Source: an archaeon (GTDB lineage Archaea > Nanobdellota > Nanobdellia > Pacearchaeales > DTIR01). From it: a stretch of DNA of 64,000 bases. This document shows positions 1-64,000 of the stretch, in pieces; positions within the stretch are counted from its first letter, which is position 1, and every line of letters begins with the position of its first letter. Where the stretch lies: contig JAZDFA010000012.1 of NCBI GenBank assembly GCA_043808285.1, forward strand, positions 67,680-131,679, read 5' to 3'. Both the position numbers and the translations under genes were made by a program. The notes below the pieces were generated by a model. The model was not told the DNA's origin. It ran no database searches and saw only the letters and a list, made by a program, of their open reading frames with translations.

Positions 1-207
1 TTTTATCTCTTCAAGCTGCAATTCTTTTTTTTCTTTGCAAGCTTCAAGCAAAACAAGCAATATATCCACTATGATGTCCCTGCTGTCTCCTGGCTGCAAT
101 AGCCCAAGGCTAAGGCATATTTTTTTTACAAGGTCTCTTTTGCCAAGATTGTATGGATTTTCATACCTTCTAAGAGTAATCTCATTTAGGGGGGAATCTT
201 TTACCAT
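1..207 (-). CDS. partial CDS (first 69 codons; continues beyond window start), small helix-rich possible DNA-binding protein
   Basis: ATG at 207 (minus), open to position 1: MVKDSPLNEITLRRYENPYNLGKRDLVKKICLSLGLLQPGDSRDIIVDILLVLLEACKEKKELQLEEIK. Absent from the ORF track because no stop lies in the window. Function is a guess. Confidence 0.4.
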   Translation of the reverse strand, partial: MVKDSPLNEITLRRYENPYNLGKRDLVKKICLSLGLLQPGDSRDIIVDILLVLLEACKEKKELQLEEIK

Positions 208-301
208 TGTTAAAAAAGGGTAATTTGTTTCTTAAATATTTCTCTTTTTGCAAGCAGTTTACCACAGTAATTTTTATAAACGGGGGATGAGGGGGTTAAC
301 A

Positions 302-652
302 ATGGAATTTGTTTCATTGCTATCAACCGGGCAGGGCTCATGGGCACAGGTATCTGGATTGATAAGAGATGGAGAATGGGATAAGATAATCTTAGTGGGA
401 GAGGCATATGCGCAGAAATTTTCATCTGAAAAGGAGATTGAATTTGTTCAAGTAGATTTTAACCAGCCAATAAATTCATTGAAAGATGAGTTGGTATCAA
501 AACTTAAAGAAAAAATAAAAGGCATCGATGTTGCGTTAAGCATTGCATCAGGAACAGGCAAAGAGCATATGGCGCTGATTTCTGCATTGCTTGCAATTCC
601 AGTGGGGGTAAGATTTTTTGTTCTTACAAAAGAAGGGGTAGTGGAATTATGA
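302..652 (+). CDS. hypothetical protein (116 aa)
   Basis: ORF 248..652. Preferred start is MEFVSLL at 302, about 25 nt downstream of TTTTATAAA (275-283). No recognisable motif. Confidence 0.4.
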   Translation: MEFVSLLSTGQGSWAQVSGLIRDGEWDKIILVGEAYAQKFSSEKEIEFVQVDFNQPINSLKDELVSKLKEKIKGIDVALSIASGTGKEHMALISALLAIPVGVRFFVLTKEGVVEL

Positions 653-658
653 TTTTCT

Positions 659-1618
659 TTAATATTCTTTCTTTTTGATTTTTAATTCTTTTTTATCTTT
701 TCCAAGAACAACGACCCTGCTTTCAATTTTCTCATCAAGAACTTTAAGATTGCAAAGTTTTGCTATTTTTTGAGAGAATTCCATTATTTCCTGATGCGAT
801 GGCATTCTTTCATAGGGGAGCCTTTGTCTTGAGAATCCTACAGACATAAATCCTTTTATCTCTACAAAAGAAGGCTTTGATTTTTTTATCATCGCTGCAT
901 AGTTTTCATGCTGAGTCATGTTTAATTCTCTTACAAGATTCATCCTAAAGACAGTTCTTGAATGAATATTGCTTATCTCTTTAAGAGTTTTATTCAGCCT
1001 TTCCCATCCGTCTGCTAAAGAGGAGTTGCATATTTTATTAAAAATCTCCTTGTTTGGAGCGTTCACAGAAACATATAATTGAGTTGGGAGGCTGTCTTCT
1101 TTTTTCATCTCTTTTATTTTTTGAGGAAGCATTCCATTTGTGACGAGAAAACTTGTTTTTTTCATTTTTCTTAACTGTGAGATTAATTCAGAAATAAATG
1201 GATATATTGTAGGCTCTCCTGCTAGGGAGATTGCAAATTGGGTTGGATCTGATGCCTCTGCAAATTTTGCCTTGTTCACTTTTTTGTTTCCATTAAAGCC
1301 GCTTAGCATCTTTCTTTGTTGAGTTATGCATTCATTTATCACTATTTTAGGAGAATCCACCTCTTTTTTTTCAAGTTTTGAACCCAGAGTGTATTCAATA
1401 GCGCGCCAGCAATGAAGGCATTTATTGTGGCACCATGCAACACTGGGAGACATCTGGCAGCATAGATGGGAGCTTATGCCATAAAATTTTTCTTTGTAGC
1501 AGAATCCTTCATTAAGAAGAGATTTTTTTGTCCATCTGCATATTTGCACAGCAGAATTCTTTCCAGCAATTCCATAATGCTGCTTTTTAGCAATTTTTAA
1601 AAATTCAGAAGATATCAT
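659..1618 (-). CDS. taw1: tRNA 4-demethylwyosine synthase (Taw1/TYW1 family radical SAM)
   Basis: 319 aa. N-terminal Cys-rich region plus radical SAM motif CHNKCLHCW. Overall Taw1-like sequence (YGI..H.CCQ, AISLAGEPT). Confidence 0.8.
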   Translation of the reverse strand: MISSEFLKIAKKQHYGIAGKNSAVQICRWTKKSLLNEGFCYKEKFYGISSHLCCQMSPSVAWCHNKCLHCWRAIEYTLGSKLEKKEVDSPKIVINECITQQRKMLSGFNGNKKVNKAKFAEASDPTQFAISLAGEPTIYPFISELISQLRKMKKTSFLVTNGMLPQKIKEMKKEDSLPTQLYVSVNAPNKEIFNKICNSSLADGWERLNKTLKEISNIHSRTVFRMNLVRELNMTQHENYAAMIKKSKPSFVEIKGFMSVGFSRQRLPYERMPSHQEIMEFSQKIAKLCNLKVLDEKIESRVVVLGKDKKELKIKKKEY

Positions 1619-1960
1619 GCTGAATTAAACCACCAAAATATAATTTTAAACTTTTCCTTCTAAGAATCTGAAGAAAAAATATAAAAGAAAGAGATAAAAA
1701 AATAAAAAAAAAACAACAGAATAAGCAAGCTAAGTTAAAGCTTACTTATTTCTTCTTTTTCTTCTTTGCTGCCATCTTGAAAACCTCTTTTAAGATAATT
1801 TTGTTATTATCAAAACTCATTTTATATTTATATACCTTTCTGTTTTTTTTGAAAATTTCTTGATTTTTTTATCAATTGATAATATGATCTCGTCGATAAA
1901 TTTTAATTATTTTTAAATGACAAATGAAAAATTTTATTTTTATAATATTCAGTTACTTTT

Positions 1961-2188
1961 TTATGTCAAGAACACTTGACAAAACCACATACTTTTAGTA
2001 TGTGGTCGTGTGTTCTTGAGCATCCTAACCAAGAAAAACTTGAAGGTTTTTCAGGGTCCCGAAAAGCTTTGCTTTTCGCGAAGTTGCACGCAAACCACAC
2101 CCCCGCAAAAAGCAAAGCTTTTTTGGGCATAAGAAATCTAGTAAGATTTCCTCTGTTTAGGGTGGGTAAAACTCAGCAACTTTTTGAT
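1961..2188 (+). repeat. modular hairpin repeat locus R1 (forward)
   Basis: TTATGTCAAGAACAC..GTGTTCTTGAGCATCCTAAC, then GAAAAAC/GTTTTTC and CGAAAAGC/GCTTTTCG hairpins. Then AAGTTGC-ACGCAAACC..two nested hairpins..GTAAAACTCAGCAACTTTTTGAT. Confidence 0.85.
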
Positions 2189-2219
2189 TTCTTAAGAACA
2201 AAATTATTTTTTTAAAAAG

Positions 2220-2292
2220 TGGACCCGCTGGGATTTGAACCCAGAACCTTCCCGCAGCGAACGGGACGTCGTAGCCATTGGACCACGGGCCC
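2220..2292 (-). tRNA. tRNA-Ala (anticodon CGC)
   Basis: 73-nt cloverleaf drawn by hand: acceptor GGGCCCG/CGGGTCC with the G3:U70 alanine identity pair. Anticodon stem TCCCG/CGGGA, loop TTCGCTG. T arm CTGGG-TTCAAAT-CCCAG. No encoded CCA. Position 37 is U, which is unusual. Confidence 0.8.
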
Positions 2293-2295
2293 TTT

Positions 2296-3798
2296 TTATC
2301 TAGTATTAACCCACCAAATTACCATTATCAAAATTAGCAGAAGAACAAGGAGCCACTTCATAATCTTTGAAATTATCTCGGCTTTATTCTTTGATTTTGT
2401 AAGAACAAGCATTGTGAGGTAGAATACTTTCCCTCCGTCGAATACCCCCGAGAGCGGAAGCATATTCATAAGAGCAACACTTATATTGAGCAGCACTATC
2501 CACCATAAAAGATTGTAGATGAATATCATCAAGGATGGAAAAGCTATTGGGACATAGAATATAGCAGTGTCCCTTATTTTCTTTCCAATTTTTTGAGCAA
2601 AAGATGCTAGCTTACTAGACAAAGTATCTGGATTTTGCAGGAATCCTATTCCTAAGATTGCCTGACTCTTATTCTTTGAGTTTGCTGAAAGTGTTAGCGA
2701 AACTGTTTTTCTTTCATAGTTTTGATTTATTGTCTCTACAGTTATTTCTTCGTACGGCTTGTATTTTGATAATTCCCTGCGCAGGCTCTCAACACTATCT
2801 ATTTTTTGAGAGTTTATTTTGCTTATTGCTCCCGCAATTCCCATCTTGATTGCTGGCGCATCGTCAAATACAATTATTTCTGCCGGAATGCTTTTATTCT
2901 GAGCAGATAATGCTAGTGCAAGCATCAATTCCTTTGGAGAGAGGAATTCCTTGCCATATGCATTTATCTTTGTGAGATTAATATACCGGTTGTTTATTGT
3001 TGCGATAAAATCAGGATTATTTGAGTCTGTATTATTTATGAGATAAATAAATTGGGATGTTGAAAGATTGCTTGTGTTAATCATTCCTATCTGGGTTATA
3101 TCTGTCACGTTCACATTTGTTGTAAGGTATGTATCAAATATCACTCCTGCCGGGAAGAAGAATATTTTTGCGAATGCTATCATTATTATTCCGAATAGCA
3201 AGGTCATTATGACATTCGCAAAGCTTCCTGCAGAAAGAATTACTATCTGAGAAAAATTATTTTTTTTGATAAGCTGCTTTTCATCCGGCTCTACAAATGC
3301 TGCAATAAAAGGCCCCAAGAATCCAAATCCTGTGGACTTAACTTTTACACCGTAGAATTTTGAGAATATCCCATGGGCAAATTCATGGCTTAATGCAATA
3401 ACTCCTATTGCTATAATCCAATATGTGAAGTAAAATGGGGGGAGATAATCTATCTTGAATGCTTGAGTGAAATATGGGAATATGGGCATGATTGGAGGAA
3501 TCTTCATCATCTTGGAAAGCAGGGGTATTTCAATGAGATTTTTTACCATTTCTATAAAAAGCCAAATAGAAGCTATCATGAGGATATACCCGATAGAGAT
3601 TACAAAATAACTTGCAATGTGAAGCAGTTTTTTATGCTGTTTTGCTGATTTGTTTATGAACTCCAGCCCAAATTTCGTGGGGTAGAGGAAGAAAACCTTG
3701 CTTTCTACTTTTAAATTCTTTTTTTTCTTAATAAGAAATACAACAAGAAACAAACAGAATAGTACAAGGAATGCTACATCATAATAGAGAAATTTCAT
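2296..3798 (-). CDS. site-2 protease family (M50) membrane metalloprotease with PDZ-like insert
   Basis: 500 aa, multi-TM. HEFAHG (HExxH) and NMLPLSGVFDGG (NxxPxxxxDG) motifs. Confidence 0.8.
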   Translation of the reverse strand: MKFLYYDVAFLVLFCLFLVVFLIKKKKNLKVESKVFFLYPTKFGLEFINKSAKQHKKLLHIASYFVISIGYILMIASIWLFIEMVKNLIEIPLLSKMMKIPPIMPIFPYFTQAFKIDYLPPFYFTYWIIAIGVIALSHEFAHGIFSKFYGVKVKSTGFGFLGPFIAAFVEPDEKQLIKKNNFSQIVILSAGSFANVIMTLLFGIIMIAFAKIFFFPAGVIFDTYLTTNVNVTDITQIGMINTSNLSTSQFIYLINNTDSNNPDFIATINNRYINLTKINAYGKEFLSPKELMLALALSAQNKSIPAEIIVFDDAPAIKMGIAGAISKINSQKIDSVESLRRELSKYKPYEEITVETINQNYERKTVSLTLSANSKNKSQAILGIGFLQNPDTLSSKLASFAQKIGKKIRDTAIFYVPIAFPSLMIFIYNLLWWIVLLNISVALMNMLPLSGVFDGGKVFYLTMLVLTKSKNKAEIISKIMKWLLVLLLILIMVIWWVNTR

Positions 3799-3822
3799 TT
3801 TTTATCATTAAACTACTTGGGC

Positions 3823-3984
3823 TTACTTCTTTTTCATTGCCCTAAAAGCTCGGCCTTTGCATCTTCTGCATTTAACTTTGCCTTCAAGTATCTTGCGGGG
3901 TTCTATTCTTATCTTAGCATTGCAATCCTTGCATATGAATGCGTTTTTAAATAATCTAGCTTGAGCCGCAGGTATTTTAGCCAT
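3823..3984 (-). CDS. rpl40e: 50S ribosomal protein L40e
   Basis: 53-codon ORF below the track cutoff: MAKIPAAQARLFKNAFICKDCNAKIRIEPRKILEGKVKCRRCKGRAFRAMKKK. Zn-ribbon CxxC..CxxC pattern and basic tail typical of L40e. Sits directly upstream of aIF5A. Confidence 0.7.
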   Translation of the reverse strand: MAKIPAAQARLFKNAFICKDCNAKIRIEPRKILEGKVKCRRCKGRAFRAMKKK

Positions 3985-3986
3985 TT

Positions 3987-4379
3987 TTATCCTAACACCC
4001 TTTTTATTATTTTAGTTCCTTCAATGTCCCAGTATTCCACTTGAGCGCCTTCTTTGGCATTTTCTTTTATCTCTCCTGAAATAATCACATCCATTGTTTC
4101 GTAACTTTCTATGTCCATTATATTTGCAGAGTTTTCAGTTAGAGTAAGTATCTGGCCTCTTTTTTTCTCAACCATTGGAACATCGAGCCTGTCATCTCCA
4201 GGTTTTACTATCATTCTTTTCTTGTCATCAACAATGCCTACTGCTTCCATTCTGCATTTTGAAGCGCCATGTTTTCCAGTCTTGCTTATATCAATATTCC
4301 TTACTACGCAAGGAGCACCATCTACCATTATGAACGTTCCTTCCTTGCATTCATGCGCATTTATTAATTTGAAACCCAT
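3987..4379 (-). CDS. eif5a: translation initiation factor 5A (aIF5A)
   Basis: 130 aa with hypusine-loop motif SKTGKHGASK. Confidence 0.9.
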   Translation of the reverse strand: MGFKLINAHECKEGTFIMVDGAPCVVRNIDISKTGKHGASKCRMEAVGIVDDKKRMIVKPGDDRLDVPMVEKKRGQILTLTENSANIMDIESYETMDVIISGEIKENAKEGAQVEYWDIEGTKIIKRVLG

Positions 4380-4450
4380 ATAAAAAATAAATTAAGAGCG
4401 TTTATAAAAGTTACCATTCATATTTTTTTAAATAAACTCTAAAAATAGGT

Positions 4451-4545
4451 CATAAAGTTGTTGAGTGCTACCTATCGATGTACAACTTCGCGAAAAACAG
4501 AAACTTTTCTCTGGGAGTTTTGAGAACACACGATTTTTATCAATT
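4451..4545 (-). repeat. modular hairpin repeat locus R2 (reverse, degenerate)
   Basis: AAAGTTGTTGAGTGCTA..CAACTTCGCGAAAAAC..CTTTTCTCTGGG..GAGAACACAC. Matches the reverse complement of blocks seen at 50204-50417. Confidence 0.55.
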
Positions 4546-4589
4546 GTTTTTGGCGTAAGATTTTTAAAGCAATCAAAACTTGATGACAA

Positions 4590-5258
4590 ATGATAAAGAA
4601 AAATGATTTTGTAAAGCTTGAATTCATTGGAAAAGTAGTTGAAACTGGAGAAGTATTTGACACAACTAATGAATCTGAAGCAAAGAAAGCAGGCATTTTC
4701 AACGAGAATGAAAAGAGCAAATTTAATCCCTTAAAAATTTGTGTTGGAATGGGAATGCTTGTATCTGGTTTTGACAAGGCATTAGAGGAAAAAGAGCTAA
4801 ACAAGGATTATGAGATAGAATTAAACCCACAAGAAGCATTTGGCAAAAGAGACAGCAAACTTGTAAGGACAATGTCTGTTTCTGCTTTTCGGCAAAGAGG
4901 AATAGACCCTATAACTGGAATGATGCTTTCATTGGATAATTTTTTGGTCAGGATTGCTTCAGTATCCTCTGGAAGAGCAATAGTTGATTTTAATAATCCA
5001 CTGTCTGGAAAACATATATTATACAAATTCAAGATATTAGAGAATATAACCGACATGAGCGAGAAGATATCAATACTCTGCAAGGTATTAGTAGGATTTG
5101 AAGGCAAGATCATAGAAGAGAAAGGCAAATATTCTTTGGAATTTGATTTTAAAATGCCTCCAAAGATAGAAGAAGAGTTAAAGAGAAAGATAAAAGAGAT
5201 ACTGAAGATAGAGATAGAGGTAATAGAAAGCAAGAAAGAAGAGCAAGCTAATAATTAA
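4590..5258 (+). CDS. FKBP-type peptidyl-prolyl cis-trans isomerase (archaeal long type with IF insert)
   Basis: 222 aa. VKLEFIGK..GEVFDTT..GFDKAL..VDFNNPLSGK closely follows the archaeal FKBP17/SlyD-like pattern. Confidence 0.8.
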   Translation: MIKKNDFVKLEFIGKVVETGEVFDTTNESEAKKAGIFNENEKSKFNPLKICVGMGMLVSGFDKALEEKELNKDYEIELNPQEAFGKRDSKLVRTMSVSAFRQRGIDPITGMMLSLDNFLVRIASVSSGRAIVDFNNPLSGKHILYKFKILENITDMSEKISILCKVLVGFEGKIIEEKGKYSLEFDFKMPPKIEEELKRKIKEILKIEIEVIESKKEEQANN

Positions 5259-7552
5259 ACTACCTGACTTTTTGTCTGGGGAAATTTATCATATTTTTTT
5301 TCTATTTCCGCAACAACATCTTTCATTTCTTTTTTAGGCTTTTTTAATTTTGTCAACACTGCAAAAAATATTATCAGGATTGCAAGAACTATCATTGCAA
5401 TGCCAAGCAGCCTTGTATCTTTCTTTTTCTCGCATTTTGCAATGCAGCACCTTTCTCCATTAATCAATATGCTTCCGCCATTGCATATCTGCTCTTTCTT
5501 GCAGACTGTGCCATTGTAATCCTTGCAGGTCTTATTCTGCTGAGAGACTATTGAAGTTGTATTTTTTGTTATTTGAGATTCGTTTTTAGTGAATGTTATA
5601 TTTATTGGCAGTATTGCAGATACTTCATCGTTTGATGCCATGATGAATCCTATGTAATTCCCCTCTTTTTGGGATTTGAAGATTATTGGAACCTGAATTT
5701 GAGAACCTGCATCTATTTCTTTTATTCTCATTGAGGAAAGATTGATGACTGAATTAAGGTCTCTTGAATAAGAAAGAGAAATGTCTTTTAGCACTGTCTG
5801 CCCAGAATTCTTTATTGTTACTGCGACTAGACTGTCCTCTTTTGCAAGAATTGTGAGATTTATTTCACTCTCAACAAATCTAAAATGCTCTTTTGGGACT
5901 TCTATTATTGTTATTGTGCCATTGATTACTTCAGATAATATGAAAACAGGGATAGAATAGCTGCTAGAGATGAATTTAGAAGCAGTTACCTCTAAATAAG
6001 CGGTTATATTCCCGCTTATTGGATTTTTTCCTATTTTTGAAGGAATCTCAAAAATTTCTTTTTTCTCTTCGTTTTGCTTGAGTGAAAATTCTCTTTTTAT
6101 GCCAAAGGGAGAAAAATTAATAGAGAAACTTGAATCTGTTACACCCCTGTTTTTAAAAGTTATAGTGAAATTATTGGCAGTTTTTACTTTTACTGCAGAG
6201 GGTATGATAGAAGAGATAGATTCTATTTTAGCATTTGGGAAGACAAATACTGCAGATTCCAATTCCATGCTGAGATTACCATATATACTCTCTTGCAGCC
6301 ATTTTTCTGCTTTTAGTGCAGCGTTATTCTCTTTTGCTTTCTGCAGCGCAAGAGATGCAAAAAGAGTTGCATCTAAATCTGGAGAGGGTGTTTGGATAAG
6401 AGAATTTTTTGTAAAGTACCCTTGCTGGTGCTGATTATTAAGCAGGAAATCTTTTGTACTAGAGTCTCCAAAGTAGAGTGCAACTGATTTTTCTTTTATT
6501 GTTGCAGCATTTTTCTTTATCCAAGAAATTGCCCCATCATTGTCAAGTTCAAGATTTTCCAATGCAATTGCCGCGTAGATTGTAGAATCAATGTCACATT
6601 CTGATCTGAAATACTTTCCAAAGCACTTTTCATTATTGAGCATTATTGAGAAGTAAGAGCCTCCAGCCTGCATTGGGAACTCTGATATCTTGCCCAAATA
6701 AGTATGAAGTATTTTTGCGTTGTTGGGAGTGCAATTTGCAATTATCTGCACGAAGGAGGGCTTGCTTTTCAAATCAATATTGATTGTATTCTGATTTGCT
6801 GAAATGTTGACAATCTTCTTTTCAGAATTGACATAAATTTCACATTGCCCTTCTGATGGTGAATCAAGCACAACATCCCACAATCCAATCTCAAGATTGT
6901 TTTGCGAATCAATAATCCAAGAAGTACCTACTTCAGCAGAATTCTTTTTTAATGCCCATATTGTTAATGCAGTCTCTTTGATAGTGCAGGGAAGAGAAGA
7001 GGGGGGGGAAGGATTCCAGCAAGAGTTGGAGGAAGATTTTCTTGAATTAATCTCCTGTTTAACTGCATAAGATATTGAAGGAGAGTAAGAAAGCGATAAT
7101 AACACAAGCGATAAGTCTTTTGTTGAAAGAGTGCTTATTTTGGAAGATAATTCTGATTCTATATCTTTGTAGAATGAAGATATAGAGTTTTTTATTTCAA
7201 AAATTTCTTCTTTCTCTGTTCCTTTCAAAACTCCGTCTTCTCTGTATAGGGCATTCTTTATCTTAAAATGATAAGCCCCCACCTTGGATGGCAAGTCAAC
7301 ATAAACCCAGTAGTTTGTTTCTGAAACTTTTAGCATATAGAATGCAAGACCTGCCTCTTTTCCTTCACTATCCATGAAGTATATGTTATTTACTTCTAAT
7401 GGCTTGAAGAATTGCCCAGTTATATTTGCCTGAAATGTCTCTGAAGGAAAATATTCTTTCTTTGACAATGAAATATCTAGGGCAGTAACATTAGGAATAA
7501 GAATAAGCGAGATTATAATGAGGCATATAAATTGCCTGTTTTTAGATTCCAT
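5255..7552 (-). CDS. secreted/anchored surface protein with alpha/alpha-toroid (prenyltransferase/squalene-cyclase-like) repeats, beta-rich region, Cys-rich stalk and C-terminal TM
   Basis: 765 aa. N-terminal signal-like helix. Repeats of the type TALTIWAL, STIYAAIALE, DATLFASLALQ. Cys cluster CKDYNGTVCKKEQICNGG..CCIAKC, then a TM helix and short basic tail. Confidence 0.55.
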   Translation of the reverse strand: MESKNRQFICLIIISLILIPNVTALDISLSKKEYFPSETFQANITGQFFKPLEVNNIYFMDSEGKEAGLAFYMLKVSETNYWVYVDLPSKVGAYHFKIKNALYREDGVLKGTEKEEIFEIKNSISSFYKDIESELSSKISTLSTKDLSLVLLSLSYSPSISYAVKQEINSRKSSSNSCWNPSPPSSLPCTIKETALTIWALKKNSAEVGTSWIIDSQNNLEIGLWDVVLDSPSEGQCEIYVNSEKKIVNISANQNTINIDLKSKPSFVQIIANCTPNNAKILHTYLGKISEFPMQAGGSYFSIMLNNEKCFGKYFRSECDIDSTIYAAIALENLELDNDGAISWIKKNAATIKEKSVALYFGDSSTKDFLLNNQHQQGYFTKNSLIQTPSPDLDATLFASLALQKAKENNAALKAEKWLQESIYGNLSMELESAVFVFPNAKIESISSIIPSAVKVKTANNFTITFKNRGVTDSSFSINFSPFGIKREFSLKQNEEKKEIFEIPSKIGKNPISGNITAYLEVTASKFISSSYSIPVFILSEVINGTITIIEVPKEHFRFVESEINLTILAKEDSLVAVTIKNSGQTVLKDISLSYSRDLNSVINLSSMRIKEIDAGSQIQVPIIFKSQKEGNYIGFIMASNDEVSAILPINITFTKNESQITKNTTSIVSQQNKTCKDYNGTVCKKEQICNGGSILINGERCCIAKCEKKKDTRLLGIAMIVLAILIIFFAVLTKLKKPKKEMKDVVAEIEKKYDKFPQTKSQVV

Positions 7553-7572
7553 TTTTCCCCTCTTTATGATGC

Positions 7573-9510
7573 TTACTGCTGTTTATTGTCACTTATATTC
7601 TTTAGCTTTTGAAGGGTATCTTCAAGTTCCTTGTCTGTCTTTGTTTTCTTAAGAGAAAAGAGTTTGTTTTGAGGAGGCATTGAATTAGATGCTGGGGGTA
7701 TTCTGGCTTGGGGAAATTGTTGTTGAGGAGGCATAAAAGGAGAATTTGGCCTAATTGGACCAACAGGACCCATGCCTCTTATTGGCTGTGAGGAGGGCAT
7801 AAATCTTGGGGGCATTGGCCTAGAAGATAAACCAGAAGGGGGGCCTCCAGATGGGAAAAACCTTGGCTTCTTTTTGAATTTGTCTTTTATTTTATCCCTG
7901 AATAAGAATGCGGCAACTCCCGCAACTATCAGGATTAATATCAGCAGGAATATAATCAATCCCCATTTGCTTTTCTTTAGTGGTGTTCCTGCTCCGCTTG
8001 ATTCACAGCATATATCACCATTAGCGCAATCATAAGAACTTTCTGTCTCTCCTTCAATACAAGAGCTTCTGCAAACCCTGTCATTTTCTTCACAGCTGCT
8101 TATTTGTTCTTGAGGTTTGCAATATCCCATGCAGCAAGTGCCATCCAATGAGGATTTTGTATCTCCCTCGCAAATTTGGTTGAGAGCATAATCGCATATG
8201 AAACCGCCCATTTCATTGCAGCTTCTTACTTCTTCCTGGTATTTTTGATTGCAGCATACATCTAATGAGCCGCAAGTGTATCCATCAATCCTGTTCTCAA
8301 AATCACAATTGTAACTTTTTTCACAATAGTATCCATAATCTTCACATATTAATTCTTCTCTGTCTGGGAGATATGAAGCTTCTTTTGGCCATGTCGAGAA
8401 TAATATGAATGCAGTATCCTTCTTGCTGCCTTGCCAGCTGCCAATATTCTCTCCATTCTTTACCTGTTCTGAAAGAAGCCATGCTTTGGTAGTTTCTTTT
8501 TTGTCAGAAGAATAATCCTGTAGAGCAAGCATTGCAAGAGCAGTGTCATAATATTTGTTGTATGCTGTTGATTCTGCCTGCCAGTATCCTGCCTTTTTTT
8601 GAGATGCTAATAGTGCATTAGCATAATCTTCCTGCCCAGTCAATGCGAACAGGAATGCATTAGGCAGCAGTTTTGCATTATTATCGCTGTAACCAACAAG
8701 ATAAGGCAAGAACACGCTTATGTCATGATTTTTTAGCAATGCGAGTGCAGCCCAAGCAGTTGATTCATAATCACAGTTTCCATCGCGCTTTAAGCAGACA
8801 GAGCTTATCTTCAATTTTACTTCATTGCCAGCTGATTCTCTTTTTGTATCACTTGAAATATATACTGTTGTTGAACCAGGTTTTTGATAGAACAGAGAGG
8901 TCACATAATCTTTGTCACAGCTTACACCAAATTCTTTTCCATAGCATGCACTTGAAACTTTAAGCCAATAATTGCCATAACTGAGGCTTAGGCATGCTCC
9001 TATAGCCTTGTTTAATTTCTTTTTATTATTAAGAGTTACATTATAGCTGTAAGTGTCATAGGATAAAGTGCAGTTTGCAGACTCTTGCGTGTCCATCTGC
9101 ATGTACCAAACAAGGTCAAGAGGGGTTCCATTCTGCATCATAAGCCATTCTTCTGATTGGGATGTATCTACCCCTATTCTTGAAAGAGAAAAAACTGCGA
9201 GTGCAGTATCTTTTGTGCTGCATGAAGAATCCGGCCAGCATTCGCTTGAAGAGCTCTTTTTTGAAGCAAGAGCTTCTCTTGCTTCTGTCGCGAGCCCGTC
9301 ATCATATGCTGTTGCAAGAAGCGAGAATGTCATGTCTTCAACACTTAATGATTTAAATTTGTCCCTTACAGAATTTGAAATCCAGTTATACGCCTGATTT
9401 ACTTTTTCTTTTTGCTCTGTTTCATTTGTTGCCGCGCTTGCAACTGAAGCAAAAATATTGAGAATGAGAAATAGTGTTACACACAAAAATACCAGTTTAA
9501 TATTGCGCAT
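7573..9510 (-). CDS. paralogous toroid-repeat surface protein with Cys-rich stalk, TM helix and Pro-rich cytoplasmic tail
   Basis: ORF 7573..9642, start moved to MRNIKLVFLCVTLFLILNIFASVASA (ATG at 9510) to give a signal peptide and remove overlap with the upstream gene. Motifs DTALAVFSL, STAWAALALL, DTALAMLALQ. About 30 Cys in the stalk. Tail PRFFPSGGPPSG..PPQQQFP. Confidence 0.55.
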   Translation of the reverse strand: MRNIKLVFLCVTLFLILNIFASVASAATNETEQKEKVNQAYNWISNSVRDKFKSLSVEDMTFSLLATAYDDGLATEAREALASKKSSSSECWPDSSCSTKDTALAVFSLSRIGVDTSQSEEWLMMQNGTPLDLVWYMQMDTQESANCTLSYDTYSYNVTLNNKKKLNKAIGACLSLSYGNYWLKVSSACYGKEFGVSCDKDYVTSLFYQKPGSTTVYISSDTKRESAGNEVKLKISSVCLKRDGNCDYESTAWAALALLKNHDISVFLPYLVGYSDNNAKLLPNAFLFALTGQEDYANALLASQKKAGYWQAESTAYNKYYDTALAMLALQDYSSDKKETTKAWLLSEQVKNGENIGSWQGSKKDTAFILFSTWPKEASYLPDREELICEDYGYYCEKSYNCDFENRIDGYTCGSLDVCCNQKYQEEVRSCNEMGGFICDYALNQICEGDTKSSLDGTCCMGYCKPQEQISSCEENDRVCRSSCIEGETESSYDCANGDICCESSGAGTPLKKSKWGLIIFLLILILIVAGVAAFLFRDKIKDKFKKKPRFFPSGGPPSGLSSRPMPPRFMPSSQPIRGMGPVGPIRPNSPFMPPQQQFPQARIPPASNSMPPQNKLFSLKKTKTDKELEDTLQKLKNISDNKQQ

Positions 9511-9547
9511 AAATTCGTATATGCATAGTGCTTTAAATTCCTTTCGT

Positions 9548-10372
9548 TTAAACTCCCCCCTTAATTGAGAAACATTCTTCTTTAAGGCTGCAGCTCCTGC
9601 ATTTATGGGGGTTTTCGTTAATTGGGGGAATTTTACTTTCATTTATCTTTCTTATATTTTCAACTATCTCGACAACAGCGTCTTTGAGGGATTTTGTTAT
9701 ATCAATTTTTAACTGGTTGTCGGAGTATTCAACATAACCATACTCGACAGAAACATTGAATGTTTCTTCGATAAGCAATGCATATGATGCAAGCTGAATT
9801 ATATCAGATTCATAGGGTTGTGATGCATTGCCAGTTTTTATCTCGAATGGGACATATATCTCTCCCTTTTCCTGCTTGATTATTGAAACCCTGTCTATTC
9901 TGCCTGCAAGATTGAGTTTTGCAGATTTTACCCTCATTTCGGTTATATATTTTGGTTGAAGCTTTTCCCACAAATCTTCCTTGAATATCCCTTTTTGGAT
10001 AAGTGCATGAACGGCCATTACTCTTGGCTGAATTTCTCGGTTAAATGAGGATAAGGATTCTTCCCAAAAATTTTGGAGAGTTATCATAAATCTTAATGCC
10101 ATGTCTCCATGAGAGACTACTTTTTTTGTTATCTCGAAGAAAACTTTTTTGTATATCTCTTCTAAATCGGATATTGAAAAATTCTGGGAGAGTGATAATA
10201 TCAACTCTTTTTCTATATTGTTGAAATCGTCAAATATTTCATGCCTCATTTTTCCTCTTACCATCCGGGCATTAATTCTTTCCTTAGAACCCCTCGTTTT
10301 TTTGAGATAGCTCTTTCTTTTGCAATATAGATAATCTGTGATATCTCTTACATTAAGCGCTTGGCTTTCCAT
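9548..10372 (-). CDS. Cas4-like PD-(D/E)XK nuclease with 4Fe-4S Cys cluster (RecB-family exonuclease)
   Basis: 274 aa. N-terminal Cys (YLYCKRK), GRIDRV, EIKTG, QLASYAL, C-terminal CRSCSLKEEC (C-x2-C-x5-C). No cas1/cas2 or array nearby. Confidence 0.7.
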   Translation of the reverse strand: MESQALNVRDITDYLYCKRKSYLKKTRGSKERINARMVRGKMRHEIFDDFNNIEKELILSLSQNFSISDLEEIYKKVFFEITKKVVSHGDMALRFMITLQNFWEESLSSFNREIQPRVMAVHALIQKGIFKEDLWEKLQPKYITEMRVKSAKLNLAGRIDRVSIIKQEKGEIYVPFEIKTGNASQPYESDIIQLASYALLIEETFNVSVEYGYVEYSDNQLKIDITKSLKDAVVEIVENIRKINESKIPPINENPHKCRSCSLKEECFSIKGGV

Positions 10373-11636
10373 TCTTCTTTTTCCCCCTCTGCTGCATTCT
10401 TGATTTTCTTACAGAATAGTTTAGGGGATTTTTTATCATCCTGCATAATCCGTCTGGCTCGCATATAGCTATATCTTTGTATACTGGCTTGTCACAGTTT
10501 GGGGGGAGTATAGGTTTTTGCCTCTTAAACCATATCATCTGGGATTTTACATAGCCCTCTCTTAACTGCTTGTAATTTTTTTTGTTCCATTCATTCACAG
10601 CATTTTCTATCTTGTCATAATCCATTTGTATGCTCTTGAAAAAATTGAGAAGAATAAACAATGCCCTTTTTCTTCCATCCTGTTTTGTCCCCTGAAGTAT
10701 TTTTTGAACACATGGAGGATACATTGAGGGGGATAGATCTTTTATGTTAATCTCTGTTCTAAACTCTTTTCTTACTTCATTTTTTGGCTCTTGCTTTTTA
10801 ATCTCTTTTGCCGCATCTATTGCCTGCATTACCAATTCTTTTGCTTCGTTTTCATCTGGTTGTGGCAGAAAAGACTTTGGAAGCGCTATTTCTGGCTTTG
10901 CCCAACCTGGCTGGAAATTTTTTATTTGATCATTCTTGATTACTATGCTTGCAAGACCTGTTCTTTCATGAAGAGAATAAGGCATTCTAAATAAATGCCT
11001 TGGAGAAACAAGTATCAAATCAGGAGTAAGTTTTTTTACAGCCTCATCATCATAAATCCTTTTCCCCACTAATTCTGAACTGAGGTCTCTTATCCTTTCA
11101 GCAAGCCTCTTTTTTATTATGCTATGGAGATAATCTACAATCTGTCTTGGAAGAGATGGGAAGAGGTTTTTTGTCTGTAGACTTCCAATTTCTGTTGGAA
11201 ATGCTTTCCATGGGACTATTATATGGAAACCTGAGCCGCCCGAGAATTTTATTGCGAAGTTGGTTATACTATGGAATTTGAGAGCTTCTGCGATAAGTTC
11301 TGCTGTTATCTTGCCATATTCTATATATTTAGTATCTATATCAAGAAGAAGGTCCCAGCCAATCCTTAGATTATTGAATTGTTCTTCGCTCATTTCTGTC
11401 TTTATTTGCAGGGGGTCGTGCCATAATTCTTCAGAACAATGAAAGGAGGTTGCACCCCTTTCTGCAAGCGCAGCAACATCAGAATCATATTCAAGTGCAT
11501 CAGGCCTTTTGCCAAAACTCTCCACATATCTTGGGGATATCTCCCTATAGGCAGAGAAAGCAACAAGGGCTTTTTGCACATCTTTTCTTTTGTAATACTT
11601 ACCAGCAAGCTCAATGATCCTTTCTTCCTTAGTCAT
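10353..11636 (-). CDS. priS: DNA primase, PriS catalytic domain fused to PriL-type Fe-S C-terminal domain
   Basis: 427 aa. LLLDIDTKY (DxD), SGGSGFHIIV, RMPYSLHERTG. C-terminal YPPCVQKIL..GRKRALFILLNFF..PPNC..C..C resembles the PriL CTD. Confidence 0.75.
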   Translation of the reverse strand: MTKEERIIELAGKYYKRKDVQKALVAFSAYREISPRYVESFGKRPDALEYDSDVAALAERGATSFHCSEELWHDPLQIKTEMSEEQFNNLRIGWDLLLDIDTKYIEYGKITAELIAEALKFHSITNFAIKFSGGSGFHIIVPWKAFPTEIGSLQTKNLFPSLPRQIVDYLHSIIKKRLAERIRDLSSELVGKRIYDDEAVKKLTPDLILVSPRHLFRMPYSLHERTGLASIVIKNDQIKNFQPGWAKPEIALPKSFLPQPDENEAKELVMQAIDAAKEIKKQEPKNEVRKEFRTEINIKDLSPSMYPPCVQKILQGTKQDGRKRALFILLNFFKSIQMDYDKIENAVNEWNKKNYKQLREGYVKSQMIWFKRQKPILPPNCDKPVYKDIAICEPDGLCRMIKNPLNYSVRKSRMQQRGKKKNGKPSA

Positions 11637-11686
11637 TAGCAGGGTATTAAAGAAGAATTTAAATATTTTTGTTGCCTTGATAATTT

Positions 11687-12238
11687 ATGAATAAGCTGGG
11701 TATTTTTTTTGGAGTCCTTGCACTTTGCTTTGTGGTGCAAATTAGCAGCTGCAGCGGTGGAAATGTCGGATATGTAAACTTGACAATAATGCCTTCTCCC
11801 CCATACATCTCCTCTTTAGAGATTTTGCAGCAGGAAGATTTCAATTACCTTGAATGTGATGCACAAATAATGGGTAATAACCCTTCAGACTATAATACTA
11901 TATACACTTGGAATGCTGGGGGGGTGAAAGTTGGAGAAGGAGAAAGGGTGGAAGTAAGAGACAATTGGAAAGAGATTACATGCAAGGCAGAGGCTTATGA
12001 TTCAAATAATGGCAAGGACATAAAGGAAAAGACAATTATTATAGTAAGGCACTCTATTACTGGAAATGCTGTTAGCAAGGAGGGGGGCGCAAACAACCTG
12101 TTTTTGGGAGCTATTTTGTTTGTTTCAATTGCCCTATTTTTATTCGTGTCAAGAACACTTGGCAAAAATCAAATACTTGAAAACAAAGTTTTTCTCTGTT
12201 TAAAAGATGCGGTTTTTGCAAAATTTCTGACATCATAA
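11687..12238 (+). CDS. small secreted/lipoprotein-like protein with C-terminal TM helix
   Basis: 183 aa. Signal plus Cys (VVQISSCSGG). C-terminal helix LFLGAILFVSIALFLFV. The last ~30 codons and the stop are encoded by repeat R3. Confidence 0.4.
   Translation: MNKLGIFFGVLALCFVVQISSCSGGNVGYVNLTIMPSPPYISSLEILQQEDFNYLECDAQIMGNNPSDYNTIYTWNAGGVKVGEGERVEVRDNWKEITCKAEAYDSNNGKDIKEKTIIIVRHSITGNAVSKEGGANNLFLGAILFVSIALFLFVSRTLGKNQILENKVFLCLKDAVFAKFLTS
12147..12232. repeat. modular hairpin repeat locus R3 (chimeric)
   Basis: Starts TGTCAAGAACAC and ends AAATTTCTGACA (reverse complement of TGTCAGAAATTT). Internal GAAAAC/GTTTTC hairpin and CTCTGTTTAA block. Confidence 0.7.
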
Positions 12239-12304
12239 CAACATTTAAAAATAAGGCAGATTAGCCTTAGTTATTAAAAGGAGTTTAATATAAAATAGAT
12301 AAAA

Positions 12305-13045
12305 ATGCTATTGAAACTTGATCAGCCAAAGCTTTTGAGCGATGCCATAGGCATAATATACCAATTAGTAACAGAAGTGAGGGCAAAGGTAACAAAGAAT
12401 GGATTCAGCATAATAGCAATAGATCCTGCAAATGTTGCACTTGTCACATTCAAGCTGCCTGCGACCGCTTTTTCACAATTCAAGGTAGAAGAAGATGAAG
12501 AACTGGGGCTTAACTTAGAGGATTTAAAGGCAGTACTTGGAAGATGCAATTCAAGCAGCAGTTTGGTATTGGAGACTGCAGACAATACATTAAGAATAGA
12601 TATTCAAGACAAAAACAAGAGAAGTTTTACGCTTGCATTAATAGATATAGATGCAGAAGAAAAACAGGTTCCCCAATTGGAATTTAACAGCAGGGTTGAA
12701 ATAAATTCTTCAATATTAGGAGAAGCAATACAGGATGCTTCAGTAGTTGCTGATGCATGCACATTCATAACAAAAAAGAAAGAAGGGCTTTTCATAGTAG
12801 AGGCAAAAGGAAGCATTAATTCTGCAAGGGCAGAATTTGGCGGAGATGAAGTAAAGATGCAGGTGCAAGATGAAAAATCAAAGTACAGCATTGAATACTT
12901 CCAAAAGTTCATGAAGGGTGCTAAAATTTCTGAAAAGGCTGTATTGAGTTTCTCTACAAATTATCCATGCAGACTGGATTTCAAGAACTCTATAATGGAG
13001 TTGGGATTTATACTTGCTCCAAGAGTAGAGAATGATGATGATTAG
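12305..13045 (+). CDS. pcn: DNA polymerase sliding clamp PCNA
   Basis: 246 aa. Typical archaeal PCNA length and sequence (LLSDAIGIIYQLV..EVRAKV..NGFSIIAIDPANVALV). Confidence 0.9.
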   Translation: MLLKLDQPKLLSDAIGIIYQLVTEVRAKVTKNGFSIIAIDPANVALVTFKLPATAFSQFKVEEDEELGLNLEDLKAVLGRCNSSSSLVLETADNTLRIDIQDKNKRSFTLALIDIDAEEKQVPQLEFNSRVEINSSILGEAIQDASVVADACTFITKKKEGLFIVEAKGSINSARAEFGGDEVKMQVQDEKSKYSIEYFQKFMKGAKISEKAVLSFSTNYPCRLDFKNSIMELGFILAPRVENDDD

Positions 13046-13086
13046 CCTCAAAATATTTAAATATCTTCTATGCTAGTTTTGATTAC

Positions 13087-14367
13087 ATGATAGACATAAA
13101 ACTGATAAGGGAAAATCCAGGAATTGTTAAAGAGAACATAAAGAAAAAGTTCCAGGACAAAAAGATAGAATTAGTGGACAAATTGCTTGAGACAGATGGG
13201 CAATGGCGAAAGCTTAAAGCGCAAGCAGATTCATTAAGGCAGCAGAGGAATTCTGTTTCTGAGGAAATAAACAAGGCAAAAAAGGAAAAGAGGGATGCAA
13301 CAGAACTTCTTGCAAAAGCAAAAGAAATTCCTTCAAAGATTGATGAGATAGAAAAGGAATCAGCAAAGCTTGAAGAAGAGATAAGGAAGATAATGATTCA
13401 AATTCCTAATATTATCTCAAAAGAAACTCCTATCGGAAAGGATGCAACAAATAACCCCGAAATAAAGAAGAAAGGAAAAATTTCCAAGTTTGATTTTGAT
13501 GCAAAAAATCACGTTGAGCTAGCAGAGAAATTGGGGATCGCTGATTTTGAGTCTTCGGCCAGAGTGGCTGGAAATGGATTTTATTATTTAAAGAACGAAC
13601 TTGCATTGCTTAACCAGGCATTGATAAGGTTTGCAATAGACTTCATGATAAAGAAGGGCTATGAATACATTGAAACACCCTTAATGCTTAATGAAAAATC
13701 GATATATGCTTCAATGGACAAGGCAGTTATAGAGAATTCTGTTTATTCTGTCAAGGAAGAAGACCTTAATTTAATAGGAACAGCAGAGCAGTCTTTACTT
13801 GCAATGCATTCCGGGCAATTATTCTTGGAGCAGGAATTGCCAAAGAAATATTTTTCATATTCAATGTGCTTTAGGAGAGAAATTGGCAGCCATGGAATAA
13901 ATGAAAAGGGGTTATGGAGGACTCATCAGTTCAATAAAATTGAGCAATTTATATTCTGCAAGCCTGAAGATTCAGAAAAGTTTTATGATGAACTGCTGAA
14001 AAATTCAGAAGAAATTTTAGATGCATTAGAACTTCCTTACAGGGTATTGGAAATTTGCTCTGGAGATTTAGCTGACTGGAAATACAGAAGCGCTGATTTG
14101 GAAGTTTATCGTCCGACTACAAAAGAATATGGAGAGGTTATGTCATTAAGCAACTGCACTGATTATCAGGCAAGAAAGTTGGATATAAAATGCATTGACG
14201 GCCAAGGCAACAAAAGAGTTGTTCATACACTTAACGATACTGCACTTGCAACATCAAGAATTTTGGTTGCATTGCTTGAAAACAACCAAGAAAAGGATGG
14301 AAGCATAAAGATCCCAACGGCATTGCAGAAGTATACCGGATTTAAGAAAATACTAGTGAAGAATTGA
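13087..14367 (+). CDS. serS: seryl-tRNA synthetase
   Basis: 426 aa. MIDIKLIRENP N-terminal coiled-coil arm, class II motifs (FRRE, TLNDTALATSR). Confidence 0.95.
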   Translation: MIDIKLIRENPGIVKENIKKKFQDKKIELVDKLLETDGQWRKLKAQADSLRQQRNSVSEEINKAKKEKRDATELLAKAKEIPSKIDEIEKESAKLEEEIRKIMIQIPNIISKETPIGKDATNNPEIKKKGKISKFDFDAKNHVELAEKLGIADFESSARVAGNGFYYLKNELALLNQALIRFAIDFMIKKGYEYIETPLMLNEKSIYASMDKAVIENSVYSVKEEDLNLIGTAEQSLLAMHSGQLFLEQELPKKYFSYSMCFRREIGSHGINEKGLWRTHQFNKIEQFIFCKPEDSEKFYDELLKNSEEILDALELPYRVLEICSGDLADWKYRSADLEVYRPTTKEYGEVMSLSNCTDYQARKLDIKCIDGQGNKRVVHTLNDTALATSRILVALLENNQEKDGSIKIPTALQKYTGFKKILVKN

Positions 14368-14397
14368 TTTTCTAGCTAAGATGCTAAACTAATAAAT

Positions 14398-14407
14398 ATT
14401 ATAAATA
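14398..14407 (+). promoter_or_regulatory. TATA box for giant gene 1
   Basis: ATTATAAATA about 25 nt upstream of the GTG at 14427 (leaderless-type spacing). Confidence 0.4.
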
Positions 14408-14426
14408 GGCATTCTTTAAAGATTAT

Positions 14427-17400
14427 GTGAAAAATAGAAACGTAATCAAGATAAAGTTTAAGGAAATTATACTTAAAGAACCAGAAATTTTTAGCGAGAC
14501 AGTTTTTCAGATTGCTACATTAATTATCTCTATTTTTGCATTCTCTTTTTTAGTTGGGTCTATTTCAATTGCGGCGAGCCCAGTGGTTAGTGCACTAGAA
14601 TCTTCTGTATGTTGTGAGAAAACAAAAGACAAGAATCTTTTCTGCCAAAATTCTATTGCTGCAAATTGCGATGATACTTTAGGCCATTCACAGACATTAT
14701 GCTCTTCAACTGACTACTGCAAATTAGGCTGTTGTATAGACACAACAGAAGGAACATGCGGAGAGAACACACCTAAGAAGGTTTGCGATTTAAGGAATGG
14801 AACATGGGATTTAAGCGCAAGCTGCAATATTGCACAATGCCAAAAAGGGTGTTGTATCTCAGGAGATAAGGCATCATTAACTACATTAGTAAGATGCAAG
14901 AAATTGGCAAGCTTTTATGGTTTAGAGACAGACTATAGAAGTGAGATAATTTCTGAGGCTACCTGTGTTAATATTGCACAGGCAGAAGACAAGGGGGCGT
15001 GCTTAATTAATACTGGTTTAGAGACAACATGCAAATTGACAACAAAGGTTCAATGTAATGGTATAACACACAATGCAAGTGCTTTCAATAAGGAATTTTT
15101 ATGCTCTGCGAAGGAATTAGGAACACCTTGCACAAGACAGGCATCCACAGGATGCATTGAAGGAAAGGACGAGGTTTATTGGTTTGATTCCTGCGGGAAT
15201 ACAGAGAATATTTATGATTCTAACAAAGACCGAAGCTGGAATAATGGAAAGATTCTTGAAAAGAGCAAGTCATGTGATTTAATCAAGGGGAATACTAGGA
15301 ATCCTCTTTGCGGAAATTGCAAATATTCTGAAGGTAGCATTTGCGGGAAAGCAAGAACGGGGATTGAGCCAAAGCCAGCTTATGGAGATTATATTTGCAG
15401 AAATGTTGACTGCGAGGATACTTTTAATGGAAATGATTACAAGCACGGAGAATCATGGTGTGTTTATGATGCGACAGTGGGGCAAGGAAAAGATTTAGTG
15501 GGAAGCAGGCATTGGAGACATCTTTGTGTAATGGGTGAAGAACAGGTTGAGCCGTGCGAGGATTATAGACAGTCCATATGCGTTGAAAATAAAGTAAAGA
15601 CAGATGAGGGAGATTTTAATGAGGCAGTATGTAAAATAAATGACTGGCGCTCATGCATTGATTATAATAACAAAGCAAATCCTCAGAGTCTATGCAGCAA
15701 TAACAAGGATTGCTATCCTTTGGCTGCATGGAAAATGAATTTATGTATGCCTCAAGTGCCTTCTGGATTTGAGATGAGAGACAGTGACAGTGCAAGCACG
15801 ATATGCGGCATGGCAACACAACAATGCACTGTTGTTTACACCAAGAAATTAAGTGGGTGGGAGTGCACTTTGAATTGCGAGTGCAAAGAACAATCGTGGG
15901 CAAACCAGATGAATAAATGGTGCACTTCTTTAGGTGATTGCGGTGGCAAATATAATCTTGCAGGGTCATATGAGAAAGGATATCAGATGTCTGGAGGACA
16001 AGCACCAAATGAGGACAGCAGTGGTTCAGATAAGGGTGCTGGCAGCGGCGGAGGAATGATGTCTTACTTACCTATGGCTGGAACTGCACTAGGCGCATAT
16101 ATGATGTTAAAAGGAGGTGCTGTTGTTGCAGCCGGAACTGTATTAGTTGCTGGAACAACAGTTACAAGCGGAGTAGTTGCTGTAACACAGGCAAGTGGGG
16201 TAGTTGTTTCTTTTACTGCGACTGCTGCTTCTCCTGTCACAATTACTGCGAGCGGAGCTGTACAGGGAGGAGTTAGTGCAAGTGGTGCAGTTAGTGCCGG
16301 CGGTGGAGGTGCGACTACTGGAAGCGGAGGTGCAGCTGCAGGAATAACTGGGTGGTTGAACGGCATGACAACAATGGGTCCTTTACTTGCTATAGCTGCA
16401 GTTGCTATAGCTGGATTTTTTATAGGAAAAATGATGGGATTAGATGATACTGCATCAGCAATAGCTGCAGGTGTCGGAGTTGCAACAGCAGTAACTTTGC
16501 AGGTATTGCATCAGATGGGCGTTCAAATGTTTACAAATTTGGCTTTTACAGGGCTATTTATTTGGGGGATGGTTGCAGCAATTATTATGATAATAATTTT
16601 CAAATTTATTTTAGGAGTAGGCAAGACAAAAAAAGAGGTAATCAGTTTCACATGTCTGCCATGGCAGCCGCCATCAGGTGGGGCAAACTGTGAAAAATGC
16701 AATACGCTTCCTATTGGTGGGGATATGAAACAGTGCAGCAAATACAGATGTGAGAGTTTAGGAGCAGCATGTTCATTGTTAAATGAGGGAACTGGAAATG
16801 AGACATGTGCATGGCTGAATAAGGACGATATAAATGCACCTACATTGAAGCCATGGAAAGATGTTCTTACTTCTGGGCATAAATACAGAGATGATGCTTG
16901 TAAGGAAGCAGGATGCTGGACTATATTAAGAGATATTGCAACAGACGGCTGCATTCAGCCATATACCTCGATAGCATTCGGAATTGAGACAAATGAACCC
17001 TCACAATGCAAGATTGATTATGCCTCTAAAGAGAAATTTGATGATATGGAATTTTATTTTGGAGAAAATCTTTATCTTTATAATCACAGCGTGCAGATGA
17101 GCATGCCTGCTCCAGAGCATATATATGAAATAAGCAAAATATTTGCTGAAGAGAATCCTGAAGAGGGAATAGTTCCTGTGCGAAATGGCGGGAACTACAC
17201 ATTATATCTAAGATGCAGGGATGCCAATGGAAATGCAAATGCCAAAGAATTTTCAGTCAGTTTTTGCGTCGACTCTGGCCCCGATTTAAACGCTCCTTTG
17301 ATAATGAGAACGAGCATTGAAAATGGTGCGCCAATAGGATACGGCACAAACTCAGTTCCAATTGATATATCCTTGAACGAGCCATCACAATGCAAATGGA

Positions 17401-18191
17401 GTAATTTAGACCAAGATTATGGGGATATGACTCAGAATTTTACATGCTCTGATTCAATTGAGCAGATGGAAGGAGACATGACTTACAAGTGCTCTGCTAA
17501 TTTGCTCGGAGTAAAGGATGCTACGACAAATATTTTCTATTTCAGATGCAAAGACCAGCCATGGCTTGCGGGAAAGAATGAATCTGGCAGGAATGATAAT
17601 AAGGAAAGTTATATTTTTAAGCTTGAAGGCACTAATCCCTTAAAGATAATTGGCAAGGGTCCTGAAGAGACAATATATTCTGGTGGTGAGAACACAGAAA
17701 TAATTCTTACAGTTGATACCTCTGAGGGTTATTCATATGGGGATTCTGTATGTTATTTTAGCAATACTGGTTATGAGAATATGCTGCAGTTTTTCACAAC
17801 AGGAGAGGCTCATCACGAGCAAACGCTTAATTTACCTTTAGGAGACCACACTTTTTACCTGTCATGCATGGATTTAGCAGGGAATGTTGACAAGACTACT
17901 ATAAGCTTTACTGCTGAGCTTGATAAGACACCCCCAGAAGTAATAAAAGCATATCAAGATGGAGGCATGTTAAAGATAATCACTGATGAGGAGAGTGATT
18001 GCAGATATGGAATAAAAGATTGCAATTTTGATTTTTTCTCTGCAACAGAAATGCCAGTTGCAGATTTAGGAGAGTATAATGCTGAATGGAGAACCGATGC
18101 CACCTATTATATAAAATGCATGGATAAGTTTGGCAACATTCCTTCAAATTCGGAATGCACTATAAAATTAAATGCATATAATGTAGAATAG
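14427..18191 (+). CDS. giant Cys-rich membrane protein, copy 1: N-terminal anchor, Cys-rich ectodomain, Gly/Ala/Val/Thr-rich hydrophobic core, four beta-sandwich-like C-terminal modules
   Basis: 1254 aa, GTG start. TM helix IATLIISIFAFSFLVG. Dozens of Cys (CCEKTKDK.., CQKGCC..). Central region GGMMSYLPMAG..FKFILGVGK. C-terminal modules with recurring EPSQCK..F/YYxxC(K/R)D..GN. Confidence 0.6.
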   Translation: MKNRNVIKIKFKEIILKEPEIFSETVFQIATLIISIFAFSFLVGSISIAASPVVSALESSVCCEKTKDKNLFCQNSIAANCDDTLGHSQTLCSSTDYCKLGCCIDTTEGTCGENTPKKVCDLRNGTWDLSASCNIAQCQKGCCISGDKASLTTLVRCKKLASFYGLETDYRSEIISEATCVNIAQAEDKGACLINTGLETTCKLTTKVQCNGITHNASAFNKEFLCSAKELGTPCTRQASTGCIEGKDEVYWFDSCGNTENIYDSNKDRSWNNGKILEKSKSCDLIKGNTRNPLCGNCKYSEGSICGKARTGIEPKPAYGDYICRNVDCEDTFNGNDYKHGESWCVYDATVGQGKDLVGSRHWRHLCVMGEEQVEPCEDYRQSICVENKVKTDEGDFNEAVCKINDWRSCIDYNNKANPQSLCSNNKDCYPLAAWKMNLCMPQVPSGFEMRDSDSASTICGMATQQCTVVYTKKLSGWECTLNCECKEQSWANQMNKWCTSLGDCGGKYNLAGSYEKGYQMSGGQAPNEDSSGSDKGAGSGGGMMSYLPMAGTALGAYMMLKGGAVVAAGTVLVAGTTVTSGVVAVTQASGVVVSFTATAASPVTITASGAVQGGVSASGAVSAGGGGATTGSGGAAAGITGWLNGMTTMGPLLAIAAVAIAGFFIGKMMGLDDTASAIAAGVGVATAVTLQVLHQMGVQMFTNLAFTGLFIWGMVAAIIMIIIFKFILGVGKTKKEVISFTCLPWQPPSGGANCEKCNTLPIGGDMKQCSKYRCESLGAACSLLNEGTGNETCAWLNKDDINAPTLKPWKDVLTSGHKYRDDACKEAGCWTILRDIATDGCIQPYTSIAFGIETNEPSQCKIDYASKEKFDDMEFYFGENLYLYNHSVQMSMPAPEHIYEISKIFAEENPEEGIVPVRNGGNYTLYLRCRDANGNANAKEFSVSFCVDSGPDLNAPLIMRTSIENGAPIGYGTNSVPIDISLNEPSQCKWSNLDQDYGDMTQNFTCSDSIEQMEGDMTYKCSANLLGVKDATTNIFYFRCKDQPWLAGKNESGRNDNKESYIFKLEGTNPLKIIGKGPEETIYSGGENTEIILTVDTSEGYSYGDSVCYFSNTGYENMLQFFTTGEAHHEQTLNLPLGDHTFYLSCMDLAGNVDKTTISFTAELDKTPPEVIKAYQDGGMLKIITDEESDCRYGIKDCNFDFFSATEMPVADLGEYNAEWRTDATYYIKCMDKFGNIPSNSECTIKLNAYNVE

Positions 18192-18256
18192 TGCATGTAA
18201 CGGCAGTAATTGACGGTTCATTAAGAATTATTTTTTGCAAATTTTTATTCAAAATA

Positions 18257-18265
18257 TTTATAAAT
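18257..18265 (+). promoter_or_regulatory. TATA box
   Basis: TTTATAAAT centred about 26 nt upstream of the ATG at 18287. Confidence 0.45.
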
Positions 18266-18286
18266 ACCTTCTTCTTTAGAAAAGCC

Positions 18287-19036
18287 ATGAGAGGGAACAA
18301 GGGCGGACAGGTTGCTTTATTTGTGATTGTTGCAATCGTATTGGTCGCTTCTATTCTTTTATTTTTTGCACTAAAACCAGAAGTTAACCCATTTGCCCAG
18401 GAACAAGAGCCATCAGCTTATATTGAAAAATGCATGAGGGATTCTGCCTCTAGCGCACTGGATGTATTAAGCTCACAGGGAGGATCATTAAGCCCAACAG
18501 GCTTTGCGTTATATGACAACAACAGGGTTTCTTATTTATGTTACACAAGCGATTATTATTCAAGATGCGTCAATCAAGAGCCAATGCTGAAATATTCTGT
18601 TGAATCTGAAATAACTGATTATATAATACCTAAAGTGCAGCAGTGCATAGCTAATTTAAAACAGCAATATGAAAAAAAGGGATATAAAGTTGAAATTGGC
18701 GTAATGAAGCTTTCAACAACTCTAGCTCCAAAGAAAGTAATTATAGACTTGGACATGCCTTTTACAATAATAAAGGAAGATTCCGAAAGATACGAGAAAT
18801 TCGAGGCAATTGTGCTTCATCCTATATACGACCATATAATGCTGTCTCAAGACATTGTAAATTCAGAAACTTCAGTTGGAGATTTCGATCAGCTCGGTTA
18901 TATGCTTTACCAATCAGAGACAAGCATAGACAAGAAGTCTCAAGGGGAGAACACTATATATATAATAAGAGACAGGAGTTCTGACAAGAGATTCTTGTTT
19001 GCAATAAGAAGCTATATCATGCCACCCGGATTCTAA
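18287..19036 (+). CDS. type IV pilin-like protein (class III signal peptide)
   Basis: ORF 18191..19036, start moved to MRGNKGGQVALFVIVAIVLVASILLFFAL. KGG|Q followed by a hydrophobic helix is a prepilin-peptidase-type signal. Confidence 0.55.
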   Translation: MRGNKGGQVALFVIVAIVLVASILLFFALKPEVNPFAQEQEPSAYIEKCMRDSASSALDVLSSQGGSLSPTGFALYDNNRVSYLCYTSDYYSRCVNQEPMLKYSVESEITDYIIPKVQQCIANLKQQYEKKGYKVEIGVMKLSTTLAPKKVIIDLDMPFTIIKEDSERYEKFEAIVLHPIYDHIMLSQDIVNSETSVGDFDQLGYMLYQSETSIDKKSQGENTIYIIRDRSSDKRFLFAIRSYIMPPGF

Positions 19037-19088
19037 GAGGTTTAAAATAAGTAAAAATGGATGAGCAGAAGGACGAAGGTTAAGTAAA

Positions 19089-22000
19089 ATGAATAACAAA
19101 AAAACGGCAAAAGAAAAGCCAGTATTACAGGCGTTCTTCTTAATGGCTAACATGATTATTTCGATATTTGCATTTTCTTTTTTGATTGCTGCTGTATCAG
19201 TTATATCAACACCTGTTGCTGCTGCAGCTACATCAACTGAATGCTGCGAGAAGGTAAAGGACAAGGATTTATTCTGCCAGAATACATTATCAACAAGCTG
19301 CGATACAAAATTTGCTCATGCTCCAACTTCATGCGACTCAACTTCATTTTGCAGATTAGGGTGCTGTTATGACGGCAAGGAAGGAACTTGCGCTGAAAGC
19401 ACCCCAAGAAAGGTTTGTGATTTAAGGGGTGGGACATGGGATTTGAGCGCAAGCTGCAATATCGCACAATGCCAAAAGGGGTGCTGTGTTCTTGGAGACC
19501 AGGCATCATTGACAACATTAGTAAGATGCAAGAAATTGGCAAGCTTTTATGGTTTAGAGACAGATTACCGGTCTGCTATTGTTTCTGAGCAGGCATGCGT
19601 TGATATTGCACAAGCAGAGGATAAAGGAGCATGCGTTATCACTGCAGGCGGAGTTGAAACAACTTGCAAGCTAACAACAAGAGTAGAATGCAAGAGCATG
19701 ACACACAATGAAACTGCTTTCAATAAAGGATTTTTATGTTCGGCAGAGAAGTTAGGAACACCTTGCACAAGACAGGCATCCACAGGATGCATTGAAGGAA
19801 AGGACGAGGTTTATTGGTTTGATTCCTGCGGGAATACTGAAAATATTTATGATGCTAACAAGGACAGGAGCTGGAACAATGGAAAGATATTAGACAAGGA
19901 AAAGTCATGCGATCCTATACAAGATAATGCAAAGGATGCAAATTGCGGCAATTGCGATTATTATATGGGAAGCATGTGCGGAAAGGCAAGGACAGGAGTT
20001 GAGCCAAGACCTGCTGAGGGGGATTACATTTGCAGGGATTTGAATTGTTATAATACTTACAATGGAAAAGATTACAAGCACGGAGAATCATGGTGTGTTT
20101 TTGATGGTGCTGTAGGATTAGGCAGAGATGCACCAGGCAGCAGGCATTGGAGACATCTTTGTGTGATGGGTGAGGAGAAAGTAGAGCCTTGTGATGATTA
20201 CAGGCAGGGGATTTGTGTTCAGGATAGTGTGGATATAGAAGGTCAGGGCAAATACACAGAGGCAATGTGCAGGGCAAATGGCTGGAAGATGTGCTTTGAT
20301 TATAATTCTAAATCTAATGCAGAAAAACAATGCAATGATAATAATGACTGCATGTGGATGCAAGCATGGAAATTAAAATTATGCGTGCCAAATTTCCCTC
20401 CAGGATTTAATATAAAGGCTGGAGGAGACCTTGCAGGTGGAGCAACTACTTTCTGTAGCATGGGTTCTTCATCATGTTCTGTAGCTTATCAGAAAACTTT
20501 AACGAAAGGTTGGCAGTGTGTTGGCAATTGCGAATGCAAGGAACAAGCATGGGTAAATACTATGGACAAATTGTGCACTTCTATGGGAGATTGTGGTGGA
20601 AAAGCTAATATTGCTGGAGCTTATACTAAAGATGGATATGAAATAAGCGGAACAGAGAATGTTCCAGATAAAAATGTAAGCAACAAAGATGATGGTTTTG
20701 GAGGTTTTGGTGGTTTATTGATGTCTGGGGGGATAGCTATAGGTGCTATTTGGATATTTAATAACATGAAGCTTATAACTACTTCTCAAGCTACTGCATT
20801 AAAAGCAGCTGAAGTTATTGGAGGCAAGACTGCTAGGATGACTAGCCTCAAAGGGGCGGAAGCAGGATATTCCCCAGGTAAGGGATTAACATTAAATCAG
20901 TGGTTGAGTATTAATGCTAAACAGGGAACCGGGTTTGCCAATATAGCTGTAAATGTCGCAGGAGCATATATGGTTTCTATGCTTGTTAATGGATTATTTG
21001 GTTTGAAAGGAGAAGCCGCAAACATGGTAACAATGGCAGGTGTAACTACTTCATTAGCAACTTCAGTTTATGGAAATATGATGGCCTCAAAAGTAGCTGC
21101 AGGAACTGCGCAGCCTTTCTTAGGTCTGGGTGGGGGAGCTTGGTTTGCCCCTCTTATTTGGGCTGCAGTAGTAATGTTAGTAGTAGCTTTAATTATGAAA
21201 ATGATGAAGATAGGTGCGACAAGAACGGAGAAAGTAACATTCACATGTTTGCCATGGCAGCCTCCAGTTGGCGGGGCTGATTGCCAGAAATGCAATAAGG
21301 AACCAATTGGTGGGGAGATGAAGCCATGCACTAAATATAGATGTGATAGTCTTGGGCAGGGTTGTTCATTATTAAATGAAGGTACTGGAAAAGAGACTTG
21401 CACTTGGATTAATAAGGATGACAGCACTGCGCCGGTAATAAAACCATTAAAGTCTGTGCTTACAAAAGACCATTCTTACAAAGAAATTAAGCCTTGCCCG
21501 CCAGGACCTGGTTGCTTCAAGATAGAAAAAGAGGGTTCTAAAGACGGCTGCATAAAATCATTTACCCCATTGCAATTTGGAATAGAAGCTAATGAGCCTG
21601 CACAATGCAAGCTAGACACAAATCACACTGGGAAGTTTGATGACATGCAGTTTTATTTTGGTGATAATCTTTACTTATATAATCATACTATGATGATGAG
21701 CCTGCCTTCACCTGCTTCTATAAATGCGTTAAGCAATGAAACAACAAGCCCCACATTAAAGAATGATGGGAAATATACAATGTATATAAGATGCAGGGAC
21801 GGAAATGGGAATTGGAACTTGGGGGAAATGGCAATGCAGTTCTGCGTTGACCCTGGCCCAGACACGACACCTCCAATGATAATGAGAACAAGCATAGAGA
21901 ACGGAGCACCAATAAGTTACAATGCAAAGAATGTTCCTTTGGATGTTTATCTGAATGAGCCATCAGCGTGCAAATGGAGCAGAACAGATCAGGATTATAA

Positions 22001-22784
22001 CAATATGAATAATACATTTATATGTGCTTCAAGTGTTGAGCAGATAGAAGGAGACATGACTTACAAGTGCAGCACAATATTAAGCAGCGTTAATGATAAG
22101 GTAACAAATACCTTCTATTTCAGATGCAAAGACCAACCATGGCTTGCAGGAGTTAATGAGAGTGACAGGAATATTAACAAAGAGAGTTATGTTTTCAAGC
22201 TTGAAGGCACTATTCCATTGAATATCACTAAGGTAGAACCAAATGGAACAGTTAAAGGAGGAGCAGAGCCAATCTCTGTGAAATTAACTGCAGAGACTGC
22301 AAATGGATATTCAAGCGGGGATGCAAAATGTTCTTTTGCAACAAATGGTTATGATGGGGCGATGGTAGAATTTTTTGATACTGGTAGTTACAAACATGAA
22401 CAGACTCTTGATTTGTATGCTGGAGACTACACTTTCTATGTGATGTGTAGAGATGATGCAGGAAATACTGACCAGAATATGACTAAATTCAAAGTAGAAT
22501 TGGATAAAACACCTCCCATAGCTGTAAGAGCTTATCAGGATGGGGGAATGCTAAAGATAGTAACTGATGAAGATTCAGAATGCAAGTATGGAATAAAGGA
22601 CTGCAACTTTGACTTTTTATCTGCTACAGACATGCCATTTGAAAATTCAACAGAGCATACTGCAGAATGGAGAACAGACATAACTTATTATATCAAGTGC
22701 AAAGACCAATATGGGAATATGCCAGTACCCTCTGCTTGTTCGATACAAGTAGATGCATATGATATACAGACGAATAGTGAGTAA
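19089..22784 (+). CDS. giant Cys-rich membrane protein, copy 2 (paralog of 14427..18191)
   Basis: 1231 aa. Collinear with copy 1 in both ectodomain parts (CCEKVKDKDLFCQN.., FTCLPWQPPVGGADCQKCN.., four C-terminal modules). The central hydrophobic region is unrelated in sequence. Confidence 0.6.
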   Translation: MNNKKTAKEKPVLQAFFLMANMIISIFAFSFLIAAVSVISTPVAAAATSTECCEKVKDKDLFCQNTLSTSCDTKFAHAPTSCDSTSFCRLGCCYDGKEGTCAESTPRKVCDLRGGTWDLSASCNIAQCQKGCCVLGDQASLTTLVRCKKLASFYGLETDYRSAIVSEQACVDIAQAEDKGACVITAGGVETTCKLTTRVECKSMTHNETAFNKGFLCSAEKLGTPCTRQASTGCIEGKDEVYWFDSCGNTENIYDANKDRSWNNGKILDKEKSCDPIQDNAKDANCGNCDYYMGSMCGKARTGVEPRPAEGDYICRDLNCYNTYNGKDYKHGESWCVFDGAVGLGRDAPGSRHWRHLCVMGEEKVEPCDDYRQGICVQDSVDIEGQGKYTEAMCRANGWKMCFDYNSKSNAEKQCNDNNDCMWMQAWKLKLCVPNFPPGFNIKAGGDLAGGATTFCSMGSSSCSVAYQKTLTKGWQCVGNCECKEQAWVNTMDKLCTSMGDCGGKANIAGAYTKDGYEISGTENVPDKNVSNKDDGFGGFGGLLMSGGIAIGAIWIFNNMKLITTSQATALKAAEVIGGKTARMTSLKGAEAGYSPGKGLTLNQWLSINAKQGTGFANIAVNVAGAYMVSMLVNGLFGLKGEAANMVTMAGVTTSLATSVYGNMMASKVAAGTAQPFLGLGGGAWFAPLIWAAVVMLVVALIMKMMKIGATRTEKVTFTCLPWQPPVGGADCQKCNKEPIGGEMKPCTKYRCDSLGQGCSLLNEGTGKETCTWINKDDSTAPVIKPLKSVLTKDHSYKEIKPCPPGPGCFKIEKEGSKDGCIKSFTPLQFGIEANEPAQCKLDTNHTGKFDDMQFYFGDNLYLYNHTMMMSLPSPASINALSNETTSPTLKNDGKYTMYIRCRDGNGNWNLGEMAMQFCVDPGPDTTPPMIMRTSIENGAPISYNAKNVPLDVYLNEPSACKWSRTDQDYNNMNNTFICASSVEQIEGDMTYKCSTILSSVNDKVTNTFYFRCKDQPWLAGVNESDRNINKESYVFKLEGTIPLNITKVEPNGTVKGGAEPISVKLTAETANGYSSGDAKCSFATNGYDGAMVEFFDTGSYKHEQTLDLYAGDYTFYVMCRDDAGNTDQNMTKFKVELDKTPPIAVRAYQDGGMLKIVTDEDSECKYGIKDCNFDFLSATDMPFENSTEHTAEWRTDITYYIKCKDQYGNMPVPSACSIQVDAYDIQTNSE

Positions 22785-22821
22785 GTGAATAAGAGAAAAA
22801 TGATATTATTAATTCCTGTTT

Positions 22822-23442
22822 CTAACGGTGGTCTCTACCATATTCCATTCGCCATGTTGTAAAATCAATTGGTTGGATATTTGTTCCATCTTTGTTCATT
22901 CTAAACCACTTAGCATGACTTAAATCTTTTGTATATACACTTATACCTCTTCCATAATCTATCCTCAGGGTATCTGTAAAAATAGGACCTATTTCAAATT
23001 CAGGAGTATATGTAATTCTTTTAATATCCCTGGCATTTCCATCATTGTCAATTTTTCCTACAAATAATTCAGTTTGTTTATTTTTGCCTTCTCCAACATA
23101 TGCAGTAAAGGCAACATTTTCTTTATAGATATCATCATCAATTCTATTTTCCCAGAGTTGTTTAGCTTCAGATTTTTCGATTAGATTATTTGGATTGTCT
23201 TTTTCTTGAGCATATGTAACTCCAGTCAACCCCATCAAAGATGCACCTAGCATTATTGCAAGAGCTCCTCTCTTCATAGCTTTGAATGGACCGGGCCTTA
23301 TTGTACCTTGTGCCCTATTATTGTCATAAGAATTACTGCAAGGGTAACTTGAGGAGCCTCTTCTTGAAATTTCATTGCCGTATCTTCCAACTTTTATTTT
23401 GGTCGGTTCTCCTTTCAAATTACTCTCAAGATTATTTGCCAT
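22822..23442 (-). CDS. hypothetical membrane-anchored or secreted protein
   Basis: 206 aa. Hydrophobic helix MKRGALAIMLGASLMGLTGVTYA at residues 56-78. The consensus promoter 30 nt upstream of 23442 favours the long form; alternative start at 23277. Confidence 0.4.
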   Translation of the reverse strand: MANNLESNLKGEPTKIKVGRYGNEISRRGSSSYPCSNSYDNNRAQGTIRPGPFKAMKRGALAIMLGASLMGLTGVTYAQEKDNPNNLIEKSEAKQLWENRIDDDIYKENVAFTAYVGEGKNKQTELFVGKIDNDGNARDIKRITYTPEFEIGPIFTDTLRIDYGRGISVYTKDLSHAKWFRMNKDGTNIQPIDFTTWRMEYGRDHR

Positions 23443-23470
23443 TTTTTGTTACTACTATATGGTTACTTAT

Positions 23471-23490
23471 ATTTATAAATCTTTCTATTG
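23471..23490 (-). promoter_or_regulatory. consensus BRE/TATA promoter (AATAGAAAGATTTATAAAT on minus strand)
   Basis: Same 20-mer class also at 44335-44354, 45533-45552 and, on the plus strand, 57226-57245. Confidence 0.5.
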
Positions 23491-23499
23491 AACTTTCGA

Positions 23500-24264
23500 C
23501 TACAGAGAAATCTTCTGATTATCTGATGGGATAAATAGCCCTTCAGGTATCTGTTTTTCAATCTCTTTTGTTTCTTTTTGCATGTAATGCTCACTGATTC
23601 CGATCAGATATATCTGTTTCAATCTTGCTTTTTGAGCTATCAACTTTAATTCCTGGCCATCTATATGCAAGGGGTCTGGTAAGTATCTTCCTAAAACATA
23701 TTGTCCATCCAATATTGAAACATTAGCGTTACCTATAATCTTCATTGATTTTTCATCTATCTTGCTGAAATCTGGCGCATATATCACTTTCTTGTTTTTG
23801 TTCTTTATAATAAATCCTTTTGTTTCAAATCCTTTTGCATGCTCTAGGGGAAAAGGAGTAATGCTTAAATCTGCTATTTTTCGTTCTTCAAAATCTTTTA
23901 AGATGACAAATTCTTCTTTTATCCATGGAAAGAAACGCATAACATACTCATGTGTCTCTTTGCTTAAGTACACTGGTCCTTTATTTGTTTTTTTGCTTAG
24001 ATAAAGGTCTCCTATACCGTCCAGATGGTCAAAATGAGCATGAGTGACAAATGTTGCATCTATTTTACTTATCTTATTAGTTATTATCTGATTTCTAAAA
24101 TCTGGAGAAATATCAAATAGCAAGTTGGTATCTCCTTCTTTAATTATAATTGAAGGTCTAGACCTGAACTTCCCATTTTTTCTATATTCATTACATAGAT
24201 TGCAATCACACAGCCCAACAGGCATTCCATGAGCTTCACCGGTGCCTAGAAATATTATTTCCAT
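23500..24264 (-). CDS. MBL-fold metallo-hydrolase, PqqB/PhnP-like
   Basis: 254 aa. N-terminal LGTGEAHGMPVGLCDCNLCN (CxCxxC as in PqqB/PhnP). THAHFDHLDG (HxHxDH). Confidence 0.7.
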   Translation of the reverse strand: MEIIFLGTGEAHGMPVGLCDCNLCNEYRKNGKFRSRPSIIIKEGDTNLLFDISPDFRNQIITNKISKIDATFVTHAHFDHLDGIGDLYLSKKTNKGPVYLSKETHEYVMRFFPWIKEEFVILKDFEERKIADLSITPFPLEHAKGFETKGFIIKNKNKKVIYAPDFSKIDEKSMKIIGNANVSILDGQYVLGRYLPDPLHIDGQELKLIAQKARLKQIYLIGISEHYMQKETKEIEKQIPEGLFIPSDNQKISL

Positions 24265-24929
24265 TTTGTTATGTTTTTACTTGATTTTATTAGTTCCTTT
24301 ATATCTTTATTAGCAAGAGAGTATATAAATTTCTTGTCTTTTTTGGAGATATTGATTCTTCTGTCGATATCATGAAGATTATGCAGATAAAAACCAAATT
24401 TTTTTAAGAGGTATGCTCTGCCTATCAAAGTTATCATTTTGGTTCTGCTTTCTAGTAACCCCATTCTTTCTTGTCTCTTGTAAGATTTTTCTAGATTATA
24501 CAATTCCGCTTTTATGTAGTCATTCAACTTCATACATTCATTTTTGCAGTCTTCCCCATTCATTATTAAGACATTTTGAGGGTCAATATAGCTATTATAT
24601 TTCCATAGAAGATAGTCTGATTTATTACTCTCATTAATATAAGCAACATCTAACCAAAATGAAACATCTTTTTTTATTTCGCAAGAATCATGAATTATAA
24701 AATTATCTCTTGGGTTATTTAATATTGAGATTAGCTGATTGCCTTCCAGGTCATATACTTCTTTTCTTTCTGTTTTATTCGGGAAATAATCAAGAATGAG
24801 AGTGAATTCTAAATCTGAAAGTCTATCTCGTATTACTGTGTTATTGATTATCTTTGCTTTTGGATAGCATGATTGAAATAATCTAAACACATACCCCTGT
24901 TCTTGATTAAGTCTTTTTGTTTTTTCCAT
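24255..24929 (-). CDS. hypothetical protein (224 aa) in radical SAM operon
   Basis: ORF overlaps upstream radical SAM 3' end by 82 nt and downstream MBL gene by 10 nt. No recognisable motif. Confidence 0.4.
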   Translation of the reverse strand: MEKTKRLNQEQGYVFRLFQSCYPKAKIINNTVIRDRLSDLEFTLILDYFPNKTERKEVYDLEGNQLISILNNPRDNFIIHDSCEIKKDVSFWLDVAYINESNKSDYLLWKYNSYIDPQNVLIMNGEDCKNECMKLNDYIKAELYNLEKSYKRQERMGLLESRTKMITLIGRAYLLKKFGFYLHNLHDIDRRINISKKDKKFIYSLANKDIKELIKSSKNITKWK

Positions 24930-25966
24930 ATCTTCGTCCAGTTTATTTTTGATATATTCCCAATAGGATTCTTTTCATAAGGGCATTTATATATCTCTCC
25001 AAAAATATCTATATAACTGCTGCTAAAACCCGCAGAACAATATTTTTTTATTGTACTCAATTCACCTATTATCACTTTTTTATTGCTTTCTTTTTTTAGT
25101 CTCTTTAGAATAGCTGTTGTCTTGTTAATCTCTGGCAGAATTTTGTAAAGGCCCCTTTTGTAAGGTACTACTAATGAAAATTTAATCATTGAGATATTAT
25201 CCAACTTCTCAAGTTCTTTTAGGATATCACTCAATTCTGCATAATTAGAATTATATTTTGTGACGACCACATTTATTTTAAGAGGGATTAAAAGTTCATC
25301 AAAAAATTTTATGTTGTCTAATATCTCTTTTTTTGAATAGCATATGCCTAATTTTCTAAGAGTACTCTTTTTTAATGAATGAACTGAAAGTTGTATTATC
25401 CTAATATGTTTCTTTATTTTCTTTAATCTGCTTTTTATATCATTATGTCAGAAATGCTTTTGCGAAAACCACATGCTTTAGCATGTGGATGAGCATTTCT
25501 GATCATCCTAAAGTTGCACGCAAACCACACCCTTTAGGGTGTGGTAAAACTCAGCAACTTTTTGATTTAGAAACCCGTTAGTATTTATTTCTATTGAGAT
25601 ATTCTTTTTTGAAGCTAATTCTATGAAATCATCAAATCTAGGATTTAGTAATGGTTCTCCCCCAGTTATGATTATTTCAAGTGTAGAACTTGTTAATTTA
25701 TTTAGAATATTCTTAAAACTTGATAAAGACAAATTTCTAGTTATATTATTATTCCGGTTATAACAAAACACACAGTGAAGATTACATTTGTTTGTTATCT
25801 CTAAGAACACCCTAATGGGTCCATCAGCTTCTTTTCTTTTTCTAAAAGAAACGAAATTTGATTTCAGAAAACTAATTACATCTCTTTCTTTGAATTCTTT
25901 TAAGTCTTCTATCCTAAAGATTTGACCGTTGCGAGAAATTAGAAAGTATATCTCTCTATTGTTCAT
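24848..25966 (-). pseudogene. radical SAM enzyme with twitch/SPASM-like C-terminus, interrupted by a ~123-nt hairpin repeat
   Basis: N-half (ORF 25508..25984): CNLHCVFC, GGEPLL, EINTNGFL. C-half (open from 25447 to 24848): DIKSRLKKIKKHIRIIQLSVHSL..CSAGFSSSYIDIFGEIYKCPY. Both halves share one codon phase. The only three in-frame stops (25510-08, 25480-78, 25450-48) lie inside repeat R4. Likely start is MNNREIY at 25966. Confidence 0.7.
25443..25566 (+). repeat. modular hairpin repeat locus R4, inserted inside radical SAM coding sequence
   Basis: TTATGTCAGAAATGC..ACCACATGC-TTT-AGCATGTGG..GCATTTCTGATCATCCTAA-AGTTGCACGCAAACCACACCC-TTTA-GGGTGTGGTAAAACTCAGCAACTTTTTGAT. Confidence 0.85.
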
Positions 25967-25967
25967 C

Positions 25968-26096
25968 TTAGTCCCATGCATCACTGGAAGGCATCATTAG
26001 ACATCCTTCATCTGTTCTTCTGTGTTTGATGATCTGTTCTAAGAATACTTTCGTATTTTCTTTATCTTGTCTTTTCTGTTGATTTCTTTTTTTCAT
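25968..26096 (-). CDS. unannotated small ORF (42 aa), candidate precursor peptide for the adjacent radical SAM enzyme
   Basis: MKKRNQQKRQDKENTKVFLEQIIKHRRTDEGCLMMPSSDAWD. Stop TAA is one nt before the MNNREIY start of the radical SAM gene. AAAGATTTAAATAAAT promoter-like box about 30 nt upstream. Confidence 0.4.
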   Translation of the reverse strand: MKKRNQQKRQDKENTKVFLEQIIKHRRTDEGCLMMPSSDAWD

Positions 26097-26122
26097 TTTA
26101 TCTGTTATTCTTAAATGGTAAC

Positions 26123-26134
26123 ATTTATTTAAAT
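26123..26134 (-). promoter_or_regulatory. TATA-like box upstream of small ORF / radical SAM operon 1
   Basis: Minus strand reads AAAGATTTAAATAAAT, close to the window consensus AGAAAGATTTATAAATA. Centred about 33 nt from the ATG at 26096. Confidence 0.4.
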
Positions 26135-26140
26135 CTTTCG

Positions 26141-27586
26141 TTAAACTTTCTTAAACAAAATTTCGCCTTTCTTTATAGAAATCTCACTAAGAGGCTGGTC
26201 AAGCTGGCTTATGCTTTCTATCTTGAATCCTAAATCTGAAGCAATTTTCTCACTAGAAGAAGGAATAAAAGGATAGAGAAGAATTGCAATTGCTTTTATG
26301 CTATCAACTAATTCATAAAGAACACATTTGTCTTTTGTCTCCCATACTTTGTTTGATTGCACATACTCATTGCATACGTCGATAAATTCAAATATTAATG
26401 CAAGAGCTTTATCAAGCTCATAACTTTCCATGCATTCAGATATTTCTTTTAATTTAAGCTTGCCAACAAGCTTGTTGTCACATTTTTGGATTCCATATCT
26501 CTCTGCCAAAGCAAAAACTCTTGATACTAAATTTCCAAGCTTGTTTGCAAGCTCGTTATTGTGGCGTTCAATCAATGATGTTTCTGAAAAATCCCCGTCC
26601 TGCCCAAAAGGTGTTTCTCTGAATAAGAAGTATCTCAGAGTATCTACACAATATCTGTTAGAAATATTTAATGGGTCTACTACATTGCCTTTGCTTTTGC
26701 TCATTTTTTCACCATTCACAGTCCACCATCCATGCGCAAAAATTGTTTTGGGCAATTCAACATTTGCAGAAAGCAACATTGCAGGCCATATAACTGCGTG
26801 AAAGAATAGGATATCTTTTCCTATGAGATGGGTATCTGCTGGCCAAAATTTGTTAAAATTTTCTCCAGATGGCCAATCTACTCCAGAAAGATAGTTAGTA
26901 AGAGCGTCTGGCCAGACCCATAGTACAAAATTAGGGTCTATTGGGAATTCTACTCCCCACTTAAATTTGCTTCTTGTAAAACTTACATCTTTTAATCCTT
27001 CTCTAACCCTGTTAATCATTTCATTCCTTTTGGATTCTGGAAGAATAAATCTTGGATTTTTCTTATACACCTCTAATAACTTATCTTGATAATTGCTTAG
27101 CTTAAAGAAATAAGCCTCCTCTTCTATCTCTTTGACTTCTCTTAAACAACTTGGACATTTTCCTTCTGATAGATCTTTTTCAGTCCAGTAAGTTTCACAA
27201 GGGACACAGTAAAGACCATTATACTTTCCCTTGTAAATGTCTCCTTTTACAAGAATCTTATTTATTATTTCTTTTACATTTCTTTCATGTTTCTTATCTG
27301 TTGTCCTTATAAAACCAGAGAATCTAATGTTTAATTTATCCCATGCATTCTTAAAATCTTCTACAAGAATATCAACGTACTCTTTAGGGTCTTTATTTGC
27401 ATTTTTTGCAGCTTCTTCTAGCTTTTGCCCATGTTCATCTGTTCCTGTAAGGAAGAATACCTCTTTACCTAATAATATATTCCATCTAGCAAGGATATCT
27501 GCAGCTATTGTTGTATATGCAGTACCTAAATGTGGTTTTGCAGTGGGGTAATAAATTGGTGTTGTTATGTAAAATTTGTTTTCCAT
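26141..27586 (-). CDS. metG: methionyl-tRNA synthetase (core enzyme)
   Basis: 481 aa. HLGTAYT (HIGH-type), Zn knuckle CVPCE..CPSC, KMSKSKGN. Confidence 0.95.
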   Translation of the reverse strand: MENKFYITTPIYYPTAKPHLGTAYTTIAADILARWNILLGKEVFFLTGTDEHGQKLEEAAKNANKDPKEYVDILVEDFKNAWDKLNIRFSGFIRTTDKKHERNVKEIINKILVKGDIYKGKYNGLYCVPCETYWTEKDLSEGKCPSCLREVKEIEEEAYFFKLSNYQDKLLEVYKKNPRFILPESKRNEMINRVREGLKDVSFTRSKFKWGVEFPIDPNFVLWVWPDALTNYLSGVDWPSGENFNKFWPADTHLIGKDILFFHAVIWPAMLLSANVELPKTIFAHGWWTVNGEKMSKSKGNVVDPLNISNRYCVDTLRYFLFRETPFGQDGDFSETSLIERHNNELANKLGNLVSRVFALAERYGIQKCDNKLVGKLKLKEISECMESYELDKALALIFEFIDVCNEYVQSNKVWETKDKCVLYELVDSIKAIAILLYPFIPSSSEKIASDLGFKIESISQLDQPLSEISIKKGEILFKKV

Positions 27587-27656
27587 TAATTTAGGTCTAT
27601 CCTCTTCCTTTTATTTCTTTCTAAACCATTTTTGCAAACCCTTACATTTGCATTTT

Positions 27657-28164
27657 TTATGTCAAGAACACTTGACAAAAACCACATACCATACTTTAGT
27701 ATGCGGTAGCGTGTTCCTGAGCACAAGAAAATCTTGTTTGATTTTCTTATGCCGGAAATTCCTAAGGAAGAATTTCCTTGCATCCTAACAGGGGGAATCT
27801 TTTGATGTCAGAAATGTGGTTCAAACCGCACCCCGCAAAAAGCTTTGCTTTTCGGGGCATAGAAAACCGCTAGAGGTTTTCTCTGCTTTAGGGTGCATTT
27901 CTGATCATCCTAACCTCGAAAACCTTTTGGTTTTCGGGGCCCTGAAAATCCAGTAGGATTTTCTTGGAATTCCAAGCAAACCGCACCTCCGCGAAAACAT
28001 CTTGTTTTCGGGGCATAGGAAATTAGTAAATTTCCTCTGTTTAAGGTGCGGTAAAACTCAAGGAATTTTTTGATTCCCAATGTCCCGAAAAGCTAAGCTT
28101 TTCGCGAAGTTGCACGCAAACTTCCACCTTTTAAGGTGGAAGTAACACACAGCAACTTTTTGAT
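27657..28164 (+). repeat. modular hairpin repeat locus R5, largest composite array (508 nt)
   Basis: At least four full modules plus eight simple GAAAANC/GNTTTTC hairpins. Ends with CAGCAACTTTTTGAT. Track ORFs here (27576..27788, 27586..27783) are translations of the repeat. Confidence 0.9.
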
Positions 28165-28185
28165 CTTTTTGTTGTCACCATAAAG

Positions 28186-28195
28186 TTTATAAAAA
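28186..28195 (+). promoter_or_regulatory. TATA box for small ORF / radical SAM operon 2
   Basis: TTTATAAAAA centred 25 nt upstream of the ATG at 28215 (leaderless spacing). Confidence 0.45.
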
Positions 28196-28214
28196 ATGAT
28201 TCATAATCAAAACT

Positions 28215-28328
28215 ATGGAATCCAAAAAAGCAGATAATAAAAATGTCTTATCTGTAGCTAAGAAGGCATTATCTGAAAAAGATGTTTTAATGTCTTATTC
28301 AGAGGCATATGGCGGAGAAAGCTCATAA
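28215..28328 (+). CDS. unannotated small ORF (37 aa), candidate precursor peptide
   Basis: MESKKADNKNVLSVAKKALSEKDVLMSYSEAYGGESS. Ends 19 nt before the ATG at 28348, which is preceded by GGGG. Below the track cutoff. Confidence 0.4.
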   Translation: MESKKADNKNVLSVAKKALSEKDVLMSYSEAYGGESS

Positions 28329-28347
28329 TTTTAAGATAGGGGTTATT

Positions 28348-29448
28348 ATGAACTTAACCGCAGTAGTAGAAGTTACTGAAAATTGTAATCTTGAATGTAC
28401 ATTTTGCCTTAGAAATTCATTTAAGAGCGAGATAATGACCCTCAAAACCCTTGAAAAGATAATTTCTCATGTCCTTAATTTCAGCACAGATAGAGTAGAT
28501 TTTATATGGCATGGAGGAGAGCCTCTAATTGCTGGAATTGATTTTTTTAAGAGAGTAAAAGAACTGCAGAATAAATATAACAAAAATAACTTGAAGATTG
28601 TCAATAATGTTCAAACAAATGCAATTCTTTTGAATGAGGATTTTATCAAATTTTTTGAGAAAGAGGGATTTATTATAGGAACGAGCATACAAGGAACAAA
28701 AAGAATACACGATTCTTCAAGAGTGGATAATTTAGGGAATCCAACTTTTGAGAGAGTAATAAAGAATATATCAAAATTGAAGAAGAAACCCTCTGCAATA
28801 ATTGTTCTGACCAAACAGATATTAGGCAAGGAAAAACCAATCTACAAAGAGATGAAAAAATATACTTCAGGATTCAGAATTTCAGAGTACTTCCCAAAAA
28901 ATAAACTAGATCTCACATCTAAGGATACTAAATTAATGCCTACACCTAGAGAATATGCGAAATCCATGATGAGGTTTTATAACTTATGGAAAAAAGATAA
29001 AAATCCTATTGAGATAAGGCCAATTACAGAGTTTATCCGAGGGATGATAAAGGGTCAATGTGGAGGATGCCTCTACTCTCAGAAAGCATGTAATTTTTCA
29101 GTAATAGGTGTGGATCATAAAGGAGATTTCTATACTTGTATGAGGAGTTTTGGGAATAAGAGATATTTCTTTGGGAATGTATCAGACAGACCCTTAAGCA
29201 AACGAACAAAAATATCAAAAAATAATATGTCTGAAAGATTATACCCTCTAAAAAACAAAGAATGCAAAGATTGCAGATTTTGGAATCAGTGCAATGGCGG
29301 ATGCCCCCAAGAATCTTTATCGCTATATGGAGATATAATTCATAAGGCATTTTATTGTAATGGAAGAAAAATACTTTTTGAAGAGATAGAAAAAGATTTA
29401 GGAGGAAAAGATGGAATTTCTAGAATACTGCAAACGCAAAAATCCTGA
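28348..29448 (+). CDS. radical SAM/SPASM-domain enzyme (anaerobic sulfatase maturase-like family)
   Basis: ORF 28309..29448; start preferred at MNLTAVVEV (28348). CNLECTFC; GGEPL; SPASM Cys pattern CGGCLYSQKAC..DFYTC..CKDCRFWNQCNGGCPQE..YC. Confidence 0.8.
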   Translation: MNLTAVVEVTENCNLECTFCLRNSFKSEIMTLKTLEKIISHVLNFSTDRVDFIWHGGEPLIAGIDFFKRVKELQNKYNKNNLKIVNNVQTNAILLNEDFIKFFEKEGFIIGTSIQGTKRIHDSSRVDNLGNPTFERVIKNISKLKKKPSAIIVLTKQILGKEKPIYKEMKKYTSGFRISEYFPKNKLDLTSKDTKLMPTPREYAKSMMRFYNLWKKDKNPIEIRPITEFIRGMIKGQCGGCLYSQKACNFSVIGVDHKGDFYTCMRSFGNKRYFFGNVSDRPLSKRTKISKNNMSERLYPLKNKECKDCRFWNQCNGGCPQESLSLYGDIIHKAFYCNGRKILFEEIEKDLGGKDGISRILQTQKS

Positions 29449-30232
29449 GATGTTAGTAAAAACAGAACAGAGCGAAACTTTTGTTTTTGAAGAGAATAAT
29501 AAAAAGATTATTTGCAAAAGATTCCAGCATCCAAAAAGCAGACAAAAAGAAGAAATGGCTCAGAGATATCTCATGGAAAAAAATATTATTATGGTTCCAA
29601 GACTAACATTTTCTGGAGAGGATTTTCTTGAAATGGAATTTATAGAGAAATTGAGAGAACCTTCCAATGAAGAAATAATAAGAAATATCAGCAATTTATA
29701 CAAAGAGACATTGGATAACCCTCCAACCAGACTGTTTCAGACAGTAGATTTAAGCAAGGAAAAAATATTCCATAGATTGTCCTATCTTGTTGAGGAATTT
29801 GACAAATCAAAAGTTAATGAGGAAGGCATTTTAATGGAATCTGAAGTATTTGTTAAAAAGAAGTATGATGCCTCTCCTCATATATGTTTAGTGCATGGAG
29901 ATCTAAAATCAATTCATTGCATTCCATCAGAAAAAGGTCTATTTTTTGTGGATTTTGGATTAACTGGGATTGCAAGTCCTTGGTACGACCTTGCTTTCCT
30001 TTACCTTGAAAAGAAAGATAAAACGGGATTACTGGAAGATTTGGCTAAAAATGCATATGGTTATTTATCCGAAAAATTAAAAGTGAACGAAGAAGAATCT
30101 CTAGAATATCTAAAGTCTGGAGTATTTTATAGGTGTTTGTACAATCTTGGTTTTGCATTAAGGCACAGACCAATAAAAATAATAGAACGAACCAAAAAAG
30201 AATTAAAGGAGATATTACAGACAAATATATGA
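29411..30232 (+). CDS. protein-kinase-fold phosphotransferase (Bud32/RIO/APH-like)
   Basis: 273 aa. ICKRF (catalytic Lys context), LVHGDLKSIH, VDFGLTG. Overlaps the radical SAM gene by 38 nt. Confidence 0.6.
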   Translation: MEFLEYCKRKNPEMLVKTEQSETFVFEENNKKIICKRFQHPKSRQKEEMAQRYLMEKNIIMVPRLTFSGEDFLEMEFIEKLREPSNEEIIRNISNLYKETLDNPPTRLFQTVDLSKEKIFHRLSYLVEEFDKSKVNEEGILMESEVFVKKKYDASPHICLVHGDLKSIHCIPSEKGLFFVDFGLTGIASPWYDLAFLYLEKKDKTGLLEDLAKNAYGYLSEKLKVNEEESLEYLKSGVFYRCLYNLGFALRHRPIKIIERTKKELKEILQTNI

Positions 30233-30798
30233 GACTCTATCTAATAAGACATGCAGAAAGAGGGCATGGGGAAGAACAAGATACTCTTACTTCTGAGGGA
30301 ATGGAACAATCAAAAAAATTGGCAGAGTATCTTAAGAAAATAAATGTAGATAAGATAATTTGTGCTGATACAAATAGGGCTAGAAAAACAGCAGAACCTT
30401 TTCTGCTGTTTAATCTTAAGAATATAACTATAGAATACACAAAAGAAGCTAATGAGCAGGACATTGGAGACCTGCATGGAAAGACTGGACAAGAATGGAG
30501 AGATGCTGTTAGTAATTCCGGATTAAAAAAAGAGGAATTTACCCCCCCGAATGGAGAAAGTGCGATTGATGCATATAACCGGGCAGTATTATTTGTAGAT
30601 AGATTGAAGAAAGAGGGAGCAAAGAATATTTTGGTTTTTTCTCATTCAGGGTTTATATCTAATGTTGCATCAATTTTATTGGGCAAAATAAGGCAAGAGA
30701 GCACCAATTATAAATCTGATTTTTGCGCATTAACCTACTTTGAATTATCAAATGATTTTAAGGTTAAGGATTATAAAATTAATGAGAAAATAATTTAA
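30229..30798 (+). CDS. histidine phosphatase family protein (PGAM/SixA-like)
   Basis: ORF 30133..30798, start moved to MRLYLIRHAERGHG (ATG 30229 overlaps the kinase stop as ATGA). RHAE, TNRARKTAEP, VFSHSGFI. Confidence 0.75.
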   Translation: MRLYLIRHAERGHGEEQDTLTSEGMEQSKKLAEYLKKINVDKIICADTNRARKTAEPFLLFNLKNITIEYTKEANEQDIGDLHGKTGQEWRDAVSNSGLKKEEFTPPNGESAIDAYNRAVLFVDRLKKEGAKNILVFSHSGFISNVASILLGKIRQESTNYKSDFCALTYFELSNDFKVKDYKINEKII

Positions 30799-30801
30799 AC
30801 T

Positions 30802-32127
30802 TTAAGGAGTCAGTCTATCCCTATCTCTTGGGAAAAGGCAAGCCTCTCTTATGTTATCAAGCTCGAGTAAAGCCATGGTGAATCTTTCAAGCCCGATTGA
30901 CCATCCGGAGTGGATGGGAGCACCGTATCTAAAAGAATCAACATAAGACTTGAAATTATCTGGGTTAAGGCCTTTCATCTTTAGCTGCTCTATTAATAAT
31001 TCTGGAAGATGCACTCGCTGACCACCAGAAGAAATTTCTATTCCCCCATAAAGCGCATCAAACCCTTTCGATATCATTTCATCTTCATCAAGAGTCTTTG
31101 GCATTATGTAGAAAGGCTTTACTTTTCTTGACCAATCATGAACTAATAAAACAGTATTTGGGAATAGCTCGCAAAGTTTTCTTTCTCCTTCAGGAGAGAT
31201 ATCATCATCAATTTCAACTCCATTTTTCTTTAGCAAATCAACCGTTTCCTGGAAAGTAAGATATTTTTCAGCAGGCACTTCAACTTCAACTTTTAATAAT
31301 TCCAGTTCTTTCTTGCAATTCTCTTTAACTTTTTTTACCATATGCTGGACAACACTAGTGATATACTTCATAACGCCAAATTCATCTTCAAAGGCAACTT
31401 CAATATCCATCTGTCTTGATTCATTTAGATGCCTTATTGTATTATGTTTTTCAGCTCTCCAAACAGGAGTAATGCAGAATACTTTCTCAAAAGAACATGC
31501 AGCCATCTGCTTGTATAATTGAGGTGACTGAGCAAGATAAGCATTTTTTTCAAAATATTTTACTGGAAATAATTCTGTTCCGCCTTCAGAAGCACTTGAG
31601 ATTATTGAAGGGGGTTGAATCTGCATAAATCCATTTGATTTAAAAAATTCCTGGAAAGAATATGATATTTCAGATTGAATCTTGAATATTGCTTGAGTCC
31701 TTGCACTGTGAAAGTCCACTGCACGATTATCCAGTCTCTTAGGCAATTCTGTCTTGGAATAATCAGTAACATCAATAGGAAGCATTAATTCAGACTTTCC
31801 AATAATCTTTATGCTGTCTGGAAGTATCTCTCTCCCACCAGGAGCTTGCTTGCTTTCTTTTACTTTTCCTACTACCTCAACTGAGGATTCATGCGGAATT
31901 TTTGAGAATAAATCAAATACTTCTGGGGGTGTTTCACTCTTAACACCAGTTACTTGTATTACTCCTGAAATATCCCTTAATACCATAAATTTTACTTTGC
32001 TTAGGTCTCTTATTTCTTTTACCCATCCTTTTAGGACTATTTCTTTGCCAAAATCTGCAGGGGTAATGTCTTTTATGAGCACTCTTTTAGCTTCTTTGTC
32101 AACCATAATTTTTACACTAGATAGCAA
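30802..32127 (-). CDS. aspS: aspartyl-tRNA synthetase (archaeal type)
   Basis: 441 aa. OB-fold N-domain (KFMVLRDISGVIQV). Class II motifs FRAE-like WRAEKHNT, GGIEISSGGQR, GWSIGLERF. Alternative start at M8. Confidence 0.9.
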   Translation of the reverse strand: MLSSVKIMVDKEAKRVLIKDITPADFGKEIVLKGWVKEIRDLSKVKFMVLRDISGVIQVTGVKSETPPEVFDLFSKIPHESSVEVVGKVKESKQAPGGREILPDSIKIIGKSELMLPIDVTDYSKTELPKRLDNRAVDFHSARTQAIFKIQSEISYSFQEFFKSNGFMQIQPPSIISSASEGGTELFPVKYFEKNAYLAQSPQLYKQMAACSFEKVFCITPVWRAEKHNTIRHLNESRQMDIEVAFEDEFGVMKYITSVVQHMVKKVKENCKKELELLKVEVEVPAEKYLTFQETVDLLKKNGVEIDDDISPEGERKLCELFPNTVLLVHDWSRKVKPFYIMPKTLDEDEMISKGFDALYGGIEISSGGQRVHLPELLIEQLKMKGLNPDNFKSYVDSFRYGAPIHSGWSIGLERFTMALLELDNIREACLFPRDRDRLTP

Positions 32128-32182
32128 TATATAAATCTTGTCTATTCATAAATTATTTAAACATCTTTTAGTTTAGCAATGC

Positions 32183-32722
32183 ATGAAAAGAGGGTTTTTA
32201 TCTTTAAAAAAGGCTGAAACAATGGGTATGCCTTTCCAGATGATTTTTTCATTGTTCTTAATTGCAGTATTCTTTGTTGTTGCTTTCTTTTCAATAATGA
32301 ACTTCCTGAGCGTGCAGAATTGCGCCCAAGTGGGATTGTTTCAAAGAGAATTACAGGAAAAGATAGATTCAATATGGAACGCCCAGTCAGCAGAAAATGT
32401 ATTCGAGGGAAAACTTCCAGGCTCAGTTGAATATGTATGCTTTCTAAATTTCACAAGACCCAAAACATTAACAGGATTGGATAGTGAAGGAAGGGATATT
32501 GCAAACAAGGTATATAATGATTTAAGCGTCTTTTACAAGTTTAAGAAGGCGAATCTTTTCCTATATCCTACAAAGGGTGCTTGCGATATGTCTTACAAGC
32601 TTCTTAAGCACATCGATGCAAGCAGTACTTCAAATCCTTATTGCATAAAGAATACCGGAAAGATAAGCATAAGCTTATACAAGGGATTTGATGATGTTTA
32701 TGTAAAAGTAAGGCAGCAGTAA
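32183..32722 (+). CDS. type IV pilin-like protein (class III signal peptide)
   Basis: MKRGFLSLKKA|ETMGMPFQMIFSLFLIAVFFVVAFF. Basic residues, Ala, then a hydrophobic helix. Confidence 0.5.
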   Translation: MKRGFLSLKKAETMGMPFQMIFSLFLIAVFFVVAFFSIMNFLSVQNCAQVGLFQRELQEKIDSIWNAQSAENVFEGKLPGSVEYVCFLNFTRPKTLTGLDSEGRDIANKVYNDLSVFYKFKKANLFLYPTKGACDMSYKLLKHIDASSTSNPYCIKNTGKISISLYKGFDDVYVKVRQQ

Positions 32723-32728
32723 AATCAT

Positions 32729-32868
32729 AAAAACCTCTGTTTTACTGGGGGTTTTCACGAAAAGCAAAGCTTTTCGAGTCCCCGAAAAACAAGAAGGTTT
32801 TTCTTGGTTAGGATGCAAGGAAATTCGAAAGAATTTCCGGCACAGAAAATCCTAGAGGATTTTCTTGT
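32729..32868 (-). repeat. modular hairpin repeat locus R6 (reverse, lacks the TGTCA terminal block)
   Basis: CGAAAAGC/GCTTTTCG, GAAAAAC/GTTTTTC, GGTTAGGATGC (reverse complement of GCATCCTAACC), GGAAATTC/GAATTTCC, AGAAAATCC/GGATTTTCT. Confidence 0.8.
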
Positions 32869-32885
32869 GATTCAAAATTAAAAAA

Positions 32886-33884
32886 ATGAACTTCAAAAAA
32901 AAAGATTTAAAATTTATGGACATTGGAAGAAAGAAAGCACAAATGCAGTTTAATTGGATTTTTTCTATTGTAGTGGGGGCAGTTATAATCTTTCTTGCAT
33001 TATTTTTTGCAAGTCGTTCTATTAACATGCAGCAATACAAGTATGATTCAGAGATAGCTGAAAAACTTTCAGTGCTGCTTGATCCTTTGGAGAGTGGCAT
33101 GGGGAGTGCATCAATTGATGTGATAAAAATGCCTGCAGACACAAGAATAAGCATGAAATGCAAATATGAGGGAATAGGCAGGCAGGAGCTAAGAATTGCC
33201 ACAAAGAATAGTGTTGGAAGTGAGTGGCAGGAATTTGGGGCTATACAGAGCATATACAACAAGTATGTATTTTCAAGAGACTTGGAAGAAGGCAAAGAGC
33301 TTTACATCTTTTCAAAGCAGTTTAAGATGCCATTTGATGTTGCAAATTTGATATACCTAACGGCAGGAAATTATTGTTTCATTTCTCCTCCAGACAGCCT
33401 CTCTTATGAGCTAAAGGACTTGAACGCAACCAATATGAAGGTTACTAATAGGAAGCAGGATTGCAAGAAGGGGAGCATAAGTGTGTGCTTCAATAACCCT
33501 TCATGCGATGTAGTTGTTAATGGATTATGCTATGGATACGGCTGCAATAGTCTATATGATTACGGGTATGTGCAGCAGGGAAATGAAAAGTCTTATTTCT
33601 TGGGAGATGCATTGCTTTATGGTGCGATATTTTCAAAGCCAGATTTTTACAATTGCACTGTGAAGAGGCTATTGAACCGGATAAGCATGCTTTCGAAGCT
33701 TTATGCAGAGAAGACAAAGCTTTTAGATTCAAGAGGGTGTATGACTGGAGAACTCTCAAAAAAACTGATAGATTTAAGCTATGAGGCATCAGGCTTGATA
33801 GCATTATCAAATATAATGCCGTTAAATGATAAATCAATTGAGGTGGAATATGAGAATGAGGCACTTATATGCAGGGCGTGGTAA
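32886..33884 (+). CDS. type IV pilin-like protein (class III signal peptide), 332 aa
   Basis: GRKKA|QMQFNWIFSIVVGAVIIFLALFFA. Confidence 0.5.
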   Translation: MNFKKKDLKFMDIGRKKAQMQFNWIFSIVVGAVIIFLALFFASRSINMQQYKYDSEIAEKLSVLLDPLESGMGSASIDVIKMPADTRISMKCKYEGIGRQELRIATKNSVGSEWQEFGAIQSIYNKYVFSRDLEEGKELYIFSKQFKMPFDVANLIYLTAGNYCFISPPDSLSYELKDLNATNMKVTNRKQDCKKGSISVCFNNPSCDVVVNGLCYGYGCNSLYDYGYVQQGNEKSYFLGDALLYGAIFSKPDFYNCTVKRLLNRISMLSKLYAEKTKLLDSRGCMTGELSKKLIDLSYEASGLIALSNIMPLNDKSIEVEYENEALICRAW

Positions 33885-34338
33885 GGCCCAATTAAAGATA
33901 CAGGAAACAGCTTTTATGCTGCTAGGTCTAGCAATGCTTTTTGCATTAATACTGATAATCTATGCAAATATGCAGGTTAAGCAATTATATTCTGAAAAGA
34001 ATCAACTGAAGGCAGAGAGAGCGATTAATTTGCTGGGCAAACTAGCGGCAATGCCTGAGCTGTCTTGTATAATCGGGAATTGCATAGATATGGATAAGGC
34101 ATTAGCAATCAGGAATGTTTCAGGCTATGAGAATCTTTGGAAGGGGTTAAGTTCAATAAAGATAGTTACAATATACCCCAACCAGTCAAGCATTACAATA
34201 TATGACAAAGGAAAGAAAGACATAACATATTCATCTTACGTCCCATTATGCAGGACTGCATACAAAGACGGATATGTATGGCAGGACTGTGATGTTGCAA
34301 AGCTGTTAGTTTCAGTTGAAGAGGTGAAACCAAAATGA
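33850..34338 (+). CDS. type IV pilin-like protein (class III signal peptide)
   Basis: ORF 33826..34338, start moved to MRMRHLYAGRGKA|QLKIQETAFMLLGLAMLFALILII. GAGGTGG lies 4 nt upstream of the ATG at 33850. Confidence 0.5.
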   Translation: MRMRHLYAGRGKAQLKIQETAFMLLGLAMLFALILIIYANMQVKQLYSEKNQLKAERAINLLGKLAAMPELSCIIGNCIDMDKALAIRNVSGYENLWKGLSSIKIVTIYPNQSSITIYDKGKKDITYSSYVPLCRTAYKDGYVWQDCDVAKLLVSVEEVKPK

Positions 34339-34856
34339 AAATGACGAGAAAAGCCCAGGAAGAGATATTGGGGTTTGTACTTATAATCTTAGTAGTAGGA
34401 ATAATCTCATTGGTTTTCTTAGGGTTAGCACTTCAAAAACCCCCCAAAACAAACCAGGACAAGCAGGTTGAAAATTTAGTTAATTCAATGCTTGCTTATA
34501 CAACTAATTGTGCATTGTATGTGCCGCAGTATGAAACAGTCTCGGATTTGATAAAGAGCTGTTATGCAAAGGACTATTGCAGTGATGGCAGAGATACATG
34601 CACAGAGTTAAAGAGCGTAATGGCCAGCATGATACAGACTTCAATAGGCAGCTTGACTGTTGACAGGCCTGTAAAGTCTTATGAGTTTAATATAAGCTAT
34701 TCAGAAAAACAGAGTGGCGGGATGACTTCAAGAAAACCAGACGCTTCAATACTATATTTAAGGAATGGAGTATCTAGCGGGACAAGCATAGGCTCTCAGC
34801 AGTTTTTGCCATTAGATGAAGGAAATATAGCAATCAGCCTAAAGCTTTGGTATTAG
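34335..34856 (+). CDS. type IV pilin-like protein (class III signal peptide)
   Basis: MKMTRKA|QEEILGFVLIILVVGIISLVFLGLAL. ATGA overlap with the upstream gene. Confidence 0.5.
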   Translation: MKMTRKAQEEILGFVLIILVVGIISLVFLGLALQKPPKTNQDKQVENLVNSMLAYTTNCALYVPQYETVSDLIKSCYAKDYCSDGRDTCTELKSVMASMIQTSIGSLTVDRPVKSYEFNISYSEKQSGGMTSRKPDASILYLRNGVSSGTSIGSQQFLPLDEGNIAISLKLWY

Positions 34857-35228
34857 CTATTGAAGGTGGAGAGTAAGCTGGATTTTATCAAGATTTATTA
34901 TTGGTTTGAGCTTTTGTTTTTTTCCTTTTAATTCTGGAACAAGCCTTACAAGACCAAAATTTCTTAAAAGTTCAACATCTTTTCTTACTGACTTAAAGTC
35001 TCTACCCAGCATTTTTGCAAGAGAATAAATAGAACTGGGGTTATTGTTTTTCAGAGTAAATAGCATTCTTGCCTTTTCATTGCTAAGAAGTTGCCTTAGA
35101 GCCATTATATCTGTGAAGTCCAAGCCAGCATAGCTTTTCCCATCTGCCTTAAACCTTCTAAACAATGCACTAAATGCTCCATGCTTCAATCTTATATCTA
35201 TGAAACCAATTCTTTCTTTTTCTACCAT
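34857..35228 (-). CDS. winged-helix DNA-binding protein (ArsR/MarR-like)
   Basis: 123 aa. SIYSLAKMLGRDFKSVRKDVELLRNFGLVRL is a typical HTH-wing segment. Confidence 0.5.
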   Translation of the reverse strand: MVEKERIGFIDIRLKHGAFSALFRRFKADGKSYAGLDFTDIMALRQLLSNEKARMLFTLKNNNPSSIYSLAKMLGRDFKSVRKDVELLRNFGLVRLVPELKGKKQKLKPIINLDKIQLTLHLQ

Positions 35229-35243
35229 GTTTTTATCAAAAAA

Positions 35244-35259
35244 ACAACATTCATGTTGT
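35244..35259. promoter_or_regulatory. perfect 16-bp palindrome, candidate operator
   Basis: ACAACATTCATGTTGT, 16 nt upstream of the wHTH gene start codon (35228). Confidence 0.3.
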
Positions 35260-35278
35260 AGTAACTATAGTTTTTTTA

Positions 35279-35324
35279 GGATCCTAAAGTTGCCGTTTGT
35301 ATTATGTCACTCAGCAACTTTATT
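35279..35324 (+). repeat. modular hairpin repeat locus R7 (single short module)
   Basis: GGATCCTAAAGTTGC-CGTTTGTATTATGTCACT-CAGCAACTTTATTAT. Confidence 0.6.
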
Positions 35325-35638
35325 ATCGTCGCTATATTTTCATATTACCTAAAACAAATAGTATATTTAAACATTATTGTTTTAAGATATATGTTTGTGT
35401 TTACCGTATATTAGGAAGAATAACAGGGGTTTTTCTTACCCTATATCTAGCTTAAAACAAAAGCTTTTTAAAGCGCCAGAAACTATAGGAAATGTGCTTA
35501 AGGTATTACTTAGGCATACACTGGCCAGAAAACGGTGTTCTTAAAATAGGGACTACAGCGATAACCATCTTGGTTGATAGGGTAACTTCCCTATTGTTGC
35601 TCTAAAAACTAAGACAAAGCCAAAATACAACTAATGAA

Positions 35639-35645
35639 AGGAGGT
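35639..35645 (+). promoter_or_regulatory. Shine-Dalgarno-like site for S-layer gene
   Basis: AGGAGGT ending 14 nt before the ATG at 35660. Confidence 0.5.
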
Positions 35646-35659
35646 TAGTGAAATAATAA

Positions 35660-38314
35660 ATGAAATTTAACTTTAAAAAGGTAGCGTCAGTATTAGCCAG
35701 CGCAGCAATGCTTGGTTCCACAATCGGAATGGCAGCTGCAGCTTCTATGTACCCAGACCCTTTCATAAAGGGAGGTGTTGCCAATGTAGCAATAGTTGTA
35801 GGCGCAAGCGCCGCAACAATTGATAACATAGCAGCAGTTGATGTTGGTGCAAATTTGCAGGCAGAGCTTGCAAAACAAACTGCAACAACTAGTTCAATCG
35901 GTGCAACAGGAGTTGGCGGTGATTCTGTCAACCTTGCTTCTACAAGCCAAAGGCTTTTCTACGGTAGCGCAATGAATGTTGCAAGAACTGGTATTTCTAA
36001 ATCAGAAATGCCTACTCTTTTAGCAGACGGCACTATAGTAGATGATGCAGGAACAGAATACAGCTTCACGCAAACCATAACACCAGGAAACAACACTGTG
36101 GCTTACTCCACAAGCGGAGGCGACTTGGAAGACCCAGCACTTCTAGTGCAGGTCGGAACAGTAGCAGATGCTTACTTGTATCAATTGGATCTTTCTTTCA
36201 ACAAGAATATCAATATATCAAGCTCTGACGTACAGGGCAACAATATAAAGATACTTGGAAAGGACTTTACAATTGGCTCTGGCTCAAACTCTGGAACACC
36301 TGTATTGTACTTGTATGGTGCAGGAACAGAGAAGACAGTCAGTGAAGGCGAGACAGCAAACCTCGAAGTAGGTGGAAAGACCTATGCATTAGAGGTTAAG
36401 AGCGTCGAGCAAACAGGAGGAGTGAATTACGTGTCTGTATCAGTAGATGGTGGTAGTATAAGAAGAATTACCGAAGGTAGCTCTTCAAAAGTTGGCGACA
36501 TAGAGATATATGCCAAGTCGATACATTACCTAGCAAAAGAGGCTCAAACTTCTTATGCAGATTTAAACATTGGTAGTACCAAGATTAAATTCGCGCAAGG
36601 TACAACTGTAAAGTCTGGAACAGATGAAACATCTATCCAAGGCACTAAGGCATACTTAACGTCAACAGGTGCTAACGGCTTATCCAAGTTATCTATAAAG
36701 GTAGCTATGGCAAAGTCCGCATCAGACCATCTTGGTATCGGAACTACGTTTGAAGACCCAATTTTCGGAGGACTTCAAGTGAAATTTGCAGATGTCGCTC
36801 CAGCATTGGATTCCGACATGAGAGATTCTGTAGTTATCAACACTGATAACAACAGAAATGCAAAGACAACTTTTACACCTTACTTGGGATCAAGCGAGGG
36901 AGCAAAGACTGTCTATTTTGGTTACGACCAAGACACTTCTGAAAGCACAATTACCACAAGACTCGCAGATTCTTCCAACAAAACCCTCAATGTACTTGAA
37001 GGTGCACTTGTTGGCGATGCTGAGTATATGGTTGTTAACGCAGGAGACTACGGTAGGATATTGAAAGTAACTGAACTACCAACAGGAGATTTAGAAACAA
37101 CTTCTAAGATCCAGTTGGAAGATGCTCTTACAGGAAAGACCCTCTTTGATGGAGGCGGATTGACTGTAGGAACAGATGGTAATGCCAGCACAAACATTGA
37201 TGGCAACACCTATTACTTCAGCGTCGTAAATAGTACGACATCTTACTTGAAGATCACCTGGGGTACGAATGCAGCTGAAGGAGTCGCTGGTACTCAAACA
37301 ACTTTATTCCCGAGAATAAAGTTGGCTAAAGGAGGATGGTTAGCATTCTTGAAACCTACAACTATTACCTACGGATTAACCTACTCTCTGCCAGGTCTAG
37401 AAACCTTAGCAGATTACGAGGCAGGTTTAACAATATCCGCTCAGACAGGTGCAGTTAGTAACGAATCAGGAAGCAAGAAATACGGAAATGTCAATTACTC
37501 AATTATATCAGGAGCAACAAATAACTTGACTGGTATAATTGGAGGAATAGACGTTAACGGAAATGATGCCCAAACTCTTATAGCAGGAACAGACTGTATC
37601 TTCAACTCTACTTCAGCAAATGGAGCAGCAGTTCTCTTCTTAGAAGAGAAGAAGATAACAGAAACCAACAATGCAAATAACGGCGACGCAATCTGTGTCA
37701 ACTTAGACGTGAGCGGAAGCACAACACCTGTAGAGGTGAGCGTTTCCACACCTGTAATGACAGGTACAAACTCCGCCTTGCAATCTCTTACAACTGACTC
37801 AAATGTCAGAGAGGCGGTTACAAGATACGGTACTTTCGTCGAATATGACTCAACAGATAACGATGCGATTACTATCAAATACCCAGATGAGCAGATGTAT
37901 GCAGACATACTCGTGACTCAGACAGGTGTAGAAGTAGCCGCTGGAGGATCGGGAGGAAGCGTAGCTTCACTTGGTTCTATTGCTGTTATGGATTCCGAAA
38001 TTGCTACTGTCAGTTCTAAGAACTTGATAGTACTTGGAGGAAGTTGTATAAACACAGTTGCTGCTAAAATGCTAGGAAGTGATTCAGCCATTTGTGGTGC
38101 AGACTTTACAACCGCGGCAGGCATTAGCTCAGGCCAATTCCTTATCAAGGTATTGGACTCCCCTTACACAACGGGTAAGGTAGCTATGTTAGTCGCAGGT
38201 TATGAAGGAGCAGACACAAGAAAAGCTGCAACTTACTTAGTAAGCATGAAGCCATCAACTATAGTTGGTACCGACCTTAAGAAGCAAACAGCAACCTACG
38301 AAGACGTAGTGTAA
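35660..38314 (+). CDS. S-layer protein
   Basis: 884 aa. Signal peptide, then YPDPFIKGGVANVAIVVGASAATIDNIAAVDV. C-terminal NLIVLGGSCINTVAAKML..VAMLVAGYEGADTRKAATYL. Both ends match the archaeal S-layer domain pattern. Thr/Ser/Gly-rich, visibly higher GC than neighbours. Confidence 0.8.
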   Translation: MKFNFKKVASVLASAAMLGSTIGMAAAASMYPDPFIKGGVANVAIVVGASAATIDNIAAVDVGANLQAELAKQTATTSSIGATGVGGDSVNLASTSQRLFYGSAMNVARTGISKSEMPTLLADGTIVDDAGTEYSFTQTITPGNNTVAYSTSGGDLEDPALLVQVGTVADAYLYQLDLSFNKNINISSSDVQGNNIKILGKDFTIGSGSNSGTPVLYLYGAGTEKTVSEGETANLEVGGKTYALEVKSVEQTGGVNYVSVSVDGGSIRRITEGSSSKVGDIEIYAKSIHYLAKEAQTSYADLNIGSTKIKFAQGTTVKSGTDETSIQGTKAYLTSTGANGLSKLSIKVAMAKSASDHLGIGTTFEDPIFGGLQVKFADVAPALDSDMRDSVVINTDNNRNAKTTFTPYLGSSEGAKTVYFGYDQDTSESTITTRLADSSNKTLNVLEGALVGDAEYMVVNAGDYGRILKVTELPTGDLETTSKIQLEDALTGKTLFDGGGLTVGTDGNASTNIDGNTYYFSVVNSTTSYLKITWGTNAAEGVAGTQTTLFPRIKLAKGGWLAFLKPTTITYGLTYSLPGLETLADYEAGLTISAQTGAVSNESGSKKYGNVNYSIISGATNNLTGIIGGIDVNGNDAQTLIAGTDCIFNSTSANGAAVLFLEEKKITETNNANNGDAICVNLDVSGSTTPVEVSVSTPVMTGTNSALQSLTTDSNVREAVTRYGTFVEYDSTDNDAITIKYPDEQMYADILVTQTGVEVAAGGSGGSVASLGSIAVMDSEIATVSSKNLIVLGGSCINTVAAKMLGSDSAICGADFTTAAGISSGQFLIKVLDSPYTTGKVAMLVAGYEGADTRKAATYLVSMKPSTIVGTDLKKQTATYEDVV

Positions 38315-38320
38315 AGCTAG

Positions 38321-38356
38321 TTTTGTTTTGTTTTTTTCTTTTTTTCTTTTTTTTTA
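38321..38356 (+). terminator. oligo-T terminator region after S-layer gene
   Basis: TTTTGTTTTGTTTTTTTCTTTTTTTCTTTTTTTTT immediately after the stop. Archaeal termination typically uses T runs. Confidence 0.55.
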
Positions 38357-38373
38357 ATTGACTGCTGATAGGC

Positions 38374-38524
38374 ATCAAAAAATTCCTGGAGGTTTGCTTG
38401 GAATTTTAGGATGCTCAAGAACACAACCACACACTAAACAGAGAAAATCCTAACTGGATTTTCAATGTCCTAAAAATCAAGAGATTTTTTCGACTGTGTG
38501 GTTTTTGTCAAGTGTTCTTGACAT
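38374..38524 (-). repeat. modular hairpin repeat locus R8 (reverse)
   Basis: Reverse complement reads ATGTCAAGAACAC-TTGACAAAAACCACACAG-[two hairpins separated by CAT]-CTGTTTAGTGTGTGG-TTGTGTTCTTGAGCATCCTAA-AATTCCAAGCAAACC..AGGAATTTTTTGAT. Confidence 0.85.
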
Positions 38525-38544
38525 GCAAAACATTTTTTGGTAAC

Positions 38545-38553
38545 TTTTATAAA
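38545..38553 (+). promoter_or_regulatory. TATA box
   Basis: TTTTATAAA centred 26 nt upstream of the ATG at 38575. Confidence 0.45.
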
Positions 38554-38574
38554 CGGTTTTTTCTTAGTCTGGAA

Positions 38575-39174
38575 ATGAAATTAAGGAAGATAATAACTGC
38601 AGAAGAGAAGGCAAAGAGCGAGAAGAGCAGGAACATAGCTATAGGTCTAGTTCTTGTTGCATTAATGGTGGCAAGCACATGGGGTTATGCAATAAACAGG
38701 GAGGATCAGACAACAACTATGAAATATAATGGATTTATTTTCACTAACACAGAAAATGGGTGGGAGCTTAAGAGCCCCTCGCTTTTGACAAGATTTAATC
38801 CTAAAGAGGTAGAGCCAATAGCATCCAATATAAGGCTTAGAAGTAATGATTTCGCAGGAACGGATATGTATCTTGATGCATACAACATGGATGAGAAGGC
38901 TGCAGCATACGAAATCGCAAGAAACCTTGCACCATTAAGGATACAATCAGTATGCCTTGAAGGAAATGAGAACAAGACTGGATGCGAGGAGCTTCCAATA
39001 AAAAATTGTTATGATCATAAAGTTTTGGTAGTAAGAGAGATAAAGAGCGAGGAAAATATTACAATCGCTCCAAGGGTTTATCAGCAGGCAAACTGTCTTA
39101 TAGTCGAATCTTCTATTGAAAACCTAACAATGGTCGCAGATAGGGCAGTATTTGCACTACAAGGAATAATGTAA
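38575..39174 (+). CDS. hypothetical N-terminally anchored extracellular protein
   Basis: ORF 38512..39174, start moved to MKLRKIITAEEK.. because upstream codons are repeat R8. TM helix IAIGLVLVALMVAST. Confidence 0.45.
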   Translation: MKLRKIITAEEKAKSEKSRNIAIGLVLVALMVASTWGYAINREDQTTTMKYNGFIFTNTENGWELKSPSLLTRFNPKEVEPIASNIRLRSNDFAGTDMYLDAYNMDEKAAAYEIARNLAPLRIQSVCLEGNENKTGCEELPIKNCYDHKVLVVREIKSEENITIAPRVYQQANCLIVESSIENLTMVADRAVFALQGIM

Positions 39175-39175
39175 A

Positions 39176-39886
39176 ATGCCAAGAAAAAAGAAAAGCATAA
39201 AAGATGAGCAAACTCTTAAAGAAGAGATAGAGATAGGATCAAGTGAAGAGATAAAAAAGCAGCAGGAGAGACAAGCGAGGTTCATAGTAATATTTTTGAT
39301 ATTTCTTTTCCTTTCTACAATCTCTTTTATTTACTTTTACAAGAGCACTTCAAAGTTTACTTACCAGGGATTGAAGTTTCAGAAAATAAAGAGCGATTCA
39401 GGAATGTATTTTTATAATACTACATTGAAATTTAGCAGATCTGATGGGCAGGTAGAGTTTGTAATGTATTTTAGGAATAATCCAAAACAACTTGAGAACA
39501 TTCCAATCAACGCAACAATTATGTTTAGAAGAACTGCTTTCGTATCCTTTGAGCCAAAGATAAGCGGATGCTATGGGAGCAACATCCCAGCGGTGCAATT
39601 GGGCCAGTATCTTGGGGCATTAGGAATAAAGACAAAGGGCGCAACTACAGATGAGAATCTTTCAAAGGAGAAGGAGGTTGATTGGAAGAATTGCGATAAT
39701 ACTGCCAACTCAACAGTTATTGTTTTAAGGCAGGCAAATGAAACATCAATAGTGCAGCAGGGAGACTGCTACATACTTAATATAGCTGATTGTGAAGTAA
39801 TCCCCGTAACAGAAAAATTCCTTCTTGAAACAACAATCCAGATGATAAAAAGAACAATGCAGAGGAATATCAATGTCTCAAAATGA
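39176..39886 (+). CDS. hypothetical N-terminally anchored extracellular protein
   Basis: 236 aa. Charged N-terminus, TM helix FIVIFLIFLFLSTISFIYFY. Tightly coupled to the flanking genes. Confidence 0.45.
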   Translation: MPRKKKSIKDEQTLKEEIEIGSSEEIKKQQERQARFIVIFLIFLFLSTISFIYFYKSTSKFTYQGLKFQKIKSDSGMYFYNTTLKFSRSDGQVEFVMYFRNNPKQLENIPINATIMFRRTAFVSFEPKISGCYGSNIPAVQLGQYLGALGIKTKGATTDENLSKEKEVDWKNCDNTANSTVIVLRQANETSIVQQGDCYILNIADCEVIPVTEKFLLETTIQMIKRTMQRNINVSK

Positions 39887-40365
39887 GCAATAATCTCTTA
39901 ATCGCTGCGATTATTAGCATGCTGCCCATAGCAGAGGTAAGGGGGGGGATACCTTATGCCCTTTCAACAATAAACTTAACCATCACAAATATAATTCTTG
40001 TCTATTCTTTATGCGTTTTAGCAAATGCATTAGTGGCTATACCCATATGGATATTCATGGATTTATTTCATTCTAAACTTTGCAAGATAAAGATATACAA
40101 TAATCTATCAAAAAAGGTTATAGATAAGATAAGGATAAAAAGCCATAAATTAGAGCCTCAAATAAACAGATATGGATATATAGCATTAGCAGTATTTGTA
40201 GGAATCCCTCTTCCCATGACTGGAGCATGGACTGGCAGCATAGCGGCTTGGATTCTAGACTTAAATAGAAAGAAGAGTTTTATGGCGATATTCTTAGGAG
40301 TAGCAGCTGCAGGAATAATCATGACGCTATCTTTTCTTGGTCTTCTTAGACTTTTTAGATTTTAA
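39883..40365 (+). CDS. small multidrug-export-like membrane protein (COG2426/PF06695-like)
   Basis: 160 aa. LPIAEVRGGIPYAL and GIPLPMTGAWTGS motifs. Confidence 0.55.
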   Translation: MSNNLLIAAIISMLPIAEVRGGIPYALSTINLTITNIILVYSLCVLANALVAIPIWIFMDLFHSKLCKIKIYNNLSKKVIDKIRIKSHKLEPQINRYGYIALAVFVGIPLPMTGAWTGSIAAWILDLNRKKSFMAIFLGVAAAGIIMTLSFLGLLRLFRF

Positions 40366-40926
40366 CTTTTCTGGCTTATTTTTTGAAAGCCCCCAGATAT
40401 ACATAAAGTCAGAATAAAATGGAATTGATTTTATATTGAAAACTTTAACAGCAGCAATCCAGACGATAAAGACATATGCCACACTAACAAAATACCAAAA
40501 TATTACATGGAGGGTGTCAAAGAAAAGGAAGTTATTTACTTTCAGAACTGAAAGGAGGATTATTCTAGCAATATTAAGCAGGAGAAACAAAGAAGATGTG
40601 AATACAAATATTCCAATCCTCTTTCTTAATCTTATACCAGAAGTTATAAAGTTAAGGAGAAGGAGCAGATAGTATGCAGAGCCTCCAACGCATGCCTTTG
40701 AAATCTCAATAACTACTGCTTTTAGGAATATAAAATTTTGCATTATTTGAATATCATAAAAAATAGAGAGAAAGAATGCTGAAGGATAGAGTGTAAGCGG
40801 GGTGAATACCTGATAGAATATTGCAAGATTGCTTATTGAAGCAATAAAAATAATAAGATACCTTAGGGGGATATCATATGGCTTTTGTTTCTCTTTTTTT
40901 TCCTTCTCAACCATGCATTTACTCAT
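40327..40926 (-). CDS. small archaeosortase/exosortase-family protein
   Basis: 199 aa, about 6 TM. Candidate catalytic triad contexts KACVGGS (Cys), LLNIARIIL (Arg), DTLHVIFWY (His), in the order expected for exosortase/archaeosortase. Confidence 0.55.
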   Translation of the reverse strand: MSKCMVEKEKKEKQKPYDIPLRYLIIFIASISNLAIFYQVFTPLTLYPSAFFLSIFYDIQIMQNFIFLKAVVIEISKACVGGSAYYLLLLLNFITSGIRLRKRIGIFVFTSSLFLLLNIARIILLSVLKVNNFLFFDTLHVIFWYFVSVAYVFIVWIAAVKVFNIKSIPFYSDFMYIWGLSKNKPEKLKSKKSKKTKKR

Positions 40927-40957
40927 GAAAATGTATTTAAATATGTTTTTTGTTTTG

Positions 40958-41093
40958 TGTCAAGAACATTTGATTAAACTCGTGTGTTCTTGATCATCCT
41001 AACGGAGAGAATCTTTTGATTCTCAATGTCCCGAAAAGCAGTTGCTTTTCGCGAAGTTGCCGTTTGGCAATAGCACTAGAGCAACTTTTTGAT
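40958..41093 (+). repeat. modular hairpin repeat locus R9 (forward)
   Basis: TGTCAAGAACA..GTGTGTTCTTGATCATCCTAAC-GGAGAGAATC/GATTCTCAATG-TCCCGAAAAGC/GCTTTTCGCG-AAGTTGC..GAGCAACTTTTTGAT. Confidence 0.85.
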
Positions 41094-41108
41094 CTAAAAA
41101 GAGAAAAA

Positions 41109-41732
41109 ATGAACATAAAGAAAAATCTGGGAAAGAAAATCCTTGTTTTTTTATTTTTCGCTCTAGTTATTGTTGTTGCATTTAAATTAGACTGGCAGGG
41201 AGTTATGCTAGCTTCGGTTTTAAGATTCCCATACCTTGATTCTTTCATGATGTGGATAACATTTGCAGGCTCCACCGTGTTTATACTATTCTTCCTTACA
41301 TCATTGTTCTTGTGGCACGAAAGGAAAAGAAAGTGGATTATCCCCCTGTGGGGCAGTCTTTTGCTATCTTTCATTGCTGTTTCATTGCTTAAATTTTTTA
41401 TACCCAGAGAAAGGCCATATGAACTGGGGGTAGATACAATGGATTTCTTGAAGATTTCAAATCCATTTAATTCTTCTTTTCCCTCATTGCATGCAGCTTC
41501 AGCTTTTTCTGCATTGCCAGTTCTTGACAAAGAGTTTAGATATTTCAAATTTGTATGGATATTTTTTGCAGTTTTGGTTGCAATATCCAGAGTTTATTTT
41601 GCATTGCATTATCCTAGCGACGTAATAATTGGCGCTTTGATAGGGTATTCCTCCGGGAATCTCTCTATCAGGCTAACCGAAAAAAATAAAAAACTGCTTT
41701 TCTTTGCTAACAAATGGTTAAAAAGAAGATAA
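41109..41732 (+). CDS. PAP2-family phosphatase (polyprenyl-diphosphate/phosphatidic acid phosphatase type)
   Basis: ORF 41016..41732, start moved to MNIKKNLGKK (upstream codons are repeat R9). PRERPYE, SFPSLHA, SRVYFALHYPSDV. Confidence 0.75.
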   Translation: MNIKKNLGKKILVFLFFALVIVVAFKLDWQGVMLASVLRFPYLDSFMMWITFAGSTVFILFFLTSLFLWHERKRKWIIPLWGSLLLSFIAVSLLKFFIPRERPYELGVDTMDFLKISNPFNSSFPSLHAASAFSALPVLDKEFRYFKFVWIFFAVLVAISRVYFALHYPSDVIIGALIGYSSGNLSIRLTEKNKKLLFFANKWLKRR

Positions 41733-42352
41733 TAAAGAAGGCAATAAGCCCATTAAAATTTAGAAGAACAATATTCCATATAATCTTTGGTTCAGTAATC
41801 CTTTATTTGGCAGTAAAGAATTATTATACTGGGGTAAGATGGATGCTCTTCTCGTTATTATGCTTTGGCATGCTGCTATCTCTGACATCATTGCGTTTTA
41901 AGATACCTTTTATACATTTTATGCTGAAGAAATTTGAAAAGCCCAAATACCTAAAGAAATTCCCAGGAAAAGGGGCATTATTTTTTGTTGCAGGATGCTT
42001 GTTAGTACTAAGAATATTCCCAAAATCAATGGCATTTGCAGCAATAGCAATACTTACATTTGCAGACCCCCTTGCAAGCCTTTCAGGAATAGTATTTGGT
42101 AAGAGAAGCCATAGAAAACCATTCAATACGCTAAAGAAAATAGAAGGCACTATTGTGGGTATCATCACTGGATTTTTTGTAGCATCATTTTTTATACCTT
42201 ACAGCGAGGCAATAGTTGCATCAGTTGTATCTATGTTTGCAGAGGCATTAACATTAAAATTGGGTGGAGATGAAGTTGACGATAATATCATTGTTCCGGT
42301 ATCTGCAGCAACAGCAATATACCTCAAAGTGTTGCTATTTCCAGCTTTCTAG
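41714..42352 (+). CDS. CTP-dependent polyprenol (dolichol) kinase / CdsA-family membrane protein
   Basis: 212 aa multi-TM. LKKIEGTIVG and DDNIIVP motifs resemble the cytidylyltransferase family 1 / dolichol kinase signature. Confidence 0.5.
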   Translation: MVKKKIIKKAISPLKFRRTIFHIIFGSVILYLAVKNYYTGVRWMLFSLLCFGMLLSLTSLRFKIPFIHFMLKKFEKPKYLKKFPGKGALFFVAGCLLVLRIFPKSMAFAAIAILTFADPLASLSGIVFGKRSHRKPFNTLKKIEGTIVGIITGFFVASFFIPYSEAIVASVVSMFAEALTLKLGGDEVDDNIIVPVSAATAIYLKVLLFPAF

Positions 42353-42390
42353 AAATTAACTACCAAGAAAAAATAGTGGGGAACGAAAAA

Positions 42391-44289
42391 TTAGTATGTT
42401 CTTCTTACTCTCATTATCCACATCAGGACAAGTATTATCGCAACCACTAAGATTATGTTTACTGTTATTAGGTCAAATCCTGTCAAGTTGCTTAACTTTG
42501 CTACAAATCCTTGGTAGGCTTTTGGAGCAGATGCCTTTTCTTTTAGCTCAAGATTAACATCTTTTTCAACTTTCTTGTCTGCATATCTTGCCTGAACCTT
42601 AAAACTTTTGCTTCCAGCAAGAGCAAGTGCTGTCATGTAAACATAAGCTGATGCCTGTTGTGAAGGCTCTATTGTCAATACTATTGGGTCGATCTTATCT
42701 AGTCTAGCCCATCCTTCATAACCTGAAACAGTTATTGTGTATGTTGCTGCTTTGCTTCCAGTATTAAATAGGTTCATCTTCATTGTTAAGGGTTCATTTA
42801 TGTATGCATCGTTCACAAGCTCGGTTGTCATTACAAGATTAGGCTCTTCTTTGATGCAATTGCCTTCTACATTTATCTGGTCTGTTCTTGTTACTGAATC
42901 CTGATAAACATCATTAGACAATCTGTAGAATGCCTGTATCTTCAATGTGTGATTTCCCTCAGAGGCAGTCTTTGGAACTTTAAGTGTTATTGGAACTTTC
43001 TTTGTGTCTTCTTTGTCTATGCTTAATGTTTGTTCTTCTTTGATTCCAAGTTCAGTATTTGAGATAACTACTCTTACATCCTCATCATTCTTTCCAATAT
43101 TTGCAAGAGATAAATCCGCACTAAAGCTGTCATCACATTGGACTGCTTCTGGGAGTGATACTCTAGATATTGCAATTGCATGAGTGTCTTTCTTTATATC
43201 TATAGACATATAATCTTCATTACATTGTGTTTCTTCTTCCCCATCTTCGTATGCTTTTGCGTATAATCTGAATGTGTGGGTTTTTATGTCTACTGGCACT
43301 TTTAAATCAACAGAGAAATATTCACTTCTATCACTGTCTACTGTGCCGTCAGTTTCAACTTCTTGATCGAGGAATTCATTATCTGTGACATCAAAAAGAT
43401 TTGCAGTAACTATCACATCTCTTGAATCCTCATTGTTATTTCTTACTTTTACTTCTAGAGTTATTATATCATTTGGATAGAAGTCATCTCCAGAATCTGG
43501 GTTTGTTATATCCACTTCAAAGTATGATCCTTTTCTTCCCTGATCACATAAAGATTGAGTTATTGTGATTGTGTATGGGACAGTTATTGATGCTCCCTCT
43601 AGTGAAGTAACAATTATGTTTGTGTTATATGCTTTAAAATCCTCATTTGAAGGAACAGTGGCTGCAACTGTTATTGTTGCTGTTTGTCCTGGCTGAAGGA
43701 GACTTAATGAAGCAGAAGAGCTTAAAGACAGAGTTATTACATTATTGTTGCTGTCATTCATTACAGACTGCTGTACAAATGCTATATTTGTAAGGTTCTT
43801 ATTGCCTGTGTTTTGTATAACAAAGGTATTTGATGGTGTTGCCCCCTGTACTGCTGAGATGCTTATCCCCCCGCTAATTTGTGTTAATGCCTTTGTTTCA
43901 TTCACTATAATATTAATAGTCTTTGCGACAGAAACACTTGCTCCGGATTCATTTCCAGATACAGTGATTGTAACTGGGTAAGTGCCTGCTGCAAGGTACT
44001 GGGTTATTTGATAAGGGTCTATAGTATAAGTATTTGTAGCTGAAGCGTTTATAGATTGTTTTGAAACAGCAGGTATTGTGACAGATATTATCTGGGTTCC
44101 AGTAATTGAGGTTATATTTATAGCCAAGTTTGATACCAAACCGCCAGTATTATCCAGTTGGAATGGGATTGTTATTAAAGAATTATGACTTGCAGTTATG
44201 TCTTGAGCAGTTACTTGCAAAGCTGCAAGAGCTGCAGGCATTAAACTTACCAAGAATAATGCCAAAACAAACATCAAATTTTTTTTCAT
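42391..44289 (-). CDS. surface protein with repeated CARDB-like beta-sandwich domains and C-terminal TM plus basic tail
   Basis: 632 aa. Signal peptide MKKNLMFVLALFLVSLMPAALA. Repeated V.N.G motifs (LDNTGG, IQNTGNKN, LANIGKND, LFNTGSKA). C-terminus LITVNIILVVAIILVLMWIMRVRRTY. Confidence 0.6.
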   Translation of the reverse strand: MKKNLMFVLALFLVSLMPAALAALQVTAQDITASHNSLITIPFQLDNTGGLVSNLAINITSITGTQIISVTIPAVSKQSINASATNTYTIDPYQITQYLAAGTYPVTITVSGNESGASVSVAKTINIIVNETKALTQISGGISISAVQGATPSNTFVIQNTGNKNLTNIAFVQQSVMNDSNNNVITLSLSSSASLSLLQPGQTATITVAATVPSNEDFKAYNTNIIVTSLEGASITVPYTITITQSLCDQGRKGSYFEVDITNPDSGDDFYPNDIITLEVKVRNNNEDSRDVIVTANLFDVTDNEFLDQEVETDGTVDSDRSEYFSVDLKVPVDIKTHTFRLYAKAYEDGEEETQCNEDYMSIDIKKDTHAIAISRVSLPEAVQCDDSFSADLSLANIGKNDEDVRVVISNTELGIKEEQTLSIDKEDTKKVPITLKVPKTASEGNHTLKIQAFYRLSNDVYQDSVTRTDQINVEGNCIKEEPNLVMTTELVNDAYINEPLTMKMNLFNTGSKAATYTITVSGYEGWARLDKIDPIVLTIEPSQQASAYVYMTALALAGSKSFKVQARYADKKVEKDVNLELKEKASAPKAYQGFVAKLSNLTGFDLITVNIILVVAIILVLMWIMRVRRTY

Positions 44290-44332
44290 TTTATTTATTT
44301 GTCTATTTTTTGTTACTATTCAATAATTACTA

Positions 44333-45046
44333 CTATTTATAAATCTTTCTATTTTTGGGAGATTCTGGGGCAAGAAGCTCAAGTGCATCATTATAGTATA
44401 GTATGCTGCTAGAATCAATGGATATGCCTTCACAGGCAGTATTAACCCAAGCAGAGGGGCGGAAGTTCTCCAGTTCTGCTATATTAATAGTATTGCTTAG
44501 GAATATAAATGCTTTCTTGCCCTTGCTTTCTATTTGCTTCTTTAATTGCAATGCATTGGCAAGATGCTGCTGGCCTGGTTTAGAGGAGACGATTATGCCT
44601 ATAACTTCACTTTGGAGGAATTTTATAGAAGCAGTTTTTATCTTTTTTCTTACTGATTGGATTTGTTCTTCTTCTATTCTCCTTATTCCTTCATTGCTAA
44701 GAACAAATACTGGCTTTTCTGTTTTAACTGCAAGCTGCAATGAATGGAATATTCCATCAGTTATTATTATAAAAGCATCAACATTTTTATTTTCAGAGAG
44801 CGATTTCCCATCACATCCAATTATTTGACCAAGGTAATATGCTTTCTTTCCCCTTAATTTTTGGACTTTTACCCCTTTTTTTTGAAATATCCTTGTTATT
44901 TCTCTAATTTCTTGCAAATACTGGATAGAAGCAGCAATACCTACAGACTTGGGATTTAGAGAAGAAACTAATTTATCTATGCTACTCTCTATATTCTTAG
45001 CAGAAATCCTTTCTTTTACCCTAGCTTCAACAAATATGACTTTCAT
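44333..45046 (-). CDS. dph2: Dph2-like diphthamide synthesis radical SAM enzyme, short form lacking domain 1
   Basis: 237 aa. GQIIGCDG, ITDGIFHSLQLAV, GIIVSSKPGQQ, WVNTACEGISID align to Dph2 domains 2-3. Confidence 0.55.
   Translation of the reverse strand: MKVIFVEARVKERISAKNIESSIDKLVSSLNPKSVGIAASIQYLQEIREITRIFQKKGVKVQKLRGKKAYYLGQIIGCDGKSLSENKNVDAFIIITDGIFHSLQLAVKTEKPVFVLSNEGIRRIEEEQIQSVRKKIKTASIKFLQSEVIGIIVSSKPGQQHLANALQLKKQIESKGKKAFIFLSNTINIAELENFRPSAWVNTACEGISIDSSSILYYNDALELLAPESPKNRKIYK
44335..44354 (-). promoter_or_regulatory. consensus BRE/TATA promoter
   Basis: Minus strand AATAGAAAGATTTATAAATA, about 50 nt upstream of the ATG at 44289. Leader shares TTTTTGTTACTA.. with the 23442 gene leader. 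Confidence 0.45.
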
Positions 45047-45113
45047 TAATAGGGGAAAAGATAAGCATTTTTAATACTATCTGTCTCTATTTAAAGTCTG
45101 CAGTGAAGAATCC

Positions 45114-45509
45114 TCAATACTCTTTGAATTTCGGGATTTTTTCGACAACTTTTTCCACCCTGTAGATCTCTGCAAAGCTTGGCGTTGCTATTATTATATT
45201 GTCTCCAAAGCCTGCAATTCCGCCTTCAAGAGCTTCGCATGTCTTCTTTATCTTTGCAATTGCTCTCTTTAGCTCTACGATATCCTTGCTTTTTAGGTGT
45301 TTTATGTCTATCACTGCTATAGTGTATCCCTCTCTCAAAGAGTTTAGAATAGGATTTATATCCTCAAAGACTTTAAGGACGAAAGGCCTGATTATTATCT
45401 TCGATCTCTTTGGAGAAACCCCCAAATCTATTTCGATATAATCTGCCTTGGGTTCTTGTACCCTTGATAAGATTCTTGCAAAACCCTCTTTTATTCTTTT
45501 TACTACCAT
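45114..45509 (-). CDS. sepF: cell division protein SepF (archaeal)
   Basis: 131 aa. IIRPFVLKVFEDINPILNSLREGYTIAVIDIKHL..ALEGGIAGFGDNIIIATP matches the SepF/DUF552 pattern. Confidence 0.65.
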   Translation of the reverse strand: MVVKRIKEGFARILSRVQEPKADYIEIDLGVSPKRSKIIIRPFVLKVFEDINPILNSLREGYTIAVIDIKHLKSKDIVELKRAIAKIKKTCEALEGGIAGFGDNIIIATPSFAEIYRVEKVVEKIPKFKEY

Positions 45510-45532
45510 GTTATTTTTATAACCTCGGACTT

Positions 45533-45552
45533 ATTTATAAATTTTTCTATTT
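45533..45552 (-). promoter_or_regulatory. consensus BRE/TATA promoter for sepF
   Basis: Minus strand AATAGAAAAATTTATAAATA, centred 28 nt upstream of the ATG at 45509. Confidence 0.5.
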
Positions 45553-45592
45553 TATTTTTTGGTCTCTTTGATAAAAAATTATTAGTTTATCT

Positions 45593-45934
45593 ACTATCTT
45601 AGCTTCTTTATAACTTCATCCCTCTTTTTTGAAAGTTGCTCTTTTATAATTTCTTCCTGCTTTTCTATTGATTTTACCCTTAAATTAAGGATATCTTTCT
45701 TGCTTTTAAGCTCAAGGAGGACATCTGCTTTTTTTGATTTTATCATTACCTGCCCGGCAATTTTGTAAACATCGTCGGTGCTTTTCTCCAGTTCTTTAAG
45801 AGCATTTCTGTTTCATTTGATTCCAGAAGAAAAGCCTGTTTTTGCATCATCAGATTTTGTATTCCCTGTTCGGCGAGCTGAAGCTCTTGAATCTGCTTTG
45901 CAGTTTCCTTGTCTATCGATTTTTCATTAACCAT
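45593..45934 (-). pseudogene. pfdB: prefoldin beta subunit, frame broken by two compensating 1-nt indels
   Basis: Frame A: MVNEKSIDKETAKQIQELQLAEQGIQNLMMQKQAFLLESNETE. Shifted frame: NALKELEKSTDDVYKIAGQVMIKSKKADV. Frame A again: LLELKSKKDILNLRVKSIEKQEEIIKEQLSKKRDEVIKKLR. Shifts lie near 45805 (A run) and 45721 (TT/CC). Confidence 0.75.
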
Positions 45935-45944
45935 TTTTTGTATC

Positions 45945-46082
45945 TTACACGGCTTTTATCTTAGCTATTTCTTTTCTAGGCTTGAAGAAAATCTTGCTGC
46001 CACAGTGTGGGCATACAAATCTTTTTTCAAGACTTTTATGGGAAATCTGCTTGCCGCAAAAAAAACATTTATACATCGCCAT
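45945..46082 (-). CDS. rpoP: DNA-directed RNA polymerase subunit P (Rpo12)
   Basis: 45-codon ORF below the track cutoff: MAMYKCFFCGKQISHKSLEKRFVCPHCGSKIFFKPRKEIAKIKAV. Zn ribbon CxxC..CxxC. Conserved position between rpl37ae and pfdB. Confidence 0.75.
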   Translation of the reverse strand: MAMYKCFFCGKQISHKSLEKRFVCPHCGSKIFFKPRKEIAKIKAV

Positions 46083-46083
46083 T

Positions 46084-46302
46084 TTATTTTTCTCCTACAG
46101 TATACATATTTGAAGTAAATTTTTTATCACAATAATTGCATTTCCATATCCCTTTTGAGAGCCTTTCTATTTTTTTCTTTTTGCAGTAAGGGCATACCTG
46201 CCTTTGTCTTTGGGATTTTTCGACTTCTGACACTTTCCCCCTTACCTTATTTCCATAATTAGCGCGAAATCTTCCAGCTGATCCAACTTTTTTTGTTCCC
46301 AT
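46084..46302 (-). CDS. rpl37ae: 50S ribosomal protein L37Ae (eL43)
   Basis: 72 aa. GTKKVGSAGRFRANYG..CPYCKKKKIERLSKGIWKCNYC. Confidence 0.9.
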   Translation of the reverse strand: MGTKKVGSAGRFRANYGNKVRGKVSEVEKSQRQRQVCPYCKKKKIERLSKGIWKCNYCDKKFTSNMYTVGEK

Positions 46303-46337
46303 TTTGTTTGATTTTTATTTTTTTTGAATATCGAAAG

Positions 46338-46411
46338 TGGGGCTGCCCAGATTTGAACTGGGGTCGCAAGGTCCCAAACCTCGAAGGCTAACCAGACTAC
46401 CCCACAGCCCC
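46338..46411 (-). tRNA. tRNA-Pro (anticodon UGG)
   Basis: 74-nt cloverleaf: acceptor GGGGCTG/CAGCCCC. Anticodon stem CGAGG/CCTTG, loop TTTGGGA (G37). T arm CCCAG-TTCAAAT-CTGGG. No encoded CCA. Confidence 0.85.
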
Positions 46412-46454
46412 TTGACACTAAAACAGCCCGGGACGTTTATAAATTTTTGTTTAC

Positions 46455-47162
46455 TTATTTTTCTTTTGCTTTTTCAGGAGCTTTCTTTGCTTCAGGAGCA
46501 GCAGCAGTTTTGGAAGCAGCTTCTGTGCCAGCAGCAGGTAAAGTAGTCGCAGCAACAGCAGCTTTTTCAGCTTCTTTTGCAGCTTCTTCCTCAGCTTTCT
46601 TCTTGAGGAATTCGTCCTGTTTAGTTTTAATCTTCGCGAAGTAATCATTAATGCTTCTTTTTTTCTCTTCAGATAATTCTGTTTTTTGCTTTGATACAAT
46701 TTCTTTATAATCTGGATTTGTTTCAATCTCCTGAATAATGTCTCTGGGGTCTTTGTTCTCAACAAGTATTCCAAGACTTACGCAAGTTCCAAGAATTGAA
46801 TTTACTGCGCTTTGAAAATTATTGACTAGCATGCCGCTTTGCTTTACTTGTGCAATTGACACTATTTGTTCAATAGCGAGATTTCCTATCTTTATTTCTT
46901 TTGCTGAACCAGAACCAGCTTCCACACCCAACTCTTTTTTTAAGAGTTCTGATGAGGGGGGCGTTTGAACTTCTACCTTGAACTCTTTTGTTTTAGTGTC
47001 TATATCAAGAATAATCGGGACTTTTACTCCCTTAAATGAGGCAGTCGCTTTGTTTACTTCCTGCATTATTTTGCCTAGGTTGATTCCTAAAGGACCAAGC
47101 TTTTGGCTTATCGTCGGATTAGGCTTCATTTCCCCACCATCTACTATTAATTTCACTATCAT
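46455..47162 (-). CDS. rpl11: 50S ribosomal protein L11 (uL11) with ~75-aa Lys/Glu/Ala-rich C-terminal extension
   Basis: 235 aa. GGEMKPNPTISQKLGPLGINLGKIMQEVN..VQTPPSSELLKKE, typical uL11 core of about 160 aa followed by a low-complexity tail. Confidence 0.85.
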   Translation of the reverse strand: MIVKLIVDGGEMKPNPTISQKLGPLGINLGKIMQEVNKATASFKGVKVPIILDIDTKTKEFKVEVQTPPSSELLKKELGVEAGSGSAKEIKIGNLAIEQIVSIAQVKQSGMLVNNFQSAVNSILGTCVSLGILVENKDPRDIIQEIETNPDYKEIVSKQKTELSEEKKRSINDYFAKIKTKQDEFLKKKAEEEAAKEAEKAAVAATTLPAAGTEAASKTAAAPEAKKAPEKAKEK

Positions 47163-47221
47163 GTTAGCTTATATCATCAAAAGTGCTTTTAAAAAGTTTA
47201 CTCTTTTTTTAAAAAGACCAT

Positions 47222-48811
47222 TTAAACCTGATTTTTGCTCATTTTTTCTGCAACCAGCGTTAGTGCAAATATGACTGCAAAGTAGCTGAATAGCAGAAGG
47301 AGATATTTTTCTTGCAGGCTTATACCTATGTTTAGCATTATATTCTCTTTTATAAGAGTTGTTGCAATGGTGAATGGATTGTACATTGCAACCTCTTTGA
47401 GATATGCTATAGCTTCTATTGGGAGTATCATATTAGAAAAGAAAAGCAGCAATGAAACCAATGCGATGGATATGAGCATAGCCATTTCTGTAGTCTTTGA
47501 AGAATATCCTATCATCAGCCCTATAAAAGTGAATACGGTCGCGATAAGCAGTATGAGCAAGAACAGTGAGGGGCTTAGCGGCATCTTTGTGAAAAGATAG
47601 GAGATTCCAAGCACAATGGACACCTCTATTAGCAGTATTGTCATTGTTGTAATATATGATGCAAGCACAAATGTAACTCTCTGAACTGGAATTGTGAGGT
47701 TTCGAAAATATGCCCTGGATGTTTTTTCAGATATAACAAGGCTTGCTCCAAGAAATATTCCTCCAAACATTAATAATAGCACTATAAGCAGCGGGAAAAT
47801 AATGCCCGTGTGCTTGCTGTCTGTAGTTACTGCTTTTATGTTTGTGTTGATTGGCTTTACAATTGTTGCAGAGTTTATGCTTATTGCAAGTTGCTCTTTT
47901 ATTCTTTTGATGCTCTCCTGCAATGATGCAATTTTTGCCAGGCTTTGAGACAATTCAAGAGATGATGCTTCAAAATCAGAACTGGCGGAGTTTTTTACCC
48001 TGGCAACATTGTCCAGCTTGGAGGTTATTTCGTTTACAGAGTCAGAAAGATTTTCTACCTCTGAATCCAATGAAGACAGATTTGTTTGTATGCTATCATA
48101 AGCAGATTGTATATTTGCTTTAGAAATGGGGTCTGTTACATTGTTATTTGCATCATTTATACTCTCTATTTCAAATTTTATACCCTCTATTTTTTCATTT
48201 ATGCTTTGAATATTGAGATTGCTTGAATTGAAAGTAACATCTAAAGAGGAGAACTCTGAAGAAATTTTTGAGATACTGATTTTTGCTTTGCTTAGGCTGT
48301 TTTTGATATCATTTATTATTGGCTCTTCTTTATCCACCTCAATCTTTATCACATTTATTCTTTGCAATATTGTATCTACAAGCATAGTGCTTATTTCATC
48401 AGACTCTTTCGAGACTTTTGAGGAAATCATATTTGTAACTATGTAAACGAGATTTAGGTGTATTGGATTTACATAGAACTCTATTGTATTGTTCCCGGTT
48501 ATTTTGAATTCTGGAGGGAATACCAAGCAAACATGCCATTCATTAAGCTTAACCCCGTCTATGCATCGCTCTGCACTTGGAGATTTTGTTATTGTGAATT
48601 GCTCCGAGAGTTTAGCAAGCAAATCCTCGCTGAGATTATTGTAGCTTTGGGAATATGTGCCTATCTTTAATCCATATAAATCTGCCGTGTTAAAAGCCAT
48701 GCCTAAAAGCAGCACTATTGCCATGGGTCCAAGTATGAATATTACTGTTGAGGTCTTGTTTCTAAACAACAATATAAAATTCTTTTTTATCAGTTCTATA
48801 AGATTTTTCAT
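47222..48811 (-). CDS. ABC-2 type transporter permease with long extracellular coiled-coil insert (YhgE/Pip-like architecture)
   Basis: 529 aa. One N-terminal TM, about 220 aa of Ser/Asn/Glu-rich helical insert, five C-terminal TM helices. Confidence 0.65.
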   Translation of the reverse strand: MKNLIELIKKNFILLFRNKTSTVIFILGPMAIVLLLGMAFNTADLYGLKIGTYSQSYNNLSEDLLAKLSEQFTITKSPSAERCIDGVKLNEWHVCLVFPPEFKITGNNTIEFYVNPIHLNLVYIVTNMISSKVSKESDEISTMLVDTILQRINVIKIEVDKEEPIINDIKNSLSKAKISISKISSEFSSLDVTFNSSNLNIQSINEKIEGIKFEIESINDANNNVTDPISKANIQSAYDSIQTNLSSLDSEVENLSDSVNEITSKLDNVARVKNSASSDFEASSLELSQSLAKIASLQESIKRIKEQLAISINSATIVKPINTNIKAVTTDSKHTGIIFPLLIVLLLMFGGIFLGASLVISEKTSRAYFRNLTIPVQRVTFVLASYITTMTILLIEVSIVLGISYLFTKMPLSPSLFLLILLIATVFTFIGLMIGYSSKTTEMAMLISIALVSLLLFFSNMILPIEAIAYLKEVAMYNPFTIATTLIKENIMLNIGISLQEKYLLLLFSYFAVIFALTLVAEKMSKNQV

Positions 48812-48824
48812 TTACATCTCTTTT

Positions 48825-49799
48825 TTATTTTCCTATTGTTTTTCTTTTTTTTGCAACTACTGAAGTGAATATTTCTGTAAGGCTTGGCCTGCTGATTCGT
48901 AACTCAATTACTTTTTCATTTAGACTTTTGAGAAGCGGCATTAAGTACCTCATTATTTTTGTGGTATCGTTTGTGTAAAGAGTAAAACATTGATGGCCAT
49001 GGTCTACTATTCTTGTTACCCCCATTCTTTCTTTGTATCTGGACAGGTCGCTAAGCAGCTTTTTATCGTCTGCAGCAAGTTTTAGGAAAAGCTCTCCATT
49101 GTTTCCATATTCTTCTCTTAACTTTTTAAGCGAGCCAGATTCAAGCAGCTCTCCTCTATGCAATATTGCTATATTATGGCATAAGCTTTCGATGCCACCA
49201 AGAAGGTGAGATGCTATTATTATTGTAATGCCCTCTTCTTGGTTTATTCTTTCTATTAATTTCATTACCCCATGCCTTAGTATGGGGTCCAATTCAACTG
49301 TTGGTTCATCAAGGAGAAGAAGTTTTGGGTGGTGTATCATAGCGCATGCAATATCCAGCCTTTTTTGCATTCCTCCGGAAAGCGTGGAAGATATAACATT
49401 TTCGGCTTCTTCTAATTCAAGCAACTTGAGAAGTTCTTTTATCCTTTCATTAAGAATCTTTTTTTCAATTCCATATAACCTGCCATAGTGGGTAAGATTT
49501 TCTTTTGTTGTCAATTCAGGATAAAAACAACTTTCTTGCGTCGAGAATCCAAAAAATTTCTTGAATGAGAGATGATTGTGGTTTATATCTTTGTAGGTTA
49601 TCTTTCCAGAATTGGGCTTGTAGAAATTGGCAATTGTCTTGAGGAAAACGCTTTTGCCACTACCAGACATGCCTATTACACCAAATATCTCTCCTTTTTT
49701 TATTTGGAGATTTATAGAGTTGAGAGCAAGTTTCTTGCCAAAGTTCTTATTTAATTTTTCAATTGTTAAGAGAACATCCGCACTACTCTTCTCAGCCAT
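48825..49799 (-). CDS. ABC transporter ATP-binding protein
   Basis: 324 aa. Walker A GMSGSGKS, signature LSGGMQKRL, Walker B LLLLDEP. Confidence 0.9.
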   Translation of the reverse strand: MAEKSSADVLLTIEKLNKNFGKKLALNSINLQIKKGEIFGVIGMSGSGKSVFLKTIANFYKPNSGKITYKDINHNHLSFKKFFGFSTQESCFYPELTTKENLTHYGRLYGIEKKILNERIKELLKLLELEEAENVISSTLSGGMQKRLDIACAMIHHPKLLLLDEPTVELDPILRHGVMKLIERINQEEGITIIIASHLLGGIESLCHNIAILHRGELLESGSLKKLREEYGNNGELFLKLAADDKKLLSDLSRYKERMGVTRIVDHGHQCFTLYTNDTTKIMRYLMPLLKSLNEKVIELRISRPSLTEIFTSVVAKKRKTIGK

Positions 49800-49916
49800 T
49801 ATTTTTTTTAGGCTATTATCTTTATAAAACTTATCAAGTTTTTATTCAGGGTATTAAACATACTAGTTGCCTATTGGGGGTAAAACCTTTATAATCTTAA
49901 TTCCCTCTTTAATTCA

Positions 49917-50201
49917 ATGGAATCACAAAAAGGCATTGCAAAAAAGAAGATAAAACCTAGCGAGAGAGAGAAAAAGAGGTATATAGTATTTAGTGGTAAT
50001 TTTAGAGAAGTCGTTGATGTATTATCCATTTTGGGAAGAGATTTTAAGATTATTGCATCAAGGGAAAAAAGAACAATGGCAAGGGTATTTCTTAAAGACT
50101 TAACCAGGGCAAGAGTTTTAGCAGACTCCAAAGGAGTGGGAGTGGTAGGATTAAGCGGAACAATAAAGCGGGCAAAACAGAAGTTTTTTAACAAATTATA
50201 A
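49917..50201 (+). CDS. RNase P protein component 2 (Pop5/Rnp2-like), short
   Basis: 94 aa. REKKRYIVF and SGTIKRAK motifs. Conserved position upstream of psmA in the archaeal exosome superoperon. Confidence 0.5.
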   Translation: MESQKGIAKKKIKPSEREKKRYIVFSGNFREVVDVLSILGRDFKIIASREKRTMARVFLKDLTRARVLADSKGVGVVGLSGTIKRAKQKFFNKL

Positions 50202-50203
50202 GT

Positions 50204-50417
50204 TATCAAAAAGTTGCTGAGTGCTAAACAAATTGCAACTTCGCGAAAAGCAAATGCTTTTCGGGACATTGAGAATCTTTAAGATTCTCTCTGTTAGGAT
50301 GCAAGGAAATTCTGCTTTGAGAATTTCCTGCACAGAAAATCCAGTAAGATTTTCTTGTGCTCAAGAACACGCAATTACACACTTAAGTGTGTATTTTTGT
50401 AAAGTGTTCTTGACATA
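50204..50417 (-). repeat. modular hairpin repeat locus R10 (reverse, near-complete composite)
   Basis: ATCAAAAAGTTGCTGAG..GCAACTT-CGCGAAAAGC/GCTTTTCGGGA-..GAGAATC/GATTCTC..GTTAGGATG-CAAGGAAATTC/GAATTTCCTG-CACAGAAAATC/GATTTTCTTGTG-CTCAAGAACAC..GTGTTCTTGACATAA. Confidence 0.9.
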
Positions 50418-50492
50418 AGGAAAGGTTTAAAAATGACTCCAAATTAATTAGATTAGCAAAATAAGAGTGGAGATTATTTTTTCTCTAAACAA

Positions 50493-51224
50493 ATGGAAAC
50501 ACCAATGGAAGTACAGCATCAAGTAATGGGATATGACAGAGCTGCAACTATGTTCTCCCCAGATGGGCATTTATTGCAGGTAGAATATGCTGAAAAGACA
50601 GTGAGATTGGGTTCTGCAAGCATAGGAATAGTTTGTTCTGATGGCGTTGTAGTAGTTGCTGATAAAAGATTAAGAGATGAATTAATGGATCAAGAGTCTG
50701 CAAGCAAGATATATGAGATAGACAGCCATATAATCGGAAGCGCAGCAGGAATATTATCTGATGCAAGAGTTGTTATTGAAAAAGCACAGCTTCTTGCACA
50801 ACAGCACAGGGTTACTTATGAGTCTCCAATAGATGTTGAATCGGTAATAAAGGAAATAGCTGATTTAAAGCAGGCATACACTCAATATGGCGGAGCAAGG
50901 CCTTTTGGGATATCTGCAATGGTTGCTGGAATAAACCTCAATAATGGCCCAAAACTTTTTGTAAGCGATGTTACTGGCAATTATTTTGGATATAAAGCTA
51001 CTGCAATAGGAGAAAATGATGAGAAGATAAAAGAGATTTTGAGGGTAGATTACAAGGAGAGCATAACAATAGAGCAAGGCATGAAATTGGCTTTCGATAT
51101 ATTTAAAAAGGTACTTGGCAAAAATTTTAATGCAACCAGGTTTGATGTTGGCTATGTAAGCATAAAAGAAAAAAATGTAGTTAAGATCTCTGGAGAAGAG
51201 CTTAAAAAATACGCAAAAAATTAA
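50493..51224 (+). CDS. psmA: proteasome subunit alpha
   Basis: 243 aa. YDRAATMFSPDGHLLQVEYA. Confidence 0.95.
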   Translation: METPMEVQHQVMGYDRAATMFSPDGHLLQVEYAEKTVRLGSASIGIVCSDGVVVVADKRLRDELMDQESASKIYEIDSHIIGSAAGILSDARVVIEKAQLLAQQHRVTYESPIDVESVIKEIADLKQAYTQYGGARPFGISAMVAGINLNNGPKLFVSDVTGNYFGYKATAIGENDEKIKEILRVDYKESITIEQGMKLAFDIFKKVLGKNFNATRFDVGYVSIKEKNVVKISGEELKKYAKN

Positions 51225-51267
51225 CATTAAAAATTTAAAAGCGTTTAACTAAGGATTACACATTAAT

Positions 51268-51942
51268 ATGGGAAATATAGAAGCGAAGATTAGAATTAAA
51301 GGAAAACAATTTGAAATTCTAGTAGATTTAGATTCTGCTGTAAAGTTAAAGAAAACAGGACAGGGCTCTGCTCTTAACATATTGGCAGTAAATACTGTGT
51401 TTATAGATATAAAGAAAGGAATGCATGCAGGAGCAGAGGACCTAAAGGCAGCTTTTGGAACAGATGATTTAGAGACAGTAGTCGCACATATAATAAAAAA
51501 CGGAGAATTGCATCTTCCATTAGAATACCGAAGAGAAGAAACAGAGGCGAAGAGGAAACAGGTTGTAGATTTTTTGGCTAGGAACTGCATTGATCCAAGA
51601 ACTGGAACTCCGCATACTCCAACAAGGATAGAAACTGCATTGCATGAATCTCATATAAATTTAGATAACAGACCAATACAAGAGCAAATACCATTGGTAA
51701 TAAAGGAATTGCAAAAAATTCTTCCTCTAAGAATAGAAACAAAAAAATTAAGAATAAGAATTTCAGCAAACTACATAGGCAGTGCATATTCAATGATAAA
51801 AGAATTTAAAGAAAAAGAGGAATGGCTCGACGATGGAAGCCTGATGTGCGTGATAAATTTGCCAGCAGGAATGCAGTTAGAGTTCTATGATAAACTTAAT
51901 AAAGCCACACATGGTTCTGTTTTAACAGAGGAAGTAAAATAG
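51268..51942 (+). CDS. SBDS-family ribosome maturation protein (Sdo1)
   Basis: 224 aa. N-terminal FYSH-like IRIKGKQFEILVD. Superoperon position. Confidence 0.8.
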   Translation: MGNIEAKIRIKGKQFEILVDLDSAVKLKKTGQGSALNILAVNTVFIDIKKGMHAGAEDLKAAFGTDDLETVVAHIIKNGELHLPLEYRREETEAKRKQVVDFLARNCIDPRTGTPHTPTRIETALHESHINLDNRPIQEQIPLVIKELQKILPLRIETKKLRIRISANYIGSAYSMIKEFKEKEEWLDDGSLMCVINLPAGMQLEFYDKLNKATHGSVLTEEVK

Positions 51943-51945
51943 AAG

Positions 51946-52659
51946 ATGGAAAATCAAGTAGAATCAGAAAAGAATGACAAGAAGAGAGAGATAGTAATAC
52001 CTGGAGAAGCAATAGTAAAGGGATTAGAATATTTACCTGGAGACAATACATTAAGAAGTGGAGAAGCAATAATTGCCAGCAGATACGGCTTAGCAGATAT
52101 CTCAGACAGGCTTGTTAAGGTAATACCTCTGGCAGGAGTTTATATGCCAAGAAAAGGCAATATAGTAATCGGAAAGATAACAGATATAACTTTTAATGGA
52201 TGGATAATAGACATAAACGCACCTTATCAAGCATTCCTTTCAGCAATGGATGCTGGAAGATATGTCAACAAGAATGACTTAAGAGAATATTTAGATTTCG
52301 GCGACATAGTTATAGGAGAAGTATTTTCTGTCAAGCATAAGAGTGTTGACTTAACATTAAGAGGGAATGGACTTGAAAAACTTGAAGGCGGCATGATAAT
52401 AAAAATAAATTCAAATAAAGTGCCAAGAATTATAGGAAGAGAAGGAAGCATGATAAACATGATAAAGAAAGAAACTGGATGCGATATAATCGTAGGACAA
52501 AACGGGTTAGTATGGATAAACGGGGCAACTGTAGAGTCAGAGCTCTTTGCAAGAGACACAATAATGTTTATTGTTGAAAGGTCTTTTTTAGATGGATTAA
52601 CCGATAATGTTAAAGAATTTTTGGATAAGAGAAACAAAAATAAAGGAGATAAAAAATGA
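51946..52659 (+). CDS. rrp4: exosome complex RNA-binding protein Rrp4 (S1 + KH)
   Basis: 237 aa. VIPGE.., S1 segment GNIVIGKITDI..W.IDI, KH segment RIIGREGSMINMIKKETGCDIIVGQNG. Confidence 0.9.
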   Translation: MENQVESEKNDKKREIVIPGEAIVKGLEYLPGDNTLRSGEAIIASRYGLADISDRLVKVIPLAGVYMPRKGNIVIGKITDITFNGWIIDINAPYQAFLSAMDAGRYVNKNDLREYLDFGDIVIGEVFSVKHKSVDLTLRGNGLEKLEGGMIIKINSNKVPRIIGREGSMINMIKKETGCDIIVGQNGLVWINGATVESELFARDTIMFIVERSFLDGLTDNVKEFLDKRNKNKGDKK

Positions 52660-53363
52660 GCTATACAAAGAGAGCAGATGGAAGAGAATTTAATGAATCA
52701 AGAAAAATAACTGTAAAAGTAGGGGTGATTCCTAGAGCAGATGGTTCTGCAATGTTTTCTTTTGGAGATAGCATAGCTATTGCCGCAGTATACGGGCCAA
52801 AGCCATTGCATCCGCAGCATATGCAAGACCCAGAAAGAGGAGTATTAAGAGTTCATTATGATATGCAAAGTTTTTCTGTAACTGAGAGAAAGAAACCTGG
52901 ACCGAACAGAAGAAGCAGTGAGATCTCAAAAGTAATGGAGTGGTCTTTAAGACCCTTGTTACAGCTAGATTCATTTCCAAATACTGTAGTAGACTTATAC
53001 GTTACTATTGTGCAAGCAAATGCATCAACAAGATGCGCTGCAATAAACGCAGCCTCAGTAGCATTGGCTGCAGCAGGGATACCTATGACTGATTTAGTTA
53101 CTGCTGTTTCAGTAGGCAAGATAGACAAAACACTTGTTGTTGATGTGATAAAAGAAGAGGAAGATTATGGGGAGGGAGAAGGAGCTACTGATATACCTTT
53201 GGCTTTCTTTTCAAATTCTGATAAGATCTCATTATTGCAGTTAGATGGAACAATAACTATTGAGGAAATGAAGAAGGCAATAGAGCTAGGAAAAGAAGCA
53301 TGCAAAAGCATTTATGCTGCGCAAAAGGATGCATTAAAGGCATTAAAAGAGGGGGAAAATTAA
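52656..53363 (+). CDS. rrp41: exosome complex exonuclease Rrp41 (RNase PH domain)
   Basis: 235 aa. RADGREFNESR..ADGSAMFSFGDS..AAVYGP. Confidence 0.9.
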   Translation: MSYTKRADGREFNESRKITVKVGVIPRADGSAMFSFGDSIAIAAVYGPKPLHPQHMQDPERGVLRVHYDMQSFSVTERKKPGPNRRSSEISKVMEWSLRPLLQLDSFPNTVVDLYVTIVQANASTRCAAINAASVALAAAGIPMTDLVTAVSVGKIDKTLVVDVIKEEEDYGEGEGATDIPLAFFSNSDKISLLQLDGTITIEEMKKAIELGKEACKSIYAAQKDALKALKEGEN

Positions 53364-53364
53364 A

Positions 53365-54198
53365 ATGGAAATAAGCAATATAACAAGAAGAAGAATTAAT
53401 GAATATTTATCTCAAGGAAAAAGGTTTGATGGCAGAAATTTGCTGGAATACAGACCGATATCAATAGATTTAGGCATATCAAAGAATGCAGATGGTTCTG
53501 CAAGAGTAAGGATAGGCAAGACAGAAGTTTTTGTAGGAGTAAAAATGAGTGTTGCAGCGCCTTATCCAGATTCAGCCGAGGCAGGAGTATTTATGGTAAC
53601 AACTGAATTAAGCCCATTGGCTTCAGAAAGATACGAGTTAGGACCTCCAGGAATAGAATCTATTGAGATGGCAAGACTTGTTGACAGAGGATTAAGAGAA
53701 TCAGGATTCATAGAATTTGAAAAATTATGCATAAAGAAAGGAGAAAAGGTATGGTGCGTATTTTTGGATATTTATCCAATGAATGATGATGGCAATGTTT
53801 TAGATGCCGCATGCATAGCTTCAATAGCTGCATTACAGGATACGAGAATACCAGAATATGACCAAGAGAATGACAAGGTAAATTTTGGGCATTGGACAGA
53901 CAAGAGACTTCCATTGACAGAGCATATGCCATTAACAATGACATTTCATAAAATAGGCAAGACAATAATATTAGACCCTTCAACTGAAGAGGGAGAAGCA
54001 AGCGAAGCAAGACTTACAATAGCAATCTCCCCAAGGGATAAGAAACCATACATAAATGCAATGCAGAAAGGAAATGAAAAGGAATTAACACAACAAGAAA
54101 CTTTTGACACACTTGACACTGCAGGAAAAGTCTGGCAGAAACTTTACCCAGAAATATTGGAGAAAATAGACGGCGCAAGAAAAAAGAGAGGAAAATAA
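53365..54198 (+). CDS. rrp42: exosome complex component Rrp42
   Basis: 277 aa. RFDGRNLLEYRPISIDLG..ADGSARVRIGKTEV. Confidence 0.9.
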   Translation: MEISNITRRRINEYLSQGKRFDGRNLLEYRPISIDLGISKNADGSARVRIGKTEVFVGVKMSVAAPYPDSAEAGVFMVTTELSPLASERYELGPPGIESIEMARLVDRGLRESGFIEFEKLCIKKGEKVWCVFLDIYPMNDDGNVLDAACIASIAALQDTRIPEYDQENDKVNFGHWTDKRLPLTEHMPLTMTFHKIGKTIILDPSTEEGEASEARLTIAISPRDKKPYINAMQKGNEKELTQQETFDTLDTAGKVWQKLYPEILEKIDGARKKRGK

Positions 54199-54214
54199 GT
54201 TTATAAACTGATTT

Positions 54215-54670
54215 TTGATAAGTTCTAAAATGATAGATTTGAATAAAAAACAACAGATAGAAAACAAGTTTACAAAATATGAGATAGCAAGAATTCTTGG
54301 AGCAAGGGCATTGCAAATATCAATGAATGCACCTGTTTTGATAAAGATGGATAAGAAAGAATTAGAGGCAGTTAGTTATGATCCTTTAAAGATAGCAGAA
54401 ATTGAGCTATATGCCGGAGTTCTTCCAATAACTGTAAAGAGGCCGTTTCCTCAAAGGTCTGTTGAAAAGATAAACAAGTTAAAAGAGGCAGCAAAGGAAA
54501 AGCCAGAAATAAAGGAAGTAAAGCAGGAAAAAAAGCCAGAAGTAAAAGAAGTAAAGGAAGTAAAGGAAGAAGAGATTATCAAGGAAGTAGAAGGAACAGA
54601 AGTAATGGAATTAGCAACGCCAGAAGATGAAATCGAGGAAGAATCTGGCGGAGATGAAGAAGTAGAGTAA
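54215..54670 (+). CDS. rpoK: DNA-directed RNA polymerase subunit K (Rpo6) with ~70-aa Lys/Glu-rich C-terminal extension
   Basis: 151 aa. [45 protein letters not shown] is the Rpo6 core. Tail carries KEVK-type tandem repeats. Confidence 0.8.
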
Positions 54671-54680
54671 ACATTTCTCA

Positions 54681-54846
54681 ATGTCAGAAATGTTGTTCAA
54701 ACCGCGCCATTTAGTGTGCATTTCTGATCACTTGGAAATCTTATGATTTCCTGTGCAGGAAATTTTTTTGAAGAATTTCCTTGCATCCAGAAAACCTACG
54801 CAAACATCCCAACTTTAATGTGCGATAGACATAAGGTTTTCTTGAT
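54681..54846 (+). repeat. modular hairpin repeat locus R11 (forward)
   Basis: ATGTCAGAAATG-TTGTTCAAACCGCGCC..GTGTGCATTTCTGATCA-CTTGGAAATC/GATTTCCTGTG-CAGGAAATT/GAATTTCCTTGCATCC-AGAAAACC..GGTTTTCT. Confidence 0.85.
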
Positions 54847-54884
54847 TGGAAATATTTTTAACTAAAGAATTCTCTTTGTTTATT

Positions 54885-56129
54885 ATGTTAGTAAGAGATA
54901 TTGATGCAAGAATAATAAAAGATTCCAGAAAAGAGGACACAATTGAAGTAGAGGTGATAACTAAAGATGGAAGATTTACTGCGTCTGCACCTTCTGGAAA
55001 GAGCAAGGGAATTCATGAGGCAGAGGCTTTTTCTTCAAGAGGAAATGACTTTTCAATTGCATTTGCAAAAGCAATGGGTAAAAAATTAGGCGAAAAAGAA
55101 CTTTTAGTATTTGATGATTTGAAGATACTGGAGGATTATGCAAGGAAGCTTGACAACAGCGACAACTGGAGCATAATCGGGGCAAATACTCTTTACGCAT
55201 TGGAGGCTGCATTGCTCAAAGCTATTGCAGCTTCACAAGGGCAGGAGCTTTGGAGATTCTTGTGCAACAAGCCGGGAATATTGCCTTTGCCTTTAGGAAA
55301 TTGCATTGGCGGGGGGAAGCATGTAAAACAGGATACTAAGACAGACATCCAGGAATTTTTGATTTTGCCAAAGACCAAATCATTTTATGATGCATATTTC
55401 ATAAATCTTCAAGCTTACAAGATTGCAAAACAAATTCTAGTTGAAAGAGACAAGAGATATGAGGGAATTTTAACAGACGAGAAAGCATTTGCATCAACAC
55501 TAGAGAATGAGGAGGTTCTTCAATTGCTTAGCGAGGTTAGAGAAGTTATAAAAAACAAATTCGGGATAACCCTGCAATTAGGGGTGGATGTTGCCTCTTC
55601 AAGTTTTTTCGTAAATAAATATTATTATTACAATAATCCTGCGAAGAAACTAAAAAAAGAAGACCAGATAGCGCATATGATTAACTTAATAGAGAAATAT
55701 AATTTATCATATATTGAAGATCCACTAAATGAAGAAGATTTTGAAGGATTCAAAAAACTCAAAGAGCATATTGACAGCAGCAATATAAAATGCATGGTCT
55801 GCGCAGATGATTTGACCGCTACTCAATTTGACAGAGTTGAGCGGGCAGTGAATGAAAATTGCATGCATGCAATGATTATCAAGCCAAATCAAAATGGCTC
55901 GATACTCCAAACAAAGAGAATAGTTGATTTTGCAAAATCAAGAGGAATAAACTGCGTCATGTCTCATCGTTCTGGAGAGACATTAGACAACACGATAGCA
56001 CATTTAGCAACTGGTTGGCAGATTCCAATAATAAAAACTGGAATATTGGGCAAGGAGAGATTTGCAAAACTTCATGAATTATTAAGGATAGAAAGAGAAA
56101 TAAGCAAAAAACAAATTTCAAAATCATAA
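54885..56129 (+). CDS. eno: enolase (divergent)
   Basis: ORF 54846..56129, start moved to MLVRDIDARIIKDSRKEDTIEVEV. SAPSGKSKGIHEA and SHRSGETLDNTIAHLA match enolase signatures with substitutions. Confidence 0.75.
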   Translation: MLVRDIDARIIKDSRKEDTIEVEVITKDGRFTASAPSGKSKGIHEAEAFSSRGNDFSIAFAKAMGKKLGEKELLVFDDLKILEDYARKLDNSDNWSIIGANTLYALEAALLKAIAASQGQELWRFLCNKPGILPLPLGNCIGGGKHVKQDTKTDIQEFLILPKTKSFYDAYFINLQAYKIAKQILVERDKRYEGILTDEKAFASTLENEEVLQLLSEVREVIKNKFGITLQLGVDVASSSFFVNKYYYYNNPAKKLKKEDQIAHMINLIEKYNLSYIEDPLNEEDFEGFKKLKEHIDSSNIKCMVCADDLTATQFDRVERAVNENCMHAMIIKPNQNGSILQTKRIVDFAKSRGINCVMSHRSGETLDNTIAHLATGWQIPIIKTGILGKERFAKLHELLRIEREISKKQISKS

Positions 56130-56305
56130 CATTGAGAATCACAAGATTCTCTCTGTTACAGAGGAAACATCTCTGTTTCTTATGCATAGAAAAACGAAGT
56201 TTTTCTCTGGGATGCAAGGAAATTCAAAAGAATTTCAGGCACAGAAAATCCAAATGATTTTCTTGTGCTCAAGAACACACGAATTTGGTCAAGTGTTCTT
56301 GACAC
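56130..56305 (-). repeat. modular hairpin repeat locus R12 (reverse)
   Basis: GAGAATC/GATTCTC, ..AGAAAAAC/GTTTTTCT.., GGGATGCAAGGAAATTC/GAATTTCAGG, CACAGAAAATC/GATTTTCTTGTG, CTCAAGAACAC..GTGTTCTTGACAC. Confidence 0.85.
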
Positions 56306-56376
56306 AGAAGTAATTATTTTTTCTACTTCATCGATAAAAGGTAAGATTTAAAAACGTTCTAATTTTAAGGATAAAC

Positions 56377-57198
56377 ATGCCAAGAAAGAAAAAGACAGAA
56401 GAATCAGGGGAAGTATTGGAAGAAACAACTGAAGTTTTAGAAGAAACAGAGAAAGCACCTCCTGAAACAGAGAAAGCGCCAGAAGAAATGAGCGAGGGAA
56501 AGAAAAGATTACTTCAAAGAGCAAAGCAATTAGAAGGAAAGATAGAGGAGAAAGTCAAGGCAGAAGAAGTAAAAATAGAAGATCCAAAGCCTGAGCAAAA
56601 AGAAGGAACTTTAGTATATCCTCTTGAAGATTATGTCAGGGCGGGGATACATCTTGGTACGAGAGTAATCTCTGGAGATATGAGGAGTTATGTTTATAGA
56701 AGAAGGGCAGATGGATTAGCGATACTAAATACTAATTTAATAGATAAAAATCTTCATGAAGCTGCAGAGTACATCTCAAAATTCAAGGCAGCTGATGTAA
56801 TACTTGCATGCAAGAGAGAAGCCGGATGGATTGCAGGAAAGAAATTCGGGGAAGTTACTGGAATAAAAGTATTCACAAAGAAATATCCTGTAGGATTAAT
56901 AACAAACCCAACACTTGCTGATTTCTTTGAGCCGGCATTGGTAATAATTTGCGACCCATGGCTAGACAAGAACTTGCTAAATGATGCACAGAACATAAGA
57001 ATACCAGTGGTAGGATTATGCGATACAAATAATGTTACAAAAGGAATAAACTACATAATCGCGTGCAATAACAAGAGCAATAAGTCAATAGGAATTGTTC
57101 TCTACCTTATTGCCAAGGAATATTGCAGCAAGAATTCATTGCCTTTCGATGCAGAGATAAAAGATTTTGCCGGTGAAGAATTAGAAGACAACAAGTAA
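56377..57198 (+). CDS. rps2: 30S ribosomal protein S2 (uS2) with ~75-aa Glu/Lys-rich N-terminal extension
   Basis: 273 aa. Core YVRAGIHLGTRVISGDMRSYVYRRRADGLAILN. Extension has tandem EVLEET and ETEKAP duplications. Confidence 0.85.
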   Translation: MPRKKKTEESGEVLEETTEVLEETEKAPPETEKAPEEMSEGKKRLLQRAKQLEGKIEEKVKAEEVKIEDPKPEQKEGTLVYPLEDYVRAGIHLGTRVISGDMRSYVYRRRADGLAILNTNLIDKNLHEAAEYISKFKAADVILACKREAGWIAGKKFGEVTGIKVFTKKYPVGLITNPTLADFFEPALVIICDPWLDKNLLNDAQNIRIPVVGLCDTNNVTKGINYIIACNNKSNKSIGIVLYLIAKEYCSKNSLPFDAEIKDFAGEELEDNK

Positions 57199-57225
57199 AT
57201 TTTTTCTTTTAAGTTTTAGAAATAA

Positions 57226-57245
57226 AATAGAAATATTTATAAATA
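57226..57245 (+). promoter_or_regulatory. consensus BRE/TATA promoter on plus strand
   Basis: AATAGAAATATTTATAAATA. No convincing ORF starts within 30 nt. The next features are repeat R13 and the gene at 57427. Confidence 0.4.
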
Positions 57246-57288
57246 CAGTGTATATACCATGTGTATACATAAAGTATACATTAAAAAT

Positions 57289-57379
57289 CCTAAAAATCAG
57301 ATGATTTTTAGTCTGCTCGGAAACAGAGGAAATCTTAATTGATTTCCTATGCCCCGAAAAGCAGAAGCTTTTCGCGGTG
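57289..57379 (-). repeat. modular hairpin repeat locus R13 (isolated inner two-hairpin unit, reverse)
   Basis: Reverse complement reads CCGCGAAAAGC/GCTTTTCGGGG-CAT-AGGAAATC/GATTTCCT-CTGTTT, identical in layout to the interior of full modules. Confidence 0.75.
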
Positions 57380-57426
57380 GAACCGAGATAAAAAATAGAA
57401 AACAAAATAAATAAACCATTTCCGAC

Positions 57427-57777
57427 ATGACAGATTTATTCGAAAATACAGTATTATGCAAGGATTGCAACGTAAAAATGAGCAATGTGCTAGTTCATAA
57501 AAATGGATTTAACCTTAGAGCATTGCAATGCCCAAAATGCTCAAACAGGATATATCACCCAGAGGATGTTGAGGAGTACAAGAAATTTGCAGAAATAAAA
57601 AATAAGGTTTTTAAAGTTAAACTTCGAATAGTTGGCAATAGCTATGCTGTTAGCATTCCAAAAGAGATTGTTGATTTCATACATGACCAGGAAAATTTGA
57701 TGGACAACATGGTCAGATTATGCTTTGAGGAAGCAGGAAAGCTTTCTCTTTCATTCGATAACGAGGAGAGAAGATAA
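57427..57777 (+). CDS. Zn-ribbon plus AbrB/SpoVT-like DNA-binding domain protein
   Basis: 116 aa. CKDC..CPKC, then LRIVGNSYAVSIPKEIVDFI (swapped-hairpin AbrB/MazE-like). Confidence 0.5.
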   Translation: MTDLFENTVLCKDCNVKMSNVLVHKNGFNLRALQCPKCSNRIYHPEDVEEYKKFAEIKNKVFKVKLRIVGNSYAVSIPKEIVDFIHDQENLMDNMVRLCFEEAGKLSLSFDNEERR

Positions 57778-57780
57778 AAA

Positions 57781-60336
57781 ATGGCTGAAGTAAAATTAAA
57801 AGTTGTTGAAGCATTACCTGATGATGCATACAAGGGAATCGCAAGAATAGATTCTGAAACAATGAAAGTATTGGGAGTAAGCAGGGGAGATGTGGTAACC
57901 ATTAAAGGAAAAAGGGAAACTGTTGTAATAGTTGACAGAGCATATCCTGCAGATGTTGGCGAGGGGGTTATAAGAGTTGACGGGATAATAAGAAGGAATG
58001 CAAAAACAAGCATTGGAGAAACAGTTGCATTGAACAAAACAGATGTAAAGGATGCAAAAAAAATTGTTATAGCTCCAGCACAACAGGGAATACAAATTCA
58101 GGGAAATCCAGAAACATTCAAGAGAGGATTGCTTGGGAGAGCCGTAGTAAAGGGAGATATAATTGTTTTGGGAGGAGTAGAAAAAAGAAGGGAGATAATG
58201 TCGGAGATGGATTTGTTTAGCAATATTTTTTCTGAAGCATTTGGACCAGAAATGTTCTCATCATTTAATCAGTCAGCATTAAGACTCATAATCGCATCAG
58301 TTCAGCCATCCACACCATGTGTAATTGCAGAGCACACAGAGATAATAATAAGCCAAAAGGCTATAGATGTCAGTGAAGAGAAGGTTCCAGAGGTTACATA
58401 TGAAGATATTGGAGGATTGGAAGAAGAAATAAAGAAAATAAGGGAGATGGTAGAACTGCCTCTTAAACACCCTGAAATATTTACTGCACTTGGAATTGAC
58501 CCTCCAAAAGGAGTTTTGCTTTTTGGTCCGCCGGGAACTGGAAAGACATTATTGGCAAAAGCAGTTGCAAATGAGAGCGAGGCAAATTTTATCCTGATAA
58601 ACGGTCCTGAAATAATGAGCAAGTTTTATGGAGAGTCAGAAAAGAAAATAAGAGATATATTTGAGGAGGCAGAAAAATCAGCCCCCGCAATAATTTTTAT
58701 TGATGAGATAGATGCAATTGCTTCAAAAAGAGAAGAAAGTTATGGAGAGGTTGAGAGGAGAGTTGTTTCTCAGATTCTTACTATGATGGATGGCTTGAAG
58801 TCAAGAGGCAAGGTTGTTGTTATCGGGGCGACTAACATGCCAAATTCTTTGGACCCAGCATTAAGAAGACCGGGAAGATTTGACCGGGAAATAGAGATTA
58901 GTGTCCCAGACAAAAAAGGAAGATTGTCAATATTAAAGATTCACACAAGAAACATGCCCTTGAAAGATGTTAATCTTGAAGAATTGGCTGCTGTAACTCA
59001 TGGATTTGTGGGAGCAGATTTATCTGCACTAACAAAGGAAGCTGCAATGAATGTTTTAAGAAAGGTTCTTCCTAGCTTGAACCTAAAAGAAGACCAAGAG
59101 GTACCCAGAGAGGTATTAATCAAATTGAAAGTTTTTGACAATGATTTTAGGGAAGCATTAAGGGTTGTAAGGCCTTCTGCAATGAGAGAGGTATTGGTTG
59201 AAAAACCAAATGTAAAATGGGAAGATATTGGTGGGCTAGATAGCATAAAGCAGGAATTAAGAGAGGCAGTTGAATGGCCGCTAAAACATCCAGAATCTTT
59301 CAAGAGAATGGGAATAAGGCCCCCAAGAGGGATATTAGTTTATGGTCCGCCGGGAACTGGAAAGACATTATTGGCAAAAGCAGTTGCAAATGAGAGCGAG
59401 GCAAACTTCATACAGGTAAAAGGGCCCTCATTGCTTAGCATGTGGGTTGGGAAATCTGAAGAAGGAGTAAGAAAAATATTTGAGAGGGCAAGGCAAGTTT
59501 CTCCATGTGTTATATTTTTCGACGAGATAGACTCATTGGCTTCAAGAAGAGGATATGATAATGGCTCAAAAGTTACAGAAAGGGTACTCAACCAGATGCT
59601 TGCAGAGATGGATGGAATTGAAGAATTGCAAGGTGTTATCGTCATAGGAGCAACTAACAGGCCAGACATGCTTGACCCCGCCCTGTTAAGACCTGGAAGA
59701 TTTGATAGAATAATCTCTACATCTGTGCCAGACAAAAAAGGAAGATTGGCGGTATTGAATATACACACTAAGAATATACCTATTATGGATGAAAAGTTAT
59801 CTAAAGAGCTAAAACAAATTCTTGAGGGTTTATCTGAAAAATCATTTGAAAAGTATCTTTCTAACTTATCTACTGATGCTAAGAAAAATGAGGAAGAAAT
59901 TTATTTATTAACTAACTATAAATCCATAATCTATTCTAGAATTGGAGAGGGTTCGAAGGTTGATGAGGAAGAAGAGAAAAAAGAAGAAAAAGATAAGAAG
60001 GAAAAGAGAGATTATGATTTCAAAAAATTAATTCATCTTCTAAATAGAATAGAGATAGAAAAACAGAAGATTCTTGGAGAGATATCAGAGAAGACAGAAG
60101 GATATGTCGGAGCAGATTTAGAGGGCCTGGCAAGAGAAGCGGCAATGATTGCATTAAGAGAAGATATGACCTGCAAGGAAGTTAAGAAAAAGCATTTTGA
60201 TGAAGTGCTTAAAAAGTTATATCCTTCAGTAACTCCAGAGGATATCAAGAGATACAAGTCGATAGAAAGCAATTATCTCCGCTCAGCACGTGCAGCTTTG
60301 GATGCGCCTAAGGGCAAAGCAGAGTATCTTGGTTAA
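57781..60336 (+). CDS. cdc48: CDC48/VCP-type AAA+ ATPase (N domain, D1, D2) with ~100-aa insertion in D2
   Basis: 851 aa. N-domain [18 protein letters not shown]. Two [22 protein letters not shown] Walker A segments, two DEID Walker B. Confidence 0.9.
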
Positions 60337-60338
60337 TC

Positions 60339-61235
60339 CTATCTTGTTAAAACTCTTATTTTGTCCTTTGTCACCATTATTGTGTGTTCTGACTGGGAAA
60401 CTATCCCCCCTGATTGCTCAATCAATTGGGGGAAGTGATGAACTATTCCCTCTCTTTCAAGAATAGAGAGAGAGAATAATGCTCTTGTGCCGAATTTTTT
60501 AGTGAGCCAGCGAGCAGAAAAGGGGAGAGTTTTGTATTCTGCTTCTATATGCGAAAGCATTTGACGGGCAGAAGCATCTCTTACCTGCTTTTTATTTTGG
60601 ATAACAAAAATCTCGCTAGGCTTGCCATTGATAACCAGCCCAACCCCATTCGTTGCGAAGGGTTCTACTGCAAAAACTCCCTCAGTTATCAAAGCAGCGC
60701 TTTTGTCATCATAACTTGGAACTCTTAATCCTGCATGCAAGTCATATCTTTTTAGTTCATGCCCGTAAAGATTTTTGATAGGATTGAAGCCGAATGATTT
60801 TATTTTCTTTTCAACCTCGATGCCAATATCTTTTGTTTTGATTCCTATTTTAATGGTATTTATAGCTTCGTCTAAAGCAAGTTTAGAGGCATTTATTATT
60901 TCTTTATGACGCTGGTCTGGAGTTAAGTCGACACTGCAAGCCATATCCACCAAGAACCCATCAATTGAAACTCCCAAATCTATTTTTACCAAACCGTGGG
61001 CAGTTAATTTGTCGTTATGCAATGGAGAATAATGGGCTGCTATTTGGTCTATTGACAAATCCACAGGGAATGCTGGTTTTCCCCCTAATTGGGTTATCCT
61101 CTCTTCTGCCTTTTCCACAACTTCAATTAATAATGCACCTTCTTTTAATAGCCCCTTTGTGTATTGCATTACAGAATAAGCGATTTTTCCTGCCTTGGAG
61201 TACTTGCTTAGTGTTTCTGTGTCCATGTTATTCAA
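60339..61235 (-). CDS. map: methionine aminopeptidase, type 2 (archaeal)
   Basis: 298 aa. AFPVDLSIDQIAAHYSP, DLGVSIDGFLVDMA, HELKRY, FAVEPFAT. Confidence 0.9.
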   Translation of the reverse strand: MNNMDTETLSKYSKAGKIAYSVMQYTKGLLKEGALLIEVVEKAEERITQLGGKPAFPVDLSIDQIAAHYSPLHNDKLTAHGLVKIDLGVSIDGFLVDMACSVDLTPDQRHKEIINASKLALDEAINTIKIGIKTKDIGIEVEKKIKSFGFNPIKNLYGHELKRYDLHAGLRVPSYDDKSAALITEGVFAVEPFATNGVGLVINGKPSEIFVIQNKKQVRDASARQMLSHIEAEYKTLPFSARWLTKKFGTRALFSLSILEREGIVHHFPQLIEQSGGIVSQSEHTIMVTKDKIRVLTR

Positions 61236-61558
61236 TATCTGAATTTTCTTTCATAATTCTTGTGGTCAAACCATTCTATTATTACAGATATTATCTCTAT
61301 TTTATTAGGAGTAGTTATAGAATACAGGAGCCGCCAGCCATCAGGTAAATCATATTTCCAGAGATTATTTATGCCATATTTTCTTACGTATTCTTTAGGT
61401 ATAATCCGTTTTGGGATTTGCACACCACAAAAAGCATTTTCTTGAATGTCTTTTACAGCCCGCACTATAAACTTTTTTATTTCATCATTATTACTTAATT
61501 TATCAAATTCCTTTTCAAGTTTGCTATTCGCAAATACGACTGCTGATTTTTTTATCAT
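61232..61558 (-). CDS. RelE/ParE-superfamily toxin-like protein
   Basis: 108 aa. LWKYDLPDGWRLLYSI..IEIISVIIEWFDHKNYERKF resembles the RelE-type core. ATGA overlaps on both sides. Confidence 0.5.
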   Translation of the reverse strand: MIKKSAVVFANSKLEKEFDKLSNNDEIKKFIVRAVKDIQENAFCGVQIPKRIIPKEYVRKYGINNLWKYDLPDGWRLLYSITTPNKIEIISVIIEWFDHKNYERKFRY

Positions 61559-61830
61559 AGCTTAATCCTTTTCATATGGGCAAATCTTTTTGCAGCTCTT
61601 GGCGACCAGATATACCCTATTTTGCCCCTTGAATCAATCGCAATCTTATTTATGCTTTGCAAGTAATCTAAAATAACAAGGTATGTCTGCCACATTACCT
61701 TTCTTTGAAGTTTCTTCCATAATTCTGTTCTGTTAAGCTCCCCGGAGTATCGTTCTATAGCTTCTTCTACCATAATGACTGTATCTAAAGTAGGAGACCT
61801 TACAAAACTTTTTTTAAATTCTAGTTCCAT
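61555..61830 (-). CDS. small winged-helix protein, candidate antitoxin
   Basis: 91 aa. 4-nt overlap with the downstream toxin-like gene. Confidence 0.4.
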   Translation of the reverse strand: MELEFKKSFVRSPTLDTVIMVEEAIERYSGELNRTELWKKLQRKVMWQTYLVILDYLQSINKIAIDSRGKIGYIWSPRAAKRFAHMKRIKL

Positions 61831-61868
61831 ATTCTTTAATATATCAATTGATATATAAACCCTTTGGT

Positions 61869-62348
61869 TTAATTCTTTATTCTTCTCTCTTTTGGCATGA
61901 AATTTGCTATACCTCTAACGTTTTTCTTGCCAACTCCGATTATATCTTCATTATTCTTAAGAATGATATATTTTCCGCTAAACTCATTTATCTCTTTTTT
62001 TTGAGTGTCATTTAATTCTAGGTCCTTGCCATGGAACCATTGCATTGATTGCTCCTCACCAAGAGAGAGAGTTCCATTTTTTAGCTGATTGGCAAATAAT
62101 TGGGCTGAATCAATGCTAAGCCTTAAGTCATCTTCAAATGAAGCAAAATACAACCCGATAGAATCAATGTTAATATCTCTCAACAATACCCTTAGGCTAT
62201 CATTGTCTATGCTGCCTGAAAAAATCCTGTATCTCTTTCCCCATTTTAATATAAGATGGGGGATGTTTTCCATTCCATATATTTCCAGCTCTTTGACTAT
62301 CTTCTTCTTTTTCTCTTTATCCAGTATTTCAACAGGCAGATTAACCAT
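61869..62348 (-). CDS. Nip7/PUA-like RNA-binding protein
   Basis: 159 aa. C-terminal KYIILKNNEDIIGVGK PUA-like segment. 8-nt overlap with the upstream NSUN methyltransferase gene. Confidence 0.45.
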   Translation of the reverse strand: MVNLPVEILDKEKKKKIVKELEIYGMENIPHLILKWGKRYRIFSGSIDNDSLRVLLRDINIDSIGLYFASFEDDLRLSIDSAQLFANQLKNGTLSLGEEQSMQWFHGKDLELNDTQKKEINEFSGKYIILKNNEDIIGVGKKNVRGIANFMPKERRIKN

Positions 62349-63297
62349 TTTTCTTTAATTTTGCAATAAAAAATCCTTCAGAGTTATTATCCTGGGGATA
62401 AATCCTATGGCATTTTTTTATTTCCTCCCTTAAATTTTGAGATTGCCACTGCGTTATTCCTGGTCTGCTTTTAATGGGCAGGCTTAATTCTTGGACAGAG
62501 GCGTTGAAATTTTCAAGCAGGAACTCTATTACTTCTTCATTTTCTTCTGGAGCAAGTGTGCAGGTGGAATATATCATTTCCCCCCCTTCTTTTAGTATAG
62601 AGAATGCACAAGCGGCAAGCCTCTTTTGCTGTCTTGCAAAATTCTTAATCATCTTGAAATTCCACATCTTCAACATTGAAGGGCTTTGCATTATTGTGCC
62701 TTCTCCAGAACAGGATGTATCGATAAGTATCTTGTCAAATTTTATGCCTAGCTTGTGGAGTTTTTCAGCGAGCCTTCCGCCATCTTCCCTAGTGACTATG
62801 CAGTTTGTCACACCAGATTTCTCAAGATTGGCATTAAGAACTATTACTCTTCCCAAATCGCTGTCATTTGCCATCAGCAGGCCTTGATTTTGCATTTGGG
62901 CAGCAATTTGAGTTGTTTTGCTTCCAGGACTAGCGCATAAATCCAGCACAGAAATATTTCCTAAAGGATTCAATGCAATAACTGGCATCATGCTGCTTAG
63001 CTCCTGCACGTAAAAATATCCAAGAAGGTGCTCTCTTGCCTTGCCAAGTTCTCCTGGCTTGAGGGGGCTGCCATCAACCTTACTTTCAACTTTTATTATT
63101 TGAGGATAATCTGGGTATGGCTGAATAACTTTCCATGCTGAAGAAAGTTTTTTTATAAGAACCTGTGGGGTTACTTTAAGAGTATTGCATCTTATGTAAT
63201 CTCCCAGAGGCATCTGGCAGCATTTGAAGAACCTTTTGCTTTCATCTCCAAGTAATTTTTGCATTCTTTCTGCGAAGAATGGTTTTGGGCTTATCAT
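62341..63297 (-). CDS. NOL1/NOP2/Sun-family RNA cytosine-C5 methyltransferase
   Basis: 318 aa. LDLCASPGSKTTQIA, DTSCSGEGTI, YSTCTLAPEENE. Confidence 0.85.
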   Translation of the reverse strand: MISPKPFFAERMQKLLGDESKRFFKCCQMPLGDYIRCNTLKVTPQVLIKKLSSAWKVIQPYPDYPQIIKVESKVDGSPLKPGELGKAREHLLGYFYVQELSSMMPVIALNPLGNISVLDLCASPGSKTTQIAAQMQNQGLLMANDSDLGRVIVLNANLEKSGVTNCIVTREDGGRLAEKLHKLGIKFDKILIDTSCSGEGTIMQSPSMLKMWNFKMIKNFARQQKRLAACAFSILKEGGEMIYSTCTLAPEENEEVIEFLLENFNASVQELSLPIKSRPGITQWQSQNLREEIKKCHRIYPQDNNSEGFFIAKLKKNG

Positions 63298-63371
63298 AAT
63301 TATAAATCGAAACTCCTCTTTTTAAAATATGGTGTTCTTCACATCAGAGGATTATGACTACGACTGCTTTG

Positions 63372-63485
63372 TTATGTCAGAAATGTGGTTCAAACCGCAC
63401 CCCGCAAAAAACTTTGTTTTTTGGGGCATAGGAAATCAAAGATTTCCTCTGTTTAGTGTGTGGTAAAACTCAGCAACTTTTTGAT
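63372..63485 (+). repeat. modular hairpin repeat locus R14 (chimeric module)
   Basis: TTATGTCAGAAATG-TGGTTCAAACCGCACC-[CCGCAAAAAAC/GTTTTTTGGGG]-CAT-[AGGAAATC/GATTTCCT]-CTGTTTAGTGTGTGGTAAAACTCAGCAACTTTTTGAT. Confidence 0.85.
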
Positions 63486-63813
63486 TAATGAATGTGATAT
63501 TTAGCAGTTAGGAGTAGGGTGACGCAGAGTATTTTTCTTGGATTTGCAGAATAAAATTTTCAGATGCAAAAATAGGAAAACTTGATATAACTGCTTGGAG
63601 ACCGCTAAATTAACAATTATTTAACATTAGGGGTTAGGTGTAGGAATACGAAATAACAGCTTTTTCAGACACCCTCGGCAGTTATTGTTTTGTTCTACAA
63701 AACAAACAGATTAGGTTAGGATAATCCTAAAATTACAGTAACATATTTAAAGTAGAACAACAAATTTAAACTTAAGTTTTTATTCGGACAAAGGGGTTTG
63801 AACGTTTCAAAAG

Positions 63814-64000
63814 ATGGTAGATTATCATTATGTAAAAAGAGGTGGCAAGCTATATGGGCCATACTACTACAAGAGTTATAGAGTGGGCAACAAGGTAAAA
63901 AAGCAATACCTTGGAAAGGTTCCTCCAAAAGGTTTTGGAGAGATGCCTGTTGAGCAATCTTTAGCAAGCATTTCTAAAAAATCAAGTAGGGAATTGGGGA
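63814..64000 (+). CDS. partial CDS (N-terminal 62 codons), unknown; GPYYY..R.G.KV..YLG N-terminal motif
   Basis: MVDYHYVKRGGKLYGPYYYKSYRVGNKVKKQYLGKVPPKGFGEMPVEQSLASISKKSSRELG, open to the window end. From memory only, the motif resembles N-termini of some mobile-element-associated proteins. Confidence 0.35.
   Translation, partial: MVDYHYVKRGGKLYGPYYYKSYRVGNKVKKQYLGKVPPKGFGEMPVEQSLASISKKSSRELG

Follow-up and report, generated by a model that had tools for sequence, protein, structure and literature searches.

What fills the 508-nt region at 27657-28164, and why do short hairpins of the same kinds recur in so many of the spacers around it? We have addressed this question across the window, meaning the whole 64-kb stretch of DNA that was analysed. 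Very probably the hairpins are mobile non-coding DNA, now or formerly. The fuller explanation that we favour on balance is that they are copies of a gene-less, non-autonomous element resembling the PATEs discussed below, probably moved as a single-stranded DNA hairpin by an enzyme acting in trans. That the movement follows a single-strand HUH route is quite possible, and we propose it more tentatively.

The hairpin family in the window

The window is AT-rich (G+C about 36%) and encodes the archaeal housekeeping proteins CDC48, an S-layer protein and MetRS, along with proteasome alpha, SBDS, the exosome subunits Rrp4/41/42, RpoK, enolase, S2, PCNA and a fused primase. Because the MetRS homologues carry the names Pacearchaeota, Nanoarchaeota and Nanobdellota, and the best of them is 73% identical, the host is a DPANN archaeon without a close sequenced relative.

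The original prediction placed hairpin blocks at 14 sites, and the described blocks are present at all 14. Together they account for 2,275 nt (3.55% of the window), in agreement with the first estimate of roughly 2.3 kb (3.5%). The further claim that the blocks fill most long spacers stands for 14 of the 19 intergenic gaps of at least 60 nt (gene calls in the window are ORF-based, and the gap count comes from a rough gene call). However, two of the sites involve coding sequence, 25443-25566 being contained in a split gene and 12147-12232 making up the 3' end of an ORF. The exact words TGTCAAGAACAC and GCAACTTTTTGAT (12-/13-mers) occur six times each, in spacers only, and their mismatch-tolerant counts of 17 and 14 were reached by no shuffle. 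Self-BLAST of the window returns the same sites, and a covariance model built from related units of other genomes matches only the listed sites, with nothing convincing elsewhere in the window. The direct-repeat spacing in the 508-nt region is irregular (82, 74 and 94 nt) and the copies are 62-79% identical, so that the family was rightly held not to be a CRISPR array.

The 508-nt region folds to -204 kcal/mol, compared with -125 +/- 5.6 for shuffles (z = -14.2), and the 124-nt unit at 25443-25566 gives a z-score of -8.15 against its shuffles. Such strong folding z-scores favour one obvious alternative, namely a structured RNA family (a cis terminator, an mRNA-stabilising 3' element or an independent small RNA) that is multicopy because it is useful. 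We consider this quite improbable, for reasons that begin here and continue with the strand data below. No ORF of at least 80 aa is present in 27587-28308, as had been predicted. The original failure to match the repeats to a named RNA family was also borne out, since Rfam returned nothing there at gathering or permissive thresholds; at the gathering threshold the whole window yielded two tRNAs only, and the best sub-threshold match in the 508-nt region had E = 0.6. The lack of an Rfam match argues against the structured RNA, as does a density of about one copy per 4.6 kb, which is untypical of an RNA gene family. C/D-box, K-turn, H/ACA, hammerhead, integron attC and bulge-helix-bulge candidates were rejected, because the perfect Watson-Crick stems and the motif order do not fit them.

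Anatomy of the element

Three recurrent block types, concatenated in variable order, had been distinguished in the original prediction. The blocks do exist, but all of them are parts of one element, and the variable order has to be given up: the blocks sit in fixed slots, and the order A-hinge-B-tail is polar in every genome examined. From 5' to 3', the element consists of hairpin A, whose foot GTCA(A)GAA forms the element start, a hinge (CATCCTAA), hairpin B and a tail (TTTTTGAT). Complete copies are 120-270 nt long and encode no protein.

Each hairpin has a lower and an upper stem, of which the upper is variable, with a conserved internal loop between them, TTGACAAAA in A and GCAAAC in B. 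In hairpin A, the lower stem, preceded by TTAT, reads G-TCAAGAACAC or G-TCAGAAATG and leads into the loop TTGACAAAA or TGGTTCAAA, the upper stem, the 3' arm and one further base before the hinge. The hinge, CATCC(T/A)AA, that is CATCCTAA(C), is a single-stranded linker between the two hairpins. Hairpin B has a variable lower stem, a 5' loop (A/G)CAAAC, the upper stem and a 3' loop TAAAACTCA. The tail takes the forms TTTT(T)GAT and TTTT(T/A)TGAT, the 3' end of the element being TTGAT or ATGAT. Optional mini-hairpins of the GAAA/TTTC type occupy fixed slots at the apices of A and B and on both sides of the hinge, where one pair lies between the A 3' arm and the hinge and another between the hinge and B. 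An apex pair, in A or in B, always ends CTCTG just 5' of the loop TTTA. Hairpin A stands at the 5' terminus, and hairpin B ends 6-7 nt short of the 3' end. The hinge CAT can pair with ATG of the 5' end and the hinge ATC with GAT of the 3' end, and the loop CTTGACAAAA is a near-complement of the 5' flank plus element start TTTATGTCAAG.

The family had been likened to bacterial REP/BIME mosaics or to nested MITEs. The likeness holds for nested modular hairpin repeats as such; the element is neither a REP nor a classical MITE, and its closest class is the PATEs. According to a REP/BIME-type explanation, these would be host-domesticated palindromes, kept by a single-copy RAYT and serving chromosome or transcript functions. 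The hairpins, their dense packing in spacers, the mosaic look and the lack of a transposase nearby would all suit this, and some copies persist at orthologous sites (about 92% DNA identity). REP units, however, are palindromes of 20-40 nt arranged as inverted doublets, whereas the present ones measure 120-270 nt and have a fixed, polar order of modules. Their stems have no GTAG/CGTC head beside them, their feet reading TCA(A)GAA or RGAAA (definition in PMC3733652), and there is no RAYT among the 58 window ORFs scanned. RAYTs have been described mainly in bacteria (PMC2817692). We therefore regard the REP/BIME explanation as distinctly unlikely, even though the family shares with REP/BIME/REPIN and RAYT systems (PMC2817692, PMC3116915, PMC3733652) the high-copy, spacer-filling palindromes of mosaic look, the compensatory upkeep of stems and the presumed single-gene HUH enzyme in trans. 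Differences from those systems are the polar two-hairpin build with hinge and tail, without inverted doublets, and the archaeal host.

One element nested in another

The region at 27657-28164 consists of two complete elements, one within a hairpin of the other; the nesting originally proposed is directly visible when the region is aligned with other copies. The 5' part of unit 1 (27661-27806, plus strand), with TTAT upstream (27657-27660), is collinear with 50204-50418 (reverse complement) and is matched by the covariance model at 27657-27750 (E = 7.5e-8). It contains the lower stem of hairpin A (TCAAGAACAC at 27662-27671, GTGTTCCTGA at 27711-27720), hairpins Hd (27721-27752) and Hc (27753-27780), the hinge CATCCTAAC (27781-27789), and the 5' arm and loop of hairpin He, ending TTTTGAT (27800-27806). 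Inside He lies unit 2, a complete 268-nt element (27807-28074, plus strand). Its hairpin A' (GTCAGAAATG ... CATTTCTGA) carries two apex mini-hairpins. Next come the hinge TCATCCTAAC (27905-27914) and two further mini-hairpins; hairpin B', with AATTCC/GGAATT as its lower stem, again bears two mini-hairpins at its apex, and the tail TTTTGAT occupies 28068-28074. The 3' part of unit 1 (28075-28164, plus strand; covariance model match 28087-28164, E = 0.008) then supplies the He 3' arm TCCCAATGT, hairpin Ha (28084-28106), hairpin B (AAGTTGC at 28107-28113 ... GCAACTT at 28152-28158) and the tail TTTGAT (28159-28164).

Cutting out 27807-28074 restores hairpin He (GGGGGAATC-TTTT-GATTCCC), and the remainder is collinear, module by module, with 50204-50418 and 40956-41093. 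Unit 2 follows directly on a TTTTGAT with the same sequence as its own 3' tail, both junctions reading TTTTGAT, and the nested insertion shows no duplication beyond what boundary rotation explains.

A copy that splits a gene

The simplest complete element (A, hinge, B, tail; 120 nt) occupies 25447-25566 on the plus strand, directly 3' of TTAT at 25443-25446, and is the best match of the covariance model (104.8 bits, E = 4e-19). It splits a minus-strand Radical SAM/SPASM gene (24848-25984), with Pfam Radical_SAM found in one ORF and SPASM in the other. The N-terminal ORF (25508-25984; 158 aa) carries the N-terminal part of the Radical_SAM domain and takes its last 19 codons from the element, and the SPASM domain lies in the C-terminal part (24848-25270 and upstream). 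Both halves share one minus-strand frame, and the three stop codons between them are all inside the element. Deletion of the 120 nt at 25447-25566 yields a single ORF of 332 aa. BLASTP homologue alignments cover 72-87% of this rejoined protein, which is collinear with intact homologues of 330-417 aa over the junction between NTNGFLN and NDIKS. The reconstructed empty site is ATCATTAT^TTAGAAAC, and therefore the TT of the upstream TTAT is host sequence; the insertion boundary is ambiguous only by the dinucleotide AT.

For the two reconstructed insertions, the targets are TTAT and TGAT and the target duplication is either 0 bp or a 2-bp AT, with longer duplications and TA excluded. These results bear on another alternative, in which the element would be a classical MITE, mobilised by a DDE transposase through cut-and-paste and flanked by a 2-bp AT target duplication. 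Such a duplication is allowed by both insertions; AT, however, is not known as a usual target duplication of DDE families, and a TA duplication is ruled out because it breaks the restored reading frame. The ends, moreover, are not inverted repeats, the first 20 nt matching the reverse complement of the last 20 at 7 of 20 positions. We consider the MITE very unlikely, even though an automated MITE census attributes 105 MITEs per Mb, not characterised, to a Woesearchaea genome (PMC11602168).

Relatives, covariation, gain and loss

Outside the window, the family is present in several Woesearchaeota and Nanoarchaeia MAGs. With a 21-nt pattern taken from hairpin A, the unit of two hairpins was recovered from one Woesearchaeota MAG (14 contigs) and one Nanoarchaeia MAG (4 contigs), with many near-identical dispersed copies in those MAGs. 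A hairpin A pattern matches 108 metagenome stretches, many of which are the A-hinge-B-tail unit with different, fully complementary stems. On other contigs, different architectures follow the same A stem. The lower stem of B exists in at least six versions (AAGTTGC, AATTCC, AAAACC, AAAATCC, AACACGAGCGC and AAAACAAG(T/G)GCC), and 14 of the 28 predicted pairs show compensatory double changes; the lower stem of A was fixed by the search pattern, and its constancy is by construction.

Both gain and loss can be followed between genomes. Window 30802-40365 is syntenic with a 582-kb contig over ten genes, whose order is conserved and whose products are 38-78% identical to their orthologues in amino-acid sequence. 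This contig carries the family at other places (L061, L069), but has no copy at the junctions that correspond to three element-bearing ones of the window, those of 32729-32868 and 38374-38524 among them. At the junction orthologous to 32729-32868 the gap in the relative is 1 nt. The empty sites are thus drawn from a distant relative (60%) and from the two internal reconstructions. The two closest metG relatives have no family copy in 32 kb. Between two genomes that are about 92% identical, one copy has been kept at an orthologous site, and its upper stem is decaying in one of them. Two orthologous loci at 90.8% identity (L026 and L041) are distinguished by a 50-nt indel corresponding exactly to two mini-hairpins. 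Two overlapping viral contigs were considered as possible carriers of the family and rejected, each having a lone A-like hairpin without hinge or hairpin B.

Could the hairpins instead be immobile products of slippage, duplication and gene conversion, acting locally on AT-rich spacers? The module indel between the orthologous loci L026 and L041 and the existence of chimeric copies would be expected from such processes. However, a polar 120-nt unit with constant ends recurs in different genomes and at unrelated loci, and also inside a gene, where local processes cannot place it. We consider local origin extremely unlikely. The argument for mobility rests on the gene-splitting copy together with the empty orthologous junctions in the syntenic relative; self-insertion, the dispersed near-identical copies, the maintained hairpins and the chimera at 63372-63485 (see below) also count for a mobile element.

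Strand and orientation

When 46 distinct units were folded on both strands, there was no sense-strand advantage, the antisense strand being slightly more stable, and the G-U counts over these units (59 vs 79) revealed no enrichment on the element sense strand. That both strands fold equally fits a palindrome at the DNA level rather than an RNA made from one strand. An apparent strand-specific RNA signal in the first alignment, an excess of G-U over A-C (13 vs 3), vanished with the 46 units.

Orientation relative to genes is biased. Between co-directional genes, 19 of 24 copies are antisense (p = 0.007), and 24 of 30 when the window sites are added (p = 0.0014); these counts take in related but flank-distinct copies. 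The structured RNA family introduced above is supported by the compensatory changes and conserved loops across genomes, and by the resemblance of a hairpin plus T5-T7 run to a terminator; the one clearly sense copy, inside the rpoK-eno operon, has a 4-T run only. Against it stand the prevalence of copies antisense to their co-directional neighbours, the lack of a better-folding strand or of sense-strand G-U enrichment, the copy that splits a gene and the copy nested in another, and the absence of the family from close relatives and from orthologous junctions. Returning to the mobile element, the preferred explanation of the bias is that sense copies inside operons have been removed, because a hairpin with a T5-T7 tail would terminate archaeal transcription; alternatively, the bias may reflect replication-linked insertion.

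Ends, target and proposed mechanism

The sequence immediately 5' of the element is strongly conserved over 51 distinct copies, with T at -1 in 51 of 51, A at -2 in 50, T at -3 in 41 and T at -4 in 37; further upstream it is T-rich only. ISDra2 uses the target TTGAT and IS608 uses TTAC. The present motif is looser than in characterised IS200/IS605 members, only AT being near-invariant. Part of it pairs with the hinge and could therefore belong to the element. For IS605-family transposons, a conserved terminal motif and insertion 3' of a pentanucleotide, TTTAT or TTCAT for example, are documented (PMC10055086).

In both reconstructed insertions the new copy, which has no terminal inverted repeats, entered directly 3' of T-(T/G)-A-T; copies afterwards lose modules by deletion between internal repeats. 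The landing sites are mostly spacers, sometimes another copy and in at least one case a gene. By the most likely mechanism, the element would travel as single-stranded hairpin DNA, to be cut and joined by a trans-acting HUH enzyme (an IS200/IS605 TnpA or a RAYT-like protein) that would be encoded elsewhere in the genome. An enzyme of this type had already been suggested as a possible mobiliser in the original prediction.

How does this proposal compare with IS608? In that element, about 19 nt separate the foot of the recognised hairpin from the left cleavage site. In the present family the foot of the 5' hairpin is at the very end of the element, not about 19 nt inside. The upper stem of hairpin A begins about 20 nt from the boundary, preceded by CAAAA, and its position would be compatible with the IS608 geometry if the upper stem were the recognised hairpin. 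The antisense bias is the reverse of what the IS608 rule, by which the top strand lies on the lagging-strand template, would predict, provided that genes are oriented with replication. An IS608-like pairing of guide and cleavage site, based on the loops CAAAA/CAAAC, is speculative, because the tail variants (TTTTGAT vs TTATGAT) do not covary with the loop.

The search for an enzyme bore out the original statement that the window contains no transposase: transposase domains were found in none of the 58 window ORFs scanned. Across about 1 Mb of element-bearing loci (130 related copies), there was no multi-copy ORF near the elements, and the 1,035 ORFs clustered from these loci included only housekeeping, TrmB and toxin-antitoxin families. 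A heuristic scan for a TnpB-type C-terminal motif found none in 1.1 Mb, and no autonomous copy (A ... ORF ... B) was seen. It is unlikely, though somewhat less so than the other alternatives, that the element is no simple derivative of a known IS but is mobilised, through recognition of its hairpins, by a system of DPANN archaea that has yet to be described. In one speculative version of this idea, T-T-A-T/TTGAT sites would be selected by the conserved internal loops, serving as guides within the element itself; in another, the element would encode a guide-RNA scaffold, similar to omega RNA or bridge RNA, that is used in trans by a nuclease or recombinase.

Comparison with PATEs and other repeats

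PATEs (palindrome-associated transposable elements) are non-coding derivatives of the IS200/IS605 type, known from Haloquadratum walsbyi (PMC3119063) and Geobacillus (PMC10055086). They are defined by the lack of inverted repeats, near-terminal palindromes, no target duplication and a length too short to code, with core deletions between repeats and nesting as further features (PMC3119063). They are the best-fitting described class for the present family, a closest match rather than a proven membership. The family resembles them in being non-coding, with palindromes by both ends and no terminal inverted repeats, and in its nesting, its core deletions between similar near-terminal palindromes and its heterogeneous copies. 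The target duplication of 0 or 2 bp may also agree with the class, as may the short oligonucleotides conserved at the 5' flank, where the motif is loose, and at the 3' terminus. Unlike PATEs, it has no related IS605-type transposon, tnpA or tnpB in the window or in the approximately 1 Mb of related loci, and its ends have no known similarity to any IS. Its hairpins, up to about ten in fixed slots, go far beyond a fused pair of ends, the foot of the 5' hairpin is at the terminus, and the host is a DPANN archaeon.

Several bacterial repeats offer looser parallels. Pneumococcal BOX has the structure boxA-boxB(n)-boxC and no defined insertion motif, and Correia/NEMIS and RUP are MITEs with terminal inverted repeats and target duplications. 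The present family shares with all of these its variable internal modules, strong predicted structure, location in spacers and at gene ends and lack of a protein, but is not known to have sequence similarity to any of them.

The literature that was searched contains no description of this family, and we regard it as a new family of an already known kind of element. What makes it notable is its density in a reduced genome, its elaborate fixed-slot hairpins and the missing mobilising enzyme. If our explanation holds, about 3.5% of 64 kb, and most of the longer spacers, are one selfish hairpin element in a small, tightly packed DPANN genome, where it has split a gene, invaded the conserved operon rpoK-enolase-S2 and rewritten gene ends. 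Genome reduction in DPANN archaea would then coexist with bursts of non-coding mobile DNA. With its clear ends, nested copies and presence in many metagenomes, the family offers a widespread test case for how gene-less archaeal hairpin elements move.

Other copies in the window

The full-length reference copy is the 214-nt element at 50204-50417 (minus strand; model E = 1e-8), which consists of A, Hd, Hc, hinge, He, Ha, short B and tail and has every hinge-side slot filled. Also complete is the 228-nt element at 1961-2188 (plus strand; E = 4e-12), with A, hinge, two mini-hairpins, a B with an apex mini-hairpin pair, and tail; it is antisense to the flanking genes and adjoins tRNA-Ala. At 38374-38524 (minus strand; E = 4e-9), A with an apex mini-hairpin pair is followed by the hinge and a reduced B (AATTCC/GGAATT). 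The element at 40958-41093 (plus strand) has a short A without upper stem, the hinge, He, Ha, short B and tail. The element between rpoK and enolase (54681-54846, plus strand) is in sense orientation, and its tail has a 4-T run only (GGTTTTCTTGAT). A short A recurs at 56130-56305 (minus strand), with Hd, Hc, hinge and three mini-hairpins; this copy, which lies antisense to the operon, starts at the stop codon of the enolase gene.

The remaining copies are truncated, degenerate or chimeric. The one at 32729-32868 (minus strand) is 5'-truncated and retains Hd, Hc, hinge, two mini-hairpins, a reduced B and the tail TTTTTATGAT, the tail lying outside the listed span at about 32724-32733. A degenerate 3' half at 4451-4545 (minus strand), with a Ha-like hairpin and a short B (AAGTTGT ... 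ACAACTT), was missed by the covariance model and has the core TAGCACTCA in common with the copies at 41059 and 50204. Fragments are found at 35279-35324 (plus strand; hinge and a short B of lower stem only) and at 57289-57379 (strand not assigned), an internal piece made of mini-hairpins only, of the He/Ha types, with a self-BLAST depth of 6. The plus-strand chimera at 63372-63485 joins the 5' half of A to the 3' half of B across the common segment CAAACCGCACC and is a repeat-mediated core deletion. For annotators, such spacers are better masked as repeats than mined for small RNAs, and caution is advisable with ORFs that run into them. The chimera at 12147-12232 (plus strand), composed of hairpin A, one apex mini-hairpin and the 3' arm of the other stem type, provides the last 30 or so codons of the ORF at 11687-12238.

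Elements within and beside genes

Two of the element sites in the window reach into coding sequence. The 120-nt element, which is the simplest complete copy, divides a radical SAM/SPASM gene into two ORFs (24848-25984, minus strand), and the final 19 codons of the N-terminal ORF consist of element-derived sequence. The split gene is probably either dead or expressed as two pieces. Another radical SAM gene is located 2.3 kb away, at 28309-29448. A second case is the element at 12147-12232, which provides the stop codon and the last ~30 codons of a 183-aa ORF without a Pfam match (11687-12238); the original C-terminus appears to have been replaced through element insertion.

Elements also flank the enolase gene on either side, within the conserved archaeal rpoK-eno-rpS2 cluster (54215-57198). 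One of these (54681-54846) is in the sense orientation and has a tail T run of only 4 T, and the other (56130-56305) is antisense and adjoins the enolase stop codon.

Complementarity of the hairpin A loop

The conserved loop of hairpin A, the 5' hairpin of the element, has the sequence CTTGACAAAAA and is near-perfectly complementary (10 of 11 positions) to TTTATGTCAAG, which spans the 5' flank and the beginning of the element, both at 27656-27681 and at the equivalent place in other copies. An alternative small hairpin that includes the flanking TTAT can therefore form. The complementarity could be a built-in guide to the target or cleavage site, or it could be a coincidence.

Related architectures

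Two further element architectures were found in GC-richer metagenome contigs (loci L026, L029, L035, L041, L045, L081 and others; L036, L044, L047, L051, L080, L083 and L125). Both begin with the same TGTCAAGAACAC hairpin, which is followed in one by GCATGC-TCAGAAATCGCC...GGCGATTTCTGA-CATGTCAA and in the other by a TCAAGAATT hairpin and ...CAGTTTGAAAT. This common start suggests a wider element superfamily based on TCA(A)GAA-footed hairpins. In addition, an isolated TGTCAAGAACAC...GTGTTCTTGA hairpin, accompanied by neither hinge nor hairpin B, is present on two overlapping viral contigs, IMGVR_UViG_3300032298_001311 and 3300033571_010163 (loci L133 and L134); this may be a chance occurrence or a virus-borne minimal relative of the element.

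Other features

Two very large neighbouring ORFs, at 14427-18191 (1,254 aa) and 19089-22784 (1,231 aa), have long near-identical stretches in common (for example, 14748-15572 versus 19380-20207) along with six shorter blocks. Weak matches to Ig-like domains occur in the second ORF. The pair probably represent surface proteins that arose by tandem duplication.

A single 427-aa ORF (10353-11636) contains the domains of both primase subunits, small and large, and is adjoined by a Cas4/PD-(D/E)XK nuclease-like ORF (9548-10372). Self-comparison across the whole window found no repeat-and-spacer array. In the closest relative by metG (locus L135), the eRF1 gene contains an intein with a LAGLIDADG domain (20083-21449).

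Follow-up and report, generated by a model that had tools for sequence, protein, structure and literature searches.

Four adjacent genes on a stretch of archaeal DNA of 64,000 nucleotides (the window, meant throughout at its full length) form, as far as sequence comparison can tell, a conserved and previously undescribed cassette of DPANN archaea, and the product of this cassette is most likely a chemically modified peptide. The genes follow the order precursor peptide, radical SAM/SPASM enzyme, APH-fold kinase and histidine phosphatase, and no fewer than 10 loci whose flanks are unrelated show the same order, so that the co-occurrence in related genomes that the first-pass annotation had proposed to look for is borne out. 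The cassette is very probably a peptide-maturase system, a new variant of the radical SAM RiPP systems. In the literature searched there is no description of the gene combination, of radical SAM RiPPs from DPANN archaea or Woesearchaeota, or of the core sequence, and no described counterpart was found for a radical SAM/SPASM maturase joined by an APH-fold kinase and a PGAM-type phosphatase; the first-pass annotation had likewise named no described pathway with such a kinase and phosphatase. The genomes of DPANN archaea are very small, the organisms rely on hosts, and production of modified peptides is hardly known among them. A compact module that is kept intact across many lineages and carries a nearly invariant core of 8 residues points to a specific, selected function. 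Study of the cassette could bring to light a step of RiPP biosynthesis that is gated by phosphorylation, or radical chemistry of a new kind on Tyr, Ser or Glu.

All features of the locus lie on the forward strand. A TATA-like promoter box, tttataaaaaa (28186..28196), was read from the sequence and lies where a leaderless or near-leaderless transcript would need it, with the peptide ATG 25-29 nt downstream depending on the counting point in the box. Most of the 17 orthologous loci have a TTTATAAA/TTTAAA-type box roughly between -24 and -32 relative to the start codon of the peptide. The precursor peptide gene (28215..28328, 37 aa) was identified by ORF call, tblastn, direct translation and codon pattern, and its product, MESKKADNKNVLSVAKKALSEKDVLMSYSEAYGGESS, divides into a leader with an N-x-N-V motif (28215-28295) and the core Y-S-E-A-Y-G-G-E (28296-28319), followed by a tail of 2 residues and the stop codon. 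From the end of this stop at 28328 to the ATG of the radical SAM gene at 28348 there is a gap of 19 nt. The radical SAM gene (28348..29448, 366 aa) is overlapped at its end by the kinase gene (29411..30232, 273 aa), whose ATG at 29411 is preceded by AGGAGG, and the kinase gene in turn overlaps the phosphatase gene (30229..30798, 189 aa) as ATGA at 30229-30232. The first-pass annotation had described an unannotated ORF of 37 aa behind a TATA box, the spacing of 19 nt, which holds with the radical SAM start at 28348, and both overlaps, and all of these are present in the sequence. Among the orthologous loci the reading frames of the four genes overlap or abut, and the flanks are different at every locus.

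Several lines of comparison indicate that the small ORF is conserved as a protein and is not a product of chance. By direct translation it lies in frame and directly upstream of the radical SAM gene in 17/17 orthologous loci (tblastn shows 5), and loci L161-L164 likewise carry a small precursor gene next to the radical SAM gene. The proposal of the first-pass annotation, that a short peptide and a SPASM maturase are laid out here as a pair, had hinged on the ORF being conserved and in frame in syntenic loci, and this is what the 17 loci show. A profile of the peptide retrieved 78 database peptides (E 4e-15 to 2e-3) from 5.8 billion sequences, and every member of the resulting family of 81 is unnamed or annotated as "hypothetical". 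The family core reads Y-S-E-A-Y-[G/S/Q]-G-E, then 0-2 residues, with Y in 81/81, S/T in 81/81, E/D in 81/81, A in 79/81, Y in 80/81, G/A in 81/81 and E in 81/81. The leader varies in length, from 31 to 118 aa across the 81 members with a fixed core, and it shares the motif N-(P)-N-V-R-x-V; the precursor therefore separates into a variable leader with a common motif and a nearly invariant core of 8 residues. Variation at the third codon position is 0.35 against 0.12-0.14 at the first two (2.5-3x), and the conserved Ser codons are drawn from both AGY and TCN, a pattern that fits selection on the peptide at the protein level. The core motif occurs a single time in the six frames of the whole window. 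Neither NCBIfam nor Pfam holds a model for this peptide or for the sister peptides described below. The G-G near the C-terminus prompted comparison with ubiquitin-like modifiers of the SAMP/ThiS/MoaD type, and this assignment was rejected, as the first Gly may be G, S or Q, a Glu and 0-2 residues follow, and a beta-grasp fold needs more than 31-45 aa.

It could be argued that the small ORF is no substrate at all, and that it encodes a regulatory or accessory protein, or acts as a controlling upstream ORF, while the enzymes work on an unrelated metabolite or protein. The peptide-enzyme link is not experimental, no RRE domain was detected, and the folds of the kinase and the phosphatase are generic, all of which would agree with such a role. 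Yet selection acts on the amino acids of the C-terminal motif of 8 residues and so goes beyond the mere presence of an ORF, and the peptide adjoins the radical SAM enzyme in every one of the 17 loci. The leader motif is moreover common to sister peptides with very different cores, as expected of substrate families, and the relatives of the radical SAM enzyme all use peptide or protein substrates; we thus hold a non-substrate role to be highly improbable.

The second gene encodes an anSME/DynA/ChlB-like radical SAM/SPASM enzyme, as identified by Pfam, NCBIfam, alignment and an AF2 model. Its start at ATG 28348 (MNLTAV...) is backed by 30 orthologues, and the database gene call of 379 aa (P0001), which corresponds to the ORF starting at 28309 and overlaps the peptide ORF, is probably too long. 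A match to PF04055 (55.6 bits against a cut-off of 29.5, E 1e-14) places the enzyme in the radical SAM superfamily, and the CxxxCxxC motif (C16/C20/C23) is invariant in 31 sequences. Downstream follow C251-x10-G262-x4-C267, C309-x2-C312-x5-C318-x3-C322 and C340, together with C244; all eight cysteines are invariant and agree with the seven-Cys SPASM pattern of two auxiliary clusters (C-x9-15-G-x4-C ... C-x2-C-x5-C-x3-C ... C), so that the full SPASM pattern read in the first-pass annotation stands. The Pfam SPASM model gave no match reported at E<=0.01, and the SPASM region is covered by full-length alignments to SPASM maturases and anSMEcpe. The radical SAM motif begins at residue 13, and no extra domain that could be a PqqD-like RRE is found in Pfam, NCBIfam or the AF2 model. 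An RRE is not obligatory in radical SAM RiPP systems; anSMEcpe and ChlB, the best structural matches, which are of similar length to the cassette enzyme (about 360-375 residues), are not known to have one either.

In NCBIfam the enzyme stays below every curated cut-off, for families with peptide and with non-peptide substrates alike, and hence does not fall firmly into a known non-peptide family, a point on which the first-pass annotation had made its proposal depend. The highest-scoring curated model is DynA (NF041298; 245.9 bits against 450, full length), with anSME (TIGR03942) at 218.5 bits against 349.45 over the full length and DarE (NF038005) as a full-length match below its cut-off of 650. 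Cyclophane synthase models, likewise matched over the full length, score 133 against 310 (GrrM/OscB), 121 against 445 (YhhB), 63 against 450 (XyeB), 86 against 370 (FxsB) and 91 against 425 (AmcB). The higher scores for DynA and anSME than for the curated cyclophane synthase models were counted against a cyclophane. The AF2 model (pLDDT 90) superimposes with TM 0.82-0.84 on anSMEcpe, 0.77-0.80 on ChlB and 0.56 on PqqE, and the nearest relatives by sequence and fold, namely anSMEcpe, ChlB, CteB, DynA and DarE, all act on peptides or proteins.

The closeness to anSMEcpe (PDB 4K36-4K39) raises the question of whether the enzyme is an anSME-type dehydrogenase that would convert the invariant Ser/Thr of the core to formylglycine or a ketone, the reactive carbonyl then being processed by the other enzymes. 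The two proteins share a length of about 370 aa, a radical SAM core with a SPASM domain and two auxiliary clusters, and among solved structures anSMEcpe, whose target is a Ser/Cys within a short peptide motif, matches best both by sequence (E 2e-39) and by fold. The core position is always Ser/Thr with Ala two residues on, and S-E-A recalls the sulfatase motif C/S-x-P/A-x-R. Against this, the anSME score lies under its cut-off, and the position of the catalytic Asp in the anSME Y-P-C-D motif, D277 in anSMEcpe, is occupied by M/L/I in 31/31 family members (family motif Y-T-C-[M/L/I]-R), while anSME-like sequences from gut bacteria, aligned together with them, retain the Asp. The Arg of the sulfatase motif is missing from the core, and the partner is a dedicated peptide of 37 aa with a kinase and a phosphatase attached instead of a sulfatase. 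On the score and the missing Asp a true anSME was rejected, and the dehydrogenase chemistry itself appears distinctly unlikely.

Proteobacterial relatives, including a Photorhabdus locus, carry Ala at the anSME Asp position and are taken to be DynA-type; the dynobactin and darobactin maturases DynA and DarE are another point of reference. They are SPASM enzymes that cross-link aromatics in a short core and have a small precursor gene adjacent, and the DynA-type relatives resemble the cassette enzyme in lacking the Asp. However, the cassette enzyme scores far under both cut-offs, their hosts are proteobacterial, their cores are Trp-rich and unrelated to Y-S-E-A-Y-x-G-E, and no kinase or phosphatase accompanies them at the distant radical SAM loci examined or in the literature searched.

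A further lead comes from sister radical SAM loci of 27-34% identity, whose small ORFs have the same leader motif as the cassette peptide and cores made of aromatic-X-X repeats such as W-x-N and Y-S-E/D. Aromatic-X-X is the triceptide motif as defined, and the native motif of ChlB is Y-D-R (PMC11499958); minviopeptin is documented to contain a Y-S-K cyclophane (PMC12912966). The cassette core itself contains such a motif, as Y-S-E in 81/81 peptides with S/T and E/D allowed. The shared leader and the aromatic-X-X cores together make a cross-link from Tyr to C-beta the best guess for the radical step, by analogy and with less than an even chance of being right. The triceptide synthases (ChlB, PDB 9GM3; XyeB, GrrM/OscB, YhhB, HtkB) resemble the cassette enzyme in the fold of ChlB, in HMM scores of 63-133 bits and in the aromatic-X-X motif, which the sister peptides repeat. 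They differ in that the cassette enzyme is below every curated cut-off, that its peptide has one fixed core in place of repeats, and that the cassette has archaeal hosts and adds a kinase and a phosphatase. Core positions 5-8 (Y-x-G-E) are also unable to form a second ring, because the second Tyr is followed by x-G and Gly has no C-beta. A single Y-S-E ring does not account for the invariance of Y32, G34 and E35. Whatever the reaction, the leader motif links the cassette to wider, uncharacterised radical SAM-peptide systems with triceptide-like cores, some of them in DPANN archaea.

The third gene was identified by PF01636, alignment and AF2/Foldseek as an APH-fold phosphotransferase, that is, one of the eukaryotic-like kinase fold. 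It matches PF01636 with 28.1 bits against a cut-off of 23.2, and the protein-kinase-fold motifs noticed earlier, HGDLKS-H and D-F-G, are present with invariant His, Asp and Lys; the invariant residues of the family are K36, E47, H162-G-D164-L-K-S, H169 and D181, and they include the catalytic Lys (K36), the H-x-D catalytic loop and the metal-binding Asp of D-x-G (D181). The AF2 model (pLDDT 95) finds as top Foldseek matches APH(2''), macrolide kinases, YtaA and corramycin phosphotransferase, with a probability of 1.00 to the APH(2'') and Mph kinases, and it shares the fold of O-phosphotransferases whose substrates are antibiotics and peptides. The family is rare (16 clusters at E<1e-30 among 1.84 billion representatives) and is confined to the cassette. 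The fourth gene encodes a histidine phosphatase of branch 1, PGAM/CobC-like, as judged from PF00300 (99.6 bits against 21.7) and a comparison of 14 sequences. It stays below the curated cut-offs for CobC (TIGR03162, 76.8 against 162.9) and SixA (TIGR00249, 39.6 against 74.5), and its closest solved structures are CobC proteins (E 1e-10). The RHAE motif of a PGAM-type phosphatase, also remarked on earlier, is there, and R7, H8, E76 and H139 are invariant among the 14 cassette phosphatases, with R50 nearly so. All three enzymes of the cassette retain their catalytic residues.

We consider it fairly probable that these parts combine in a modified-peptide pathway of four steps. First, as the sequence shows, the leading cistron is read off a leaderless or near-leaderless mRNA to give a precursor of 31-77 aa with a fixed C-terminal core and 0-2 residues after it. 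The radical SAM enzyme may then bind this precursor directly, without an RRE, as anSME and ChlB do, and take a hydrogen from a side-chain carbon within the core; the most likely outcome would be a three-residue cyclophane-type cross-link from the Tyr ring to the C-beta two residues on (Y-S-E). Third, the kinase would O-phosphorylate a hydroxyl on the peptide, modified or not, with the invariant Ser/Thr or either Tyr as the target, and fourth, the histidine phosphatase would take the phosphate off again, so that the phosphate would mark the peptide transiently or protect it, for instance as an inactive form kept in store, and would be no part of the end product. In some lineages, O/N/C-methylation and a second phosphatase are added. 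The chances are about even that the peptide is the substrate of the kinase and phosphatase. All chemistry of the cassette is inferred. A kinase and a phosphatase working at the same site would bring no net change, which makes a purpose in protection or timing speculative. No gene for a protease or exporter is found in the cassette across the neighbourhoods of orthologous loci, and thus release and secretion of the mature peptide are not explained by this pathway.

Known pathways offer partial parallels for the phosphate. APH-family phosphotransferases are encoded in the RiPP clusters of class V lanthipeptides, thioamitides and kintamdin, where such kinases phosphorylate Ser/Thr of the peptide and a HopA1-type lyase then removes the phosphate, leaving dehydro-amino acids. 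The cassette differs from these, as a HopA1-type phospho-lyase is absent, no other conserved gene lies in or beside it, and its phosphatase would restore the hydroxyl. In the calyculin cluster, CalQ/CalL bring together an APH-like phosphotransferase and a phosphatase, and a phosphorylated inactive form is made and activated later; calyculin is a hybrid of polyketide and non-ribosomal peptide, and the phosphatase of that cluster is active outside the cytoplasm. The cassette phosphatase differs from that of calyculin in that no signal peptide-like N-terminus is seen in its sequence, an argument against extracellular activation.

The enzymes could also serve a small molecule, the peptide being a sacrificial scaffold for a cofactor like PQQ or mycofactocin. 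The radical SAM enzyme would then join or remodel the invariant Tyr and Glu side chains, host proteases would cut the product out, and small-molecule intermediates would be the substrates of the kinase and phosphatase. Tyr and Glu are the two building blocks of PQQ. The core is invariant in Tyr, Tyr and Glu and sits at the C-terminus as a short, fixed stretch with a tail of 0-2 residues, protease and exporter are absent from the cassette, the kinase shares its fold with small-molecule kinases, and the phosphatase is nearest to CobC, an enzyme that acts on a small phosphorylated metabolite. PqqA/PqqE and MftA/MftC also pair a small peptide containing an invariant Tyr (and Glu in PQQ) with a radical SAM/SPASM enzyme, and the TM of 0.56 to PqqE is a weak fold match. 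But neither PqqE nor MftC has its model among the best 25 of 66 NCBIfam matches, the cassette holds no counterpart of PqqB/C/D or MftB/D/E and so neither the PqqD/MftB chaperone nor further genes of these pathways, the core residues differ in their order and spacing, and no candidate cofactor-using enzyme is linked. No more than four GTDB species representatives carry an orthologue, a distribution more in keeping with an accessory trait than with a cofactor that is needed. Membership in the PQQ or mycofactocin pathways was rejected and these are kept as a functional analogy only; a scaffold role is improbable. We think it similarly unlikely that the product is a phosphorylated, Tyr/Glu-derived peptide specific to DPANN archaea, cofactor-like or a signalling or host-interaction factor, with a radical reaction of a new class and a functional phosphate.

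Returning to the cassette as a probable peptide-maturase system, its hosts are DPANN-type archaea and metagenome contigs only, and the intact module is present in many lineages of the Woesearchaeota/Pacearchaeota/Nanoarchaeota type. Rfam and tRNA scans found no RNA in or near it, and PADLOC defence models showed only the generic similarity of the radical SAM core to viperins and assigned no system. The kinase and phosphatase stand beside the radical SAM gene in nearly all loci of sufficient extent, none was found at 144 more distant radical SAM loci, and the pair occurs only next to the radical SAM clade of the cassette. In 3 further loci, a methyltransferase and a second phosphatase are added to the four genes.

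Two minus-strand genes flank the precursor peptide cassette, which lies on the plus strand: one at 26141-27586, putatively named from its sequence as methionyl-tRNA synthetase-like, and one at 30802-32127, likewise named as aspartyl-tRNA synthetase-like. Reading of the region bears out the arrangement described in the first-pass annotation: a TATA-like box (tttataaaaaa, 28186-28196), a 37-aa ORF (28215-28328) encoding MESKKADNKNVLSVAKKALSEKDVLMSYSEAYGGESS with its stop codon ending at 28328, a gap of 19 nt, and three genes that overlap one another. The radical SAM (rSAM)/SPASM gene begins with the ATG at 28348 (MNLTAV...), a start set by alignment with 30 orthologues, and ends at 29448, the kinase begins with an ATG at 29411 that is preceded by AGGAGG and overlaps the end of the rSAM gene, and an ATGA at 30229-30232 holds both the stop of the kinase and the start of the phosphatase, which runs to 30798. 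The database gene call for the rSAM (P0001, 379 aa) corresponds to the ORF beginning at 28309 and runs over the end of the peptide ORF. Because its start lies upstream of the orthologue start at 28348 and overlaps the peptide ORF, this call is probably too long (28309-28347), and it may contribute to the peptide gene being missed in annotation. The G+C content of the window is 30-43%, and homologues of the rSAM derive from assemblies of Woesearchaeota, Pacearchaeota, and Nanoarchaeota. In most of the 17 loci compared, the peptide ATG is preceded, at a distance of approximately 24-32 nt, by a TTTATAAA/TTTAAA-type box, which fits an archaeal promoter driving a leaderless first cistron.

Loci encoding rSAM relatives were fetched from a collection of species-representative genomes and from a metagenome collection, and 16 of these are orthologous to the window (rSAM identity 47-64%). 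The syntenic conservation of the small ORF, which the first-pass annotation proposed to check, holds in all of them. A tblastn search with the 37-aa peptide gives a match directly upstream of the rSAM gene in five of the 16, and translation of the upstream 330 nt reveals in every one a small ORF that terminates 7-50 nt before the rSAM start and ends in Y-[S/T]-[E/D]-x-Y-x-[G/A]-E followed by 0-2 residues. A profile of these peptides and that of the window, 17 in all, recovered 78 peptide clusters from a 5.8-billion-protein database (E 4e-15 to 2e-3), all unnamed or designated "hypothetical protein." Over 81 peptides, the eight positions of the C-terminal core are occupied by Y (81), S (79; T in 2), E (80; D in 1), A (79), Y (80), G, S or Q (34, 31, and 16, respectively), G (80; A in 1), and E (81), and the peptides fall into two length classes, 38 of at most 45 aa and 43 of at least 50 aa. 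Codon variation within the core is 0.35 at the third position vs. 0.12-0.14 at the first and second. Both AGY and TCN codons are used for the conserved Ser, and therefore selection appears, from codon usage, to act on the amino acid. A six-frame translation of the window contains the core motif only once.

The order of peptide, rSAM, kinase, and phosphatase is shared by the window and the loci L001, L002, L081, L086, L089, L161, L162, L163, and L164. Three further loci have a six-gene variant, in which the rSAM and the kinase are separated by genes for a class I SAM methyltransferase and for a second histidine phosphatase paralogue (locus-internal positions L003 2349-3619, L082 5784-7029, and L087 7098-8366); the methyltransferase matches BioC-like proteins and a daptide RiPP methyltransferase best, though weakly. 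Of the 13 sufficiently long loci from the genome and metagenome collections, 12 have the kinase, the exception being L007, and the terminal phosphatase is absent only from L088. The L007 locus (1318-2057) retains an intact long-form peptide gene and an rSAM shortened to 167 aa, followed by a CARDB/dockerin protein in place of the kinase and phosphatase; the locus resembles a degenerated copy of the cassette. Flanks of the compared loci are different in each, with no conserved protease, transporter or regulator, and 144 more distant rSAM loci (at most 34% identity) carry no relative of the kinase, phosphatase or peptide. The cassette is an accessory trait, since only four GTDB species representatives possess an orthologue.

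The rSAM matches PF04055 and carries CxxxCxxC at C16/C20/C23 together with eight downstream Cys that are invariant in the orthologue alignment and fit the SPASM pattern exactly, so the full set of SPASM Cys claimed at first pass is present. Comparison with NCBIfam models, also proposed there, reached no curated family cut-off: full-length alignments were obtained to DynA (246 bits, cut-off 450), anSME (218, cut-off 349), DarE (149, cut-off 650), TIGR04083 (147, cut-off 300), GrrM/OscB (133, cut-off 310), PapB (126, cut-off 340), and YhhB (121, cut-off 445), all under their thresholds. The closest solved relative is anSMEcpe (E 2e-39), and the AlphaFold2 model (pLDDT 90) superposes on anSMEcpe (TM 0.82-0.84), the triceptide synthase ChlB (0.77-0.80), and the sactipeptide synthase CteB (about 0.75). 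The rSAM has no N-terminal RRE domain and is about as long as anSMEcpe and ChlB, the two structures that it matches best. In anSMEs the residue following the auxiliary-cluster Cys is the catalytic Asp (Y-P-C-D). In this family the position is M/L/I, and because of this replacement the enzyme is not filed as an anSME. The same position is Ala in proteobacterial relatives including a Photorhabdus locus, which are taken to be DynA-type, and Gly in archaeal sister enzymes, while gut-bacterial anSME-like sequences keep the Asp.

The kinase-fold and histidine phosphatase identities, proposed from the HGDLKSIH and DFG motifs and the RHAE signature, respectively, are both upheld. Against the Pfam APH model the kinase scores 28.1 bits, above the cut-off of 23.2, and it keeps K36, E47, H162-G-D164-L-K-S, H169, and D181 in 15 of 15 aligned members; its AF2 model (pLDDT 95) resembles aminoglycoside and macrolide kinases, YtaA, and corramycin phosphotransferase (TM about 0.6-0.7). 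When 1.84 billion representative proteins were searched with a profile, only 16 clusters reached E<1e-30, beyond which, short fragments aside, the next matches fall to about E 1e-14; the kinase family is rare and restricted to the cassette. The phosphatase belongs to branch 1 of the histidine phosphatases (99.6 bits) and scores under the cut-offs of both the CobC and SixA models, and its closest structures are those of CobC. Among 14 phosphatases from the cassettes, with the second paralogue counted in, R7, H8, E76, and H139 do not vary and R50 hardly does. Both enzymes look active because their catalytic residues are conserved. They co-occur strictly, and the core has invariant residues that bear a hydroxyl; from this we infer that the two enzymes act on the peptide.

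Clues to the radical step come from sister rSAMs (27-34% identity), whose adjoining small ORFs share the leader motif of the cassette peptide in the form [I/V]-x-N-P-x-[V/L]-R-x-[I/V], as in KIQNPHLRRII, IKNPRLKRTL, IQNPVLRKIL, and VKNSVLREII. They are located at L025 7187, L106 5683, L107 1542, L146 4494, L104 7180, L140 4469, and L022 7090; at least two of the loci (L022 and L025) belong to DPANN archaea and the rest are unassigned metagenome contigs. The peptides of L022, L025, and L106 match no NCBIfam model, and the shared leader points to a wider, unnamed precursor superfamily. Sister cores differ from that of the cassette in being longer, repetitive, and aromatic-X-X-rich (PYWGNWGNWSNWGNWNNWSNWYNWWN); some include W-x-N repeats, and others are His/Tyr/Asp-rich with Y-S-E/D elements (EYSEH, KYSDY, DYSEYKDH). 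Triceptide synthases form aromatic-to-C-beta cyclophanes on aromatic-X-X motifs (PMC11499958), and minviopeptin is a documented case of a Y-S-K ring (PMC12912966). On account of these parallels, our best guess for the radical step is a Tyr28-to-Glu30 C-beta cross-link on Y-S-E. A single cross-link of this kind leaves the invariance of Y32, G34, and E35 unaccounted for, because Y-x-G is unable to form such a ring. Three sister loci also encode mutually similar proteins of approximately 215-230 aa (L022 7535-8191, L035 5206-5895, and L047 7273-7920) in which a Cys is conserved early in the sequence (..Y-x-N-x-G-x-x-C..). By eye these resemble papain/C39-type peptidases, those of L022 and L035 have no NCBIfam match, and the window cassette has no counterpart.

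What is conserved, then, is a promoter of leaderless type, a precursor with leader and core, the four-gene order, and intact catalytic residues in three enzymes. At the sequence level the cassette has the attributes of an rSAM-RiPP system and would be expected to work like one. The rSAM would recognize the leader directly and then modify the core, most likely through a Tyr-to-C-beta cross-link, with Ser/Thr oxidation or a Tyr/Glu linkage as alternative products. The kinase would O-phosphorylate Ser/Thr29 or a Tyr, and the phosphatase would later take the phosphate off, making phosphorylation a transient, protective or timing mark. This scheme leaves unexplained the absence of a protease and exporter and the purpose of the kinase/phosphatase pair. 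Membership of the rSAM in the anSME, DynA, and curated cyclophane synthase families and of the cassette in the PQQ/mycofactocin systems was rejected by the respective tests. Because it contains no lyase, the cassette was likewise rejected as a kinase-lyase module of the kind seen in class V lanthipeptides and thioamitides. No description of the gene combination, of DPANN rSAM RiPPs or of the core sequence was found in the literature searched.

Between the tRNA synthetase-like gene and the peptide gene, a 530-nt spacer (27640-28175) is densely packed with a dozen or so short perfect hairpins, whose stems are of 8-10 bp (e.g., CGAAAAGC..GCTTTTCG, GAAAATCC..GGATTTTC, and CCACCTTTTAAGGTGG). For RNA folding the spacer has z-scores of -12.7 (plus strand) and -13.3 (minus strand), and it matches no Rfam family. 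Perfect hairpins of at least 8 bp number 39 in the window vs. 3.9 in shuffles, and the same modules as in the spacer recur at about 1984-2105, 25469-25545, 27754-28143, 32758-32864, 38443, 41032, 50244-50328, 57327-57374, and 63430. They look like one family of REP- or MITE-like small palindromic repeats. Two modules are carried by an insertion at about 25400-25570 that splits a second rSAM/SPASM gene (24848-25984, minus strand) into an N-terminal part (25508-25984) and a C-terminal part extending to 24848. The insertion is in frame, spans approximately 40 codons, and contains three stop codons; the gene is either a pseudogene created by repeat insertion or carries an element removed from the RNA. 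It is preceded by a 42-aa ORF (25968-26096, minus strand; MKKRNQQKRQDKENTKVFLEQIIKHRRTDEGCLMMPSSDAWD) and followed by a 224-aa ORF matching no family and an MBL-fold hydrolase (23500-24264, minus strand; best matches GPMC-system MBL, PhnP, and weakly PqqB). The fetched rSAM loci contain no relatives of these genes, and 23500-26096 (minus strand) may represent a second peptide-maturase cassette. A run of four plus-strand ORFs of about 170-330 aa is located at 32183-34856, each of which starts with a short charged segment ahead of a hydrophobic one (e.g., MKMTRKAQEEILGFVLIILVVGIISLVFLGLAL), and these N-termini resemble archaeal type IV pilin-like signal sequences.
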